Below, piece after piece: positions 1-43,082 of a stretch of 43,082 nucleotides of DNA (positions within the stretch are counted from its first letter, which is position 1; the number at the start of each line of letters is the position of its first letter). The stretch is taken from the IMG/VR virus record IMGVR_UViG_3300031420_000496, positions 69,472 through 112,553 of that record. One strand, 5' to 3'. The DNA is from a virus. Lineage: Duplodnaviria; Heunggongvirae; Uroviricota; Caudoviricetes. Position numbers and translations under genes: made by a program. The notes beneath the pieces are model-generated. The model was not told where the DNA came from. It ran no database searches and saw only the letters and a program-made list of their open reading frames with translations.

Positions 1-169
1 TTCTGTTTGTGATCGTCATCGCCGACGTATTCTGCGTGAATCTTCACGAGACGGTCCAGCGAGTTCTGCACGCGGTCGATGCTTTCCTTGTTGACCACGT
101 GATTGGCTTCGAGCCGTGCCAGCTTCTTGTCAGCCGGTTCGATGCCGAGCAGTTTCATCAGGAACTTTT

Positions 170-382
170 TCATTTGGCCGGTCCAATCGAGATAAAGGTT
201 TTTGGAAATGCTTCGACGTACATCGTGTTGTTGATACGCTTTGTCGGACACCAGCGTTTTGCTGCTGCCTTCACGATGAAGAAAGGCAACAGCTTCCAGA
301 CGAAGGACAGCGGCGTCTTCGGCGACGGGCTGCTGTGATTCTTGCTGGCCCGCCGAACGTAGCGGAAGAGCAAGATGCTCAT
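170..382 (-). CDS. hypothetical basic protein
   Basis: ORF overlaps the stop of the 379..594 gene by 4 nt; no motif recognised. Confidence 0.35.
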   Translation of the reverse strand: MSILLFRYVRRASKNHSSPSPKTPLSFVWKLLPFFIVKAAAKRWCPTKRINNTMYVEAFPKTFISIGPAK

Positions 383-594
383 TCGCAAGCCTCGTAATCG
401 GCCTTGGCGCTCTTGTACTGCTCGGAGTCAGGACCGTAGTCATTGTACGCGTTTTCCATCAGGCAGTCGAGATAGCACTTCTTGCAGTAGCCCTCGTTGA
501 TGTCTGCTTCACCATGGCCAGTGTCACGAGTCAGCTTGCCGCAGAGTTCGCAGTTGTAGGTGCCTTTGTTGTTGATCCGGTTATACTTGGCCAT
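379..594 (-). CDS. small Cys-rich (CxxC...CxxC) early protein
   Basis: CELC and CKKC pairs; GGAG RBS and early promoter directly upstream. Confidence 0.7.
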   Translation of the reverse strand: MAKYNRINNKGTYNCELCGKLTRDTGHGEADINEGYCKKCYLDCLMENAYNDYGPDSEQYKSAKADYEACE

Positions 595-595
595 G

Positions 596-635
596 TTTGA
601 TTCTCCGTAGTTGATGGGTTCATTATACCTGCAAC
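596..635 (-). repeat. 40-bp direct repeat, copy 1 (promoter -10 plus leader and RBS)
   Basis: tttgattctccgtagttgatgggttcattatacctgcaac is identical at 596-635 and 1432-1471. Confidence 0.95.
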
Positions 636-650
636 TGCTAGAAAAGCACA
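622..650 (-). promoter_or_regulatory. early sigma70-like promoter
   Basis: TGTGCT-N17-TATAAT followed by GAACCCATCAACTACGGAG. Confidence 0.8.
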
Positions 651-653
651 GCG

Positions 654-1301
654 TTATGCGATAAAATTAAAGTTGAACGACTGCTGATCGTCGCTAAGCA
701 ACGAAGAAAACATTGTCGCGATAGCTGAGTCGATAAAGCAAATACCAAAATCTGGCACGTCACGCGATTTTACATCAAAGTGAATAATGGACTCGTCTTT
801 CGACACATTATCCAATTTCGTTAATGGAATGGCGAAGCGGAAATTATTATCACCGGTAAAAATCAGTCGCTTATTCGTCATGGTGAAATAGCCCAATTCC
901 ATATCGCTAGAATAGGTTGCTTGCATTCGGCCGCGCGATCCGCCTACGTTAAAGCTGAGACCCTTCACAGGCGTTACACGGACGCCACGGGACCCCGATT
1001 TCCACTGTGCACCAGTCTTTACAGTGCGAAACATTTTTACTGGGGCGTCTACAATGAGCTCTTCATTTTTCATGAGAACAACGCCACGTTGAATCGCTGG
1101 GCCGGGCTGCATTCGGAATGGGGCAGTAGATAATGGGTTCTTCAGCTCGCTGACAAATTCAATATGACGATTGGTCCACAGCGAAGCTTCTGCACTTGAA
1201 GAAGTGCCTTTACTTCCACTTGATTTTCTGGCAAATACAAAATAAAGTATGACTGCCACAATAATAATGGGGAAAAGCGTCGACATCGTCTGCTGGCTCA
1301 T
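654..1301 (-). CDS. membrane-anchored protein with a probable bacterial PH-like domain; AT-rich insert
   Basis: N-terminal TM helix (LFPIIIVAVILYFVF); GYFTMTNKRLIFTG motif; visibly lower GC than neighbours. Confidence 0.6.
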   Translation of the reverse strand: MSQQTMSTLFPIIIVAVILYFVFARKSSGSKGTSSSAEASLWTNRHIEFVSELKNPLSTAPFRMQPGPAIQRGVVLMKNEELIVDAPVKMFRTVKTGAQWKSGSRGVRVTPVKGLSFNVGGSRGRMQATYSSDMELGYFTMTNKRLIFTGDNNFRFAIPLTKLDNVSKDESIIHFDVKSRDVPDFGICFIDSAIATMFSSLLSDDQQSFNFNFIA

Positions 1302-1432
1302 TGTATTTCCTTTCGTTTATAGGGAATTTTAATACGGTTTCCAGGAGGTATCGGATCATCGTCCCCATCATTTCCAACGAGGGCCAATAAAATCAGAACA
1401 ACACAAAAGGCTTTATTATATTTGACAGCCAT
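1298..1432 (-). CDS. 44-aa hydrophobic peptide
   Basis: ATG follows the cassette RBS; stop overlaps the next start. Confidence 0.35.
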   Translation of the reverse strand: MAVKYNKAFCVVLILLALVGNDGDDDPIPPGNRIKIPYKRKEIQ

Positions 1433-1471
1433 TTGATTCTCCGTAGTTGATGGGTTCATTATACCTGCAAC
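1432..1471 (-). repeat. 40-bp direct repeat, copy 2
   Basis: identical to 596-635. Confidence 0.95.
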
Positions 1472-1486
1472 CACGGAGAATGTACA
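1458..1486 (-). promoter_or_regulatory. early sigma70-like promoter
   Basis: TGTACA-N17-TATAAT-GAACCCATC. Confidence 0.8.
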
Positions 1487-1493
1487 GCGTTTA

Positions 1494-2771
1494 TTACTTG
1501 AACTGCTCTTCTTCAGTCGAACCGTGCAGGGCAGTTGTCGAGCTTTGATTCTGCTGGATCGCTTGCGACACTGCATCGAAGTAACCAGTACCGACTTCGC
1601 GCTGGTGCTTGACGGCCGTGAAGCCTTTGTCTGCTGCGGCGAATTCCGCTTCTTGCAGTTCGACGAACGCAGACATCTGACGACGTGCGTAGCCGTGTGC
1701 GAGGTTGAACATGCCGTAGTTCAGCGAGTGGAAACCAGCCAGCGTGATGAATTGGAACTTGTAACCCATCGCGCCGAGTTCTTTCTGGAACTTGGCGATC
1801 GTCGCGTCGTCCAGGTTTTTCTTCCAGTTGAACGATGGAGAGCAGTTGTATGCCAGCATCTTGCCCGGGAATTTCTCGTGGATTGCATCGGCGAACTGCT
1901 TGGCGTACGCCAGGTCAGGCTTGCCGGTTTCACACCAGACCAGATCGGCATACGGTGCGTAAGCGAGACCACGCGAGATTGCTTGTTCGAGACCAGCAGC
2001 AACGCGGAAGAAACCTTCGACGGTACGTTCACCATCGACGAAAGGTCGGTCGTTCGGATCGATGTCGGACGTCAACAGGTCAGCAGCTTCTGCGTCGGTG
2101 CGTGCGATGACCAGCGTCGGAGTTCCCATCACGTCTGCTGCGAGTCGAGCAGCGTTCAGCTTCTCGATGGCTTCGCGAGTCGGCACCAGGACTTTGCCGC
2201 CCATGTGACCGCACTTCTTGACGGATGCCAACTGGTCTTCGAAGTGAACGCCGGATGCACCAGCTTCGATCATCGACTTCATCAGTTCGAAAGCGTTCAG
2301 CACACCACCGAAACCGGCTTCAGCGTCGGCGACGATCGGCGCGAAGAAGTCGATGTCGTTCTTGCCTTCTGCCCATTGAATCTGGTCAGCACGTTGGAAC
2401 GTGTTGTTGATGCGCTTGACGACCATCGGCACCGAGTTCGCTGGATACAGCGATTGGTCCGGATACATTTCGCCAGCGAGATTGGCGTCGCCGGCAACTT
2501 GCCAGCCGGAAAGGTAGATTGCTTTGAGACCAGCTTTGACTTGCTGCATCGCTTGATTGCCGGTCAATGCACCGAGTGCGTTGACGAACGGTTCGTCTTG
2601 CAGAAGCGTCCAGAGTTTTTCTGCGCCACGCTTTGCGAGTGTGTGCTCGATTTGAAGCGAGCCGCGGAGGTTCACGACATCTTCTGCCGTGTAGTTTCGT
2701 TTGATGCCTTGCCAGCGTGGATTGGTTTCCCAATCGTTTTGCAGTTCGGCGATTTGTTGTTCTCGTGACAT
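1494..2771 (-). CDS. aceA: isocitrate lyase
   Basis: catalytic [58 protein letters not shown]; 425 aa, full length; AGGAG RBS. Confidence 0.97.
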
Positions 2772-2800
2772 GGTGATGCTCCTAAGGTGAAAAGAATTCT

Positions 2801-3034
2801 TTAGCAGTACACGTCGATGTAGTGCTGTGTTGGTTCGCGCATCTGTTCACGATACGCCTCAATGGGCGCGATTGCTTTTATTCTTGGTTCTTCAAGACGC
2901 GGATAAGGTAAAACCCGGCTCACTGGCCGGGGCAAATTTGTTCCCATCGCCTGCATCATGAGTGCCATCGTTTCAGGTGGCACAATGCGTGGGAGCGGTG
3001 TCACAGCAACTGCTGTGACTGGGCCGACGTGCAT
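2801..3034 (-). CDS. hypothetical Pro-rich protein
   Basis: start overlaps the upstream stop (TAATG). Confidence 0.45.
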
Positions 3035-3171
3035 TACGATTGCACGGTGATGCAGTACTTGCCGGTGATCAGGCGCGGCTTGGTTACTTCGTAACCTTTC
3101 AGCGTGTACTCTTCAGCTTTGGTGTAAGCCTCGACAATGTCGTCGTACTCGAATTCCATCGTTTGATCCAT
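3034..3171 (-). CDS. small hypothetical protein (MDQTMEFEY...)
   Basis: GGAGAA RBS and TATAAT at 3197-3202. Confidence 0.55.
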   Translation of the reverse strand: MDQTMEFEYDDIVEAYTKAEEYTLKGYEVTKPRLITGKYCITVQS

Positions 3172-3229
3172 GTTGTTCTCCGGTTGTGACAGAGAGATTA
3201 TACCACAATCTCTCCGTCGTTGTTCTTGA

Positions 3230-3907
3230 TTAGCCCAGGTTTGCTTCGGCGATTTCTTCTTCTTCAGCCGGAGCCATGTAGCCGGCGACCGTCGAAGCCA
3301 GCGTAGCCATGTTGTAGTCAGCATTCAGCTTCGGCTTCAGAGCCATCGTGGTCACGATGCGGACGGCCTTGGCGCGGTTGTCGCCGGCAGGCATCTGGAA
3401 CGCTGCGTCGCACAGAGCGTCGTCGACGACTTTCTTCGACACACCTTCTTGCAGGACGAAGAAGTCTTCCGGCACGATTTCTTCAAGTGCTGCCGAAACC
3501 TTGCCCATCAGTTCTTCGTTGCCGGCGTAGGCCGGGTTGATGCCGTACATCTCGGTCGTGATGACTTGTTCGAACGGCTTCAGACCGAGGCTTTCGAGCA
3601 CTTCGACTTCTGCTTCGTTCAGCGCCGAGTTGGTGCCGCGCTTGCGCATTTCAACCGAGCAGCTTGCCTTGCCGTCGATGCCCTTGAACGATTCCGGACG
3701 AACCGAACCGGACATGTTCAGGAACTCGCCGAAGCCGGCTTCCTTGATGTCGCCCTCGAGGGTCTTAGCCGCAGCTTCGAGGCTGGCCATCATGGCCTTC
3801 ATTTCTGCAAGTTTCTGAATGCCCGAGATTGCGATTTCTTGCTTGGTCTTTTTAGCAGCTGCGGTCGGCTTGGCGGTAACTGCTTTGGCTTTAGCGAAGA
3901 GGGTCAT
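3230..3907 (-). CDS. hypothetical early protein (MTLFAKAK...)
   Basis: start follows the promoter-RBS cassette; phage-like codon usage. Confidence 0.7.
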   Translation of the reverse strand: MTLFAKAKAVTAKPTAAAKKTKQEIAISGIQKLAEMKAMMASLEAAAKTLEGDIKEAGFGEFLNMSGSVRPESFKGIDGKASCSVEMRKRGTNSALNEAEVEVLESLGLKPFEQVITTEMYGINPAYAGNEELMGKVSAALEEIVPEDFFVLQEGVSKKVVDDALCDAAFQMPAGDNRAKAVRIVTTMALKPKLNADYNMATLASTVAGYMAPAEEEEIAEANLG

Positions 3908-3940
3908 TTTGTTTGCTCCGTAGTGTTCGTCGATGAGTTC

Positions 3941-3969
3941 ATTATACATGAAACCCAACATGGAGCACA
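3941..3969 (-). promoter_or_regulatory. early promoter
   Basis: TGTGCT-N17-TATAAT-GAACTCATCGAC...CGGAG. Confidence 0.8.
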
Positions 3970-3977
3970 GTACTTTG

Positions 3978-4514
3978 TCAGCCTTTTTTAATCTTTTGCT
4001 GAACTGTTTTCGCGCCGGCAGGTGTTGTCGTTTCTGTGATTTCAGCTTCGACTGGACCATCGCCATCAACAGCATCGATGATTGGCGCCGATTGACGTGC
4101 CGCCAGCATTCGCTTCTCTTCAACCTTCTCAGTTGCTTCGGCCACAGACGTTTCTTTGTAGTTGTACTTTGCAGAGATGAACTTGCTGAAGCCTTCGACC
4201 GACGCCATGAACGCTAGATAGACACCGAAGATTTCAACTGACAACGTGCCCTGCAAACCCGTCTTGATGATGAACCAGGTCGAGGCAATGCCGGCGATGA
4301 ACTGCAGGACTTTCGTCGATGAAACCTTTCGCCCGTCTTTCGTGAACATGTCAGCGAAGTCCAAACGCTGGGACTTTTGGATCGAGTAGAAAGTATAGAA
4401 CAACATGAAGATGAGACCGATAATCAGTACCGACATCAGGTTGAGTTGGTATCCCCAGACGTCGAGGATCATTGCATTGGTAGTTGCGACTGGTGCTGCA
4501 GCAGGGGTAGCCAT
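3978..4514 (-). CDS. multi-pass membrane protein, holin candidate
   Basis: three hydrophobic segments and a charged C-terminal tail; late-type CTAAATA upstream at 4539-4545. Confidence 0.45.
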   Translation of the reverse strand: MATPAAAPVATTNAMILDVWGYQLNLMSVLIIGLIFMLFYTFYSIQKSQRLDFADMFTKDGRKVSSTKVLQFIAGIASTWFIIKTGLQGTLSVEIFGVYLAFMASVEGFSKFISAKYNYKETSVAEATEKVEEKRMLAARQSAPIIDAVDGDGPVEAEITETTTPAGAKTVQQKIKKG

Positions 4515-4557
4515 GTTGGTCTCCTTATGATGATCGGATATTTAGGCCCGGAAATGA

Positions 4558-4581
4558 AAAATCCACCCGAAGGTGGATTTT
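4558..4581. terminator. intrinsic terminator, probably bidirectional
   Basis: AAAATCCACC-cgaa-GGTGGATTTT; cUUCGg loop on the minus strand. Confidence 0.85.
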
Positions 4582-4602
4582 CTTATTTGTCAGCTAATGC
4601 TA

Positions 4603-5463
4603 TTATTTCTGCGTTCTCTGGAGTACGAACGTATCCTTGTGGGATTTTGTAATTCGGTTGTATTCGTATCCAGGCAACTTGAATCGTTTCACGAGTCGAT
4701 CGTACAGCTCTGCTCGATTTGTGTCGGTACCTTTCTTGTCAGCACTAAAAAATATCTTCTCCGGTTTGCGGTCCTCGATGAACTGTTTCAATGCAGCCGA
4801 GACCATGGAGAATACCTCCAGCTCATTGCCACCGCCAGTCTTTCCGAAGTTCATGCCGTTACCCTGGAGGTTCGTCTGCCAGAACACTGCCTCCCATGCG
4901 TCGCCGTCTTTATCATCGTCATCTTTTTCAATCGCGAAGTGGATGATGCGGTCGCCGATCTTTGCTTCGGCACGGAAGTCCTTTCCATTCCTGGTGACTT
5001 CGTAATCGACCTTGCGATTCAGAATCTCGTCAAGCTTTTCGTTTGGCGTGAGGACGAAGATGTCTTTGCTCTTGCCTTGCTGACGTTCGTACTTGTATCC
5101 TGGAATATTGAGCCGCTTCAGGAATTTCTCATACAAGTTCGCCCGCGTAGTTTTGTTCTCAGCTTCGAACTTCAACTCCGCAGGCTTGTGCTTTTGAATG
5201 AGGTGTAACACAGCGTCCTTCATGACGGAGAACACTTTGAGTTCTCCACCTGCGCCGGTCAAATCGTAGTTCATGGCGTACGTCTTTTTGTCCAGCTGCC
5301 AGAAATCCATGAACCACTTGTTGCCGCGTTTCTTGTCAGCCTGAAACTGAATAGTTCTACCAGCGATGTCGGCACTGAAGAAGTAAGTTGACTTGCTGTC
5401 TTCATGCACCTTGACATCAACTTTACTATCCAGTACTTCGTTTAGAATTTCATGAACTTTCAT
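4603..5463 (-). CDS. protein with two tandem homologous domains, possibly virion cargo
   Basis: two ~140-aa repeats (TG.G.EL.VFS...KP....F.A......RA.LY.....R...PGY.Y...K.KD.FVL). Confidence 0.75.
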   Translation of the reverse strand: MKVHEILNEVLDSKVDVKVHEDSKSTYFFSADIAGRTIQFQADKKRGNKWFMDFWQLDKKTYAMNYDLTGAGGELKVFSVMKDAVLHLIQKHKPAELKFEAENKTTRANLYEKFLKRLNIPGYKYERQQGKSKDIFVLTPNEKLDEILNRKVDYEVTRNGKDFRAEAKIGDRIIHFAIEKDDDDKDGDAWEAVFWQTNLQGNGMNFGKTGGGNELEVFSMVSAALKQFIEDRKPEKIFFSADKKGTDTNRAELYDRLVKRFKLPGYEYNRITKSHKDTFVLQRTQK

Positions 5464-5464
5464 T

Positions 5465-5950
5465 TCAGCCTTTGTCTTTTGGGATGACGGAAAACTTTCC
5501 ATCACTTTCGTATCTGACATATTTAACGTCAGTAACGTTTTCGATCCCGGCTTTTCGAATCTCGGCTTCAATATCTTCTTGCGAGATGTTTTCTTTTCTC
5601 ATGACGCGCCTACAGTATTCACCATGCTTGACGACTAGCACTGCAGACGGTTCGGATAGTTTCTCCATCCATTTCCAACGCATCGATCCCCAGTCAAGAA
5701 ACCAACTCCAGAAGAACAACGTGCCCACAACGATAAAAGCCGACGTGATACTTTTGTATTCGTCGGCCATACCATTTTGGGCACCGTCAGCTACGAGCAC
5801 CAGGAGCAATACGTCTGCAGGGCCGACTTCGCCAACGTTCCTCCGCATGATGAATCGCAACGTGAGGAAGATGAACCACCACATGAAGCTAACCCGAAGG
5901 AATAGCTCAAGTGGCGATTTGTCGAAGGCGAATATTTCGGCCCAGTTCAT
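5465..5950 (-). CDS. DUF421/YetF-like membrane protein
   Basis: three TM segments, then IRKAGIENVTDVKYVRYESDGKFSVI. Confidence 0.8.
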   Translation of the reverse strand: MNWAEIFAFDKSPLELFLRVSFMWWFIFLTLRFIMRRNVGEVGPADVLLLVLVADGAQNGMADEYKSITSAFIVVGTLFFWSWFLDWGSMRWKWMEKLSEPSAVLVVKHGEYCRRVMRKENISQEDIEAEIRKAGIENVTDVKYVRYESDGKFSVIPKDKG

Positions 5951-6171
5951 TATGCTGCCAGCATTTGTTTCAGCTCAGTGTATCCGCCGATGACCTGCCC
6001 GTCTTTCAGAATCTGCGGCATGGTGCGAGCCGTTGGAATCTTCGCGAGCAGTTCTTCGCGGCTGATGTCCGCGCCGAGCTTGAGGGTTTGGAATGGAAGA
6101 CCTTTCTGTTGCAAAAGGTTCTTGGCTTGATCGCAGTATGTGCAATTGTCTTTTGTGTAGAGCGTGAACAT
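5950..6171 (-). CDS. grx: glutaredoxin
   Basis: CTYC active site, TMPQI, IGGYTEL; adjacent to nrdB. Confidence 0.92.
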   Translation of the reverse strand: MFTLYTKDNCTYCDQAKNLLQQKGLPFQTLKLGADISREELLAKIPTARTMPQILKDGQVIGGYTELKQMLAA

Positions 6172-6179
6172 GATTTCCT

Positions 6180-7304
6180 TTATGCGAGGTCAGGCAGTTC
6201 TTCGTAGTTGATGGAAGCGGTCATCGAACCAATGACGTATGCAACGCTTTCATTCTCTTGAAGAGCAGTCTGCTTTTTGTTGGTGTTGAAGTGCTTGTTG
6301 AACCATGGCAGCGGAGCTGTTTTGATTTTGGTATTGTGCTTCATACCAATTTCGCCCAGACGAATCCCTGCAGTATAATCGACGTGGTCGCACATGATCT
6401 TTTCGTTCATGCCGATCATCGGTCCTTCTTTGAATAGGTATTTAGCCCAGTTCTTTTCTTCGTCGATGACGGCGAGCAAAGCGTCTGCGGCTTCTTGACG
6501 GCATTCAAATGCTACCTCGCGGAAACGCGGATCGACCTTGATAACCTGGTTGATGATGTACGCGGTCCACTTGGTGTGCAGGGTTTCATCTTGCAGAATA
6601 AGCGAGATGATGTTACCCGAACCCATGAAGATGCGATTTTCGACCATGCCAAGGGAGGTGGCAAATGATACCATGAAACGGATTGCTTCGAGACCATAAG
6701 ACGCGATGAGCGCCATGTACACGGCCTTGATATAATCGTGCTCCGACACATACAGCCACTTCTTCATTTCGCTGTCAGTGCAGGTGTCGTACAATGCGCG
6801 CTTGCTATTCAGCAAGTGCAGGTGATTGTAATACTTGTCGATGCCACTGGCCATCGTCGTGATTTCGTCAATACCGTGAATGGCGTTGAACTGTTCGACT
6901 GGCACGTTGTAAATGTTCTTGATGATGTGGCTGTACGACTCGCTGTGAATCTGCTCGAATGCAGACCACCACAGAACCAAACCTTCGAGTTCAGGCACTG
7001 AAGAAACAGGCGTGAAGATTTGAACTGGCGAACGACCCTGGATCGAGTCCAGCATTGTCTGTCGCAGCAGGTTCGACGTGTAGATGTGTCGTGTCGACTT
7101 CGATGCTTCTTTGAAATCGATCTGGTCTTTCATCAGCGTGATTTCGTTTGGAGTCCAGAACGAACCCTTCTGCGTGGCGAGGAACTGTGCCAGCTTCGGA
7201 AACGCGTACTCTTCATAACGCTGGATTGTCACTGGACCAGCAGGGTCCAGGAACATTTGTCGATTCGAGTAATCGGGAATTTTGCTATAGTCTAGTTGGC
7301 TCAT
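6180..7304 (-). CDS. nrdB: ribonucleotide reductase class Ia beta subunit
   Basis: FWTPNEI, LDSIQGR, EQIHSESY (radical Tyr), EAIRF, DETLH. Confidence 0.95.
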   Translation of the reverse strand: MSQLDYSKIPDYSNRQMFLDPAGPVTIQRYEEYAFPKLAQFLATQKGSFWTPNEITLMKDQIDFKEASKSTRHIYTSNLLRQTMLDSIQGRSPVQIFTPVSSVPELEGLVLWWSAFEQIHSESYSHIIKNIYNVPVEQFNAIHGIDEITTMASGIDKYYNHLHLLNSKRALYDTCTDSEMKKWLYVSEHDYIKAVYMALIASYGLEAIRFMVSFATSLGMVENRIFMGSGNIISLILQDETLHTKWTAYIINQVIKVDPRFREVAFECRQEAADALLAVIDEEKNWAKYLFKEGPMIGMNEKIMCDHVDYTAGIRLGEIGMKHNTKIKTAPLPWFNKHFNTNKKQTALQENESVAYVIGSMTASINYEELPDLA

Positions 7305-7486
7305 TCAAACGCCTTAAAAATGTATGTTGTTCCATCTACCGCGTAAACGGCTCTTTCATTGTCGAGCATCTTTGGCACATACCTTGGTGGGCCGAAGCCC
7401 ACCGTAGTATCTACGTAATCGATGTCCCGTGATTGCACTTTGCCGTCAACCACTACGTCCATCGTATAGTGGTTCACAGAACGCAA
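7301..7486 (-). CDS. small hypothetical protein between nrdA and nrdB
   Basis: overlaps both neighbours. Confidence 0.5.
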   Translation of the reverse strand: MRSVNHYTMDVVVDGKVQSRDIDYVDTTVGFGPPRYVPKMLDNERAVYAVDGTTYIFKAFE

Positions 7487-9846
7487 GCCTCGCAGTATTC
7501 TTCTTCCTCAACCGAGGTTTCTTCTTGGTCGAACTTGACCGGCACATCTTCAAGAGCTGCAAGGGCTTCTGCGTTCAGTGCATCGAGCAGAGCTTGCTTG
7601 TCAACCAAGTTGTAGTAGTGCGACTTGAATCCCCAGTGATGACACAGCATCAGGTTACGTGCGACCAGTGTTGCTGGAATCTTGTATTCCGGGAAGAACT
7701 TTGGCGAGTAGAACGTGTCGCTCGAAATACCTTGGTCCGTGTAAACTTGCATGACCGCAACTGTCTTCAGATACTCGATGCAGTCTGGTTGATCCCACAG
7801 CAGCTGGTAATGGTTCTTCAGCTTCTTGTACTCTGGAACAACTTGCGCGAAGTCACCAGCTTTCGAACCCTTGATAACGATCAGGTCCTTGACCATCGAG
7901 ATGCCGTTCGTCGAGTTGATGACGACAGACGATGATTCAACTGGAGGCAGAGCGATGTTGGTCGCATTGCGAACACCATACGTCTTCATGCGAACACGCA
8001 GGCTTTCCCAGTCAAGGTCAGGGCTCGGAGTGAAGTCGGTCAGATCATTCACACCAGGCGCACGACGTTCGTGGGTGAACACGCCACGACCAGGCCATGT
8101 GTTGTCGGACTCCAGGCACTTGCCTTTTTCTTGCGCCAGATCAACAGTTCCTTCGGTTGCATAGAACGACATGTGTTCCATCCAACGTTTCACTTCAGCC
8201 AGTGCTTCTGGTTCACCGTACTTCAGCTTGCGCTTCGCGTGCCAGTAAGCCAGGTTTGTAACACCGATGCCGAGTGGTTCGAATTCCTTGTTGTGCAGTT
8301 CTGACTGGATCGTCAGGAAGTCTTGATACTGCAGCAGGTTGTGGAGCATGCGCTGAAGAATACGAAGCGGGCGACGCATTTCTTCTGGGTGGCGGAATGC
8401 ACCGTAGTTGATCGAACCCAACGTGCAGAGTGCGATACGACCGTTCGTGTCATCGACCGTTTGGAACGGACGAGTGTGCTGCATGATTTCCTGGCACAGG
8501 TTCGACTGGTACACTGGGTGCAGCAGCGAATCGAACGGACCCTGACGTTGAATGTTGTCAACGTTCAGAATGTAGATGCGGCCAACGTCGCCACGCTCTT
8601 TCAGCAGCATGTCTTTGAAGACGGTTTCTGCTGGCAGAGTCTTCACGCGGAGACCCATTGCAACGGCACCCTTCTCGTACTTGACGTACAGCTTTTCGAA
8701 TTCGGCGATGTCGCGGTAGTACGCTTCGTACATGTCCGGCACTTCGTTCGGATCGAAGAATGTGATGTTGCCCTGTGCTTTGAAACGCTTCCAGAAGAAC
8801 GAGCACATTGCGACGGAGTAGTCCATGTGACGAACACGGTTCTCTTCGGTACCCTGGTTGTTCTTCAAGACGATCAGGTCTTCGAACTGATAGTGCCAGA
8901 TTGGGTAGGTCACCGTGCAAGCTGCATTGCGGATACCACCGGCCGAGCACGAGCGCAGGTCAGCGAACCATTTCTTCAGGAACGGAATGTAACCGGTGTG
9001 CTTGATTTCGCCGTTACGGATCGGAGCACCGAGCGGACGGAGGCGCCCAACTTCCAGACCGATACCTGCTTTCTTCGATGCATAGTCAGCGAGCACTTGA
9101 CCCGATGCGAAGATCGATTTCAGTGTATCATCGGACTTGATGAGCACGCAAGACGAGAACTGTTTCGTCTTCGTTCCAAGACCAGCGAGCACAGGCGTTG
9201 CCAGAGTGAACTGTCCATCCGATGCCGAAGCATAGAATTCCTTGACGTACTTCAGGCGATCTTTCTTCTCTGCATGGAACGCGGTAGCAGCTGCCACCAT
9301 GTAACGAATCTGCGGAGTCTCAACGATTTCACCGGTCACACGGTTCTGCACCAGATATTTTTCGCACAGCTGGTCAACTGCTGCGTATGGAAGTGCCTCG
9401 TCCTTTTCGTGGTCGATTGCACGTTCCAACATATCCCATTCTGCTTCGGTGTACCAGGCCAACAGGTCAGGCGTGTACAATTTCTTTTCGACGTTCGCTT
9501 TCACGATGTCGTAAAGACGCGGCACTTCGTACTGTCCGTAAACCTCTTTGCGCAGCATGGTGATGCGCTGCTTACCAGCAACATACTGGTAGTTGACGTT
9601 GCCCACGTCTGGACGTTCGATTTCGTCGATCAGGTCGACCATCGAACGAAGAGCAATCTCGTCGAGACGCTTTGTGGTCATGCCATCGTGAAACTGAGCA
9701 CGAGCATTCATCTCGATCATCGATGGTGAAACGTCAGCTACGCCTTCACATACCTTTGCAATCTGTGATTGCCATTTAGCAAGGTCCCAAGCGACCTTGC
9801 TACCGTCGCGTTTAACGACGAAGTTAATTTCTGAGTTCTTTTCCAT
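7474..9846 (-). CDS. nrdA: ribonucleotide reductase class Ia alpha subunit with ATP cone
   Basis: VVKRDG ATP cone, SSCVL, QSNLCQEI, LCTLGS, C-terminal CEAC. Confidence 0.96.
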   Translation of the reverse strand: MEKNSEINFVVKRDGSKVAWDLAKWQSQIAKVCEGVADVSPSMIEMNARAQFHDGMTTKRLDEIALRSMVDLIDEIERPDVGNVNYQYVAGKQRITMLRKEVYGQYEVPRLYDIVKANVEKKLYTPDLLAWYTEAEWDMLERAIDHEKDEALPYAAVDQLCEKYLVQNRVTGEIVETPQIRYMVAAATAFHAEKKDRLKYVKEFYASASDGQFTLATPVLAGLGTKTKQFSSCVLIKSDDTLKSIFASGQVLADYASKKAGIGLEVGRLRPLGAPIRNGEIKHTGYIPFLKKWFADLRSCSAGGIRNAACTVTYPIWHYQFEDLIVLKNNQGTEENRVRHMDYSVAMCSFFWKRFKAQGNITFFDPNEVPDMYEAYYRDIAEFEKLYVKYEKGAVAMGLRVKTLPAETVFKDMLLKERGDVGRIYILNVDNIQRQGPFDSLLHPVYQSNLCQEIMQHTRPFQTVDDTNGRIALCTLGSINYGAFRHPEEMRRPLRILQRMLHNLLQYQDFLTIQSELHNKEFEPLGIGVTNLAYWHAKRKLKYGEPEALAEVKRWMEHMSFYATEGTVDLAQEKGKCLESDNTWPGRGVFTHERRAPGVNDLTDFTPSPDLDWESLRVRMKTYGVRNATNIALPPVESSSVVINSTNGISMVKDLIVIKGSKAGDFAQVVPEYKKLKNHYQLLWDQPDCIEYLKTVAVMQVYTDQGISSDTFYSPKFFPEYKIPATLVARNLMLCHHWGFKSHYYNLVDKQALLDALNAEALAALEDVPVKFDQEETSVEEEEYCEACVL

Positions 9847-9937
9847 TTACATTTTTCAGTTGGTTGATAGTTGCTTCTGAACAACCAAGATTGACATTAT
9901 AACATCTTTTTCGGTTGTTACGATTCGGAAACTACAA

Positions 9938-9965
9938 CGCACCGTTGATTTTAGTCAACGGTGCG
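9938..9965 (-). terminator. probable terminator after the lysozyme gene
   Basis: 11-bp perfect stem CGCACCGTTGA-ttttag-TCAACGGTGCG. Confidence 0.7.
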
Positions 9966-9977
9966 TGAGGGTGATAC

Positions 9978-10571
9978 TTAGACGAAGCTGATATTCTTGT
10001 TGGTAACAAATGCGCGCACCTCCGTGATACGACGGAGCCAGCCGGTCAGATACCGTGCTTGTGTGGCGTTGTTCTTAACGATGGAACGATAAAAGGCTTC
10101 GCGTTGACTGCAAACGCTGTTGAGAATGTTCATCTCATTCGCAGCTTTTGCTTTAGCGATAGTGACAGGCCCGACTACTCCATCTGCTGGAACGCCGAGC
10201 GCGGTTTGGAGGAATTTGTTTGCACGCGCGACACCGTGGTTGACACAGCCGTCGAAGTGCAGTACTGCCAAGCGTGCAGGGAGTTGATCGCACTTACCGG
10301 CGAGCCAGTAGCGCACGAAGTAAACGGATTTCGCCTGAGCCCATGTCAGCTTTGTGATGTTGAGGTCTTGATTTGCGTTCTTGGCAACACCGAATTTGGT
10401 CTCACCACCGCTGTCGTATGGGTCGTTGACATAGCCAACAGCCTTACGATTTGCCGCGGTATTGATAAGCCCCTGCGCGACAGCAGGGTGATTGACGTTC
10501 CAAAAACCGCCAACCTCGTAGAGCATCGCGTGGTCGATCGCCCGCTCAAATGCCTTTGTGTAAGTTGCCAT
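9978..10571 (-). CDS. glycoside hydrolase family 108 lysozyme with peptidoglycan-binding C-terminal domain
   Basis: YE.GG...GYVNDPYDSGGETKFGV, YFVRYW, HFDGCVNHG, DGVVGPVT, YLTGWLRR; late promoter upstream. Confidence 0.88.
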   Translation of the reverse strand: MATYTKAFERAIDHAMLYEVGGFWNVNHPAVAQGLINTAANRKAVGYVNDPYDSGGETKFGVAKNANQDLNITKLTWAQAKSVYFVRYWLAGKCDQLPARLAVLHFDGCVNHGVARANKFLQTALGVPADGVVGPVTIAKAKAANEMNILNSVCSQREAFYRSIVKNNATQARYLTGWLRRITEVRAFVTNKNISFV

Positions 10572-10594
10572 GAATAGCCTCCTAGATTGAAGGC

Positions 10595-10602
10595 TATTTA
10601 TG
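10595..10602 (-). promoter_or_regulatory. late promoter
   Basis: CATAAATA, 24 nt upstream of the lysozyme start. Confidence 0.75.
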
Positions 10603-10681
10603 GTTGTGATTACATCGAGCGCGCTGAACGAGGCCCACTTGGGTCGATATATAACTATGAACAAATACTCATAGAAAATAT

Positions 10682-11284
10682 ATGAATTCAGGCATTTATA
10701 TCATCAAACACATCAATTCCGAAACACGCTATGTTGGCAGCTCTGTGAATATCAAACGCCGATGGCTTCGACACAAGAGAGAATTGAGGGCTGGCGTGCA
10801 TAGGTGTTCTCATCTGCAACGTGCGTACAACAAGTACGGAGCTGACGCATTTACCTACGAGCTAGTAGAAGCAGTTGCACCAGAGAAAGAACTTTTGCTT
10901 TCCGCCGAACAGCGTTGGATGGATGCATCAACGAAACTGTACAACACCTGCAAACTTGCTGGAAGTCCGTTAGGCACAAAGTTGACAGCTGAACAACGCG
11001 CGAAGATTTCGAAAGCATTGAAGGGAAAACCAAAGTCGCCGGAACATGTCGAAGCAAATCGTCAAGCGCAATTGAAAGTACCACGGAACGAGGAGAATGC
11101 AAAGCGCTGGGGACAGAATCGCCTCGGCACAAAGCAAACTCCTGAACAGATTGCAAAGAGGGTGGCAAGTAGGCGTGCCACCATTGCAAGAAAGAAAGCG
11201 TTAGCCCAAAATATCGCCAACAGTTTTTCCGAACACGTAGCGTCCGATGTCATGGGGCCCACACACGATCCCGTAAAAGATTGA
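10682..11284 (+). mobile_element. free-standing GIY-YIG homing endonuclease with NUMOD3-like DNA-binding repeats
   Basis: SGIYII..., YVGSSVNIKRRW, HLQRAYNKYG, EQRWMD, YN; AEQRAKISKALKGKPKSPEH; opposite strand to neighbours. Confidence 0.9.
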
Positions 11285-11710
11285 TTTGCCGTTTGACATT
11301 TCTGGCCCAGTTGGATGGATCATCGCAGAGCCCTTCGGAACCATCGGGTGGATGCACGATTTCTTTTCGAAGTAATCGATGACCGTCAGTTTCGTTGTGA
11401 CTAGCTTGGAATCGTTGGGCGAGAAGAGGAGGATGTCGTGTTCGAACGTGGCACAGGCCGTGATCGGAATTGAATCAATGGTGTACGTCTCACGGTCAAC
11501 CGCGATAAGATTCCAGCTGGCAGGAAAGTCGATTTCCAGGTTCTGGACCCGGACGCGGATGGTAGGCCCGATGGTTTCTTCCAGGTACTCGAGTGGTTCG
11601 AGTTTGAAGTCCATCATGTGGCCGCTCAGCGTCCAGAAGTGGGTCACACCCATCGGCCCAGTAAGGGAATCGATGATGTATGACCTGGAGACTTCTGTTA
11701 GAATTTGCAT
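11201..11710 (-). CDS. hypothetical protein
   Basis: 169-aa ORF with phage codon usage. Confidence 0.65.
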   Translation of the reverse strand: MQILTEVSRSYIIDSLTGPMGVTHFWTLSGHMMDFKLEPLEYLEETIGPTIRVRVQNLEIDFPASWNLIAVDRETYTIDSIPITACATFEHDILLFSPNDSKLVTTKLTVIDYFEKKSCIHPMVPKGSAMIHPTGPEMSNGKSIFYGIVCGPHDIGRYVFGKTVGDILG

Positions 11711-11718
11711 GTATTGCC

Positions 11719-12036
11719 TTAGTGATAGTAGTGGAAGACGAGGTCTACAATATACCCTGTTTTCCGTGTGGCATCATCAGTAAACTTGAGTCGGATCAAC
11801 CATTCGTTCTTCTCGTAGGTTGATTGCTTGGTTTCAACTGCCGTGCCGATTTGATAGTGGCAAATGATACCGGCCATCTGCAGCGAAGACATAATCATCT
11901 TCAACGAGCGTTCGTGCTCGTCGAGGGTGATTACGTTTCCGAGTGCATTGCGAGTGTTGGACTGCAGTTGACGCAGGGCATTCTCGACGATCGGTTCGCA
12001 GCGTTGTTTGACCTCTGGGCGTGAACGAATTTTCAT
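11719..12036 (-). CDS. hypothetical protein
   Basis: GGAGG RBS upstream. Confidence 0.65.
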   Translation of the reverse strand: MKIRSRPEVKQRCEPIVENALRQLQSNTRNALGNVITLDEHERSLKMIMSSLQMAGIICHYQIGTAVETKQSTYEKNEWLIRLKFTDDATRKTGYIVDLVFHYYH

Positions 12037-12047
12037 GTGTACCTCCT

Positions 12048-13457
12048 TTACAGTTTGAACTTCTTGATCTTAGCCATCTTGTACTTGGCTTCTTTGAAAT
12101 ACTTGACGCGTTCGCGGAAGTGTTTCTTCGACCATTTCAACTTGGAGTGTACATCAACACAGACGACGCTGTCTTTGTCATGACCCTTGCGGAGTGAACG
12201 GCCAACGGTTTGAATTGCACGAATGAACGATTTACCAGCATCGATCATGAACAGGCAGAAGATACGGTCGATCGAAATACCGGTGGATGCAATGCCGAAG
12301 GTTGCGATGACGATCATGTCGTCTCGTTCTTCAAACATCGAGTACCATTCAGCACGGACATCGGAGTCGTCAGCACCGTACAGGAACACAGAGTTCTTGA
12401 TACGCTTCTGCAGTGCTTGACCTTGCTTGATCGAGTTGACGAGAACAAACGTATTGCCATGCTGTTCAGCCTTCGCGATGATGAGGTCAGCCAGGAAGTC
12501 GAGACGTTCAGGCGACTTTGCCAGGTAGGCCTTCTCGCTCTGGTAGTCCGGGAATTCTTCCTCAACGTCCTCTTCGGTTTCGACTGGTTCGATTTCCAGC
12601 TCAGCGACGTAACCCATCTCCATCAGTTCGGCAGCGGTGATGGCGTACAGCTCTTCGCCGATGCAGCCCTTGAGAGTCGTCTGGTCGATCAGTGGTTTCG
12701 GCAGAGTGCCGGTGAAGCCGTAACGGTAGGCGATGTCTTTGCCGTGCACGTTGATGAGTTCACCAACGACCTTGGCTTTTGCACCGTGCGCTTCGTCGAC
12801 GATGACGCACTGGAAATCTTTCATAACAGCAGGATTGTTCTGCAGTGCTTGCCAGGTTGCAACGACCACCATGTGATACAGGTCTTTGCTTTCGCCCGAG
12901 TACGTACCAACATCAAGCGCTGCAAGGCGGAACGTGGCGACGGTTTGTTTCACCAAGTCATCGGACGGAACGATGACGATTGTGCGGAGTTCGTTCTCCG
13001 ACATGACGTCGGACAGAGCTGCAACCATCCAGGTTTTGCCTGACGCGGTGGCAGCGACAACGAAACCTGAACCAGCATCCAGGCAGGCATTGACTGCATC
13101 AACCTGGTACGGGCGCATCGTTACTTTCAGCTCCATGCCTTCTTTGCCGATGAAGCGATCTGCGTCGATGCGGGTTTTGATAACAGGAACTGGTTTGCGC
13201 AAGTCTTGCAGGTTGACTTCATAACCCCAGCCGTCGATGAACGGCAGGATGTCAGGCAGCAAGCGGGTGTAAACCTTGCCGCTCGGTTCGAAGAACTTGA
13301 CCTTGCCGTCCCAACGGCCGAGTTTGTAAAGCGGCATGAAGAATGCGCCTTCAACCATCAGGGCGAATTTCTTCATCAGGAATTCGTGGTCCTGTGGTTC
13401 GAGTCCAGTGACGTGACAATGGACTTCGTCACGTACGGTAATGTTGCATGTCTTCAT
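12048..13457 (-). CDS. uvsW: SF2 DNA helicase, UvsW-like
   Basis: MRPYQ, AATASGKT, IVDEAH, GFTGT, QTVGRSLR; in a cluster with UvsX and UvsY. Confidence 0.9.
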   Translation of the reverse strand: MKTCNITVRDEVHCHVTGLEPQDHEFLMKKFALMVEGAFFMPLYKLGRWDGKVKFFEPSGKVYTRLLPDILPFIDGWGYEVNLQDLRKPVPVIKTRIDADRFIGKEGMELKVTMRPYQVDAVNACLDAGSGFVVAATASGKTWMVAALSDVMSENELRTIVIVPSDDLVKQTVATFRLAALDVGTYSGESKDLYHMVVVATWQALQNNPAVMKDFQCVIVDEAHGAKAKVVGELINVHGKDIAYRYGFTGTLPKPLIDQTTLKGCIGEELYAITAAELMEMGYVAELEIEPVETEEDVEEEFPDYQSEKAYLAKSPERLDFLADLIIAKAEQHGNTFVLVNSIKQGQALQKRIKNSVFLYGADDSDVRAEWYSMFEERDDMIVIATFGIASTGISIDRIFCLFMIDAGKSFIRAIQTVGRSLRKGHDKDSVVCVDVHSKLKWSKKHFRERVKYFKEAKYKMAKIKKFKL

Positions 13458-13696
13458 GGCTTTTCCAAAAGTTCAGCTTGTCGTAGTTTCTTCATGCGCT
13501 CGCCAAGTGCGTTGATGTCAGAAGTGTCGGCATCAGACAATGGGATACGAATCACGAGTTCGATGAAGAATTGCTTGCTCATGGTGATGCGCGTAGTCAT
13601 GTTGTGCGAGTACTGAACGTCAGCGTCGACTTTGATGTCGCGAACTTCGATCGCTGTTGGCTGACGCCCTGTCGGTTGGCGAGACGTGATTTTCAT
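13454..13696 (-). CDS. hypothetical protein
   Basis: 4-nt overlaps with both neighbours. Confidence 0.55.
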   Translation of the reverse strand: MKITSRQPTGRQPTAIEVRDIKVDADVQYSHNMTTRITMSKQFFIELVIRIPLSDADTSDINALGERMKKLRQAELLEKP

Positions 13697-14010
13697 GAGT
13701 AAGTGAAGTGACGTTCGAGGTTGTGTTTCTTGACGTAGGCCAGCGCGTTGAGACTGCGACCACTGCCGCTCACCATCGTGATGGAAAGCATCAGGAGTTT
13801 CGTCAGCTCACTGTTCGAAATACTTGCCTCCGGGGAAAGAGTCATTGTAACAGGACGACCGTTCTCGTCGCGACCTGACATAGTGATCGGAGGCAAGTCT
13901 TCAACCATCGGCGAAGACTGCAGCATGCCGTATGCGTCGATTGAAATGTTGCCGTTGATGTTACCACTGATGATCGCACCACCGTTCGAGATTGTGTATG
14001 TGTTTGGCAT
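13693..14010 (-). CDS. hypothetical protein
   Basis: overlaps with both neighbours. Confidence 0.55.
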   Translation of the reverse strand: MPNTYTISNGGAIISGNINGNISIDAYGMLQSSPMVEDLPPITMSGRDENGRPVTMTLSPEASISNSELTKLLMLSITMVSGSGRSLNALAYVKKHNLERHFTYS

Positions 14011-14471
14011 TATAGAGTTGCTTCCTGTAGCTCTGCTACTCGGAGTTTAGTTACGTGGCCCAACATCCAGCCCATCTGTTTGAATGCTTCAACGATTTCG
14101 TTGAGTTGGGAATACAGAAGACTTGCTTCAATGATTAGCTGATTCAGCTCGACGATGTCTCGTTCGCCGTTGATAAACGTCTGGGCTTCACGTTGACCCA
14201 GTGCACGTTGGCCCTGGGCATAGTTCTTCGTGAAACGTGCTTCGAGCTTTGCCTTGTAGTTTTCCAACCACTTCACAACGTGCTTCATTTCGTTTGCACG
14301 TTGTGCGTAGGAAACTTGATGCTGCGCCAGGTTCCGAGCAATCAGCTCCAGGCGCATGCCATCGAGTTCGAACAGTGGTTCGGCGTTTTTTACGTGGGTC
14401 TCATAACGCTCGAAGATCGCAGGCAGCTGGTCAGCTAGCTTGTCTTCATCGAGGGTGAAGAGGAAACTCAC
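14010..14471 (-). CDS. uvsY: recombination mediator, UvsY-like
   Basis: helical ~150 aa with FINGERDI...IVEAFKQMGWML pattern; context. Confidence 0.7.
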   Translation of the reverse strand: MSFLFTLDEDKLADQLPAIFERYETHVKNAEPLFELDGMRLELIARNLAQHQVSYAQRANEMKHVVKWLENYKAKLEARFTKNYAQGQRALGQREAQTFINGERDIVELNQLIIEASLLYSQLNEIVEAFKQMGWMLGHVTKLRVAELQEATL

Positions 14472-14920
14472 TCGTCATCCCCGTCAAAATCGAGGTCGCC
14501 CTCGTCATCGTCCAGCATTTCGATGTCTTGGACGGTACCGCGTTCGATCAGGTCTTCCATCTTTGCAGCTTCGATGATTTGCTTGGATGCACTTTCTGCG
14601 CTGTCCTGATCCGGAGCGTCAACGATGAATTCGATGTTGATTGCAAATGTTGCCATTGTTGTTACCTTAAGTTGAGATGAGATGAGAAATTCACCGCTTC
14701 GATAATCGAAGTCGATGCTTCGGCCAGCAGTGAGAGTGACGGTGGAGATGTCTGCTACGATGAGCGGAATAGTTGCTATTATACAATCAAATTCGGTCTT
14801 TTCCGAATTTAAAATAAGATCAACGTGTGAGCCGCCTCCAACGCTGGCTTGAATGCGAAATGCCTTGCCATCATCTAAGAGCGTGAGAATCTTAGCTCTG
14901 GCACAGAGAGAAACGTTCAT
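14468..14920 (-). CDS. degenerate HesB/IscA-like domain in frame with an acidic peptide (second start possible at 14656)
   Basis: SLCARAKILTLL..FRIQASVGGG..DL.L...VAD..TV.L.AG.SIDFD pattern; RBS-like AAGGT before 14656. Confidence 0.4.
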   Translation of the reverse strand: MNVSLCARAKILTLLDDGKAFRIQASVGGGSHVDLILNSEKTEFDCIIATIPLIVADISTVTLTAGRSIDFDYRSGEFLISSQLKVTTMATFAINIEFIVDAPDQDSAESASKQIIEAAKMEDLIERGTVQDIEMLDDDEGDLDFDGDDE

Positions 14921-14929
14921 TGGAATTGA

Positions 14930-14949
14930 AAAGGGGCGCAAGCCCCTTT
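14930..14949. terminator. intrinsic terminator
   Basis: AAAGGGGC-gcaa-GCCCCTTT. Confidence 0.8.
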
Positions 14950-14953
14950 GTTA

Positions 14954-15106
14954 TTACAGCTTTGGCAGAGGTTGGTCGGGCAGCAATACCAGGTCGGACA
15001 GCCGACGCTTGGTCTCATTGCCCTGGTCATCGACTACCAGCACGAACACTTCGAGTTGGTTGCTTCCCTCGTCGAAGTAATCAAGGCCGATGTCGATGAT
15101 CTTCAT
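14954..15106 (-). CDS. 50-aa hypothetical protein (MKIIDIGLDY...)
   Basis: read by hand; ATGA overlap with the upstream gene. Confidence 0.55.
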   Translation of the reverse strand: MKIIDIGLDYFDEGSNQLEVFVLVVDDQGNETKRRLSDLVLLPDQPLPKL

Positions 15107-15300
15107 TCTGCGTCCTTTGTTTTGTCAGCTTTCTCGGTCTTGCTCACGAGCGCGTTCTGCTCGATTGTTGCACGAATCGCCTTCATCAGTTTTGCCTGTG
15201 AAGTGAAGACTTCAGTTTTGTACGTGCCGTCGTTTGGCGAGGTGAAGATGAATCCGCCGTGTACCAACTGAATGTTGATTGATGTTTCCATGTCGTCCAT
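15103..15300 (-). CDS. hypothetical protein
   Basis: AGGAGG RBS upstream. Confidence 0.6.
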   Translation of the reverse strand: MDDMETSINIQLVHGGFIFTSPNDGTYKTEVFTSQAKLMKAIRATIEQNALVSKTEKADKTKDAE

Positions 15301-15315
15301 GATTGAACCTCCTTA

Positions 15316-16386
15316 TTATTCGTCTTGATCCGTGACGGATTCAAGAGCGTCGATGTCGATTTCTGGTTCGTCACGAGCCAGCATTGGTGCGCAGAGTGGG
15401 TGTTCCAGAATCTTGAGCGCGATTTCATCGGTGAGTTCGTCTTCCTTGAAAGCAATGCGATTGCCTTCCCACTCAGCGATCCACTTCAGTTTTTCGCCCG
15501 GTTGCGTACCTTTCTTGATGACACCGTCTTCTTCCAGCATCTCGATGAGACCGGAGGTCGAAGCCATGCCGCTGTTGTAAGGAACATCGAGTTCAACTTT
15601 GGTGCCCAACCTTGCGAAGCGCGACTTGTACGTTTCGAACTTCATACGTACGCCGATGACTTTGCTGTCCTCTTTCAACTTCAGCTTCGTGATGATGCCG
15701 ATGATGGATGAAGAGAACTTGGTTGAGTTCGTGATTGCCCATGGTCCATCGCCAAGCATGATGTCCTGTGGGTACACGTGGTCGGTGATCAACAGCTTGA
15801 TCGGCAGTCGTGCAGTGCGGCCGAGTGCGAGACGCAGCATCGCTTTACGACGTTTTGCCAATTGACCTTGGTCACCTTTGATGACGCCCTTGTTGTAGTT
15901 TTCCATCTCGGTCTCGGACGACAGCATCGCCAGCGAGTCGATGATGACCAACGTCTTCGGTGCATCAGGGTTGTCCTTGCCGTATTCTTTCTGATAGTTC
16001 TGGAAGAACTCGGACAGGATGCCGTTCATGTCTTCAATGGTCGAGCATTGGAGGTACGTCAGCTTTTCTTCGTCGGTGTTGACACCAATCTTCTTCAGGT
16101 AGTCGACGTCGATCGCATTCTCGGTATCGATGATGAGGACGTGGTAGTCTTGCTTCTGTGCTTGCAGAGCGATGTTCGAAACGATGAACGATTTACCGGA
16201 ACCCGATGGGCCAGCGAACAGCGTGATGCGGTTCAGTGGAACACCCTTCTTGTAGTCGCCTGACAGGGCGCGGTTCAAGGCATAGTTACCAGTGCTCAAC
16301 CATTCGGTAATCTCTTTGAGACCGACACCGACGGTTTCCAGCTTGGCGACTTCCTTCTTGAACTTGTCGAGGAATTTGAGTCCCAT
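15316..16386 (-). CDS. uvsX: RecA-like recombinase
   Basis: WLSTGNYALN, GPSGSGKS, IDTENA, IIDSLAML, KSRF. Confidence 0.93.
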   Translation of the reverse strand: MGLKFLDKFKKEVAKLETVGVGLKEITEWLSTGNYALNRALSGDYKKGVPLNRITLFAGPSGSGKSFIVSNIALQAQKQDYHVLIIDTENAIDVDYLKKIGVNTDEEKLTYLQCSTIEDMNGILSEFFQNYQKEYGKDNPDAPKTLVIIDSLAMLSSETEMENYNKGVIKGDQGQLAKRRKAMLRLALGRTARLPIKLLITDHVYPQDIMLGDGPWAITNSTKFSSSIIGIITKLKLKEDSKVIGVRMKFETYKSRFARLGTKVELDVPYNSGMASTSGLIEMLEEDGVIKKGTQPGEKLKWIAEWEGNRIAFKEDELTDEIALKILEHPLCAPMLARDEPEIDIDALESVTDQDE

Positions 16387-16715
16387 TATGCGATCCAGTT
16401 CATATCGATATACAGCATGTTCGGGGCTTCGAACGAGAAGCGTTCAATGTCGTAGCCCGCATCAAACAGGTCTTGCACGACAGTAGCGACAGCCATGGTT
16501 GTCAGGCTCGAGTCCAGATCGTTGGCAACTGCATTCGCATCGATTTCGATCGGTGCGTTGATCGACTCTTTGCCCAGTGTTGCCGAGGTTTGGATCAGTT
16601 GATCCATTTGCTGGGAGATGTCCTGATAGATGGCATCAGCCTGGTGACCGCCTGCACGAATGGCAGCGATGGTTGCATTACGCGCGTCGCGCGCATCAGT
16701 AGCTTGAAAAGTCAT
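16386..16715 (-). CDS. hypothetical protein
   Basis: GGAG RBS; stop overlaps the uvsX start. Confidence 0.6.
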   Translation of the reverse strand: MTFQATDARDARNATIAAIRAGGHQADAIYQDISQQMDQLIQTSATLGKESINAPIEIDANAVANDLDSSLTTMAVATVVQDLFDAGYDIERFSFEAPNMLYIDMNWIA

Positions 16716-16788
16716 TTTTTACTCCAGGTGGGAAAGTTGGTATGCAACCTGGATGACTGTAAGTACAATCATCCAGGCAGCTCAGAAA

Positions 16789-17667
16789 TTACTCGGCTTT
16801 GGCAGCAGCGCGTGCGCGAAGCTGTTCAACGACCGACAGTTTCTTTTCACCACCAGCGGCCGGTGCGTCTTCAGCTTTTGCGGCTGGAACTTCCGACTTC
16901 GGAGCGGCTTTTGCTTCTTGCTTTGCTGGAGCCGGATCAGCGTCCTGGTCTTCCTTTTCAGCGTTGAACGAGCCACCGGTTTGATCGGCCAGAAGCATCG
17001 CTTCCATTACGTCACGGGTGACGCGCGGAGTGCGGTACTCTTTCAGATCGTACAGGGACATCGATTCGATGATGTCATCTGCAACGTCCGACTGCTTCGG
17101 TGCGAAGCTGGAAGTACCGTAGTCGGCGTATTCACCGGACTTGGACTTCTTGATACGGAAGTTGTAGCCGCCTTTCAGTTCGTACGGTGCTTCTTCCAGG
17201 TCACCGCTCGAGAACGATGCTTGGATTTGCTTGAAGATCTTCGGACCGAATTCCATCAGCTTGACCAGTTGTTCTTGATCGTGGTCGATGGTTGTGTCGA
17301 TCACCAGCACTTGGCCGATGTACGACTTCTTGCGGTAGTATTTCTTACCGAGTTTTTCGTTGTGGTCCGGCGATTTCTCGTCGTAGTACTTTTGGGACAG
17401 CGCGCAGATTGGGCAGTCTTCGCCGTACATCTTCAAGCATGCGACTTTTTCGCGCTTGCCGTTGATGTTCAGTTCGTGAGACAGGTTCTCAACGAGGAAA
17501 CCCATTGGATTTTCTTCGTCAGCGTCAGGGAGGAATCGTACGATTGTAGTGGAGTCAACATCCATCTTCCAGAAGTTGAAGAACAGCTTCCAGGTTTGAT
17601 TGCCACCACCGTCGTTGGTGTTCTTGGATGCGAATGCGGATGCCAGGTCAGCGAGCGATTTTTTCAT
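16789..17667 (-). CDS. ssb: single-stranded DNA-binding protein, gp32-like
   Basis: IVRFLP, CLKMYGEDCPIC, GYNFRIKK, YADYGTSSF, acidic Ala-rich tail. Confidence 0.88.
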   Translation of the reverse strand: MKKSLADLASAFASKNTNDGGGNQTWKLFFNFWKMDVDSTTIVRFLPDADEENPMGFLVENLSHELNINGKREKVACLKMYGEDCPICALSQKYYDEKSPDHNEKLGKKYYRKKSYIGQVLVIDTTIDHDQEQLVKLMEFGPKIFKQIQASFSSGDLEEAPYELKGGYNFRIKKSKSGEYADYGTSSFAPKQSDVADDIIESMSLYDLKEYRTPRVTRDVMEAMLLADQTGGSFNAEKEDQDADPAPAKQEAKAAPKSEVPAAKAEDAPAAGGEKKLSVVEQLRARAAAKAE

Positions 17668-17732
17668 GATTGTGTTGTCTTTCGTAAAGTTGTCAAATGT
17701 TTGTAAAGTGCAACCCCGTTTGGTTGCGTAGG

Positions 17733-17740
17733 TATTTATG
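17733..17740 (-). promoter_or_regulatory. late promoter
   Basis: CATAAATA upstream of ssb. Confidence 0.7.
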
Positions 17741-17798
17741 GTAAATCCCCGAAGCTTTACAATTTCTTGATCGCGTTCAGTGTTGATCAAGAGAAATC

Positions 17799-17827
17799 AT
17801 TATAGCACGGAGCTTGCCACTCTACAA
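17799..17827 (-). promoter_or_regulatory. sigma70-like promoter for ssb
   Basis: TTGTAG-N17-TATAAT. Confidence 0.65.
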
Positions 17828-17861
17828 ACTTTTTTCAACGTTGTAAAAACAACAACGTTGC

Positions 17862-18533
17862 TTACGAAAAACGCAACAGCACGTGCGCTTTGACAACATC
17901 TGCGATCATCTTGATTCTCTGCAATAAGCCGCGGAAGAATCCTCGCTTTTGTTCCTTGATGACTTGCGAAAGACCCGGCATGATCTTGAAGTCGAATCCC
18001 GACGTCGCTTCTGCTTTATAGTTCAAAGCAGTTTCAATCATGTAACCCTGTTTGTACTTTGCTGGGACAGATTCCCAGAGTTCACGTGTCAGCGCTCGCT
18101 CGCCTCCCAACTTTGCTGCGGCCTTGATTGCGAAAGGCAAATGCCAATACAATCCACGATCGCGCATGGCGATCATCATGCCGAGTCGTCCGGCCAACAC
18201 TGGTGCCAACGTTTCCTCGATCATCTCGTGTGTCAGCCCGAGAATATCTGCATCGCAGAAAAAGATGATGTCCGGATCGGACATCTCGACCGCGCGTTGC
18301 ATTGCGGCAGCTTTGCCTTTGTTCGGTCCAGTGTGGATGACGATGCTGTGCGGTTCTGGGTAAGGCGGTCTTGAACGCAGGGCTGTGATGAATGTGTCAT
18401 CCGTCGAACCATCGTCGACAATGATGATTTGATCGAAACGCGGATACGACGAAAGGACCTCGATCACTCGTTGGATTCGAGGTCCTTCATTGTAAGCCGC
18501 GACGATAGCTACTACTTTTGCTGCGTCGCGCAT
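17862..18533 (-). CDS. glycosyltransferase family 2
   Basis: AAYNEG, IIVDDGSTDDT, NKGKAAA, FCDAD, GGERA, IE. Confidence 0.9.
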   Translation of the reverse strand: MRDAAKVVAIVAAYNEGPRIQRVIEVLSSYPRFDQIIIVDDGSTDDTFITALRSRPPYPEPHSIVIHTGPNKGKAAAMQRAVEMSDPDIIFFCDADILGLTHEMIEETLAPVLAGRLGMMIAMRDRGLYWHLPFAIKAAAKLGGERALTRELWESVPAKYKQGYMIETALNYKAEATSGFDFKIMPGLSQVIKEQKRGFFRGLLQRIKMIADVVKAHVLLRFS

Positions 18534-18544
18534 TTTATTTCACT

Positions 18545-19732
18545 TCATGAGATGTAGATCGTACACGAATCGACTTCCGCGCCCAACCACGGGGTTTCCA
18601 ATTGCATGGCGATCTGATGCACACGATGGTCTGGCAAGCTCTTGTCGCCGCGGGTCTTCTGGCGTTCTTTTGCCTTGGACTCCGAGATGAAGAACTCGAT
18701 GGAACGAACCGTATACCCTTTCGCCTTTGCGGCTTCGATATATTTACCGCGAGCCTTGCGACCTTGGTTCATTCGATCAACAACAATCGTCTTGCGAGTC
18801 TCCAACATCTTCGAGAACTCTTTGGCCGAGAACTGGTCGAAGGTCGGAGCTGCCAACTCGGCTTCGGTCTTGTCCTCCTTCTTTTTCAAGTGGCAGTAGT
18901 TCCAGCAGTATTGGTACTTCTGAGCTTCCGTCATGATTTCCATCTCGACGTAATCCTCGTACGGCATGTGGGCATGCGCGTAGTCCAACCGCAACTTGTC
19001 TTCGCTGAAGACATCGAAGATGCCGTCTATGTCGTTGACGAACGTCGACTTGCCAGCTCCGGAGATACCGACCAACATCACCAGCTCCGGAGCGTTCTTC
19101 GCGACCTCGCGTTCCTTCCAGGAAACCAACTGGAATTCATCGATCCAATCCTCGACGGCTTTCTTCTTCGCGTCGTGATCGTCCGAGATACGGCCATGGC
19201 AATCCGAACGCAACATGTCGTAGAAGCAGACGTCGTCTTCACCCAACGTCGCATCGATCATGTGAGCCAACCGCTGGCGCTTCTGCTCGTTCTTCAGACC
19301 GTACGGCAAGTGATGCTCGATCATCACTTTGATGATGCGAATATCTTTCCAGGTGAAACCCTGGTCGAAGAACATCTGACGCAGCTCGTGCTGATCGCAC
19401 ATGAACGACAGGAACTCGTTTGCGCTGATCGGTTCGTGACCGGCATAGCGACGATAGAACACGCCAGGCTCGTCTTTCTTCTCGAGCGTTTCTTCCGCCT
19501 CCGGCTTTCCGAAGTCGTGAAACAACAGTGCCATCAAGGTCAACACGCGTTGACGCTCGGTGCGACGAACGAAGAACATGTTCATGTACTTCTCGATCGT
19601 CATCGTGGTGTGCACGGCAACGTTGGCTTCACGATGCCACGGCGAATTCTCGACCGTGTTTTCCATCGTACGCCAGTTCGATGTTTGCTTTACGCGTTCC
19701 CAGAACGCGTTGAAAAACGCTACTGCTTCCAT
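18545..19732 (-). CDS. HD-domain phosphohydrolase fused to a P-loop polynucleotide-kinase-like domain
   Basis: WHRE..V..HT, LFHDFGKP, YAGHE, D..GR; then LVGISGAGKST, VVDRMN, ERQKTRGDK. Confidence 0.8.
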   Translation of the reverse strand: MEAVAFFNAFWERVKQTSNWRTMENTVENSPWHREANVAVHTTMTIEKYMNMFFVRRTERQRVLTLMALLFHDFGKPEAEETLEKKDEPGVFYRRYAGHEPISANEFLSFMCDQHELRQMFFDQGFTWKDIRIIKVMIEHHLPYGLKNEQKRQRLAHMIDATLGEDDVCFYDMLRSDCHGRISDDHDAKKKAVEDWIDEFQLVSWKEREVAKNAPELVMLVGISGAGKSTFVNDIDGIFDVFSEDKLRLDYAHAHMPYEDYVEMEIMTEAQKYQYCWNYCHLKKKEDKTEAELAAPTFDQFSAKEFSKMLETRKTIVVDRMNQGRKARGKYIEAAKAKGYTVRSIEFFISESKAKERQKTRGDKSLPDHRVHQIAMQLETPWLGAEVDSCTIYIS

Positions 19733-19900
19733 TTACTTTCCCTTCTCGGGTTTATCTTTGTTGCGGCCGTTCATAATCATGCGAAGGCCGATGCCGGTTG
19801 CGAGACCCACGGCAGCGTACGGAAACAACCGTGGCTCGTTGAAACAGAGCACGAAGACCAGGATCAACGCGATGATCGCTCCAATTTGTTCGATTTTCAT
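19733..19900 (-). CDS. small two-TM membrane protein
   Basis: read by hand: MKIEQIGAIIALILVFVLCF... Confidence 0.55.
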   Translation of the reverse strand: MKIEQIGAIIALILVFVLCFNEPRLFPYAAVGLATGIGLRMIMNGRNKDKPEKGK

Positions 19901-20130
19901 TATGCCACCATTGCTTTCAGTTCTGCCTTGATCCGCTTGGCGTCGTCGCCACGGAACGTTCCGGCGTTTGCGAGGAAGTAGGAAACGATCGTACGCGCGT
20001 CGTCGGCGTAGTAGGTGTCGTTGATGGTTTCCAGCTGGGTCATCGCGTCCAGGTACGGAACAGCCGCATAGTTCGGCTTGGCCCAGACGCGTTTGATTTC
20101 TGCTGCAATTTCGCTGATGGTGCGTGCCAT
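19900..20130 (-). CDS. small early phage protein
   Basis: AAVPYLDAM...YFLANAGTFRGDDAKRIKAEL; promoter and RBS upstream. Confidence 0.7.
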   Translation of the reverse strand: MARTISEIAAEIKRVWAKPNYAAVPYLDAMTQLETINDTYYADDARTIVSYFLANAGTFRGDDAKRIKAELKAMVA

Positions 20131-20159
20131 GTCATTTCCTTTCAAGAGTGTATGAATAG

Positions 20160-20188
20160 ATCATACACCAATCAGCGACGAATGCACA
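20160..20188 (-). promoter_or_regulatory. early promoter
   Basis: TGTGCA-N17-TATGAT. Confidence 0.7.
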
Positions 20189-20195
20189 GTGGTAT

Positions 20196-20432
20196 TTAGC
20201 CGGCCTTGACGGTGACGATGATGCCGTCGAACGAGTAGGTCGTCGGCGTACGATCCAGCGGGTCGCCATGCGCACGTTGTTTCGGCGTGATGGTGATCCG
20301 CGATTCCGGAACACCGAGTTGCTGCGAGAACAGTTTCGCCAGATCAGCCAGCGACAGCTCGTAGGTTTGCACCGTGGCTTTCAGCTTGAAACCGTTTGGC
20401 GAGTCGTCCAGAAATCCGCAATATTCGCTCAT
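20196..20432 (-). CDS. small hypothetical protein
   Basis: GGAG RBS. Confidence 0.6.
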   Translation of the reverse strand: MSEYCGFLDDSPNGFKLKATVQTYELSLADLAKLFSQQLGVPESRITITPKQRAHGDPLDRTPTTYSFDGIIVTVKAG

Positions 20433-20433
20433 G

Positions 20434-20616
20434 TCATTTCTCCGTGATTGATTTGATAAAATTTTCGATGCCGGTGGCTGCATCGTCAAATTCCTTCTTG
20501 ACTTCTGCCGCATCCTTGTTTGTCCAGCCTTGTGCGAAACGATTGTTCAGATCGTCCGCAGCGCGCAGTTGGTAGATCAGTGCGCGCAGCTCGTCAGCTT
20601 GATCTTTCGAAATCAT
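20434..20616 (-). CDS. small hypothetical protein
   Basis: overlap-coupled to the upstream gene. Confidence 0.55.
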   Translation of the reverse strand: MISKDQADELRALIYQLRAADDLNNRFAQGWTNKDAAEVKKEFDDAATGIENFIKSITEK

Positions 20617-20867
20617 AGCCGGTCGCCGGTCTTGAAAGTTCTTTTCACGATCGTTTCGGCGATCTTCTTCGTGACGTGCTGTGGAACCTTGTAACCAGCT
20701 TCGCGCACTGCGATCAATGCCGCCAGCGCTTCTTCCGGTTTGTGGAAGTTCTCTGCCCACTTCGAGCAGTCACGGACCTTGATCGCAAAGCTGCGACCCA
20801 TGTTATTGCCATGGGTAACTTCGACGTCGCAGTCCTCGGTGATTTCGCTTAAGAGTTCGGCTGCCAT
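20613..20867 (-). CDS. small hypothetical protein
   Basis: overlap-coupled. Confidence 0.55.
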   Translation of the reverse strand: MAAELLSEITEDCDVEVTHGNNMGRSFAIKVRDCSKWAENFHKPEEALAALIAVREAGYKVPQHVTKKIAETIVKRTFKTGDRL

Positions 20868-20869
20868 GA

Positions 20870-21118
20870 TTAGTCCAGTCGGATGGTCGCGCCTTTGAGG
20901 ACGCCGGAGCACACGACGCCTTCGACTTGCTGGCCGTTCTGGCCGCGCGCTTTGAACTTGGTGTGGAAGGTGTCGTCTTCACTGCAGCCGAAGAATGCGT
21001 AACCACCGGTCTCGATGTTCGTGTAGCCGGCGCCTGCCAGAACACGACGAGCTTCGTCGGCGCGGGTGCAGCCAGTCAGTGCTGCGAGTGCGATGATCGC
21101 GATGAGAATTTTGTTCAT
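20870..21118 (-). CDS. small lipoprotein
   Basis: signal peptide with lipobox LTG-C; FFGCSEDD and GVVCSG. Confidence 0.75.
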   Translation of the reverse strand: MNKILIAIIALAALTGCTRADEARRVLAGAGYTNIETGGYAFFGCSEDDTFHTKFKARGQNGQQVEGVVCSGVLKGATIRLD

Positions 21119-21127
21119 GTTGGTTCC

Positions 21128-21496
21128 TTAGAAATTGTAGACTTGCGCCGGTTCGACTTGCTTGGCCAGTTCCAAAAGCTTGGCCGTCAGCTTCGCCTTC
21201 AGTTCCGGAAATTGTTCTTCGAGATGTGCATTGCCGACGAAGCAGCTGACGGTCACCTGCACGTTGTTCTTGATCAGGTGCTCTTCACGATGCAGCTCGT
21301 GAATCGTGATCTTCTTCATTTCCTTGATTTCGAAGTTCGAACCCATCGAGCCTGCCGGAATTTCCAGAAGTTCAAGCAGTGCAATGGAGTGCATCGGCGT
21401 CACGCAGTAGCCGTACAGCACGGCTCCGCGTTTTGCGATGATGGTGACATCGGTGTCGATGCCGCTGATCGGTACGATCACGGTACGTTTTTTCAT
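21128..21496 (-). CDS. hypothetical protein
   Basis: operon packing and codon usage. Confidence 0.6.
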   Translation of the reverse strand: MKKRTVIVPISGIDTDVTIIAKRGAVLYGYCVTPMHSIALLELLEIPAGSMGSNFEIKEMKKITIHELHREEHLIKNNVQVTVSCFVGNAHLEEQFPELKAKLTAKLLELAKQVEPAQVYNF

Positions 21497-21504
21497 GATG
21501 TGAT

Positions 21505-21759
21505 TTACAGAGATTTATAAACTTGGAAACCGGCTTCGGTCAGCGTGACGCAAGCATCACGGCCTTTGTTGCCGGAGTGTTCAGCCAGACCAGCATTCAC
21601 GAGGCTGGTGAAGACGCCCTTGTCCTGGGCGTTGTCGATAATCATGTCGGCCCACACCCAACCGATGTCGGAAACGCTGGTCGGCTCGGCACCGTTGACT
21701 TCGGTGAATTCGCTCGTTGCGATGGCCTTGATCATTTCAGTCTGCAGAGGGGTCGTCAT
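21505..21759 (-). CDS. small early protein, possibly winged helix
   Basis: follows the cassette RBS; ends with VTLTEAGFQVY. Confidence 0.65.
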   Translation of the reverse strand: MTTPLQTEMIKAIATSEFTEVNGAEPTSVSDIGWVWADMIIDNAQDKGVFTSLVNAGLAEHSGNKGRDACVTLTEAGFQVYKSL

Positions 21760-21791
21760 TTTTAGCTCCGTGTTTGTCTGTCGATGGATTC

Positions 21792-21820
21792 ATTATACAT
21801 GGAACCCACCGGCATGCACA
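21792..21820 (-). promoter_or_regulatory. early promoter
   Basis: TGTGCA-N17-TATAAT-GAATCCATCGAC...CGGAG. Confidence 0.8.
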
Positions 21821-21825
21821 GCACT

Positions 21826-22266
21826 TTATGCAGTTGGTTCGTTACCCGGCACGGTCGAACACAGATAGTCGCCGGTGAAACGCGTGCTGCGCTCGTCGAC
21901 AACGATCAGCATTTCTTGCGCATTGAACACCAGTTCTTCGAATGCTGCGAGACGTTTTTCCAGCACTTCACGAAGTTGTGGCTGAATCAGTTTCAGCACT
22001 TCTTCACGCGACTTGCCGGAACGGTACACCAGCATGTACGCATGGTACTTGTCTTTGCCGCGCTGGTCGTAGATCAGCTTGTCGATGTCTTCCGGCTTCA
22101 CGTGGAAGTTCAGCGAGTAACCGCCATCGCCAGTTCCGATTTGCAGCTCGAGACCGAGGATCGGATCGACAAGGACTTCGTACATGAAGTCTTCGTTGGT
22201 GCGGATCAGAAATCCATGCGACTCAACGTACACGTTGGCGTACGAATACAGATCACCGTCTTTCAT
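21826..22266 (-). CDS. hypothetical protein
   Basis: TGATG overlap with the upstream gene. Confidence 0.6.
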   Translation of the reverse strand: MKDGDLYSYANVYVESHGFLIRTNEDFMYEVLVDPILGLELQIGTGDGGYSLNFHVKPEDIDKLIYDQRGKDKYHAYMLVYRSGKSREEVLKLIQPQLREVLEKRLAAFEELVFNAQEMLIVVDERSTRFTGDYLCSTVPGNEPTA

Positions 22267-22625
22267 CAGTCTTGTCCTTTCGGTTCGTACAGCCAGCACG
22301 TGCGCAGAGTCACGACGTTGTTAAAGAGAATGATGACCGAGGTCGCGCGATTCGAGCAGTGAATGCGATGTTGGATTTTGCGACCCCACGTATTCTCACG
22401 CTGGAGCATCGCATAGTTTTCCTTCATCCACTTCATCGTGTCGATGAGCACTTGTGCACGGTCTGCCGTCGTTTCGAAACGCTCGTACAGTCGCTCGATG
22501 AAGTGCGCCTGGATTTGCGTTTGCAGACGAGTCGCTTTGTCCGGACACCACTTCTCGTTCTTCTCGCGCAGGATCGCGCGGAACATGCTGAGTGTCTTGT
22601 AGTCGATTTGTTGATGTGGCATCAT
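22266..22625 (-). CDS. hypothetical protein
   Basis: overlap-coupled. Confidence 0.6.
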   Translation of the reverse strand: MMPHQQIDYKTLSMFRAILREKNEKWCPDKATRLQTQIQAHFIERLYERFETTADRAQVLIDTMKWMKENYAMLQRENTWGRKIQHRIHCSNRATSVIILFNNVVTLRTCWLYEPKGQD

Positions 22626-22795
22626 TTCCCCTTGGGCCAAGCAATCCAGCCAGTGCAGCCTGCATACGGACAGTTGCACTGTTCGATGGTGAGAACTGCG
22701 TCAACTTCTTCCGGCGTGACGCCGTTCTTCAAACACAGCTCCGCGATATACTCGTCACGAGTTTGCGGAGCACGCTTTGGTAAATTATCAAACAT
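22622..22795 (-). CDS. 57-aa protein with CxC..C motif
   Basis: read by hand: MFDNLPKRAPQ...CNCPYAGCTGW; promoter upstream. Confidence 0.55.
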   Translation of the reverse strand: MFDNLPKRAPQTRDEYIAELCLKNGVTPEEVDAVLTIEQCNCPYAGCTGWIAWPKGK

Positions 22796-22825
22796 TTTGT
22801 TTGCTCAGTAATTGCCGATGAAGTG

Positions 22826-22854
22826 ATTATATCGAACTCACCGGCACATGCACA
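22826..22854 (-). promoter_or_regulatory. early promoter
   Basis: TGTGCA-N17-TATAAT. Confidence 0.78.
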
Positions 22855-22857
22855 GCG

Positions 22858-23271
22858 TTATTTGGTTTCGATTGTTGCCGACCATTTGCCATACAGATCA
22901 CCAGCGGCACGCAAGACTTGCAGCAGATCATCGCTCAGATGGCGAGCTGCCAGCGTGTCGATCGGTGTCAGCATGAACGTGTTGCACGGCTCGAGAATCT
23001 TGAGCACGGTGTCGATCTGCCGCCACGTGGCGGAAACAGTCGGAACGAAGCCTGCGGCGATGTCTTCTTCAGTCGGCGGATACTTCTCGTACGACTGCAG
23101 AATGTTCCGCCACGATGTGAGGAAGTTTCGGTTGTCGGATTGGTATGCTTCGCCGGATGCTTCGCGGCAGACAGCATCGTAATGCTGTGCGGAAACCTTG
23201 CGGATCATTTCGACATCTGCAATCGTCAGCGGCAGAAGGAATTCAGGTTGGCCTTGGATGCGTACTTTCAT
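22858..23271 (-). CDS. hypothetical protein
   Basis: GGAG RBS; overlap with the upstream gene. Confidence 0.6.
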   Translation of the reverse strand: MKVRIQGQPEFLLPLTIADVEMIRKVSAQHYDAVCREASGEAYQSDNRNFLTSWRNILQSYEKYPPTEEDIAAGFVPTVSATWRQIDTVLKILEPCNTFMLTPIDTLAARHLSDDLLQVLRAAGDLYGKWSATIETK

Positions 23272-23525
23272 TTGCGGCTCGCTCCAGCACGATGGGCTTT
23301 CGACCATTGATACGGGTCACCGTTGGGAAGTTTGCCTTCTTCAACTGCACCGCCTTTGTCGTTGTTGCCGACTTGGCCATCGAGTTGAGTTGACATGCAG
23401 ACATGCTTGGAGCCCGAGGCGCGGAGACTTTGACAATATGCCAAAGCCTCCATCAACTCAGCGTCTGTGAAGTGTGTTGCATCGGGCGAACCGTCAGCAA
23501 AGAGGGAGAATACTACGATACTCAT
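23268..23525 (-). CDS. small hypothetical protein
   Basis: AAGGA RBS. Confidence 0.6.
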   Translation of the reverse strand: MSIVVFSLFADGSPDATHFTDAELMEALAYCQSLRASGSKHVCMSTQLDGQVGNNDKGGAVEEGKLPNGDPYQWSKAHRAGASRK

Positions 23526-23582
23526 AATGGTTCCTTAAAAGTCATAACACATAGTATCATGACTTTTCAAGGACGAACACCA

Positions 23583-24287
23583 TCAAAAGTCTTTTGTAAA
23601 CGGTGCTGCTGGTGGTGTGAAGTTGCCGGAGTAACGAGCTAGATTCTTTGTGATTCGTACTTCGTCGATGAAACCAGTAAAGTGATATGCAAGCTGAATT
23701 GGATCAGTGTTGTTCTTATCGTATTGCGGCGTCGGCGGTGTATTTGACGCACCCAACACGCCATTTACAAAAACTTGACAAACTGCACCAGAACGTTGCA
23801 ACGTAATCAGCGACCAGGTATTCAACGCCAGCGGAGTAGAAACTGCGACAACTGCACCATTACTAATAGACGCATTCGTACCATTTCCAAAGTACGCAGC
23901 AATTGTGCGGTCCGTTCTGAATTCAATTCCATACGCTGGATATGATCCGTCTGCGCCTTTTGACATTAACCTTGTGCCAGCAGTGGATGTCGGTGCTGCG
24001 GTCGGATACATCCAAAATTCAATCGTATAGTCGCCATTCAGAAGAAGATTAGAATTTGTTGGCAACAAAATGTTATCTGTTGCAAACAATCTTATACTAG
24101 TGCTACCAAACTTCTTCTGGAGATTTGAGATAGTTGCAGACCCAGACATGGTGACGTTTTGATAATTTCCAGAATCATCAACGATTACCTTGGAGCCGTT
24201 CGTACCTTCAAAGTGCGACATCATGGAAATGATCGGCTTTGCCACTGCTGCCACAGCTTTAGAAGGGTTCAGAATAATCAGTGGCAT
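23583..24287 (-). CDS. LamG/concanavalin-A-like domain protein, probably tail or fibre associated
   Basis: DYTIEFWMYP, NTWSLITLQRSG, FVNGVL, FTGFIDEVRITK..ARYSGNFTPP. Confidence 0.82.
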   Translation of the reverse strand: MPLIILNPSKAVAAVAKPIISMMSHFEGTNGSKVIVDDSGNYQNVTMSGSATISNLQKKFGSTSIRLFATDNILLPTNSNLLLNGDYTIEFWMYPTAAPTSTAGTRLMSKGADGSYPAYGIEFRTDRTIAAYFGNGTNASISNGAVVAVSTPLALNTWSLITLQRSGAVCQVFVNGVLGASNTPPTPQYDKNNTDPIQLAYHFTGFIDEVRITKNLARYSGNFTPPAAPFTKDF

Positions 24288-24296
24288 ATAACTTCC

Positions 24297-25049
24297 TTAT
24301 GCCAATACAGCTTCGAGTGTAAATTGCGCGTCACCGAAAGTCGTATCGGCCGTTTGATACCCAATCGTCAGAAGGTCGCCCTTAACAAAGTTTTGATTAT
24401 TTAGGAATGTGAACGTTCCGTTCGTCGCGCCGGCAGCAAAGTTGATCGAACCAATTTGGGTACCGTTACGATAGATCGCCAGACTTGTCGCAGCTGTTGC
24501 AACAGTCGAAGTTGAAGCTGCGGAACCACCAAGTCCTGCAGGAAGCAGGAACGGGCGGTTTGCTATAAAGCGGAATACCAATGACGGAGCTGTTGGCTTG
24601 CCAAAGATGGAACCAGCAATATCGTATGGAATAACTGAACGATTCGTGACTGGTACCCAACCAGAACCAGTCCATACTGTTAGACCATTACTCAGATGGT
24701 AGTACAGGTCACCAACTGCTGCTGTGGCTGGAAAACTAGTTCCATGCGCGGTGCTGATGTAACTGGTGGTTTTTATCCAGGCTGTACCGTTCGAAACGAA
24801 CAGGCCATTGTCAGTTTGGAAGAACATGCTACCGATCTTTCCAACTGCTGGAAGAGTCGCACCAACTGGAATTCCCGTATCAACGTTTGGCGCGACTTTT
24901 TCCCACGCTGTTCCGTTGTAAATGTGCAGGCCAGTACCATTCAAATAGAAGAGTTCGCCCGGCGATCCGTCTGGAAACGATGTTCCAGTCGCGATCGCAA
25001 AGTTTGTTGCTGATGATTGACCGATAAGCTCAAGGCCGTCTGTTAACAT
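24297..25049 (-). CDS. fibre-like virion protein with three internal repeats
   Basis: three GxxFP...GxLFY...GL.V.NG..W repeats; late promoter upstream. Confidence 0.7.
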   Translation of the reverse strand: MLTDGLELIGQSSATNFAIATGTSFPDGSPGELFYLNGTGLHIYNGTAWEKVAPNVDTGIPVGATLPAVGKIGSMFFQTDNGLFVSNGTAWIKTTSYISTAHGTSFPATAAVGDLYYHLSNGLTVWTGSGWVPVTNRSVIPYDIAGSIFGKPTAPSLVFRFIANRPFLLPAGLGGSAASTSTVATAATSLAIYRNGTQIGSINFAAGATNGTFTFLNNQNFVKGDLLTIGYQTADTTFGDAQFTLEAVLA

Positions 25050-25084
25050 AATAGTTCCCTAGCAAGTGTGAATTAACTTGCTGG

Positions 25085-25092
25085 TATTTATG
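25085..25092 (-). promoter_or_regulatory. late promoter
   Basis: CATAAATA. Confidence 0.75.
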
Positions 25093-25101
25093 CTATAGTC
25101 C

Positions 25102-26655
25102 TCAAACTAGGAAAGGAACTGCCTCATCTCCGTATTGGTCATTGTCATCAGGTGCAATGTATTCATTGACCTGTTGGAAAGCCTCTTCATTGTACTCAGC
25201 CAAACGCTTCAGCAGGCGTGTTACAATGATCGTTGCCATAACAGCATCGTCAGTTGCACCAGGCTTTGCTTCGTACGTTCCGCCCTTCGCCACGAAGTTT
25301 TTCAGTTCTTCGAGCAGGATTGCCGACTTGATATTGAGTCCGCCACTGACTTTTTCGACCAGTGATTTGAGCTGCAGGCACGCAACGATCTTCTTCTTGC
25401 CTGTAGTGTAGACGCCCAGCTTGGCAGTCTGCGGTTCATCGCAGTACAGCTCAGCATGCTCTGGCTGACGCTCGTCGTTTGCATACAGCACAGACAGCGC
25501 TTCGCCAATACCGTTTCGTTCGAACGTCCAGATAACCTCAGCACGTCCTCGGCCAACCGGCATTGACAGAAGATTCAGCATCCACTTCAGCTTCGCGTAA
25601 AGCAGGGGAATGTTGACTTCGTTGCTTCGCCATTCCGCAACTTGGTTGAGCGATGGGAACTCGAATACTTCGATGACGGAATAGTCTTTGCCGGTACCAG
25701 TTGCCGGGTCGACCCCGACCAAGTACGTCTTGCCTGCACCACCGACTTCTTCATCAGGCACCCAGAACTTGAAGCCCATGTCTTCGTGGTGAGGTGCAGA
25801 CTCAGTGATCTGAATCAACTTCAGCGAGTTGATCAGCAACGCATCGGACGACAGGAACTCGCATCCAACCTCTTGACGGGTTGCAAGCAATCCAAGCTGC
25901 GATACCATCGTATCCCAGTATTTGTCGTCGCGCTTCGGGTGTTCTTGCCAGTACACGCGGAACGGTGCATAGCCGTTTGCACCAGGCTTTCCATCACCAG
26001 CACTCGATGCACCGCGCCACAGGGATGCGAAGAGTTCCGTGTCGCCGTTTGGCGTTGACGAAATGATAGCCGAACCACCAGTCGAAAGTGTTGGTGTCAG
26101 CGAGTTCCAGAGTTCCTGCTGAATGCGTGGGTTAATGAACGCCAACTCGTCGAGGTAAATCTTCGTGATAGCGAGACCACGACCGGTCTTTTCAGTGGTC
26201 GCTTCCGAAACGATACGCGAGCCATTGTCGAATTCGATGTTGTGGCGGTTGTAATACTTCAGCCCGCACTTGATCCAGTTCGGAAGATTCTCATAAGCGA
26301 AGCGAACGCGGCTTGCAATTTCAAGTGCGTGGCTCTGATTCTTCGATGCAATCAGCAGAAGCGCATCGGCATTAAACATCGCGTACCAAAGCAGGTACAT
26401 TGCGACGGTAAGAGTTTTACCGCACTGGCGAGGCTGGAGCGTAATCGTGAATCGATTATCCTGCATGTGGCGAATGAATCGTTCCTGATAATCGTACAGG
26501 TCGAATGCGACGTTACCTTGAACCGGGTCTTGAACGCGAATGTAGTTTCTAATAAAGTAGACTGGATCTTTCTTGCATCGGGCAAGTTCCATAATCATTT
26601 CCGGCGTATATTCATCCGTCGCATTCGCGCGTTTTAGTTGGGGATTTTTACTCAT
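25102..26655 (-). CDS. terL: terminase large subunit, T4 gp17-like
   Basis: LYDYQ, PRQCGKT Walker A, YLDELAF Walker B, SSTPNG, GVDPATG, TDDAVMA. Confidence 0.95.
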   Translation of the reverse strand: MSKNPQLKRANATDEYTPEMIMELARCKKDPVYFIRNYIRVQDPVQGNVAFDLYDYQERFIRHMQDNRFTITLQPRQCGKTLTVAMYLLWYAMFNADALLLIASKNQSHALEIASRVRFAYENLPNWIKCGLKYYNRHNIEFDNGSRIVSEATTEKTGRGLAITKIYLDELAFINPRIQQELWNSLTPTLSTGGSAIISSTPNGDTELFASLWRGASSAGDGKPGANGYAPFRVYWQEHPKRDDKYWDTMVSQLGLLATRQEVGCEFLSSDALLINSLKLIQITESAPHHEDMGFKFWVPDEEVGGAGKTYLVGVDPATGTGKDYSVIEVFEFPSLNQVAEWRSNEVNIPLLYAKLKWMLNLLSMPVGRGRAEVIWTFERNGIGEALSVLYANDERQPEHAELYCDEPQTAKLGVYTTGKKKIVACLQLKSLVEKVSGGLNIKSAILLEELKNFVAKGGTYEAKPGATDDAVMATIIVTRLLKRLAEYNEEAFQQVNEYIAPDDNDQYGDEAVPFLV

Positions 26656-27250
26656 ATATTGGCTCTACATTTTCTTCTGAGAATATGAAGTCGCGGATGG
26701 TGTTAACTGTGCGGTCGCTCATCAGCACTTCAAAGTGTGTTGCATTGATTTCAACTCGTTCTCCGAAGCACAAGCCACGCTGGCTTGAAATGGTTACGAC
26801 ACCGTCATTCGGGACAGGTGAAGTCTGGAGACTACCGCCGGTTGAAATAATGTTGAGGGTTGGAATATCCAACGCGAGTTCGCGGCAGCGCGTGATGTGC
26901 GGCGCGGTTGGTATGATGTCGTGCAGAACGCGCGAGCATCCAGGAATCCAGCGGAGCGTAGACGCTGCGTGTGATCCTTTGAATGGGGTAGAAATCAAAA
27001 TCAGGCGCTCAACCATGTTCGGCATTTGAGCCGCAACAAGGGTGGCAATGATGCCACCCAGTGAGTGCGCAACCAACGTTACCTTCTGATCCCGCGGAAG
27101 TTTTGAAATCACTTCAGCAATCGAAGTCTCAAGACTTTGATGACTGTTGTAATCAATCCGGTATGCCTTATGCTCAGGCAGTTTCGAGATGATGTAACTG
27201 AACGAAGTGGAACTCGAGTTTAACCCATGAATATATGCAATGTGTTTCAT
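26648..27250 (-). CDS. alpha/beta hydrolase (lipase/esterase-like)
   Basis: YIHGLNSS, AHSLGG nucleophile elbow, STPFKGS, NDGVVT, HFEV. Confidence 0.85.
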   Translation of the reverse strand: MKHIAYIHGLNSSSTSFSYIISKLPEHKAYRIDYNSHQSLETSIAEVISKLPRDQKVTLVAHSLGGIIATLVAAQMPNMVERLILISTPFKGSHAASTLRWIPGCSRVLHDIIPTAPHITRCRELALDIPTLNIISTGGSLQTSPVPNDGVVTISSQRGLCFGERVEINATHFEVLMSDRTVNTIRDFIFSEENVEPIYE

Positions 27251-27270
27251 TCGCGTTCCACCTTATCTGG

Positions 27271-27399
27271 TTAGTCTTTCTTTTTGTTCGGTGCTTTAGG
27301 CTTGATGATTCCTGCCCAATGCATGAACTTGTTTCCGAGATAGGTAGTTGCCGCAGTAGCTGCAGCAGCGGCAATTACCTTGCCGATCAAACGAAGCAT
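27271..27399 (-). CDS. 42-aa amphipathic peptide
   Basis: read by hand: MLRLIGKVIAAAAATAATTYLGNKFMHWAG...; TAATG overlap. Confidence 0.5.
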   Translation of the reverse strand: MLRLIGKVIAAAAATAATTYLGNKFMHWAGIIKPKAPNKKKD

Positions 27400-27773
27400 T
27401 ACTCGCTCTTGAAGTCGTCATCCAGAACGATCTTTTGATCCTTGACAGTGACAGTTGGTTGGTCACGTTCTTCGATCAGACGATTCGCTTTGGCTTTCGC
27501 AGCGTCAGCTTTTGCTTGAGCCGCGAATTTCAGATCAGCAGCTTTCACCTGTGCAGCAGCTTTTGCTTGCGATGCCTTGGCTTGTGCTGCAGCTTTCATG
27601 TCAGCCGCCTTGACAGCTGCGTCGGCTTTGATCTGAACTGCTTTCTCTTTACCTTCGCGGATGCGGGTCTTGAGTGGCTTGCGCTCAAGAGCTTCATTCA
27701 CGACTTTGGTAACGTACGCGGTTGCAACTGCACCGATAACGCTCACAAAGATTTTCTTAAACATTGGTCCCAT
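27399..27773 (-). CDS. Ala/Lys-rich coiled protein with hydrophobic N-terminal helix
   Basis: two ~22-aa repeats starting VKAADMK and VKAADLK. Confidence 0.65.
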   Translation of the reverse strand: MGPMFKKIFVSVIGAVATAYVTKVVNEALERKPLKTRIREGKEKAVQIKADAAVKAADMKAAAQAKASQAKAAAQVKAADLKFAAQAKADAAKAKANRLIEERDQPTVTVKDQKIVLDDDFKSE

Positions 27774-27811
27774 GGTTTTCTCCTTAGTGGTTTGATTTGC
27801 GCAAAATGCGT

Positions 27812-28375
27812 CTAGTCTAACATTTGGTTTTCGTCGAGCTTCGCGAGTTCCTTCTTGAACTCGTAGGCAAACCCTTCATTCCAGCGTTTAATCACTGGCG
27901 TCTTCGGTTTGTCGAACGTCCACTGCGGAATGCGATAAGCGGTAGCACCAGGATTCGACAGAAGCAGGCGAACATTCTTTGCCGCAGTTTTCGCTGCAGC
28001 CTGTACGCGCTTCGTACCTTCCTTGCCGATACCGATTTCTTTCATTCGCTTGGATAGCTTGGTCAGCACGACCAAGTTTCTTACCGTGTTATATAGCTCG
28101 TTGAACCAACGACCTCCACCAAAACCGGTCAGTGGCCCTCGACCCCAACCGCCCGTGCTATTTGTTGGCGGATTACCGACGTCTGGAGCTTGTACTGGTT
28201 CGCCAGTAATATCGCCCGATCCACCAGTGCTATCACCAACCGAAGGCGGTGCACCTTCGCCTCCACCACCTTCACCTTCCTCAACCAAGAGCATCGGCAA
28301 GATGCTTTCGTAGATGGCCAGACGTTTGCCTTCCAACAATGCAACAGGCGGGTTCAAGAGTTCATCCAGCTTCAT
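27812..28375 (-). CDS. late Gly-rich protein, possible head cargo
   Basis: begins MKLDELLN...LLE; late promoter upstream. Confidence 0.65.
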   Translation of the reverse strand: MKLDELLNPPVALLEGKRLAIYESILPMLLVEEGEGGGGEGAPPSVGDSTGGSGDITGEPVQAPDVGNPPTNSTGGWGRGPLTGFGGGRWFNELYNTVRNLVVLTKLSKRMKEIGIGKEGTKRVQAAAKTAAKNVRLLLSNPGATAYRIPQWTFDKPKTPVIKRWNEGFAYEFKKELAKLDENQMLD

Positions 28376-28396
28376 TTGTTTTCCTTGGTGAGTTTC

Positions 28397-28404
28397 TATT
28401 TATG
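28397..28404 (-). promoter_or_regulatory. late promoter
   Basis: CATAAATA. Confidence 0.75.
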
Positions 28405-28405
28405 G

Positions 28406-29143
28406 TTACGAACGGAACCATCCTTGGGCTTTTTTCTGCAGGTCAGCTTTTTCAAACACTGACGGCACCAGGTATGCTTCTTTGTTTTCGCGCAAGTGTT
28501 CCAGCGTGCGAACACCAACTGGGTTATCGACTGGCTCTGCATAGAATCCGGAAACCTGTTTGTAGATTTTCTGGATTGCTTCGTCGTCCAATTCGCCTGG
28601 ATTGTTCGAGACTTCCCGGAAGAAACTGAACTTGCCCTTGAAGTATTCCTTGTTGATTTCCGATTCTTCGTGAACCTTCTTGATGAAGTCTTCGTCAACG
28701 TGGCGATTGATTTTCTCCCCGCGTTCTTTTGCGCGAGCGATTGCTACGTCTAGGTTGACGTTGACGAATACCATACCAACGTCGTAGCCACAGGATTCCA
28801 GAAGACCGGCACGAGCCAGGATGTTCGACGCATCGTTCGATGTTCCGTCGACAAACAGCGGCAGCATCGAGTTCAGATAGTTGAACAACGATTCACTGGT
28901 CATTGGCTTGGTGCGATCGCGGAAGAACGATTTCCAGGTTTCCGAGTTCGAAACGATCTTGTACTTCTTCGACAGAAACTCAGTCGATCGGTCAGTGTTG
29001 ACGACGCGGGGTGAAATAGCTCCGTGCAGTTTCGAAACCGTATAGGATTTACCTGCGCCAGGGATACCCACGACGAAGAGTGCTTTGAGAATGCCCTTGT
29101 CGTTAATCGACTCGGTCATCATGTATTCTTTGAATGTAATCAT
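28406..29143 (-). CDS. P-loop kinase of the zeta-toxin/AAA_33 type with a capsid-targeting-like N-terminus
   Basis: MITFKEYMMTE; VGIPGAGKS, VNTD, FVDGT, GYDVGMVFV...AIARAKER. Confidence 0.78.
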   Translation of the reverse strand: MITFKEYMMTESINDKGILKALFVVGIPGAGKSYTVSKLHGAISPRVVNTDRSTEFLSKKYKIVSNSETWKSFFRDRTKPMTSESLFNYLNSMLPLFVDGTSNDASNILARAGLLESCGYDVGMVFVNVNLDVAIARAKERGEKINRHVDEDFIKKVHEESEINKEYFKGKFSFFREVSNNPGELDDEAIQKIYKQVSGFYAEPVDNPVGVRTLEHLRENKEAYLVPSVFEKADLQKKAQGWFRS

Positions 29144-29775
29144 CAGTAAATGTCCAGTGCTACGCGAATTGATTCTTCTGCCGAGATTGGGAATGCGTAA
29201 TACGCTTCGCAGGCAATCATGATTTCTTTCTCGTCCTTGATTGCAGCGTCAAGTTGTGAATCGGTATATGCTGACGTTTCCAATTTGTATTGGAGTGTAT
29301 GAACTGCATCCAGGTCATCCATATCAGCTTCGTCATCCATCAAATTGTAAAGGTCGCGCACACGTGCGGACCAAACGTATTTGAAGTCGCCAATTGGAAA
29401 GACCACGCACGGATCGCCATATTGATTCAGATAATGCTTTCGAATGCCTTGGCCGAAAACAAAAAGTGCTTGCGATCGAGCCCTAATTCCGAATTCTTTT
29501 TCGAACCAGTCATCAATTATTTTGTGCGCATCTCTGTTTGTATCCTTCGGCCTACGATCTGTGCGTACGGCTTTGCGCCAGTACAGAATTTCTTTACCTT
29601 CGTTGATTGGGTCGGATACTTTTCCAGTTTCATTACCTGGTCCAATGTTTCTAACACCGCGGAATAACAAACCACGGTGCCTGGACTTTTCAAGGAACGG
29701 CTTGCAGTCGCGTTTAATCAATTCCGCGAGGTCTTTTATTTCTTGTTCAGTAATGAACTGTTTGAACGTAATCAT
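29143..29775 (-). CDS. paralogue A of the cargo family, ART-like
   Basis: MITFKQFITE; LFRG, RSQALF, YGDPCVVFP, EKEIMI. Confidence 0.75.
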   Translation of the reverse strand: MITFKQFITEQEIKDLAELIKRDCKPFLEKSRHRGLLFRGVRNIGPGNETGKVSDPINEGKEILYWRKAVRTDRRPKDTNRDAHKIIDDWFEKEFGIRARSQALFVFGQGIRKHYLNQYGDPCVVFPIGDFKYVWSARVRDLYNLMDDEADMDDLDAVHTLQYKLETSAYTDSQLDAAIKDEKEIMIACEAYYAFPISAEESIRVALDIY

Positions 29776-30665
29776 TCGTCGTCTTCGTCGTCTTCGTCGT
29801 CTTCGTTACCATTATCGAGTTCTATTACGGCCTGTTTGAACTCGTCGTGGAAGCGGTATGGTACAGACAGGTATTTACCGGAGAACCACACCTCGCGTTG
29901 GTTACCAGGCAAATCAAGTTGATCGGACGTTACCAGCTTCACGCCCATTGCTTCAGGTGAAAGCTTCTCTGGCATTTGAGTTGCGACGCGCTGCAGTATC
30001 CTTGCGTACGCTGAATCTTCTCTTTCCAATTCAGCGAACTTATCGGCCAGTTCATCGTTGCCATTTGCCTCTGGATCGAACTTGCCATTTTTAGTGAACA
30101 CGTGCTTGATTTGTTTGAGCTGCTGCATTGGGTCGCCCATACCATTTTCGTATTCGGTGTTACGGAAAACAACGTACGCCTGTGCAATCTGTTCGATCAA
30201 GTCATCGAGCTGCATATACGGCTTGCCATCAAACCCGCGTGCGATGTTCATCGTGTTCAGGTCTTCTTCAGGCAGCACAGCAATCTTCACGCCATCGAAT
30301 GGATAGATCATCAGCAGATTGGACCCATCATCTGAAACGCTGTCGACGACAAATTCTCTTGTAGTTGAGCAGAAGATCGATTGACGACGTGGCGGGTATT
30401 CTTCCCAACCAGGTAGCGAAAACAGGAATGCCTGTTGCGCTGCAGAACCACCACGTGATTCTGAACGACGTGTGCGTGGTACACGTGTTTTGAGTTTGTG
30501 ATTGGCGTTGCTCATCCATGACTCGCCACTCAGTCGATACAATGGCTTCATGAGATTTTTGAAACGTTTACAGTGTTTCAGATATTCAGCCGCAGCCTCC
30601 ATCACGGACGCGTGCTCTTTGTCTGTCTCTTCTTCCTCGTGGAGAAATTGTTTGAATGTAATCAT
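29772..30665 (-). CDS. paralogue B of the cargo family, ART-like
   Basis: MITFKQFLHE; LYRL, RRQSIFCSTT, IYPFDG, QREVWFSG. Confidence 0.75.
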   Translation of the reverse strand: MITFKQFLHEEEETDKEHASVMEAAAEYLKHCKRFKNLMKPLYRLSGESWMSNANHKLKTRVPRTRRSESRGGSAAQQAFLFSLPGWEEYPPRRQSIFCSTTREFVVDSVSDDGSNLLMIYPFDGVKIAVLPEEDLNTMNIARGFDGKPYMQLDDLIEQIAQAYVVFRNTEYENGMGDPMQQLKQIKHVFTKNGKFDPEANGNDELADKFAELEREDSAYARILQRVATQMPEKLSPEAMGVKLVTSDQLDLPGNQREVWFSGKYLSVPYRFHDEFKQAVIELDNGNEDDEDDEDDE

Positions 30666-31438
30666 TAGTCGTCCTCTGGCGCCAGTTCGTCATCGTGGTC
30701 GTCTTGCTTCATTTTCTCCCACATTGTTCTTTCAATGGCGATGCATTTACCGCCAATCCACAATTCGCGATCGCCTGAGTAATCGTCAATTGTTTTTGTT
30801 GTTGCTAAGTGCAGGTCGAGGGTTTGCGGGCTGTATGCTTTCCTCAAGACACGTTCGACGTTTTCTGGAGAACCGAAAATGTCTCGTAGCATGCGAGCTG
30901 TTCGCTCAGCGTTCGGTGAAACACCGCCTTCCATCTTTGTCTTGATACTCTCGACAAATTGTTCGTACGATGCAGGCGAAAGTCCATACTCGTCCCAGAC
31001 TTTGTTCCAGCTCTGAATGCGCATCTCATCACCAGCATTACCAACCGTAAACTCAGGCGTGTACCAAAGGTCATCGCTGGAGCAAACACCAATTGGCACG
31101 CCATCGTATGGGAAGATGGCGTACACTCGACCGAAACCACGAGCCGTGTCGAGGTTGTTCGCCAGGATAATCGATTCGCTTCGTTTCGGATAACCGAATG
31201 CTGGGAGGAAATGATCCATGACAACAGTGTAATAATTTTGCGTGTTAGCTGATCTACGCTTCGATGCTTCGCCGTGCAGGGCAAATGCGTCACCATCAGG
31301 TGTCATACCGCGATACAGCTGACGACGATTTTTCAATGCATCGCGGCAATGTGTGTTGATCAGCTTGACTGCTTCATCGACGGTGATAACCTGCTTGTGC
31401 GCACCGGCTTCAGCCAAAAATTGTTTGAACGTTATCAC
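30665..31438 (-). CDS. paralogue C of the cargo family, ART-like
   Basis: MITFKQFLAE; LYRG, PKRSESII, GFGRVYAIFPYDG, DRELWIGG. Confidence 0.75.
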   Translation of the reverse strand: MITFKQFLAEAGAHKQVITVDEAVKLINTHCRDALKNRRQLYRGMTPDGDAFALHGEASKRRSANTQNYYTVVMDHFLPAFGYPKRSESIILANNLDTARGFGRVYAIFPYDGVPIGVCSSDDLWYTPEFTVGNAGDEMRIQSWNKVWDEYGLSPASYEQFVESIKTKMEGGVSPNAERTARMLRDIFGSPENVERVLRKAYSPQTLDLHLATTKTIDDYSGDRELWIGGKCIAIERTMWEKMKQDDHDDELAPEDD

Positions 31439-32244
31439 AGTCCCAATTCCTCTCGTATTTCATCCAGTATATTTTCCGGGATCATTACGCATTTTCCGGA
31501 GAACCACATTTCACACGAGCCTTTGTCCGGGTCTGGTATGTCATCTGGCGTTGTTAATTTGCAATCAAGTTGTTTGTAGCTATATGCCTTTGGCAAAGAG
31601 GCAACAAACCGCTTGACGATTTCTTCATCTGAAATCTTCGACCGATTCACACCATAAAGGTATCCATTACGGTGGAGACGATTCGCAACTGTTGCTGGGT
31701 GTTCGCTTTTAATTGCCGAAATCATATCAGCCAGTGACTTGATGTCCGAACTCTTGAGAAGCATATCACCAATCAACTCTTCCCAGAAATCGTTCAGGTC
31801 AGCAATCGAATCGCCTGCTGAAAACAAAACATCAAAGTCAATACGCAGGTCCCAGAAGTCGTCACTATCTACCAAACCAATCTTCACATCGTCAAATGGG
31901 AAACAATAAAGAATCGGGCCACTTGCGTAGTTTTCAGCTTTATACCTGTTGTTGGTAGTAATGAATGATTTGCTTCGCTTTGGAAACTCATCGTTCAGCG
32001 GGTTGGTATCTAGAAATATCGTGTAGAAATTCGATGTGTTCTGCGACTTACGTTCACCTGATCCAGGATTATATACGCCAGCAGGCAAGGTCGAACGAGA
32101 ACCGCGATAGATGAAATTCCCAGCCTGTGCAGAACGAAGTGCCTGCAAGCAATGGCGATCGAGCAACTCAACCAGGTCGTGAGTCGCCGCTGGCTCGTGA
32201 TCGTATGACTTCACTTTTGCTTCGAGGAATTGTTTGAATCTCAT
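31435..32244 (-). CDS. paralogue D of the cargo family, ART-like
   Basis: MRFKQFLE; IYRG, PKRSKSFITT, YCFPFDD, SCEMWFSG. Confidence 0.75.
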   Translation of the reverse strand: MRFKQFLEAKVKSYDHEPAATHDLVELLDRHCLQALRSAQAGNFIYRGSRSTLPAGVYNPGSGERKSQNTSNFYTIFLDTNPLNDEFPKRSKSFITTNNRYKAENYASGPILYCFPFDDVKIGLVDSDDFWDLRIDFDVLFSAGDSIADLNDFWEELIGDMLLKSSDIKSLADMISAIKSEHPATVANRLHRNGYLYGVNRSKISDEEIVKRFVASLPKAYSYKQLDCKLTTPDDIPDPDKGSCEMWFSGKCVMIPENILDEIREELGL

Positions 32245-32999
32245 TTCTGTGCGAGTCCCATTTCAATCATCATTTCATCCCACACATCCTGGCTGATTGC
32301 GATGCAGGGTCCGCCAATCCATAGCTCGTGACTTCCGCGAATTTTGTCGATGTTGGCCGAGTTGGTCAGTTCAAGTCCGAGATTTTCTGGGCTGTACGCC
32401 TGCTCGAATACGGAACTGATCTTTTCAATAGGTCCGAACCATTCCAACAAGTTATGGCTTTCCTCAGAATCTCCCTGCATTTTCTCTTCAAGCGAGTCTT
32501 TGAATTCTTCCCAGCTATCAGGAGATAAACCATTGCGACGATAGAAACTATTCCAGGATTCAATGCTGCGTTTATCCGGGCATTTACCAATTTTGAATGA
32601 CGGTGTTTCCCAAAGGTCATAGCTTTGGCAAACACCAATTGATACGTCGTCATACGGGAAGATTGCATAGCGCGCACCGAACCCGCGTGTATAATCTTTG
32701 TTCTCGTTGTTTGCGCAGATGATTGACTTCGAACGTTTTGGGTATCCGAAATACGGGAGGAATTTATCCATAATCACGGTGTAGTAATTGCTGGTATTCG
32801 CAGACGTACGACCGCCCGCTTCACCGTGAATAATCATTGCATCAGAACCTGATGTCATGCCACGCCAGATTGGGCGATGGAAAAGCTTCATTGCATCCTT
32901 GCAATGTTCGTTCAACATCTTTTCGACATCGCGCGCTGGGATAGACTTCTTGTATCTGGCTGCTTCTTCCTCTGCAAGGAGAAATTCCTTAAACCTCAT
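32241..32999 (-). CDS. paralogue E of the cargo family, ART-like
   Basis: MRFKEFLLAE; IWRG, PKRSKSII, GFGARYAIFPYD, SHELWIGG. Confidence 0.75.
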   Translation of the reverse strand: MRFKEFLLAEEEAARYKKSIPARDVEKMLNEHCKDAMKLFHRPIWRGMTSGSDAMIIHGEAGGRTSANTSNYYTVIMDKFLPYFGYPKRSKSIICANNENKDYTRGFGARYAIFPYDDVSIGVCQSYDLWETPSFKIGKCPDKRSIESWNSFYRRNGLSPDSWEEFKDSLEEKMQGDSEESHNLLEWFGPIEKISSVFEQAYSPENLGLELTNSANIDKIRGSHELWIGGPCIAISQDVWDEMMIEMGLAQK

Positions 33000-33481
33000 T
33001 TGATTTCCTTTACCTCGGCATCAACTGAAATCATGCGCATGATTTCTTCACGTGATGCAACCACGACATTGTTCTGCGTTTTGTTTGCGTACGGGACGAA
33101 AGCAGAATTACGCTTGCGGTCACCCTTGACTTTCGCCTTGGTTGCAACTGCGTTGAGCGCGATCGTCAGATAAGTTGCAGCAACTTCGGCATTGCGAGCT
33201 GCATAACGCGGCTCGATGATCTGCGTGTATTCAGTCTGCTGCTGGAAAGTTTCCAGCGCGACATCATAGACTTGATCGAGCTTGGCGTCGATTTCTTTAT
33301 CCTCGTCGTCCTTTTCTTCCGAACGTGGAGGTTCAGCCATCTCGGCAAGTTCGCCTTCGGTGATCTGGTCGTACTCTTCGATTCCGCCTTCAATCTTTTC
33401 TTCTTCAGGCTGGTGTTGCGGTTCCGTGTTGAACAGCTCGTCGAGCGGATTCAGGATTGGGTTTTCAGATTTCTGTTTCAT
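32996..33481 (-). CDS. probable terminase small subunit
   Basis: EPRYAARNAEVAATYLTIAL resembles the PRAYEV helix of T4-like gp16; C-terminal NNVVVASREEI. Confidence 0.5.
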   Translation of the reverse strand: MKQKSENPILNPLDELFNTEPQHQPEEEKIEGGIEEYDQITEGELAEMAEPPRSEEKDDEDKEIDAKLDQVYDVALETFQQQTEYTQIIEPRYAARNAEVAATYLTIALNAVATKAKVKGDRKRNSAFVPYANKTQNNVVVASREEIMRMISVDAEVKEIK

Positions 33482-34190
33482 GGTCAGCTCCAAGTTTTTC
33501 CAGCATTGATTCGAATAAATCTCTTTCGATAGCGATGCATTTGCCGCCAATCCAGAGCTCGTGTTCTTGATCAGCCTGATTGTATTTTTGTGCGGTTGCA
33601 GTAGTTGCCAGATCGAAAGGCACGCTATACTCTTGCTTGAGATATTCTGCTAGATGGTCTTTGTGATCTTCAATTCCCCACAGGTCCCTGCGTTCAAGTA
33701 GCGTTTGGAAGTCTTCAACAAGGTGTGCAAATGAATCGTCACGAATGTCGTTGTTCTCGTAAAAATCATTCCAGCGGTGAATGCGTTGTACGCGATCGCC
33801 GAGTTTAACTTCGCTGTAAAACATATCGCGTTCTGGGCAGATACCAATCTTCACGCCATCAAATGGAATGATGACATGCATTTTGCCGTATCCGTATGTG
33901 TAGTCGCGATTCTCCCAATTCGCGCAGATAATCGATGCACTTCGTTTAGGATAATCTGGCAATGCTTCATCGAGAATAACGGTATAGTGGTTTGTCGTAT
34001 TCGCAGATTTGCGACCACCAGCTTCACCGTGGATAATACCGAAACCATTTTTCATTTTGGTCATGCCACGCACAATAGGTGTGTTGATACTTTTCAACGC
34101 ATCCTTGCAATTGGCTTTTATCAACGCGATGATTTCGTCTTCAGTGTCGATGTCGGTCTTGTATTGACCAGCGATTTCGTATAGCTTCAT
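33465..34190 (-). CDS. paralogue F of the cargo family, ART-like
   Basis: MKLYEI; IVRG, PKRSASII, GYGKMHVIIPFDG, EHELWIGG. Confidence 0.75.
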   Translation of the reverse strand: MKLYEIAGQYKTDIDTEDEIIALIKANCKDALKSINTPIVRGMTKMKNGFGIIHGEAGGRKSANTTNHYTVILDEALPDYPKRSASIICANWENRDYTYGYGKMHVIIPFDGVKIGICPERDMFYSEVKLGDRVQRIHRWNDFYENNDIRDDSFAHLVEDFQTLLERRDLWGIEDHKDHLAEYLKQEYSVPFDLATTATAQKYNQADQEHELWIGGKCIAIERDLFESMLEKLGADHETEI

Positions 34191-34675
34191 AGAGGTGTTC
34201 GTGCTCCGGCTTTCGCGGCAGAGGTTTTGTAAATTGTTTTCTCGGTGACAACACGGAATGTTGCGCCCTGGGATTCAGCGAAGATCGAAGCGGCTTTCCA
34301 CTTCGCCTGGTTCACTGCGTACATCATCTTGTCGCGTTCGGTCATACCAGGCGTCAGCACTGATTCGCGATACGGTTTGACCTCGATGATTTCCTTCTTG
34401 ATATTGCCAGCTGCATCGCGGTAGAGCATGATGAAGTCTGGAAAATACCGAGAAACTTTCGGTCGACCGTTCACATCCACCTTGACTGGGTTGACGTATG
34501 GGATCGCGAGTTCTTCTGAACCCCAACGAAGCACGGCTGGATTCGAATCCATCCACTTCATGAACGTCAGTTCCCAGCTTGAGCGGAACATGATGTTGTT
34601 TGAATTGCCAACATATTTCTGTGGGTTCTTTGGCAAGAACCGACCATGCATCGTTCGTTTTGTTCCTGTTGCCAT
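34187..34675 (-). CDS. head completion nuclease, T4 gp4-like
   Basis: FLPKNPQKYVG, RSSWE, WGSEELAIPY, YFPDF, EVKP, NQAKWKAA. Confidence 0.9.
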   Translation of the reverse strand: MATGTKRTMHGRFLPKNPQKYVGNSNNIMFRSSWELTFMKWMDSNPAVLRWGSEELAIPYVNPVKVDVNGRPKVSRYFPDFIMLYRDAAGNIKKEIIEVKPYRESVLTPGMTERDKMMYAVNQAKWKAASIFAESQGATFRVVTEKTIYKTSAAKAGARTPL

Positions 34676-34684
34676 GACGCGTCC

Positions 34685-36079
34685 TTACTTAAGAATAGTG
34701 TTGCGACCCAGATAAGTGTTGGAACCCCAGGTCCAGCTACCGTCTGGATAATACGTTGTCACACCTTCAACATCAGCACGACCGCCGACAGCTGAGTCCA
34801 TAACGGACGTTGAGCCGGATGCACTTTCCATAGGACTTGTAGCTTCACTTGGTGCTTTGATGACGTTCATGTTGGAGAAGGCTGCACCTGCCTGATTGAC
34901 AATGCTTGTGCTGATGTTTCGGCTTGCAGCTCCGACGAGGCCGCCAACGATGTTCGATGCGTGGCTGCTAATCAACGACGCGAATTGTCCTTTACCAGCG
35001 ATTGACTGCACAGCGCGATTGATGGCTGACGATGTGATCTGTTGGCCTGCGCGACCGATTGAATTCGAAATGATGCTGCCGAATATACCGCCTGCACCTT
35101 GCGGATTCGTTGCACCGCCACCAGCAGGCGAGACGTCGACTGGCGCACCATGAACACCTGGTGTTGCTACGTTGTAGCTTGGGCCGTCCGGCTTGGACAG
35201 TGGACCAGTGTTGACGATTTCCATCCAGTCATAGTCGAACTGCATCGTGATCAGGTTGGCATCCGAACCTTCATGTGACAGGTCATCAAGGTCGAATGAC
35301 ACGAGCCTAGCATTCATGAAGTCGAAAATCGTTTCCTCAACCGCATTGCCGATGACAGAACCTGGGTTCACGTAAATCTGTTTGACGCGGACAGTTTGAA
35401 TTGCGTTACCAACATTCGAGTTGATCGTTCCGCGAATAGCCGTGTCGTTCGCTTGCTCAGGCAATTGCGAGAAGTTCATACCGTTACCTTCCCGGATCGA
35501 CATCGCGTCAGGTGGCGCAAGGCGACCAGCTTCGGAACCAGCGTTCTGGCGGAGCATTTGTCGACGCGTAATAGGCGAGTGCAGCATCATGAGGATGCGG
35601 AAGAAGTCCAGCACGCGGTTGCCGGTGTCGTCCATGAAGGTCATCGTGAGTTCGCGGTGGCGAATCTTCTTCAGTGCCTTCGTCCGGAAGTTGTACATGT
35701 TGACGTCGTCTTCATACTCGAAGTCGATCTTCGGGCGGTCAACGGATTTGACCATGAACGTGAAGTCCTGGCTGTTCTGTCGTGCCAGCTCTGGTGCAGC
35801 AGCCTTTGCTTCTTCAGTGAATACAAATTCGACCTTGAAGAGGAACTTCAGCTTTGGGCGGAAGCTGGTTCCACCAGCAAGAGCCGCAGCGTATGATGAC
35901 GAATAGAAAGACCCATCGTTTCGATTGGTAGTAGCGGTCGAATCAGATGCAGAAATGCCTAACGCAGGACCCAATGTTCCTCGAGTAAATTCTTCAACCG
36001 CAGCACCGAACTTTTCAGAAGCCTGACGTTCCAGCGCAATCTTGGTGCCATTTAGAATTGGTGTTAACTGGTTTGGCAT
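34685..36079 (-). CDS. tube-fold baseplate or tube-initiator protein (gp54/gp48-like)
   Basis: RPKLKFLFKVEF, VKSVDRPKI, LTMTFMDD, ITMQFDYD resemble the gp19 fold; late promoter upstream. Confidence 0.65.
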   Translation of the reverse strand: MPNQLTPILNGTKIALERQASEKFGAAVEEFTRGTLGPALGISASDSTATTNRNDGSFYSSSYAAALAGGTSFRPKLKFLFKVEFVFTEEAKAAAPELARQNSQDFTFMVKSVDRPKIDFEYEDDVNMYNFRTKALKKIRHRELTMTFMDDTGNRVLDFFRILMMLHSPITRRQMLRQNAGSEAGRLAPPDAMSIREGNGMNFSQLPEQANDTAIRGTINSNVGNAIQTVRVKQIYVNPGSVIGNAVEETIFDFMNARLVSFDLDDLSHEGSDANLITMQFDYDWMEIVNTGPLSKPDGPSYNVATPGVHGAPVDVSPAGGGATNPQGAGGIFGSIISNSIGRAGQQITSSAINRAVQSIAGKGQFASLISSHASNIVGGLVGAASRNISTSIVNQAGAAFSNMNVIKAPSEATSPMESASGSTSVMDSAVGGRADVEGVTTYYPDGSWTWGSNTYLGRNTILK

Positions 36080-36103
36080 AATTGACCCACATAGTGATTC
36101 TTC

Positions 36104-36111
36104 TATTTATG
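36104..36111 (-). promoter_or_regulatory. late promoter
   Basis: CATAAATA. Confidence 0.75.
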
Positions 36112-36121
36112 GGCAAACTTG

Positions 36122-36150
36122 TTTGCATCAGACGTAGTTGCTGGTATAAT
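36122..36150 (+). promoter_or_regulatory. early promoter
   Basis: TTTGCA-N17-TATAAT...CCATC. Confidence 0.75.
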
Positions 36151-36179
36151 TCTTCCATCAAACGAACATTGGAACGAAT

Positions 36180-36476
36180 ATGACGATCGCGCTCACCATC
36201 CTCGAACAACTCGGCGGCAACAAATTCAAAGTCATGACCGGCGCTAAGGACTTCGTGTCGCATGGCACGTCGCTGACGTTTCGTCTGCCGGCCAAGTTCG
36301 CGAAGAACAAGAGCAACTACGTGACCATCACGCTGACGCCGGACGATCTGTATCGAATGGAATTCTGTTTCTATCGCGCAATGAACCTGCGCACCATCAG
36401 CAAGCATGAAGGTCTGTACGCCGACATGCTGCAATCCGTCTTCACCGAGCAAACTGGTCTCGATACCCATCTGTAA
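36180..36476 (+). CDS. small early phage protein
   Basis: ILEQLGGNKF..MTGAK, VTITL..DDLY..., YADMLQSVF...TGL. Confidence 0.75.
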   Translation: MTIALTILEQLGGNKFKVMTGAKDFVSHGTSLTFRLPAKFAKNKSNYVTITLTPDDLYRMEFCFYRAMNLRTISKHEGLYADMLQSVFTEQTGLDTHL

Positions 36477-36483
36477 AAAGTTG

Positions 36484-36512
36484 TGTGCAATACCCGCAAA
36501 CGCGGGTATAAT
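36484..36512 (+). promoter_or_regulatory. early promoter, third near-identical cassette
   Basis: TGTGCA-N17-TATAAT-GAACCCATCAACTACGGAGAAT; spacer contains the hairpin TACCCGC-aaac-GCGGGTA. Confidence 0.85.
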
Positions 36513-36537
36513 GAACCCATCAACTACGGAGAATGAC

Positions 36538-36759
36538 ATGACGATGACCTTCGAGCAGCATGAAGCAAACATCAAAGCACTGGAAGCCGCCGCCAACACT
36601 GCGTATGGTTTCTACGACCGCGCAGAACGTCGTGGTGCCAGTGATGAAGAATGCCGCAAGCTGTGGGCCGAATGGCGTACCGCGCAAGATGCGTGGGAAG
36701 CCTCGCTCAAAGCGAAGGAAGAACGTCGTCAAGCTTTTCTGAAACTTCTGAAGGGATAA
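36538..36759 (+). CDS. small helical early protein
   Basis: follows the cassette RBS. Confidence 0.65.
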   Translation: MTMTFEQHEANIKALEAAANTAYGFYDRAERRGASDEECRKLWAEWRTAQDAWEASLKAKEERRQAFLKLLKG

Positions 36760-36885
36760 CATGAAAATGCGCAAGCGCCGGAGACTCATCTCTAAAGGAG
36801 AGATGGTTCTCTACGGCATCGACTTCGCGCAGCGTAGGCTGCGCTTCTACATTACGCGACCAGCGTTCACCAAGCGGAAAAAGAA

Positions 36886-37434
36886 ATGACGCCGTTCTAC
36901 AAACACCTGAAAGGCGTGCTCACGCCTGAAGAATGCGATCGCATCATCGCGATTGGCAATGAGCATGGCTTCGCAGAAGCACCGATCACGATGCGCGATG
37001 GTTCGCAGCAGATGTTCAAGGACGTCCGCAACAACGACCGCGTTACGTTCCACGACATGCTGATGGCGCTGGAGCTGACTGAGACCATCATCGGCGAGAT
37101 TCCGAAAGAATTCAAGGACGCCAAATACGTCAAGCTGGGTTCGTTCTTCCGTCTGTACCGGTACGTGCCGGGCCAGTACTTCAAGCCGCACTACGACGGT
37201 TCGTTCGATGCCGGCGACTGCGCGAGCGAAATCACCGTGCTGTTTTATCTGAACGACACCGACGGCGGCGAAACCGTTCTGCGTCCGCGTCGTGCTGCAC
37301 CACGAGACGAGTGGATCGTGATCGAACCGAAGAAAGGCGACGTGCTGATGTTCGAGCATCACATCTTGCACGAAGGCAAGGAAGTCAATTCCGGCAAAAA
37401 GTTCGTACTGCGCACTGACGTTTTTTACGCTTAA
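36886..37434 (+). CDS. 2-oxoglutarate/Fe(II) oxygenase, prolyl-4-hydroxylase-like
   Basis: FRLYRY..GQYFKPHYDG (HxD), LFYLND..GGET, PKKGDVLMF, HEG, K..LRTD. Confidence 0.9.
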   Translation: MTPFYKHLKGVLTPEECDRIIAIGNEHGFAEAPITMRDGSQQMFKDVRNNDRVTFHDMLMALELTETIIGEIPKEFKDAKYVKLGSFFRLYRYVPGQYFKPHYDGSFDAGDCASEITVLFYLNDTDGGETVLRPRRAAPRDEWIVIEPKKGDVLMFEHHILHEGKEVNSGKKFVLRTDVFYA

Positions 37435-37437
37435 GTG

Positions 37438-37466
37438 TTTGCATGCTGGGTGGATTCGTGTATAAT
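37438..37466 (+). promoter_or_regulatory. early promoter
   Basis: TTTGCA-N17-TATAAT-GAATCCATCGAC...CGGA. Confidence 0.8.
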
Positions 37467-37498
37467 GAATCCATCGACGAACACAACGGAATACGAAA

Positions 37499-37720
37499 AT
37501 GGCCATCATCGACCTCTCGCCAGTGAATAAGAAAAGCCCGCTCTCGCCGGCTCAGCAGTTTGCTCTGGACACGATCAAGTCCGATCCGGTCGCGCACAAC
37601 ATCGTGCACTGGGAGAAGTTCGGCGTCAACCGTCGCAGCGTGTGCAAGCTGATCGAGCGCGGTCTCGTTTGGCAAGATCGCAACGACCACTATCGCCTCT
37701 ACATCGTGGAACAAAAATGA
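37499..37720 (+). CDS. small early protein
   Basis: follows the cassette. Confidence 0.65.
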   Translation: MAIIDLSPVNKKSPLSPAQQFALDTIKSDPVAHNIVHWEKFGVNRRSVCKLIERGLVWQDRNDHYRLYIVEQK

Positions 37721-37929
37721 CTCTCTTCAAAAAAGCCCTGACTCTCGCCGATCTGCCTGCAGCCAAAGTTGCACGTCAAGAATTCAAAGAACAACAAGCT
37801 GACGTCAGCCTTCGCGAAGAAGTCATTGAAGAATTGGTTGCATCCGGCATTGCGCGCCATGTGGCCGCGAACATGACTGACACCCCGGCCAAGCTGATGG
37901 CCAAAGCAAAGGAGCTCGACTTCGTATGA
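37717..37929 (+). CDS. small hypothetical protein
   Basis: ATGA overlap. Confidence 0.6.
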   Translation: MTLFKKALTLADLPAAKVARQEFKEQQADVSLREEVIEELVASGIARHVAANMTDTPAKLMAKAKELDFV

Positions 37930-38102
37930 TTCTGAATCTGAAACGTGTGCTGGGCTATGAAGGCTCGAAGCCGATCACTGGTTCGGCAGTTGCTACCTTC
38001 AAAGGCAACGAAAAGAAATGCACCAAGGACGCCAAGCAATGGCTGAAGGATAATCCGCAGCCGATCACGCCGGTGTTCGAGTGGAAGAAGGAAGAAAGAT
38101 GA
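37926..38102 (+). CDS. 58-aa hypothetical protein
   Basis: read by hand; ATGA overlap. Confidence 0.5.
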   Translation: MILNLKRVLGYEGSKPITGSAVATFKGNEKKCTKDAKQWLKDNPQPITPVFEWKKEER

Positions 38103-38257
38103 TTTTCAAATTTCTATTGCTGAGTTTCCTATCAGCAATATCCGCCGGCGTTGCAAGCGACTTTGGCGCACCTGGATTGTCTTTCGCGCTCGGTGCCATC
38201 GCGATCGTAGCATTGTTTGGCGCACTGGCTGTCTATCTCGATACCGGCGGGAAATGA
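38099..38257 (+). CDS. 52-aa two-TM membrane peptide
   Basis: read by hand: MIFKFLLLSFLSAISAG... Confidence 0.5.
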   Translation: MIFKFLLLSFLSAISAGVASDFGAPGLSFALGAIAIVALFGALAVYLDTGGK

Positions 38258-38258
38258 A

Positions 38259-38281
38259 AAAGGCCGCGCGAAGCGGCCTTT
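38259..38281. terminator. bidirectional terminator between convergent genes
   Basis: AAAGGCCGC-gcgaa-GCGGCCTTT. Confidence 0.85.
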
Positions 38282-38298
38282 GTTTATTGCGCGACTGA

Positions 38299-38895
38299 TT
38301 AGGTCGTGACGTTACCGCCGAGTGCCGTACCGTATCCTGCGCCGGATTCAACTTTACGTGCGTGGTCGAATCGGATCGACATCGTAACAGTCGCAGCTTC
38401 CGAAGCCGAGTAATCGCGGTCACCGAAGTCTGCGTTGACGATGAAGCAGCCCTCGAGAATCCACGAAGACGTGACGCCTTCATCACCATCGAGCTGGTCG
38501 ATGCGGATACCGAATTTGTAGTCAGAACCAGTTGCAGCAGTGTTCAGCCAACGACCGTCAAGGTCCGAGCCGATGATACGCTGTTGAGTTTCCATCTGAG
38601 CTTCAATAACGCGAGTTGCGAGACCGCCGAGGTCATCTTCAATCGTAACCGAGATTGGTTCCCAGCTGTGCTTACCGGCCACGTACGCGGTCGAGTTGTA
38701 GCGATGCAGGGTAACTTCTTCCCAAGTGATGTTTGGAAGAGTGATCGTCGTGACCTGCATTGTCAGGTTACGGGAGTTCGAACCAGGAATCAGCTGGCCA
38801 ATGTTCTGGAATGTGATACGGAATTTGTTTTTCAGACGTGGGTGCAGGATACCTGCACCCGCGCCCGGAATACCGAAATTGCTAAGTGTTGCCAC
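38299..38895 (-). CDS. tail tube protein, gp19-like (GTG start)
   Basis: PRLKNKFRI, GKHSWEPISVTIEDD, W.LEGCF, TVTMSIRFD; AGGAG RBS; downstream of the sheath gene. Confidence 0.88.
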   Translation of the reverse strand: MATLSNFGIPGAGAGILHPRLKNKFRITFQNIGQLIPGSNSRNLTMQVTTITLPNITWEEVTLHRYNSTAYVAGKHSWEPISVTIEDDLGGLATRVIEAQMETQQRIIGSDLDGRWLNTAATGSDYKFGIRIDQLDGDEGVTSSWILEGCFIVNADFGDRDYSASEAATVTMSIRFDHARKVESGAGYGTALGGNVTT

Positions 38896-38934
38896 TGTAA
38901 TTCTCCTTGTGTGGTCAGTGATACTTTCAACAGG

Positions 38935-38942
38935 TATTTATG
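38935..38942 (-). promoter_or_regulatory. late promoter
   Basis: CATAAATA. Confidence 0.78.
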
Positions 38943-38982
38943 CCATCACATCAAAAAACTGCCCTAAACTTTGTAGGGGCTA

Positions 38983-40050
38983 TCAAATTGGCCTGAAGAC
39001 CACGTGACTACCAAATGAGTTGTTCGTTTGCAGATTGTTTGGCAGAAGCGCAAACGAGTCACCAGTACGTTGGTATACTTTGCCTTGATAGTTCGCTGTT
39101 CCAACTGATCCGCTAATTGCCACATACAAGCCATTCGGGCTGAACGCAATTCCGGACAAAACACCTGCTGGCTTTGGTACATTGAGATTTGTCAGAGTGG
39201 TTGAGCCATTCCATTTGTATATGGCAATGAGTGCTCCGTTTGCCGCCGCGCCGTAAGCTGCAAGATATTGATTATCAGGCGAAAGAGAAAACTTTCTCAG
39301 GCCACCACCGAATGCGAGATAATTAACACGCGTAGCAACATCGCTCGTAAATCTCCACCACACAATGCTGTAAGATGCGTCTGTTGTTGTCGCAAACAGA
39401 TAGGTGCCGTCTTTCGACCATTCCAGCCAGCCGGCTGCGCCAGGGTTCGACGAACCGTATTGTGCTCCAGCCGTAAGCCTCACGTACGTTGTGCCGTTCC
39501 ATTTGAAGAGGTATGCACCAGTTGAGCTAGATGTTGATACAGCAATGTATTGTCCGTCAGGCGATATGCAGGCACTTGAGATTCCACCGGGAACCGCGGT
39601 GATATAAGCTATTTGAACATAGGTAGAACCATCAGCCGCCAAATCAAATACGCGAAGGCCACCACCAGTATAATCTGCGTAACACATTCTTCCATTTTTT
39701 GAAAATGAAAGCGGTTGACTCTGTGCAGATTCAGTTGAAGGAGCAGGGAAAGTTCCGTAGTCGATATTCACCTGCGTATAATCGCCTGTTGAACTTCTAC
39801 GGTAGAGTTGAAGAAATGGGGCGTATCGAGTTCCTAAAGCAAACCAATTACCATCAGGAGAATATGCAGGCGATCTAGCATAGCTAGGAAGCGAAGGAAC
39901 CTTATTTAGGACCGTGAATTTATTTACAGTCGGATCAATGCTGTACAGTACGGTGTTGATCGGGCCGCCAGAAGCCTCGACGAACAAAAGCTCTGCAGCT
40001 GTCGATACAGCGGTTGTTGCCTTATATGGCTGTGAAACAATGAGAGGCAT
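38983..40050 (-). CDS. beta-propeller (WD40/YVTN-like) late protein
   Basis: repeated YSPDG, SFSKNG, ISPDGQY, WSKDGTY, LSPDNQY, FSPNGLY blades. Confidence 0.82.
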   Translation of the reverse strand: MPLIVSQPYKATTAVSTAAELLFVEASGGPINTVLYSIDPTVNKFTVLNKVPSLPSYARSPAYSPDGNWFALGTRYAPFLQLYRRSSTGDYTQVNIDYGTFPAPSTESAQSQPLSFSKNGRMCYADYTGGGLRVFDLAADGSTYVQIAYITAVPGGISSACISPDGQYIAVSTSSSTGAYLFKWNGTTYVRLTAGAQYGSSNPGAAGWLEWSKDGTYLFATTTDASYSIVWWRFTSDVATRVNYLAFGGGLRKFSLSPDNQYLAAYGAAANGALIAIYKWNGSTTLTNLNVPKPAGVLSGIAFSPNGLYVAISGSVGTANYQGKVYQRTGDSFALLPNNLQTNNSFGSHVVFRPI

Positions 40051-40075
40051 AATTTTCCTAAGTGAATCAGTTTGA

Positions 40076-40083
40076 TATTTATG
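40076..40083 (-). promoter_or_regulatory. late promoter
   Basis: CATAAATA. Confidence 0.72.
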
Positions 40084-40126
40084 CTGGATGGTGTATAATC
40101 TTTCCATACCAACCGGAGAACAAATC

Positions 40127-40300
40127 ATGACCAACATCGACCTCAAGAAAAAACAAACCCTCAAATACTTCGATTTCTTGATGGCACTCCCTGACGAAGA
40201 ATACATGCCTTGCGTCGACACCACTGAAGAAGGGTGCACTCTGCATTCTGGTGTGGTGCAATATGCAAAAATCCACTACCCGCACATCACCATCGCATAA
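40127..40300 (+). CDS. 57-aa isolated early gene
   Basis: TATAAT at 40094-40099, GGAG RBS, terminator directly after. Confidence 0.6.
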   Translation: MTNIDLKKKQTLKYFDFLMALPDEEYMPCVDTTEEGCTLHSGVVQYAKIHYPHITIA

Positions 40301-40305
40301 TGCGA

Positions 40306-40329
40306 AAAAGGGACCTTTCGGTCCCTTTT
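40306..40329. terminator. bidirectional terminator
   Basis: AAAAGGGACC-tttc-GGTCCCTTTT; GAAA loop on the minus strand. Confidence 0.88.
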
Positions 40330-40336
40330 ATCTTTA

Positions 40337-42196
40337 TCAGATGCCTGCGTCTGTCGCAACCACACGGATCGCGATGTACAGGAATTCTGCTGCTCGTGTT
40401 GGCTTGATTGCAACGTCCAGCCAGAGTTCGTTCCTGTCGACACGATCCCCGTAGTTGTTGCTTTCATCGCAGTACGTCGCATAGTCCGTCAAACCGCGTT
40501 TGATCAGGATGTCATTCAGCACAGCGTCAGCTGCTGCTTTCAGATTGTCGCGCGTTACCTGGTCGTTTGGTTCGAACACGAACGGCAGTGCGCCCTTACG
40601 CAGCGAGCGACGCAGGTACATCACGAGGCGAACCACGTTGATGCGATCCATTGCCGAAGCAGCTGGTGCCGAAGTCTTCTGTCCCCAAACCAACATGCCG
40701 CGTCCTGGGAAGAACGTGATCGGGTTGATGTTCTTGTCTGGTTCGTACAGGTAGTCGCGTTGTCCGTCGTTCAGGTTGCAGTCGACGAATGTCGTTGCAG
40801 TGCCTGGTGTTCCGCTGAAGTAACCAACCTTCGATACGCCGGATACGAGACCACGTGCAACACCTGCTGGCGGAGTCCAGACATAACCCGCATTGTCGCT
40901 GTAGGCGATCGTGCGAAGTGCAGTGCCGGATGGCGCGCCAAGGACGTTACGACCGTCCATATTCGACTGCAGGCACCATGGGTAGTAGTACGCGATTGAT
41001 TCCGAGTTAAAGCGTTCAGTGGTCAGAGCCCACTGTCCAACTTGGTCTGGCGACATGTTACCTGGAGTATCAGCGATGACCAGTGCTTCGTCCTTGATTG
41101 CGACAGAGAGTGCTTGCAGCTCGTCAACAACTTCTGGATAGCCAGGGCAGAGGATCAGGTTGTATTCGTACATCGACGAACGAACTTCAACGTTGCTGTT
41201 GATTTCGGCTTGCAGAGCGGTTGTGATTGCAACGCGACGTGCAGCATCATTTGCGCCGAGTGGCGACGAAACAGTTACGCTCGAAGCAACGATTTCGAAT
41301 ACGTCACCAGCAGCAAACGCGGTATTTCCAGCCACTGCGGTGAAGCTGAGAACTTGACCGTTGGTTTGGCTGTCGGCAAAGTCTGCACCGACGTGACCAG
41401 TTCCCATTGGGCCAGCTACTGTACCATCAACGTCGAACGAAGTTGGTGAAGTGAATGTGATCGTGAATGTTTGCGGTTGAGTCAGCGCGCCAGCTTCGAG
41501 ATTCGTGATGCGTCCGTTACCAGTCATTTCGCCACGAGCCGTTGCTGCATAGTCCATGTAGAACATGAACGTGTCATTTGACGCAAACGGAACGTCGCCC
41601 GTTGTCAGCTCGAAGTTGATGAAGTTCGATGTGAACGGAAGCCCAACACTACCTGAGCCGATATAGCCCGACTTGTCACCCGATACAGAGAACGAAGATG
41701 GTGACGAGAATCGTACCATGAACATCTGTGGGCGAACGCTTGCACTTGCTGCAGCTACATTTTCAAGCTGGCCAGTGCCAAGACCTTGGAAGTCAACTGC
41801 ACCTGTCAGAGCAGGAGTTCCCATGCTGAGGAAGGTTTCAGGTTCGTCTGCGAGGTCGATGTTTGCGCGAACGACATACGCACGGTTACCAACACCGAGG
41901 AAGTTGTTCAGCGCGAGCAGACCGTATTCGTTACGTGCGTCGCCGTGGAATTCATTACCTGCGGAATCGCGGCGGAACGATGGAACACCGTAAAGCTGGA
42001 GCGACTGCGCCACGGAAGTGACAGTGCGGACAACTGAGTGTTCAAGCGTACCAGCTGCCGGTGTGATACCGTTTGGCTGAACCTTCCCTGCATTGGTTGC
42101 GAGGAAGATAAGCGGAACTGTCGATGCCGACACCGGAATGAAATAGCTCTCGTTTGTAACAGTGACTGAGACGCCTGGGGATACCAGTGTTGCCAT
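40337..42196 (-). CDS. tail sheath protein, gp18-like
   Basis: LVSPGVSV, NELGY-like NEYGLLA, YYYPW, PPAGVARG, NINPITFFPG, WGQKT, DRINVVRL, IKPTRAAEF. Confidence 0.94.
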   Translation of the reverse strand: MATLVSPGVSVTVTNESYFIPVSASTVPLIFLATNAGKVQPNGITPAAGTLEHSVVRTVTSVAQSLQLYGVPSFRRDSAGNEFHGDARNEYGLLALNNFLGVGNRAYVVRANIDLADEPETFLSMGTPALTGAVDFQGLGTGQLENVAAASASVRPQMFMVRFSSPSSFSVSGDKSGYIGSGSVGLPFTSNFINFELTTGDVPFASNDTFMFYMDYAATARGEMTGNGRITNLEAGALTQPQTFTITFTSPTSFDVDGTVAGPMGTGHVGADFADSQTNGQVLSFTAVAGNTAFAAGDVFEIVASSVTVSSPLGANDAARRVAITTALQAEINSNVEVRSSMYEYNLILCPGYPEVVDELQALSVAIKDEALVIADTPGNMSPDQVGQWALTTERFNSESIAYYYPWCLQSNMDGRNVLGAPSGTALRTIAYSDNAGYVWTPPAGVARGLVSGVSKVGYFSGTPGTATTFVDCNLNDGQRDYLYEPDKNINPITFFPGRGMLVWGQKTSAPAASAMDRINVVRLVMYLRRSLRKGALPFVFEPNDQVTRDNLKAAADAVLNDILIKRGLTDYATYCDESNNYGDRVDRNELWLDVAIKPTRAAEFLYIAIRVVATDAGI

Positions 42197-42251
42197 TGTT
42201 TTTCTCCTATGGATTGGCAGCATAACCTGCTGCTCTGGTTGTTCATCAACA

Positions 42252-42259
42252 TATTTATG
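42252..42259 (-). promoter_or_regulatory. late promoter
   Basis: CATAAATA upstream of the sheath gene. Confidence 0.78.
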
Positions 42260-42290
42260 AAGATGGGCCAGATTCCATGGAACTATGGCA

Positions 42291-43082
42291 TCACTTTAGA
42301 TTAAAAGCCTTCACGAATGCTTTGATATTCTCATTTTCCTCGGCAGACGCGTCATCCTGAATCTGTTTCAATACGCCAGGATTTCCTTTGTTCAGACGTG
42401 AAAACCATACTTTGAATTCAGCAATTGCCTTAACTGAGACTTCATCAATCTGTCCAGATGCAATGGCATGTCCTGTTGAATCCATGATTTGACGCAGGCG
42501 TTCCGTTGCTCGTTTGTAATCTTCACCGTGAATATTGGCTTTGAATAGATTAAGAATTGTCGGCCCGATCAGAGCTTCCAAACTACCTGGCTTGCTAACA
42601 GCATAGTAACCCGGTGGCGGCTGAGTTTTCGCAGTCTTCGCAGCGTCGAACAACTTGCCAACTTTCTTCAGATATTCTTGACGATCAGCATCAGGGTCGC
42701 AAGCGAGTTCGAGGACGGTCAGAAAACGGCCAACGTCCGATTCAATCTGCTTGTACTTCTTGTGGTAATTGTCGTTACCACCAGTACGAAACTCCAGGTA
42801 GCCCTGGCTGAGTTTGCTAAGGTTGACGGTGCGATACTTTGCGCTCTGCAACATCTCACTGGCAAGATCGATAAGCTGCTTCGCGTCTTTTGGTGGGCGA
42901 CCAGATTTCTGAATGCCGCTGATCAAATCGTTGTAGTGTTTAGTTGCAAACGTATTGGCTTCACGAGCATAGCTCTTCAGCACGTGTGCTTCGCCCATGA
43001 ACAGGATCAGCTTGAGTGGATCGAGTTTTTGTTTGAGACCTGGGATCGAGAGGTTAATGTGAATGCCGGTGCTGGAGTTTGT
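42291..43082 (-). CDS. putative amidoligase (COOH-NH2 ligase type 2), N-terminus outside the window
   Basis: frame open to the window edge: TNSSTGIHINLS, KYRTVNL, GYLEFR. Confidence 0.72.
   Translation of the reverse strand, partial: TNSSTGIHINLSIPGLKQKLDPLKLILFMGEAHVLKSYAREANTFATKHYNDLISGIQKSGRPPKDAKQLIDLASEMLQSAKYRTVNLSKLSQGYLEFRTGGNDNYHKKYKQIESDVGRFLTVLELACDPDADRQEYLKKVGKLFDAAKTAKTQPPPGYYAVSKPGSLEALIGPTILNLFKANIHGEDYKRATERLRQIMDSTGHAIASGQIDEVSVKAIAEFKVWFSRLNKGNPGVLKQIQDDASAEENENIKAFVKAFNLK

Follow-up and report, generated by a model that had tools for sequence, protein, structure and literature searches.

An isocitrate lyase gene of probable Oxalobacteraceae origin in a variable island of an uncultivated T4-like jumbo phage

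Organisation of the locus

The window (the whole stretch of DNA that was analysed, 43,082 nucleotides) forms the last 43 kb of an IMG/VR virus record of 112,553 bp, which is labelled 'provirus' and has a CheckV completeness of 31%. Close to the start of the window, on the minus strand, lies a gene for an isocitrate lyase (ICL) of the AceA type (Table 1). All genes called around it are placed on the same strand and most of them are ORFans, while two match PHROG families of unknown function, so that the flanking phage small genes described in the first-pass annotation of this DNA were found again. Phage genes of the window include those for the large and small subunits of ribonucleotide reductase (RNR), a UvsW-like helicase, a UvsX-like recombinase, the large terminase (TerL), the tail sheath and the tail tube. 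Thirty tRNA genes were predicted by ARAGORN in the 112,553-bp record. One of them, at record 23253-23328, which is 46 kb before the window start, has the anticodon CTA and could read the amber stop codon; the other tRNA genes are clustered at record 4-16 kb.

Table 1. Features at and around the isocitrate lyase gene (window coordinates)
Feature	Position	Strand	Remarks
ICL gene, AceA type	1494..2771	-	425 aa, ATG start, TAA TAA double stop
Leader with ribosome-binding site	2772..2785	-	AGGAG at 2783-2779; kept from the donor aceA
77-aa ORFan, immediately upstream (29 nt from ICL start)	2801..3034	-	without Pfam or PHROG match
45-aa ORFan, TAATG stop/start overlap with 77-aa ORF	3034..3171	-	gene call
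44-aa ORFan, downstream of ICL gene	1298..1432	-	gene call
215-aa ORFan, N-terminal hydrophobic segment, downstream of ICL gene	654..1301	-	no Pfam or PHROG match
Extended -10-like element TGgTATAAT	3197..3205	-	read from sequence, aligned with cassettes; putative promoter element
Sigma-70-like promoter cassette, directly 3' of ICL gene	1436..1486	-	TGTACA, 17 nt, TATAAT, conserved leader with ribosome-binding site; 10/12 consensus matches
Second cassette variant, before 243-aa upstream gene	3937..3975	-	aligned with other cassettes
Palindrome AAAGAATTCTTT, 12 nt, 5' edge of captured segment	2791..2802	.	single copy; overlaps TAA stop of upstream ORF
Part of variable island, ~10.1 kb, ~24 called genes	1..5950	-	tblastn synteny
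Conserved phage core beside island	5950..9846	-	glutaredoxin 5950-6171, RNR small subunit 6180-7304, RNR large subunit 7474-9846

Promoter-like cassettes recur through the window. They consist of CTGTGCA or TGTACA, 17 nt, (G)GTATAATGAAC and then a conserved leader with a ribosome-binding site, and up to ~35 identical bases are common to the copies. The motif TATAATGAAC, allowing at most one mismatch, was observed 7 times in the window against 1.55 expected, and none of 100 shuffles yielded 7 or more; the phage promoter cassettes which had been proposed from inspection of the letters are therefore upheld, one of them lying 3' of the ICL gene and others at 3946-3937 and 627-618. Near-identical copies are located at 618-627, 1454-1463 and 36507-36516, and copies of the second variant at 3937-3946, 21788 and 37461. 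The cassette directly 3' of the ICL gene, as a putative promoter, would drive the genes which come after it. Scanning of the window revealed no cassette directly before the ICL gene itself, and the nearest promoter-like site upstream is the TGgTATAAT element preceding the 45-aa and 77-aa ORFs that lead into it, the 45-aa ORFan being likely the first gene of the ICL transcription unit. The resemblance of the cassettes to sigma-70 promoters suggests that the host polymerase would transcribe early from them; the T4 late-promoter motif TATAAATA was not found in the window.

Two hairpins are found in the same region. Inside the 77-aa ORF a terminator-like hairpin (window 2931-2914, minus strand) comprises six G-C pairs followed by TTTTACC, with 140 nt between it and the ICL start downstream. 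Transcripts reading into the ICL gene could be attenuated there; alternatively, this 77-aa ORF may be no true gene. Further upstream, at window 4558-4581, a strong palindromic hairpin of 10 pairs, with T tracts on either strand, separates a 286-aa and a 178-aa gene; it is likely a bidirectional terminator which delimits the transcription units lying upstream of ICL. The perfect palindrome pointed out earlier just upstream of the ribosome-binding site does exist at that place, but a role as a signal was rejected, since it occurs in a single copy, overlaps a stop codon and stays at chance level (AAAGAATTCTTT, allowing no more than one mismatch, is matched once or more in 15 of 100 shuffles).

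Identity and integrity of the isocitrate lyase

The 425-aa protein matches the Pfam ICL family (PF00463) at 2e-107. With the NCBIfam equivalog NF011645 / PRK15063 it scores 833.6 bits over residues 2-424, the cut-off being 562, and with TIGR01346 it scores 635 bits against a cut-off of 276. The models of methylisocitrate lyase PrpB, TIGR02317 and NF008455, give 100 and 84 bits respectively, and identity as PrpB was rejected because their cut-offs (354 and 353) are not reached. Solved ICL structures align with the phage protein from end to end, the best being 3i4e from Burkholderia pseudomallei, followed by 1igw (E. coli AceA) and 1f61 (M. tuberculosis), and the phage ICL is ~87% identical to a solved structure. 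The catalytic loop KKCGH with the active-site cysteine occupies residues 185-189, and the remaining family motifs, ITLAG among them, are all present, with the substrate- and Mg-binding motifs conserved. When aligned with 92 bacterial ICLs, the phage protein keeps every one of the 203 invariant columns and 249 of the 251 near-invariant ones (at least 95% conserved). Four residues (N12, D246, A258 and S402) are absent from all 92 aligned bacterial ICLs, and none of them falls in a catalytic motif. The C-terminus lies one residue past QF, where E. coli AceA ends, and the C-terminal lid is intact. It follows from the equivalog scores, the motifs, the kept columns and the PrpB models below cut-off that the protein is confirmed, at the level of its sequence, as an intact AceA-type ICL (EC 4.1.3.1), in line with the full-length AceA bearing KKCGH that had been recognised at first sight; the encoded enzyme is probably catalytically active, cleaving isocitrate to succinate and glyoxylate.

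Two peculiarities of the protein were considered and set aside. The gap of five residues in comparison to the Burkholderia structure 3i4e was rejected as a phage-specific deletion, the short loop being normal in Oxalobacteraceae and in most Burkholderiales. In place of the last 6-7 codons of the Oxalobacteraceae genes the phage gene has a single Lys codon, and this short C-terminus was likewise rejected as a functionally worrying phage truncation. Short ICL tails can be regarded as natural, because E. coli AceA stops at the same QF and a bacterial relative (P0007), located in an ordinary chromosomal context, has an equally short tail.

Residence of the gene in a jumbo phage genome

An assembly chimera or host contamination, that is a bacterial aceA fused with phage sequence or a prophage bordered by host DNA, could be suspected from the provirus label and the low completeness of the record, and from a protein which is 92% identical to a bacterial one. 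Several observations speak against it. The same ICL protein is encoded, among the same neighbours, on three separate contigs, which measure 0.2-1 Mb and include the ENA contig k141_1209711 (ERZ27247433) of 375,421 bp. The gene is situated 71 kb and 40 kb from the two ends of the record, phage core genes lie on both sides of it, and it is away from any contig edge or host flank. Its GC content (0.556) is phage-like, and its GC3 of 0.643 lies within the phage range (mean 0.568, sd 0.08, z 0.94), whereas in Massilia and Duganella aceA GC3 amounts to 0.77-0.87. Nucleotide similarity to bacterial aceA is confined to the stretch from ~12-24 nt before the ATG (window 2783-2795) to codon 424, so that it stops within ~25 nt of the coding sequence. 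Pfam and PHROG matching of the flanking genes detected no bacterial housekeeping genes beside the ICL gene; in contrast, the close bacterial ICL gene P0007 has its true bacterial context among ClpB, MoaE, an MFS transporter and RsmJ. A completeness of 31% at 112 kb implies a genome of ~360 kb, in agreement with the 375-kb contig, and the whole contig can thus be taken as the phage genome. In the 9 kb past the left edge of the record the gene packing goes on unaltered and equally dense; most of the genes there are unknown, and almost all share a single strand. The chimera or contamination reading is hence largely refuted and effectively excluded, with hardly any probability left to it, and the earlier opinion that host contamination was unlikely has been substantiated by the three agreeing contigs, the phage-like GC3 and the confinement of bacterial similarity to the gene.

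The carrier of the ICL gene is an uncultivated T4-like jumbo phage of ~375 kb, and both the 'provirus' label of IMG/VR and the limits set at 112 kb have the appearance of an artefact. At its right edge the record cuts off the last ORF of the window.

Origin of the gene

Among 5.8 billion proteins the best match of the phage ICL is that of Massilia sp. TS11, which is 92% identical without gaps, and the next matches (88-91%) belong to Massilia, Pseudoduganella, Duganella, Rugamonas and Janthinobacterium. In a tree of 157 sequences the phage ICL is nested in the Oxalobacteraceae clade with an SH-aLRT of 99, and the same nesting was recovered in a more careful tree of 80 sequences (ultrafast bootstrap 92 / SH-aLRT 99); in both trees the placement is resolved to the level of this clade and not within it. 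These results support an Oxalobacteraceae bacterium of the Massilia/Duganella group as the putative donor, and the Burkholderiales-type AceA suggested in the first-pass annotation is thereby narrowed to one family by database matches and trees alike. The donor was probably the host of the phage or a relative of the host, and Oxalobacteraceae may be taken as a reasonable pointer to the host, resting on one gene. A second host-like gene, coding for a DUF421/YetF-type membrane protein (window 5465-5950, minus strand) and adjoining the glutaredoxin gene, carried no bacterial signal in the set of 5.8 billion proteins, where only five phage-like relatives of 41-70% identity were found. One of these DUF421 relatives is located on a 350-kb contig.

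The phage gene and the nearest bacterial genes are ~80% identical in nucleotides and 87-92% in protein, with dN of 0.067-0.10 and dS above 1.1, which is saturated. In these pairwise comparisons with bacterial aceA strong purifying selection is apparent over the whole phage and bacterial path, whose shares are not separable. The gene may in truth have come from a species of medium GC content that has not yet been sampled. The leader before the ATG reads TTAGGAGCATCACC in the phage and TTAGGAGAACACC or ATAGGAGAACACC in Massilia and Duganella aceA, that of Massilia frigida being TTAGGAGAACACC; the ribosome-binding leader of the donor was retained by the phage.

A variable island and lineage-specific capture

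The island in which the ICL gene resides is bounded by the dCMP deaminase gene, 4.2 kb to the left of the window, and by the gene for glutaredoxin. ICL is absent from five IMG/VR relatives with TerL identity of 55-77%, the syntenic region being covered in four of them. These four keep the dCMP deaminase gene, a split DnaE piece and the clamp-loader genes on one side and glutaredoxin on the other, and the RNR genes beside glutaredoxin were matched in two of the four (G001 and G002). The interval between deaminase and glutaredoxin measures 4.4-9.8 kb in the four relatives as compared with 10.1 kb here. None of the queried island ORFs has a homologue in any of the four syntenic relatives by tblastn, and no bacterial housekeeping family was detected by Pfam and PHROG among ten of the larger island genes. 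Because the relatives keep the flanks and have neither the ICL gene nor the queried island ORFs, the gene is viewed as accessory and its site as a hot spot where genes turn over, and by this synteny it appears to be a lineage-specific capture into the variable island.

Three more distant huge phages with ICL (TerL 42-45% identical, 315-337 kb, 91-100% complete) have enzymes which fall into an exclusively viral clade of 25 sequences, supported by an SH-aLRT of 99. The AU test rejects the joining of the present ICL to this 25-sequence clade (delta lnL 68.6, p 0.001), although the test is weakened by the choice of this group, made once the tree was known. From the separate clades and the AU test it follows that ICL has been acquired more than once by different jumbo-phage lineages.

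Two further observations concern the relatives and other phage groups. The TerL match spans ~2.2-2.3 kb instead of 1.5 kb in several relatives (L164, L168, L169, L173, L174, L175, L177, L180), and in one complete 337-kb phage TerL is split into two ORFs ~950 bp apart (G007:C1:332647-335081), which suggests an intron, intein or homing-endonuclease insertion in the TerL of the relatives and not in that of this phage. On many low-GC viral contigs of IMG/VR (loci L007, L010-L013, L015-L017, L023, L024, L028, L031 and L076) an ICL gene follows, after ~1-2 kb, a gene whose product is distantly homologous (20-26% identity) to the RNR small subunit of this phage. This may point to ICL being paired repeatedly with a di-iron protein in another group of phages.

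Comparison with known isocitrate lyases

ICL genes of phages were described from ocean viromes in 2013 (PMC4053976). Subsequently, an aceBA operon was noted in the complete 179-kb T4-like viral genome TARA_ERS478052_N000008 (Nishimura et al. 2017, PMC5332604), and in 2025 ICL was reported in 98 huge phages of the Huge Phage Genome Collection, of which 76 have no malate synthase gene (bioRxiv 10.1101/2025.02.27.640493). Our own search of IMG/VR yielded 100 ICL-encoding stretches. A near-identity DNA search of the phage collection gave no match, and a literature search found no assay of a phage ICL. The initial view of ICL as an uncommon and possibly novel phage auxiliary gene therefore does not hold in the light of these three reports and the IMG/VR stretches; phage ICL is already known and the present gene is a further example, not a discovery.

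With the ICLs of the Huge Phage Genome Collection the present gene shares an intact AceA-type enzyme encoded in a phage genome above 200 kb, and also the lack of malate synthase which characterises most of them, none having been found here in the 112 kb searched. It differs in that it nests in the Oxalobacteraceae clade, with 92% identity to Massilia, and not in a virus-only clade. A single phage lineage seems to have captured it separately. TARA_ERS478052_N000008 is likewise a T4-related phage with a glyoxylate-shunt enzyme as an auxiliary gene, but there aceB and aceA form an operon, while here aceA stands alone in 112 kb without an operon partner. With bacterial AceA (3i4e, 1igw, Massilia sp. 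TS11) the phage enzyme agrees in family, length class, catalytic loop and every invariant residue, whereas the surroundings of its gene, composed of ORFans and phage promoter cassettes, are different. Phage C48C1 (OQ984149.1, Kyanoviridae, 156 kb) offers a complete deposited genome with an ICL homologue among replication genes; this homologue is, however, 58.7% identical, annotated as 'hypothetical protein' and carried by a member of another phage family.

Proposed function and alternative explanations

The observations are probably best explained by a working ICL, captured from Oxalobacteraceae by a ~375-kb T4-like jumbo phage, which feeds the glyoxylate shunt by way of the malate synthase of the host. 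According to this explanation, an ICL gene from Oxalobacteraceae would have landed in the fast-turnover island between the dCMP deaminase and the glutaredoxin-RNR genes. Host RNA polymerase would transcribe it early, outside the regulation of host aceA and despite any host shut-off. The phage enzyme would then split isocitrate into succinate and glyoxylate, and host malate synthase would condense glyoxylate with acetyl-CoA to malate. In this way carbon derived from C2 units (acetate, fatty acids, storage polymer) could reach oxaloacetate and aspartate, and from there the precursors of nucleotides and amino acids, rather than escape as CO2 during the replication of a very large phage genome. 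Such a supply of carbon for dNTP and amino-acid synthesis is plausible, as a matter of inference, and the shunt role accords with the nearby genes for RNR, glutaredoxin and dCMP deaminase. Against this explanation it can be held that the absence of ICL in the closest relatives together with the variable island also fits a transient passenger gene, and that there is no cassette directly before the ICL gene, with the terminator-like hairpin standing upstream of its start.

A shunt operated jointly with the host can be set against two other readings of the same locus. A working ICL might be used outside the shunt, without malate synthase, for instance as a 2-methylisocitrate lyase detoxifying propionate, as a source of glyoxylate for glycine and purines, or as a supplier of succinate to respiration, with less NADH and less oxidative stress. 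M. tuberculosis ICL1, a member of the same family, also cleaves 2-methylisocitrate. Neither malate synthase (PF01274) nor the AceK kinase/phosphatase (PF06315) was found in the 112,553-bp record of this ~375-kb genome, which extends to the whole record the absence of malate synthase first remarked for the window. Malate synthase was likewise not found in four ICL-bearing huge phages that are near-complete (91-100%), most phages of this kind being alike in this respect, and the ICL gene is near to genes of nucleotide metabolism. Nevertheless, such a use is judged unlikely: malate synthase is encoded in five of five Oxalobacteraceae genomes, and because the likely host family possesses it the classical route is available; moreover, the PrpB models score far below their cut-offs, and the residues unseen in bacterial ICLs are just the four listed above, outside the catalytic motifs.

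Alternatively, the gene could be a passenger that entered through illegitimate recombination and persists, without a selected benefit, in an island of high turnover. The four relatives with conserved flanks and without ICL, the queried island ORFs lacking homologues in them, the want of a bacterial housekeeping family among ten of the larger island genes and the missing dedicated promoter all speak for this reading. It is nonetheless quite improbable that the gene is idle, as no invariant residue has been lost (0 of 203) despite ~20% nucleotide divergence from every sampled bacterial gene, GC3 lies within the phage range and the capture is trimmed to the coding sequence and its ribosome-binding site. 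Furthermore, many huge-phage lineages possess ICL, spread over several clades of viruses only, and this speaks for an advantage that recurs.

A bolder proposal goes beyond both the host-assisted shunt and its alternatives. ICL of huge phages without malate synthase, the present phage among them, might be a stand-alone switch, directing isocitrate to glyoxylate (for glycine and purines) and to succinate with a lower NADH and oxidative load; the 92% near-host sequence could even allow co-assembly with the host tetramer, and, separately, the gene might be the first single-gene host pointer of this T4-like jumbo-phage lineage to Oxalobacteraceae. It is put forward as a speculation with a small chance of being right.

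Significance

The ICL gene of this phage opens no new question on phage metabolism. It is a clean and well-bounded addition to what is already known, namely that ICL has been taken time and again by huge phages from their hosts, usually without malate synthase. What is distinctive here is the very close tie to one bacterial family, combined with a sharply delimited, lineage-specific capture. Through the tie to Oxalobacteraceae, the host of this uncultivated jumbo phage becomes the subject of a hypothesis that can be tested. The limits of the capture can be drawn almost to the base, the ribosome-binding site of the donor being kept, the tail codons lost and the site empty in the relatives, and for this reason the locus makes a good natural case for dating and modelling the entry of metabolic genes into phages.

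What the first reader, a model, noticed from the sequence alone, without database searches (positions are those of the whole stretch)
27812..34190. Operon of proteins with T4-like capsid-targeting leaders: a candidate injected-cargo locus
Seen in the sequence: six consecutive genes start MITFKEYMMTE, MITFKQFITE, MITFKQFLHE, MITFKQFLAE, MRFKQFLE and MRFKEFLLAE, and two flanking genes start MKLDELLN and MKLYEI. From 28406 to 34675 every gene overlaps the next, mostly by 1-4 nt. Established: T4 internal proteins IPII and IPIII carry the 10-residue leader MKTYQEFIAE, which directs them into the prohead and is removed by the prohead protease after Glu. Inference: the block encodes enzymes packaged in the head and delivered with the DNA, placed among packaging genes (terL, terS, gp4). 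The leader would also be a usable tag for finding other cargo.
Basis: partly seen in the sequence, partly recalled or inferred. Interest (0 to 1): 0.8.

Follow-up and report, generated by a model that had tools for sequence, protein, structure and literature searches.

The report
Capsid-targeting leaders on jumbo-phage enzyme array
An uncultivated giant bacteriophage puts a ten-residue tag, very like phage T4's capsid-loading signal, on a row of enzyme-like proteins whose relatives in a cultured phage are found in virus particles, so they are probably loaded into the head; this extends a known T4 trick to a new phage group and new cargo.

Summary
Six consecutive minus-strand genes (28406-32999) begin MITFK[EQ][FY]..E or MRFK[EQ]FL..E, and the two flanking genes begin MKLDELLN and MKLYEI.

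Five of the six, plus 33465-34190, are paralogues of one uncharacterised family. It has no Pfam match, only a weak likeness to the ADP-ribosyltransferase (ART) fold, and conserved Arg, Ser and Glu. The sixth is an unrelated Zeta-toxin/AAA_33 P-loop kinase.

- The kinase family carries the same leader in 113 of 120 metagenomic homologues; 0 of 128 other genes of this contig do.
- The leader matches the mapped T4 capsid-targeting sequence: aromatic residues at positions 4 and 7, then [L/I]-x-E at 8-10.
- In Agrobacterium phage Atu_ph07 the homologous array (gp53-gp65, gp408) has its own leader version, M[RK]WxQLxE. By exact mass match, every member is in the published virion proteome.
- The two multidomain members there run at fragment sizes.

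Most likely these are prohead-targeted, protease-trimmed head proteins. Cleavage, head location and injection are untested. The head protease is not on this 31%-complete contig, and the "terS" label is unsupported.

This is a new member of a known kind. The scan has already reported similar leaders in other uncultured T4-like and huge phages.

The parts
28406..29143 (-). Leader (MITFKEYMMTE) plus a P-loop kinase of the Zeta_toxin/AAA_33 group. The Walker A motif GIPGAGKS is present.
   Evidence: Pfam Zeta_toxin 38.8 bits (cut-off 22.3) and AAA_33 33.4 bits (cut-off 27), with the domain starting at residue 20. The closest solved relative by sequence is L-seryl-tRNA(Sec) kinase, E 8.5e-4. Of 120 metagenomic homologues at 54-89% identity, 113 carry the leader motif. 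The kinase is fused behind an ART-like domain in Atu_ph07 gp53 and in the phrog_12810 profile.
29143..29775 (-). Leader (MITFKQFITE) plus a divergent member of the ART-like family (phrog_11975 subtype). The conserved Arg and Glu are kept.
   Evidence: phrog_11975 E 2.4e-29. It matches the family HMM at E 6.9e-8. The motif columns are kept. Its subtype relative Atu_ph07 gp408 is in the virion proteome.
29772..30665 (-). Leader (MITFKQFLHE) plus an ART-like paralogue with an acidic C-terminal tail.
   Evidence: Family HMM E 1.5e-48. The Arg, Ser and Glu motif columns are kept.
30665..31438 (-). Leader ((M)ITFKQFLAE, GTG start overlapping the upstream TGA stop) plus an ART-like paralogue.
   Evidence: Family HMM E 9.6e-100. 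It is the best match in the whole contig to T4's MKTYQEFIAE. Start context.
31435..32244 (-). Leader (MRFKQFLE, one residue shorter, with Phe-Leu-Glu in place of L/I-x-E) plus an ART-like paralogue.
   Evidence: Family HMM E 7.1e-62. Motif columns kept.
32241..32999 (-). Leader (MRFKEFLLAE) plus an ART-like paralogue. This is the protein that was modelled.
32996..33550 (-). Acidic protein of 161-184 aa without the leader.
   Evidence: It matches no PHROG and no Pfam family above threshold. A gene with a very similar N-terminal stretch holds the same place, just after the gp4-like gene, in locus L011. That likeness was judged by eye and was not scored.
33465..34190 (-). ART-like paralogue with a short leader (MKLYE, L-x-E at residues 3-5).
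   Evidence: Family HMM E 3.1e-87. Its subfamily starts M-K-L-x-E-[IL] in many homologues.
27812..28375 (-). Gly-rich 187-aa protein starting MKLDELLN. It is a conserved neighbour just downstream of the kinase and a candidate further cargo protein.
   Evidence: It is 43% identical (E 1e-40) to the gene that follows the kinase in L011, which starts MKVNELFEE. It matches no PHROG or Pfam family.
34187..34675 (-). T4 gp4-type head-completion protein. This is context, not cargo.
   Evidence: phrog_218 'head closure' E 1.2e-44. Pfam Tn7_TnsA-like_N E 6.2e-20.
25102..26655 (-). Large terminase subunit. This is context.
   Evidence: tblastn gives 47% identity to RsoM2USA, 44% to XacN1 and 41% to Atu_ph07 TerL.

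Best explanation
The block is a late structural operon of a roughly 375-kb jumbo phage related to RsoM2USA, XacN1 and Atu_ph07. Each protein begins with a short propeptide of the T4 capsid-targeting type.

Proposed mechanism, by analogy with T4:
1. The two aromatic residues (positions 4 and 7, or 3 and 6 in the MRFK form) dock the protein onto the scaffolding core while the prohead assembles.
2. A gp21-family prohead protease then cuts after the Glu of [L/I]-x-E and frees the mature protein inside the head.
3. The protein probably leaves the head with the DNA at infection.

The cargo is an expandable set of enzymes. It comprises six or seven paralogues of an uncharacterised family with an ART-like fold and conserved Arg/Ser/Glu, one P-loop kinase, and possibly the Gly-rich protein at 27812-28375.

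Shown here: the leader and its motif; its presence on unrelated folds; its genome-specific versions.
Shown in print plus a mass match made here: presence of the homologues in Atu_ph07 virions.
Inferred: docking to the core, cleavage after Glu, location inside the head, ejection, and ART activity.
For: 1. Leader anatomy. F4 and F7 followed by L/I-x-E at residues 8-10 match the T4 IPIII mapping, in which residues 4 and 7 serve targeting and residues 8 and 10 serve processing, and gp21 cuts after L/I-X-E (PMC9026906). T4 ipII and ipIII were checked as MKTYQEFIAE. Array leaders are the contig's best matches to that peptide.
2. Modularity. The same leader precedes the Zeta/AAA_33 kinase and the ART-like family. 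It is present in 113 of 120 kinase homologues and 51 of 79 ART-like homologues, and [LI]-x-E is present in 75 of 79 of the latter. It is almost never found inside these proteins: 0 hits in 26,853 positions and 4 in 18,454.
3. Other proteins with no match to either family HMM carry it in relatives. L010 has proteins of 140 and 108 aa. RsoM2USA ORF256 and ORF258 have it too, though these two were not screened against the HMMs. The kinase of the T4-like phage Melnitz starts MKTFAELQE.
4. Each genome has its own version, shared across its cargo genes. Atu_ph07 has M[RK]WxQLxE ten times, with synonymous codon differences. In L010, MNFEEFLL heads both the kinase and an ART-like neighbour.
5. Virion presence. 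The computed masses of the 13 Atu_ph07 array proteins equal gp53-gp65 of the published ESI-MS/MS table to within 0.01 kDa. All were detected, with 3-31 unique peptides each. The tenth leader-bearing gene, at a distant locus, is gp408 and was also detected.
6. Hints of processing in the same table. gp53 (87 kDa) consists of an ART-like domain, the kinase and two repeats. Its two junctions before the repeats read L-[TN]-E-L-F-D-T, and it peaks in gel slice 9, where proteins of 18-24 kDa peak. gp63 (41 kDa) has an I-T-E junction exactly where paralogues carry the leader, and it peaks in slice 8 with the 25-31 kDa proteins.
7. Protease. gp21-family proteases (PF03420) score above the cut-off in Atu_ph07 and RsoM2USA. 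One also appears to share a 143,631-bp contig with the kinase and an ART-like gene, judged by equal contig lengths.
8. Setting. The array lies in one overlapping operon between the gp4-type head-completion gene and TerL. The same order is seen in L011.
Against: - There are no data for this phage itself: no proteome and no N-terminal peptides.
- The contig holds no protease above threshold. It has only a 144-aa ORF, with PF03420 E 0.004 and phrog_207 E 9.4e-10.
- Two of the six leaders depart from L/I-x-E: M-T-E in the kinase and F-L-E at 31435-32244.
- The Atu_ph07 virions were only partly purified (PEG and differential centrifugation). The list also holds a few replication enzymes, mostly known from a single peptide.
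- The Atu_ph07 authors thought this cluster might build the phage's whiskers, so a place inside the head is not established.
- The slice-size argument for cleavage is indirect.
- The cargo proteins are acidic (pI about 5), unlike the basic T4 internal proteins.
- The AlphaFold2 model places residues 3-16 in a helix, so the leader could be partly structural.
Confidence: 0.65

Rival explanations
1. The proteins are virion-associated but not inside the head. They would build or decorate an external structure, such as the whiskers or fibres of these 'hairy' jumbo phages. The shared N-terminus would then be an assembly or attachment peptide, not a core-targeting propeptide.
For: The Atu_ph07 authors link the CDS 31-76 cluster to unique structural features such as whiskers. 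Mass spectrometry of whole virions cannot tell head from tail. The window operon continues into tail tube and sheath genes.
Against: - The family keeps polar residues (Arg, Ser, Asn, Thr, Asp, Glu) in an enzyme-like pattern and has an ART-like fold.
- One member is a P-loop kinase.
- The leader reproduces the T4 targeting and cleavage determinants.
- The multidomain members run at fragment sizes.
- T4-like phages such as Melnitz carry the leader-kinase as well; whether they have whiskers was not checked here.
Confidence: 0.13
2. The shared N-terminus is inherited by gene duplication and is simply the first helix of the fold. Alternatively it is a by-product of translational coupling between overlapping genes. 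Either way it has no sorting role.
For: Five of the six genes are paralogues. The model places residues 3-16 in a helix. The genes overlap by 1-4 nt.
Against: - The same decapeptide heads an unrelated kinase fold and several small proteins that match neither family HMM.
- It persists in homologues that are only 27-40% identical overall.
- The codons differ synonymously.
- It changes in step across the different cargo genes of one genome.
- It aligns with inter-domain junctions in fused forms.
Confidence: 0.1
3. The leader is a recognition tag for some other machinery, such as a modifying enzyme (as proposed for a shared tag in RB43-like phages), a chaperone, or a degradation or timing signal.
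Against: The 112-kb contig has no radical-SAM gene, and the control genomes all gave matches. No conserved candidate modifying enzyme accompanies the array in L010, L011, RsoM2USA or Atu_ph07. The tagged proteins are in virions.
Confidence: 0.05

Closest known systems
[quoted passage not shown]
   Same: Both are N-terminal peptides of about 10 residues on otherwise unrelated proteins. Both have aromatic residues at positions 4 and 7 and L/I-x-E at 8-10 (MITFKQFLAE against MKTYQEFIAE). The genes lie among late head genes. T4 likewise packages an ADP-ribosyltransferase (Alt). T4-related phages are already known to carry varied proteins with CTS-like sequences.
   Different: The host phage is a group-2.2-type jumbo phage, far from T4. 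The cargo proteins are 24-34 kDa acidic enzyme-like proteins in arrays of 6-13 paralogues, not small basic proteins. No sequence similarity to Alt was found (hhalign probability 0.2). Relatives hold fused multidomain forms with leader-like junctions. Cleavage and ejection are untested here.
Paralogous head and ejection-protein families of phiKZ-like giant phages (phiKZ inner-body proteins; SPN3US paralogue families A and B), processed by a gp21-like protease (PMC5694885)
   Same: These too are large, variable paralogue families in giant-phage heads. Their protease also cuts after Glu in a short motif, and the propeptides are thought to target proteins to the prohead.
   Different: Their propeptides are mostly longer than 100 residues and the cleavage motif is S/A-x-E. 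The families are unrelated in sequence to those here, and the phage lineage is different.
Phage-delivered polyvalent proteins and MuF-fused toxins (the Aravind-group concept, cited in PMC7824862)
   Same: Several enzymatic domains, including ART and GNAT domains, are delivered in the virion together with the DNA. Atu_ph07 gp53 (ART-like, kinase and two repeats) and gp63 (weak GNAT-like plus ART-like) resemble small polyvalent proteins.
   Different: Here the modules are mostly separate genes, each with its own leader. There is no MuF or portal-associated carrier domain.
ADP-ribosyltransferase superfamily (SCOP d.166.1: BC2332-like, Arr, diphtheria-toxin group, PARP, Tpt1/KptA, DarT)

Membership tests
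T4-type CTS-tagged head-internal proteins | A short (about 10-19 residue) N-terminal peptide shared by otherwise unrelated proteins of one phage | tested here: met
   The same leader sits on the Zeta/AAA_33 kinase and on the ART-like family. In relatives it also sits on small proteins that match neither family HMM.
T4-type CTS-tagged head-internal proteins | Targeting determinants at leader positions 4 and 7 (Tyr4 and Phe7 in IPIII) | tested here: met
   F4 with F7 or Y7 in the four MITFK leaders, and F3 with F6 in the two MRFK leaders. The mapping is taken from PMC9026906. The match is in sequence only; function was not tested.
T4-type CTS-tagged head-internal proteins | The leader ends in the gp21 cleavage motif L/I-x-E | tested here: met
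   ITE, LHE, LAE and LAE in four of the six leaders, with MTE and FLE in the other two. The motif is present in 75 of 79 ART-like homologues, and [LIMV]-x-E in 118 of 120 kinase homologues, against 6% of background genes.
T4-type CTS-tagged head-internal proteins | A gp21-family (Peptidase_S77) prohead protease is encoded by the same phage | tested here: inconclusive
   The own contig is 31% complete and gives only PF03420 E 0.004 (12.8 bits, cut-off 27) on a 144-aa ORF, with phrog_207 E 9.4e-10. Relatives score above the cut-off: RsoM2USA E 2.5e-30 and Atu_ph07 E 2.4e-22.
T4-type CTS-tagged head-internal proteins | The protein is present in purified virions or heads | not testable with these tools
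   No data exist for this phage. The homologues Atu_ph07 gp53-gp65 and gp408 are all in the published virion ESI-MS/MS list, identified by exact mass match. Head versus tail is not resolved.
T4-type CTS-tagged head-internal proteins | The leader is removed in the mature virion, and the protein is ejected with the DNA | not testable with these tools
   There is only indirect evidence. Atu_ph07 gp53 (87 kDa) and gp63 (41 kDa) peak in gel slices typical of proteins of about 20 and about 30 kDa.
ADP-ribosyltransferase superfamily | The ART fold (split beta-sheet core) | tested here: inconclusive
ADP-ribosyltransferase superfamily | An active-site triad (R-S-E or H-Y-E) at the canonical strands | tested here: inconclusive
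   R46, S90/S92 and E225 are conserved in all seven window paralogues. They lie at strands in the expected order. There is no [QE]-x-E motif, and the residues were not superposed on a known ART site.
T4 Alt/ModA/ModB ADP-ribosyltransferases | Detectable sequence homology to Alt | tested here: not met
   hhalign of the family profile against T4 Alt gave probability 0.2 and E 0.25. No Alt or Mod protein appears among the BFVD structural matches.
Zeta_toxin / AAA_33 P-loop kinases | A Pfam match above the gathering score, plus a Walker A motif | tested here: met
   For 28406-29143, Zeta_toxin scores 38.8 bits (cut-off 22.3) and AAA_33 scores 33.4 bits (cut-off 27). GIPGAGKS is visible in the translation. 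The substrate is unknown.

The most novel reading that the evidence does not exclude
One CTS-type tag, conserved from T4-like marine myophages (the Melnitz kinase starts MKTFAELQE) to 350-490-kb jumbo phages, loads a rapidly diversifying set of NAD+-using ART-like enzymes and a conserved kinase into the head. In fused forms the same tag sequence also serves as the inter-domain cleavage site, so that polyproteins such as Atu_ph07 gp53 are cut into separate effectors inside the capsid. The ART-like family would be a new clade of injected host-takeover or anti-defence enzymes.
Probability: 0.3. Interest if true: 0.75.

Novelty: new member of a known kind. Interest (0 to 1): 0.55.

Why it matters
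Most genes of huge phages have no known function, and almost nothing is known about what these phages inject along with their DNA. If the reading holds, a ten-residue tag ending in L/I-x-E would allow head-packaged cargo to be predicted from sequence alone in uncultivated jumbo phages.

It points to three candidates for first-minute host-takeover or counter-defence enzymes. One is an unannotated family with weak ART-fold likeness that has expanded to 6-13 copies per genome. The second is a highly conserved kinase. The third is a repeat module.

The idea is cheap to test in two cultured relatives, Atu_ph07 and RsoM2USA. The same tag could also be used to load foreign proteins into jumbo-phage heads, as was done with T4.

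Tried and rejected
- Megablast of the block against 50,697 phage records: no match.
- Foldseek of the ART-like model against the PDB: nothing at E <= 0.001.
- Foldseek against BFVD: only uncharacterised family members from Atu_ph07 and uncultured phages (several rows had no name on hand), and no Alt or Mod protein.
- Profile search of the family against PDB sequences: only a chance-level CdvA hit.
- Pfam scan of all 74 family members at E <= 1: no recurrent family.
- hhalign against T4 Alt: no similarity.
- Pfam gp23 model on the own contig: the controls did not match either, so this is uninformative.
- Finding this phage's own protease from the RsoM2USA protease. None of the 120 listed hits (of 1,793) lies on a contig of 375,534 bp, so the question stays open.
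- T4 late-promoter consensus TATAAATA: 0 matches in the window.
- Sigma-70 promoter and terminator scans: no more sites than in shuffled sequence.
- Radical-SAM partner, to test the modifying-enzyme rival: none in the contig.
- RsoM2USA proteomics covered only 10 gel bands and does not include ORF254-256, ORF258 or ORF403-405.
- The 'terS' label for 32996-33550 could not be supported by any profile.
- No complex prediction was run. The scaffold partner is unknown, and no binding claim is made.

Full report
**What is there.** The window comes from a 112.5-kb record that CheckV rates as 31% complete. Its proteins recur on a contig of about 375 kb. The large terminase (25102-26655) is closest to the jumbo phages RsoM2USA (47% identity), XacN1 and Atu_ph07.

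On the minus strand a tightly overlapping operon runs in this order:
- a tail-tube-like gene (34685-36079) and a gp4-type head-completion gene (34187-34675);
- 33465-34190 (starts MKLYEI);
- an acidic protein without a leader (32996-33550);
- six genes that start MRFKEFLLAE, MRFKQFLE, (M)ITFKQFLAE, MITFKQFLHE, MITFKQFITE and MITFKEYMMTE;
- a Gly-rich protein (27812-28375, starts MKLDELLN);
- two small genes, then TerL.

One of the six genes uses a GTG start that overlaps the upstream TGA stop.

**Is it more than chance?**
- A strict leader regex over every candidate start in the 112-kb contig finds only these six genes.
- The composite motif occurs in 0 of 128 other approximate genes. [LI]-x-E near the N-terminus occurs in 6% of them.
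- Three of the four best matches in the contig to T4's MKTYQEFIAE are array genes.
- T4 ipII and ipIII were confirmed to start with that peptide.

**What the proteins are.** Five of the six, plus 33465-34190, belong to one family. It corresponds to the N-terminal part of phrog_12810 and to phrog_11975, and a family HMM scores them between E 1e-102 and E 7e-8.
- The family has no Pfam match, even when all 74 aligned members are scanned.
- No profile similarity to T4 Alt was found.
- S66, P87, R89, P115, E225 and W227 are invariant, and R46, R64, S90 and S92 nearly so. All seven window paralogues keep these residues.
- A confident AlphaFold2 model (pLDDT 94.6) finds nothing in the PDB with Foldseek.

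These scores are weak. I therefore call the family ART-like, probably enzymatic, and unproven.

The sixth gene (28406-29143) is a Zeta_toxin/AAA_33 P-loop kinase scoring above the Pfam cut-offs. Its closest solved relative by sequence is seryl-tRNA(Sec) kinase.

**Why the leader is a module and not a family trait.**
- The kinase family is far better conserved than the ART-like family (54-89% identity), yet 113 of 120 homologues begin with the same motif.
- Its Pfam domain starts only at residue 20.
- A 392-kb relative (L010) has the variant MNFEEFLL on both the kinase and the adjacent ART-like gene. Two small proteins there, which match neither family HMM, start MKFKDFLTE and MKFTDFLNE.
- In RsoM2USA four consecutive genes next to TerL start MTTFKEYLLE, MNQTFKQFLTE, MKFSDYILE and MRLKQFLME.
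- Atu_ph07 uses M[RK]WxQLxE ten times, with synonymous codon differences.
- The kinase of the T4-like phage Melnitz starts MKTFAELQE.

So each genome has its own version, shared across its different cargo genes. That is what co-evolution with one common receptor would produce, although gene conversion between leaders is not excluded.

**Fit to the T4 mechanism.** In IPIII the first ten residues suffice for packaging. Targeting depends mainly on residues 4 and 7, processing depends on residues 8 and 10, and gp21 cuts after L/I-X-E (PMC9026906). The window leaders have F4, F7 or Y7, and ITE, LHE or LAE at residues 8-10. The kinase (MTE) and 31435-32244 (FLE) deviate.

A shorter class, M-K-L-x-E-[IL], has L-x-E at residues 3-5 and recalls Alt's short propeptide (MELITE...). 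It heads these genes:
- 33465-34190;
- 27812-28375;
- two genes elsewhere in the contig, at C1:1029-1595 and C1:17366-18022.

**Experimental support from a relative.** The 13 genes of the Atu_ph07 array have computed masses that match gp53-gp65 of the published virion ESI-MS/MS table to within 0.01 kDa. All 13 were detected, with 3-31 unique peptides each. The only other gene in that genome with the exact leader pattern, together with its upstream neighbour, corresponds to gp408 and gp407. Both were also detected. The authors did not comment on the leader and suggested that the cluster might build novel structures such as whiskers.

Two details of that table point to processing.
- gp53 (87 kDa) has an ART-like domain, the kinase and two repeats. 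Its two junctions before the repeats read L-[TN]-E-L-F-D-T, and it peaks in the gel slice where 18-24 kDa proteins peak.
- gp63 (41 kDa) has a weak GNAT-like domain, an I-T-E junction exactly where paralogues carry the leader, and an ART-like domain. It peaks with the 25-31 kDa proteins.

The stand-alone protein at C1:1029-1595 (starts MKLDELLNE) is homologous to both gp53 repeats. Its leader lines up by eye with those junctions.

**Protease.** gp21-family proteases score above the cut-off in Atu_ph07 and RsoM2USA. The window's contig has only a 144-aa sub-threshold ORF. This phage's own protease was not seen, which is no surprise for a record that is 31% complete.

**Rivals.** An external structural role (whiskers) is the main one. 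The enzyme-like conservation, the kinase, the T4-type determinants and the presence of the leader-kinase in T4-like phages all argue against it, though whether those phages lack whiskers was not checked. Simple paralogy or a structural first helix fails to explain the unrelated folds and the genome-specific co-variation. A tag for a modifying enzyme lacks any conserved partner, and the contig holds no radical-SAM gene.

**Novelty.** The T4 capsid-targeting sequence and CTS-like internal proteins in T4 relatives are textbook material. I found no paper in the held library that describes such leaders in the Atu_ph07/RsoM2USA group. Earlier reports of this scan describe similar leaders in other uncultured T4-like and huge phages, and another first-stage note flagged the R-S-E signature on this same stretch. 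The new elements here are the tie to a published virion proteome, the conserved leader-kinase, and the leader-like junctions in fused forms. My verdict is a new member of a known kind, of moderate interest.

Noticed in passing
G000 C1:1029-1595 (+) and C1:17366-18022 (-), outside the window (locus L013): Two more proteins of the same genome start MKLDELLNE and MKLTDLVVQE. The first is homologous to both C-terminal repeats of the Atu_ph07 virion protein gp53 (E 3e-5 and 0.004). They are candidate further cargo with the short leader class.
   Followed up: partly
G000 C1:47002-47436 (-) (L001:1342-1776): A 144-aa ORF matches 'head maturation protease' phrog_207 (E 9.4e-10) and is sub-threshold for Peptidase_S77 (E 0.004). 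It is too short for a full gp21. It may be a truncated protease paralogue of the kind described for SPN3US.
   Followed up: partly
window 26648-27250 (-): An alpha/beta-hydrolase (esterase/lipase-like, GHSLGG motif) gene overlaps the start of TerL by 8 nt, where a small terminase might be expected.
   Followed up: partly
window 27399-27773 (-): A 124-aa basic protein (pI 9.8) has a hydrophobic N-terminal segment and Lys/Ala-rich repeats. A small protein with a similar hydrophobic start holds the same place in L011.
   Followed up: no
window 34685-36079 (-): A 464-aa protein has a tail-tube-like N-terminal region (phrog_4542, E 5e-12) and a long Gly/Ser/Ala-rich C-terminal extension.
   Followed up: no
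L010 12553-13950, 15647-16726 and 18748-19485 (392-kb ENA contig): In a relative, the leader-bearing array lies within a few kb of NAMPT (NAD+ salvage), RNA ligase and SIR2 genes. This NAD+-centred neighbourhood fits an NAD+-using role for the ART-like cargo.
   Followed up: no
L011 7829-8431 and 9197-9991; TerL at 12279-14596: In a 162-kb relative, genes with faint NUMOD3 (homing-endonuclease-type) matches interrupt the cargo array, and TerL is called as two genes.
   Followed up: no
L015 4001-4669 (Melnitz) and L014 3992-4654 (HTVC008M): The T4-like marine myophages Melnitz and HTVC008M encode the same kinase family, with the short leaders MKTFAELQE and MIPFILKE. The leader-kinase pairing therefore predates the jumbo lineage.
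   Followed up: partly

Follow-up and report, generated by a model that had tools for sequence, protein, structure and literature searches.

Six tandem phage paralogues with a predicted ADP-ribosyltransferase-like fold and a shared N-terminal leader, probably injected with the DNA

Phage T4 synthesizes its ADP-ribosyltransferase (ART) Alt late and packs it into the capsid; the prohead protease cuts Alt behind a short N-terminal L/I-x-E peptide (its N-terminus reads MELITE), and the protein is injected with the DNA. By analogy, late synthesis, packaging, trimming and injection are what we propose for the proteins described here. To our knowledge, T4 ModA and ModB are not packaged. The T4 internal proteins IPII and IPIII begin with MKTYQEFIAE; within this capsid targeting sequence (CTS), positions 4 and 7 have a role in targeting, and positions 8 and 10 in processing. 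Another internal protein, IPI*, is an inhibitor of a restriction enzyme. Phages and conjugative elements encode polyvalent proteins, whose effector domains, ARTs among them, are delivered with the invading DNA (Iyer et al. 2017, PMC5512222). SCOP lists the BC2332-like proteins as a family (d.166.1.6) in its ADP-ribosylation superfamily; BC2332 itself (PDB 2aua), a protein of unknown function, consists of one compact ART-fold domain of some 200 residues.

We analyzed a 43,082-nt stretch (the window) of a 112-kb record of an uncultured T4-related jumbo phage. In the ORF list, six minus-strand paralogues (p1-p6) occupy 29143-34190 in head-to-tail order, and the same genes were called independently on other assemblies. 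A family profile matched p1-p6 as the sole hits in the 112-kb record (E 2.6e-99 to 8.8e-24), and each matched phrog_12810 and/or phrog_11975 in a PHROG search. On these sequence grounds p1-p6 are homologous, far above chance level, and the six diverged paralogues proposed in the first-pass annotation were confirmed. The copies are p1 (29143..29775, 210 aa; phrog_11975, 2.4e-29), p2 (29772..30665, 297 aa; family profile E 1.6e-45), p3 (30665..31438, 257 aa; 2.9e-96), p4 (31435..32244, 269 aa; 1.2e-59), p5 (32241..32999, 252 aa), which served as the modelled reference copy, and p6 (33465..34190, 241 aa; 1.5e-83). All are acidic (pI about 5). With the leader excluded, p3 and p5 share 51% identity; p1 is only 17-21% identical to the other five and represents a separate, short-insert subfamily, and p2 has the longest insert of the six and an acidic C-terminal tail.

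The interval assigned to the six genes also holds an unrelated acidic ORF between p5 and p6 (orf161; 32996..33481, minus strand, 161 aa, pI 4.5), which has neither leader nor family. No PHROG match and just a sub-threshold Pfam match were found for orf161; the gene is also called in other assemblies, and one other locus shows an equal-sized gap at its position. Directly upstream of p6, with a 4-nt overlap, is the gene of a T4 gp4-type head completion protein (34187..34675, minus strand; phrog_218 head closure, 1.2e-44; Pfam Tn7_TnsA-like_N, 6.2e-20). At the other end of the array lies a Zeta-toxin/AAA_33-type P-loop kinase gene (28406..29143, minus strand, 245 aa; Pfam Zeta_toxin 8.5e-10, AAA_33 6.4e-08). 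A Gly-rich ORF of 187 aa (27812..28375, minus strand), for which the PHROG search gave no match, is possibly a further cargo gene. The array is placed between the head completion and terminase genes, in the late structural operon. Given that neighbouring genes overlap from the head completion gene to the kinase gene, mostly by 1-4 nt (17 nt for orf161/p6), a single late structural transcript is suggested for the array and its neighbours.

The family of these paralogues is viral, very large (6179 clusters at 50% identity) and without a Pfam name; p5 as query found 79 homologues, and when 74 members were compared with the Pfam ART families, no match appeared, even with the threshold relaxed to E 5. 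The number of copies per genome varies from 3 to 12 or more, some of them dispersed. In Agrobacterium phage Atu_ph07 the family is represented by gp53-gp63, of which gp54 contains two copies of the domain and gp53 one copy plus a kinase, and five copies occur in one metagenomic protein of 2645 residues. Such multi-domain relatives resemble polyvalent proteins, whereas in p1-p6 every module is a gene on its own with an individual leader, and none of the Pfam ART domains scores, in contrast to ART-bearing polyvalent proteins.

The fold of p5 and p1 was modelled with AlphaFold (AF2) from separate alignments. The p5 model had a pLDDT of 94.7 and a pTM of 0.89, and the p1 model a pLDDT of 89.5, with residues 1-10 below 50. 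When both models were searched structurally against all 48,161 PDB representatives, ranks 1-7 (p5) and 1-11 (p1) were all ART-fold chains, although the Z-scores, at 3-6, are under the level that the search tool states as safe. BC2332 was the best match to both (Z 6.0 for p5 and 5.8 for p1, over 130-132 residues, rmsd 3.5-3.9), at a sequence identity of 8-11%. Further matches to p5 were Arr (Z 5.2), diphtheria toxin (4.1) and AvrPphF (4.0), followed by ExoA-like toxins, DarT, PARP domains and OspC3/CopC; a Tpt1-type entry was also among the structural matches. Foldseek against the PDB found nothing for either model; among the 863 chains that it ranked highest for p5, only 7 reached Z 2, and the top five of these were ARTs. 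The fold call originally made by eye was thus borne out by the structural search, in which essentially all top matches of two models were ART-fold, though not by Foldseek, and we predict an ART-like fold for the paralogues. BC2332 differs from them in being bacterial, without a leader and outside any array, and local templates match it to the diphtheria-toxin type site, whereas the paralogue family has Arg-Gly on strand 1.

All motifs listed earlier are present in the six copies in the order given: [LI]xxxC, a hydrophobic-R-G strand, R-x-S/P..T, (P)KRS.S followed by a strand, G[FY]G..FP[YF]D, D[LFM][WFY], then a helical insert that varies, and lastly a strand carrying an invariant Glu. At the position of the conserved Ser, p1 and its subfamily carry Pro instead. 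In the AF2 models, the first core strand carries R46-G47 in p5 and R39-G40 in p1, and the penultimate strand opens with E225 and E184, respectively (the p5 codons for R46 and E225 are 32862-32864 and 32325-32327). The published definition of ARTs has the Arg on the first core strand and the Glu where the penultimate strand starts; according to the models, the Arg and Glu of the paralogues would therefore occupy the ART catalytic positions of the fold. Conservation was counted in an alignment of 236 family sequences whose mutual identity is otherwise 20-50% (p5 numbering): R46 is kept in 233/236, R64 in 234/236, R89 and P115 in 236/236, S66 in 207/236, and E225 in all 205 sequences aligned there. 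The first-pass annotation had described an R-S-E signature, of which the positions of the Arg and Glu are supported, while the Ser motif is non-canonical. S-T-S at the end of strand 2 is absent from the six paralogues; the Ser motif S-x-N-T falls in the loop after strand 2 in the models. Likewise, [QE]-x-E is found in p1 (E-K-E, ahead of the penultimate strand), p2 and p6 only. The canonical signature is thus incomplete. The most canonical R / S-x-S / Q-x-E set is that of p2 (LYRL, with no Gly after the Arg; S-E-S; Q-R-E), and the corresponding motifs are LYRG, S-A-N-T and D-R-E in p3, IYRG, S-Q-N-T and S-C-E in p4, and IVRG, S-A-N-T and E-H-E in p6. The variability noted before in the helical insert was confirmed, and that at the position two before the Glu was also seen across the 236 sequences.

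Sequence profiles tie the family weakly to T4 ModA and ModB. A local match aligned the R-G strand, with R46 opposite ModB R73 (P 0.005), and a separate match aligned the Glu strand, with E184 opposite ModB E173 (P 0.09); of 150 column-shuffled controls, 1 and 10, respectively, scored as high, and the HHalign probabilities for the ModA/ModB links were 7% and below 1%. The matches land on exactly the strands that look alike, namely LYRG and the E-x-E-hydrophobic-turn strand of ModB, which resemble LYRG and E-L-W-I-G-G in the family. T4 Alt alone gave no match to the family in the profile comparison. Alt, one protein of 682 residues, has the canonical R / S-T-S / E-x-E, whereas the paralogues are six copies of 210-297 residues in which no Pfam ART domain is detectable, the Ser motif is non-canonical, the Glu-2 position varies, two further Arg are invariant and the variable helical insert is long.

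The shared leader, absent from the first-pass annotation of these genes, provides the strongest evidence for virion delivery of the paralogues. Seven ORFs only carry it in the 112-kb record: p1 (MITFKQFITE, 29746-29775), p2 (MITFKQFLHE, 30636-30665), p3 (MITFKQFLAE, 31409-31438), p4 (MRFKQFLE, within 31435-32244), p5 (MRFKEFLLAE, 32970-32999), p6 with a short form (MKLYE, 34176-34190), and the non-homologous kinase (MITFKEYMMTE, within 28406-29143), all on the minus strand. The leaders of p2 and p3 are identical at 8/8 aligned positions, while the proteins share 23% identity elsewhere. An [LIVMFT]-x-E motif occurs in the first 13 residues of 226/233 family members, compared with 30/236 in a control window. 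The MKL.E[IL] type, as in p6, is common in the family; judged by eye alone, the MKLDELL start of the 187-aa ORF resembles this short type. With F4, F7, L8 and E10, the paralogue leader (MITFKQFLxE) parallels the ten-residue T4 tag (MKTYQEFIAE): each has an aromatic residue at 4 and 7, an aliphatic one at 8 and Glu at 10, and each is common to otherwise unrelated proteins with diverse cargo behind it. In T4 the internal proteins are small and basic and are not enzymes, whereas the cargo here is acidic, enzyme-like and expanded into arrays; the leader also varies among phage lineages, and packaging and cleavage are shown for T4 and predicted for this phage.

Published mass spectrometry of Atu_ph07 detected gp53-gp63 in purified virions, with 3-31 unique peptides each, and together with the CTS-like leader this upholds the earlier suggestion of virion delivery. 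These proteomics covered the whole virion, with head and tail not distinguished and mature N-termini not reported; we infer location in the head rather than the tail, cleavage of the leader, and injection. Genes for gp21-type proteases are present in Atu_ph07 and in a complete 381-kb relative, and none was found in the available 112-kb record of this phage. In 10 other phage contigs the kinase bears the same-phage version of the ART-like leader; in one of these, for example, MIKLKNIL.E stands on both proteins. In many phages the kinase is fused to or adjoins an ART-like domain; it is fused to one in Atu_ph07 gp53, and within phrog_12810 the kinase matches positions 258-457 and the paralogues positions 1-254.

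Taken together, the paralogues are probably enzymes injected with the DNA, and we lean towards, without strong conviction, leader-tagged, packaged and injected NAD-using ART-like enzymes that ADP-ribosylate host macromolecules, one target per copy. It is conceivable, though rather unlikely, that they are packaged and injected ART-fold pseudoenzymes or binding proteins that would inhibit host defence or other host proteins, or act on them as decoys, without ADP-ribosyl transfer. The absent S-T-S, the unconserved [QE]-x-E, the missing Gly of p2 and the missing Ser of p1 would fit this, as would the T-even internal proteins, varied defence inhibitors with only the CTS in common. Inactive ART-like domains do exist in PARP13 and plant RCD1/SRO1, which were among the structural matches. 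However, three Arg, one Glu and one Pro are invariant or nearly so across the 236 sequences, a pattern usually seen at ligand or active sites and not on a variable binding surface, and the Arg and Glu lie at the catalytic positions of the fold.

Two further explanations appear improbable to us. ART-fold enzymes without macromolecule transfer, either NAD+ glycohydrolases/phosphorylases (RES-like, TNT-like) or Tpt1-like enzymes with a phosphorylated substrate, perhaps coupled with the kinase, are suggested by the three invariant arginines, which imply a phosphate-rich ligand, by the frequent pairing with the Zeta/AAA_33 kinase, by the Tpt1-type and DarT matches, and by the extensive RNA-repair and NAD-centred systems of this jumbo phage group. 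Yet the position equivalent to p5 H58 is variable, with no conserved Tpt1-type His in the 236 sequences, the family has at the strand-5 position the invariant Glu that is a transferase hallmark, and no particular substrate is directly supported. Similarly doubtful is a purely structural or assembly role in the large virion (core, scaffold, inner body or surface decoration), in which the leader would serve assembly only, nothing would act after injection, and the ART likeness would be a relic or chance. The late structural location, the low Z-scores and the Atu_ph07 virion, with 131 proteins, many unexplained and some perhaps in hair-like fibres, agree with such a role, but the same leader on the kinase and the convergence of two separate models on one enzyme superfamily do not. 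Moreover, given the variable, partly dispersed copy number and the hypervariable inserts, conflict effectors fit better than stoichiometric building blocks.

Under the favoured reading of packaged ART-like enzymes, the six genes would be expressed together with the late structural genes, and the leader of about 5-10 residues (M-I-T-F-K-Q-F-L-x-E or M-K-L-x-E) would act like the T4 CTS and bring each protein into the prohead core. A gp21-type prohead protease would then remove it, cutting after the Glu, and the mature acidic proteins of 23-33 kDa would remain in the head. For the steps that follow, we infer NAD use, the class of target and the differences in target between copies. The next host would receive the mature proteins with the DNA, along with the leader-tagged Zeta-like kinase. 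The invariant strand-1 Arg and two more invariant Arg, with the conserved Ser and the invariant Glu, would line a cleft for NAD+; ADP-ribose would be transferred to host macromolecules, and the variable helical insert, together with the variable residue two before the Glu, may set the target of each copy.

The window comes from an uncultured jumbo phage related to T4. The six paralogous genes, p1 to p6, lie on the minus strand at 29143-34190 (p1, 29143-29775; p2, 29772-30665; p3, 30665-31438; p4, 31435-32244; p5, 32241-32999; p6, 33465-34190), and each product begins with a short N-terminal tag, hereafter the leader. They occupy a late structural block in which genes for a tail sheath (40337-42223, minus strand), a tube-like protein (34685-36079, minus) and a gp4-type head completion protein (34187-34675, minus) precede p6. 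A Zeta-toxin/AAA_33-type P-loop kinase gene (28406-29143, minus) and then three small ORFs follow p1, and the large terminase gene (25102-26655, minus) is the last of the block considered here. From the head completion gene through the kinase gene, successive genes overlap, mostly by 1-4 nt, with an overlap of 17 nt between a 161-aa ORF and p6. Scans for sigma-70 promoters and terminators across the array gave nothing above chance, and the T4 late promoter, TATAAATA, does not occur in the window. The genes of the 112-kb record were also found on contigs of about 375 kb.

The first-pass annotation had described six diverged paralogues sharing an ordered series of motifs, and both parts of this description were borne out. 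A profile of the family matched exactly p1-p6 in the 112-kb record, with E values from 2.6e-99 to 8.8e-24; each protein matched phrog_12810 or phrog_11975, both annotated as function unknown; and all of the motifs were found in the six proteins in the order described. The proteins have 210, 297, 257, 269, 252 and 241 aa (p1 to p6, respectively) and, with the leader excluded, are 17-51% identical in pairwise comparison. p1 falls in a separate subfamily, in which the insert is short.

Several neighbouring genes were noted as well. The 161-aa ORF between p5 and p6 (32996-33481, minus) encodes an acidic protein (pI 4.5) that has no leader, belongs to no family and is unrelated to the paralogues; it could act on the adjacent proteins as a partner, chaperone or inhibitor. 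A gap of similar size is present at the equivalent position of a related contig. Two of the small ORFs after the kinase gene (27812-28375 and 27399-27773, both minus) have no PHROG match. One small post-kinase ORF is Gly-rich and starts with MKLDELL, the short leader type found on p6, and the other has a hydrophobic N-terminal segment and Ala/Lys-rich repeats. A second kinase-like protein (18545-19732, minus; 395 aa, phrog_6931), whose C-terminal half is similar to polynucleotide kinase or ATPase families, is encoded outside the array, 9 kb downstream. Among the tail genes that lie upstream, those at 36886-37434 (plus), 38983-40050 (minus) and 42291-43000 (minus) encode, according to precomputed Pfam matches for a different assembly that has these genes, a 2OG-Fe(II) oxygenase, a beta-propeller (WD40-like) protein and an Amidoligase_2 protein.

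Searching 1.84 billion representatives with a profile of the family returned 6179 clusters at E ≤ 0.001 and 1553 at E ≤ 1e-30, the clusters being defined at 50% identity; the Atlas clusters of the family are almost all viral. A Pfam scan of p1-p6 and of 74 family members, followed up to E 5, gave no ADP-ribosyltransferase (ART) family and no other consistent family. Comparison of PDB sequences with the family profiles gave chance helical matches only, and the matching AlphaFold DB clusters contained uncharacterised proteins only. Megablast against isolated phages found no near relative, and tblastn matches were confined to Agrobacterium phage Atu_ph07, RsoM2USA, SCTP-2 and one metagenomic phage; among isolated phages, copies are confined to Atu_ph07, RsoM2USA and Salicola phage SCTP-2. 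Across 25 viral contigs, the genes mostly form same-strand arrays of 2-8 copies, and jumbo phage genomes carry from 3 to 12 or more. In one complete 381-kb genome, IMGVR_UViG_3300011242_000001, the 12 matches are dispersed rather than gathered in one array (at about 14-25 kb, 99 kb, 124 kb, 151 kb and 345-379 kb); one of them contains an in-frame TAA. Longer relatives were also seen: a metagenomic protein of 2645 aa, P0178, has five family domains in one polypeptide, and gp54 of Atu_ph07 (7464-8936 of locus L001) has two tandem copies. Both look like polyproteins, and a prohead protease might cleave them at leader-like sites in their interior. A Pfam scan of the longer relatives, including the 2645-residue protein, found no additional domains.

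Structural models were then compared with known folds. AlphaFold models were obtained for p5 from a 74-sequence alignment (pLDDT 94.7) and for p1 from a separate 27-sequence alignment (pLDDT 89.5), and both were used in an exhaustive VIA-align search of 48,161 PDB representatives. Chains of ART fold took ranks 1-7 with the p5 model and 1-11 with the p1 model. The top match of both was BC2332, with Z scores of 6.0 (p5, 132 residues) and 5.8 (p1) that are modest and below the level regarded as safe on their own. For p5, it was followed by Arr (5.2), diphtheria toxin (4.1) and AvrPphF ORF2 (4.0), with exotoxin-A-like toxins, a Tpt1-type entry, DarT, PARP domains, CopC/OspC3 and CteC lower in the list. 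For p1, only 34 chains reached Z ≥ 2, and the first eleven, all of ART fold, included BC2332, AvrPphF, Arr, CopC, DarT (twice), SopF, a PE-like toxin, OspC3 and DarT1. BC2332-like proteins are a family within the SCOP ADP-ribosylation superfamily, and a comparison by local templates paired BC2332 with the diphtheria toxin site.

Foldseek searches of the PDB with the p5 and p1 models gave no match at E 0.001 or better. Its top rows were cupin/oxygenase proteins (TM 0.1-0.2), all of which fell below Z 2 on realignment; when the 863 best Foldseek chains were realigned, only seven had Z ≥ 2, and the best five were ARTs. A search of the ESM Atlas by shape returned the family's own unnamed viral clusters and then cNMP-binding domains at TM 0.3-0.38, which also recur in the VIA-align lists at Z of about 3. 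We took this likeness as a shared beta-sandwich arrangement, since the ART chains have higher scores and longer alignments. An Atlas search by language-model features indicated DUF2441 (0.83) and DUF3841 (0.79), neither of which was found in the 112-kb record. DUF2441 belongs to the Pfam ART clan (PMC7955679). That two separate models should converge by chance on one superfamily among tens of thousands of clusters is very unlikely. The fold that had been called by eye from the sequence is upheld by the VIA-align rankings of both models but not by Foldseek itself, and on the strength of these models we consider it quite probable that the family has an ART-like fold.

In the published definition of ARTs (PMC7955679), strand 1 carries R/H-G-[ST], strand 2 carries S-x-S or Y-x-x, and strand 5 has a Glu at its front edge. 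In the p5 model, R46-G47-x-T49 falls within the first core strand (residues 44-48), and in the p1 model R39-G40 does so likewise (residues 37-41). The Arg of this motif is present in 233 of 236 family sequences and the Gly in 229; p2 has R-L where the family has R-G. The Glu (E225 in p5, E184 in p1) opens the penultimate strand, is followed in the models by a tight turn and the last strand, and is found in all 205 aligned sequences. R64, R89 and P115 (p5 numbering) are invariant or nearly so among the 236 sequences. A conserved R-x-S-x-N-T motif, in which S66 is Ser in 207 of 236 sequences and Pro in 27, the p1 subfamily having Pro, precedes the helix after strand 2 and lies in a loop about 8 residues beyond that strand, off the strand itself. 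S-E-S is present in p2 only among p1-p6, and K-R-S-x-S, the second serine motif of the first-pass annotation, precedes strand 3.

The R-S-E signature proposed from the sequence was sustained for the Arg on strand 1 and the Glu on the penultimate strand, is less clear for the Ser, whose motif is in a loop, and was not sustained for the residue two before the Glu. At the latter position, p1, p2 and p6 have E or Q (E-K-E, Q-R-E and E-H-E), whereas p3, p4 and p5 have D-R-E, S-C-E and S-H-E, and the residue varies throughout the family (D 34, E 34, K 19, P 17, S 16, and others), leaving the second Glu alone invariant. This variation among copies agrees with what had been noticed, and it does not fit the canonical [QE]-x-E of the R-S-E clade. 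By the predicted models, the family resembles ARTs in the placement of the key residues; it is not a canonical R-S-E member. HHalign against a T4 ModA/ModB profile gave two short local matches, which coincide exactly with the R-G strand (R46 opposite ModB R73; P 0.005; score reached by 1 of 150 column shuffles) and the Glu strand (E184 opposite ModB E173; P 0.09; 10 of 150). In a low-stringency profile alignment, R-x-S-x-N-T came within one residue of R-V-D-S-F-T of ModB. Global HHalign against ModA/ModB was uninformative, and HHalign against the single sequence of T4 Alt gave no signal. The profile matches are suggestive of kinship at the sequence level, short of proof.

The leaders were compared with the capsid targeting sequence (CTS) of T4, which in IPII and IPIII reads MKTYQEFIAE. 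In the CTS, targeting depends on residues 4 and 7 and processing on residues 8 and 10; the processing enzyme, the gp21 protease, cleaves after Glu (PMC9026906). The leaders read MITFKQF[IL]xE in p1-p3, MRFK[QE]FL in p4 and p5, MKLYE in p6 and MITFKEYMMTE in the kinase. Those of p1-p3 and the kinase thus have F4, F7, [LIM]8 and E10 or E11; those of p4 and p5 start one residue shorter, and that of p6 is a short form. Only seven ORFs of the 112-kb record, p1-p6 and the kinase, carry the leader. The leaders of p2 and p3 are alike at 8 of 8 aligned positions, with 23% identity in the remainder, and residues 1-10 are disordered in the p1 model. Family-wide, [LIVMFT]-x-E occurs within 13 residues of the start in 226 of 233 members versus 30 of 236 in a control window.

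The leader varies from phage to phage and is common to the cargo within each phage. The kinase, which is unrelated to the paralogues, has the same capsid-type leader, followed by the conserved motif E-S-[IV]-x-D-x-G-[IL]-[FL]-K-A, and on ten other viral contigs it bears the local version of the ART-like leader (for example, MRLGGFIDE beside MRLNNYLEE and MIKLKNILE beside MIKLKNIL.E). In Atu_ph07, gp53-gp63 are all family members by profile search, and the N-termini of all array members are variants of M[RK]W.QL.E. Genome-wide, the exact pattern matched nine array members (gp54-gp62) and one dispersed copy, and a reversed-pattern control matched nothing. The first of these proteins, gp53 (8960-11296 of locus L001; 778 aa), is a virion protein in which the kinase is fused to an ART-like domain. 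All of gp53-gp63 were detected in purified virions by ESI-MS/MS, with 3-31 unique peptides each (Table S5, PMC6102473). In the 112-kb record (31% complete), no match to PF03420, the gp21-type protease, passed the threshold; such a protease is encoded by Atu_ph07 (gp204), by the complete 381-kb relative (E 8.5e-37) and by a second uncultured relative. The proteomics of RsoM2USA reportedly covered abundant bands only.

The textbook example of a head-borne enzyme that reprograms the host on entry is T4 Alt, and Alt together with the CTS-tagged internal proteins is the closest known system. The p1-p6 family differs from this system in being new in sequence and lacking any named domain. Its motif set is non-canonical and includes three invariant Arg, and it is expanded into arrays and linked to a kinase; its cargo is acidic rather than basic. 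In a literature search that took in the main text of the 2021 jumbo-phage survey (Iyer et al.), no paper describing the family was found, and the Atu_ph07 array proteins are not cited in that text.

By analogy with T4 and given the Atu_ph07 proteomics, the most likely course is that p1-p6 would be produced late and taken by the leader into the prohead core, where the prohead protease would remove the leader by cutting after Glu. The trimmed proteins would stay in the head and be released with the DNA and the kinase into the next host. There, as the predicted fold and residue conservation suggest, they would probably modify host macromolecules using NAD+, the choice of target likely being set by the variable residue two before the Glu and by the variable helical insert, which separates the fourth core strand from the fifth and is about 35 to 115 residues long. 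Three rival explanations were weighed. One regards p1-p6 as ART-fold binders without catalysis, another as NAD-consuming or Tpt1-like enzymes coupled to the kinase, and a third as virion proteins with a purely structural role.

Returning to NAD+-dependent modification of host macromolecules, the observations can be joined into a wider reading, which we put forward tentatively and rate as rather less than an even chance. The family may be a large unrecognised ART clade with an active-site signature of its own (a strand-1 Arg-Gly, two more invariant Arg, Ser-x-Asn-Thr and a single invariant Glu), and T4-related jumbo phages may draw on it for most of the effectors that they inject. Within seconds of the start of infection, the paralogues would each ADP-ribosylate a host target of their own, perhaps nucleic acids or components of defence, acting with the co-injected kinase, and the tag would make the whole injected proteome of uncultured phages readable from their sequence.

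Since Atu_ph07 infects a laboratory strain of Agrobacterium and its homologues are known virion proteins, the idea is testable at the bench. The tag co-varies between unrelated cargo within each phage, and injected proteins of uncultured phages may therefore be listed from sequence. The logic of T4 Alt appears multiplied here into arrays, with each copy behind a head-loading tag and a kinase alongside. If active, these proteins would amount to a large stock of new NAD-dependent modifiers, and through them jumbo phages could disarm their hosts before any gene expression.
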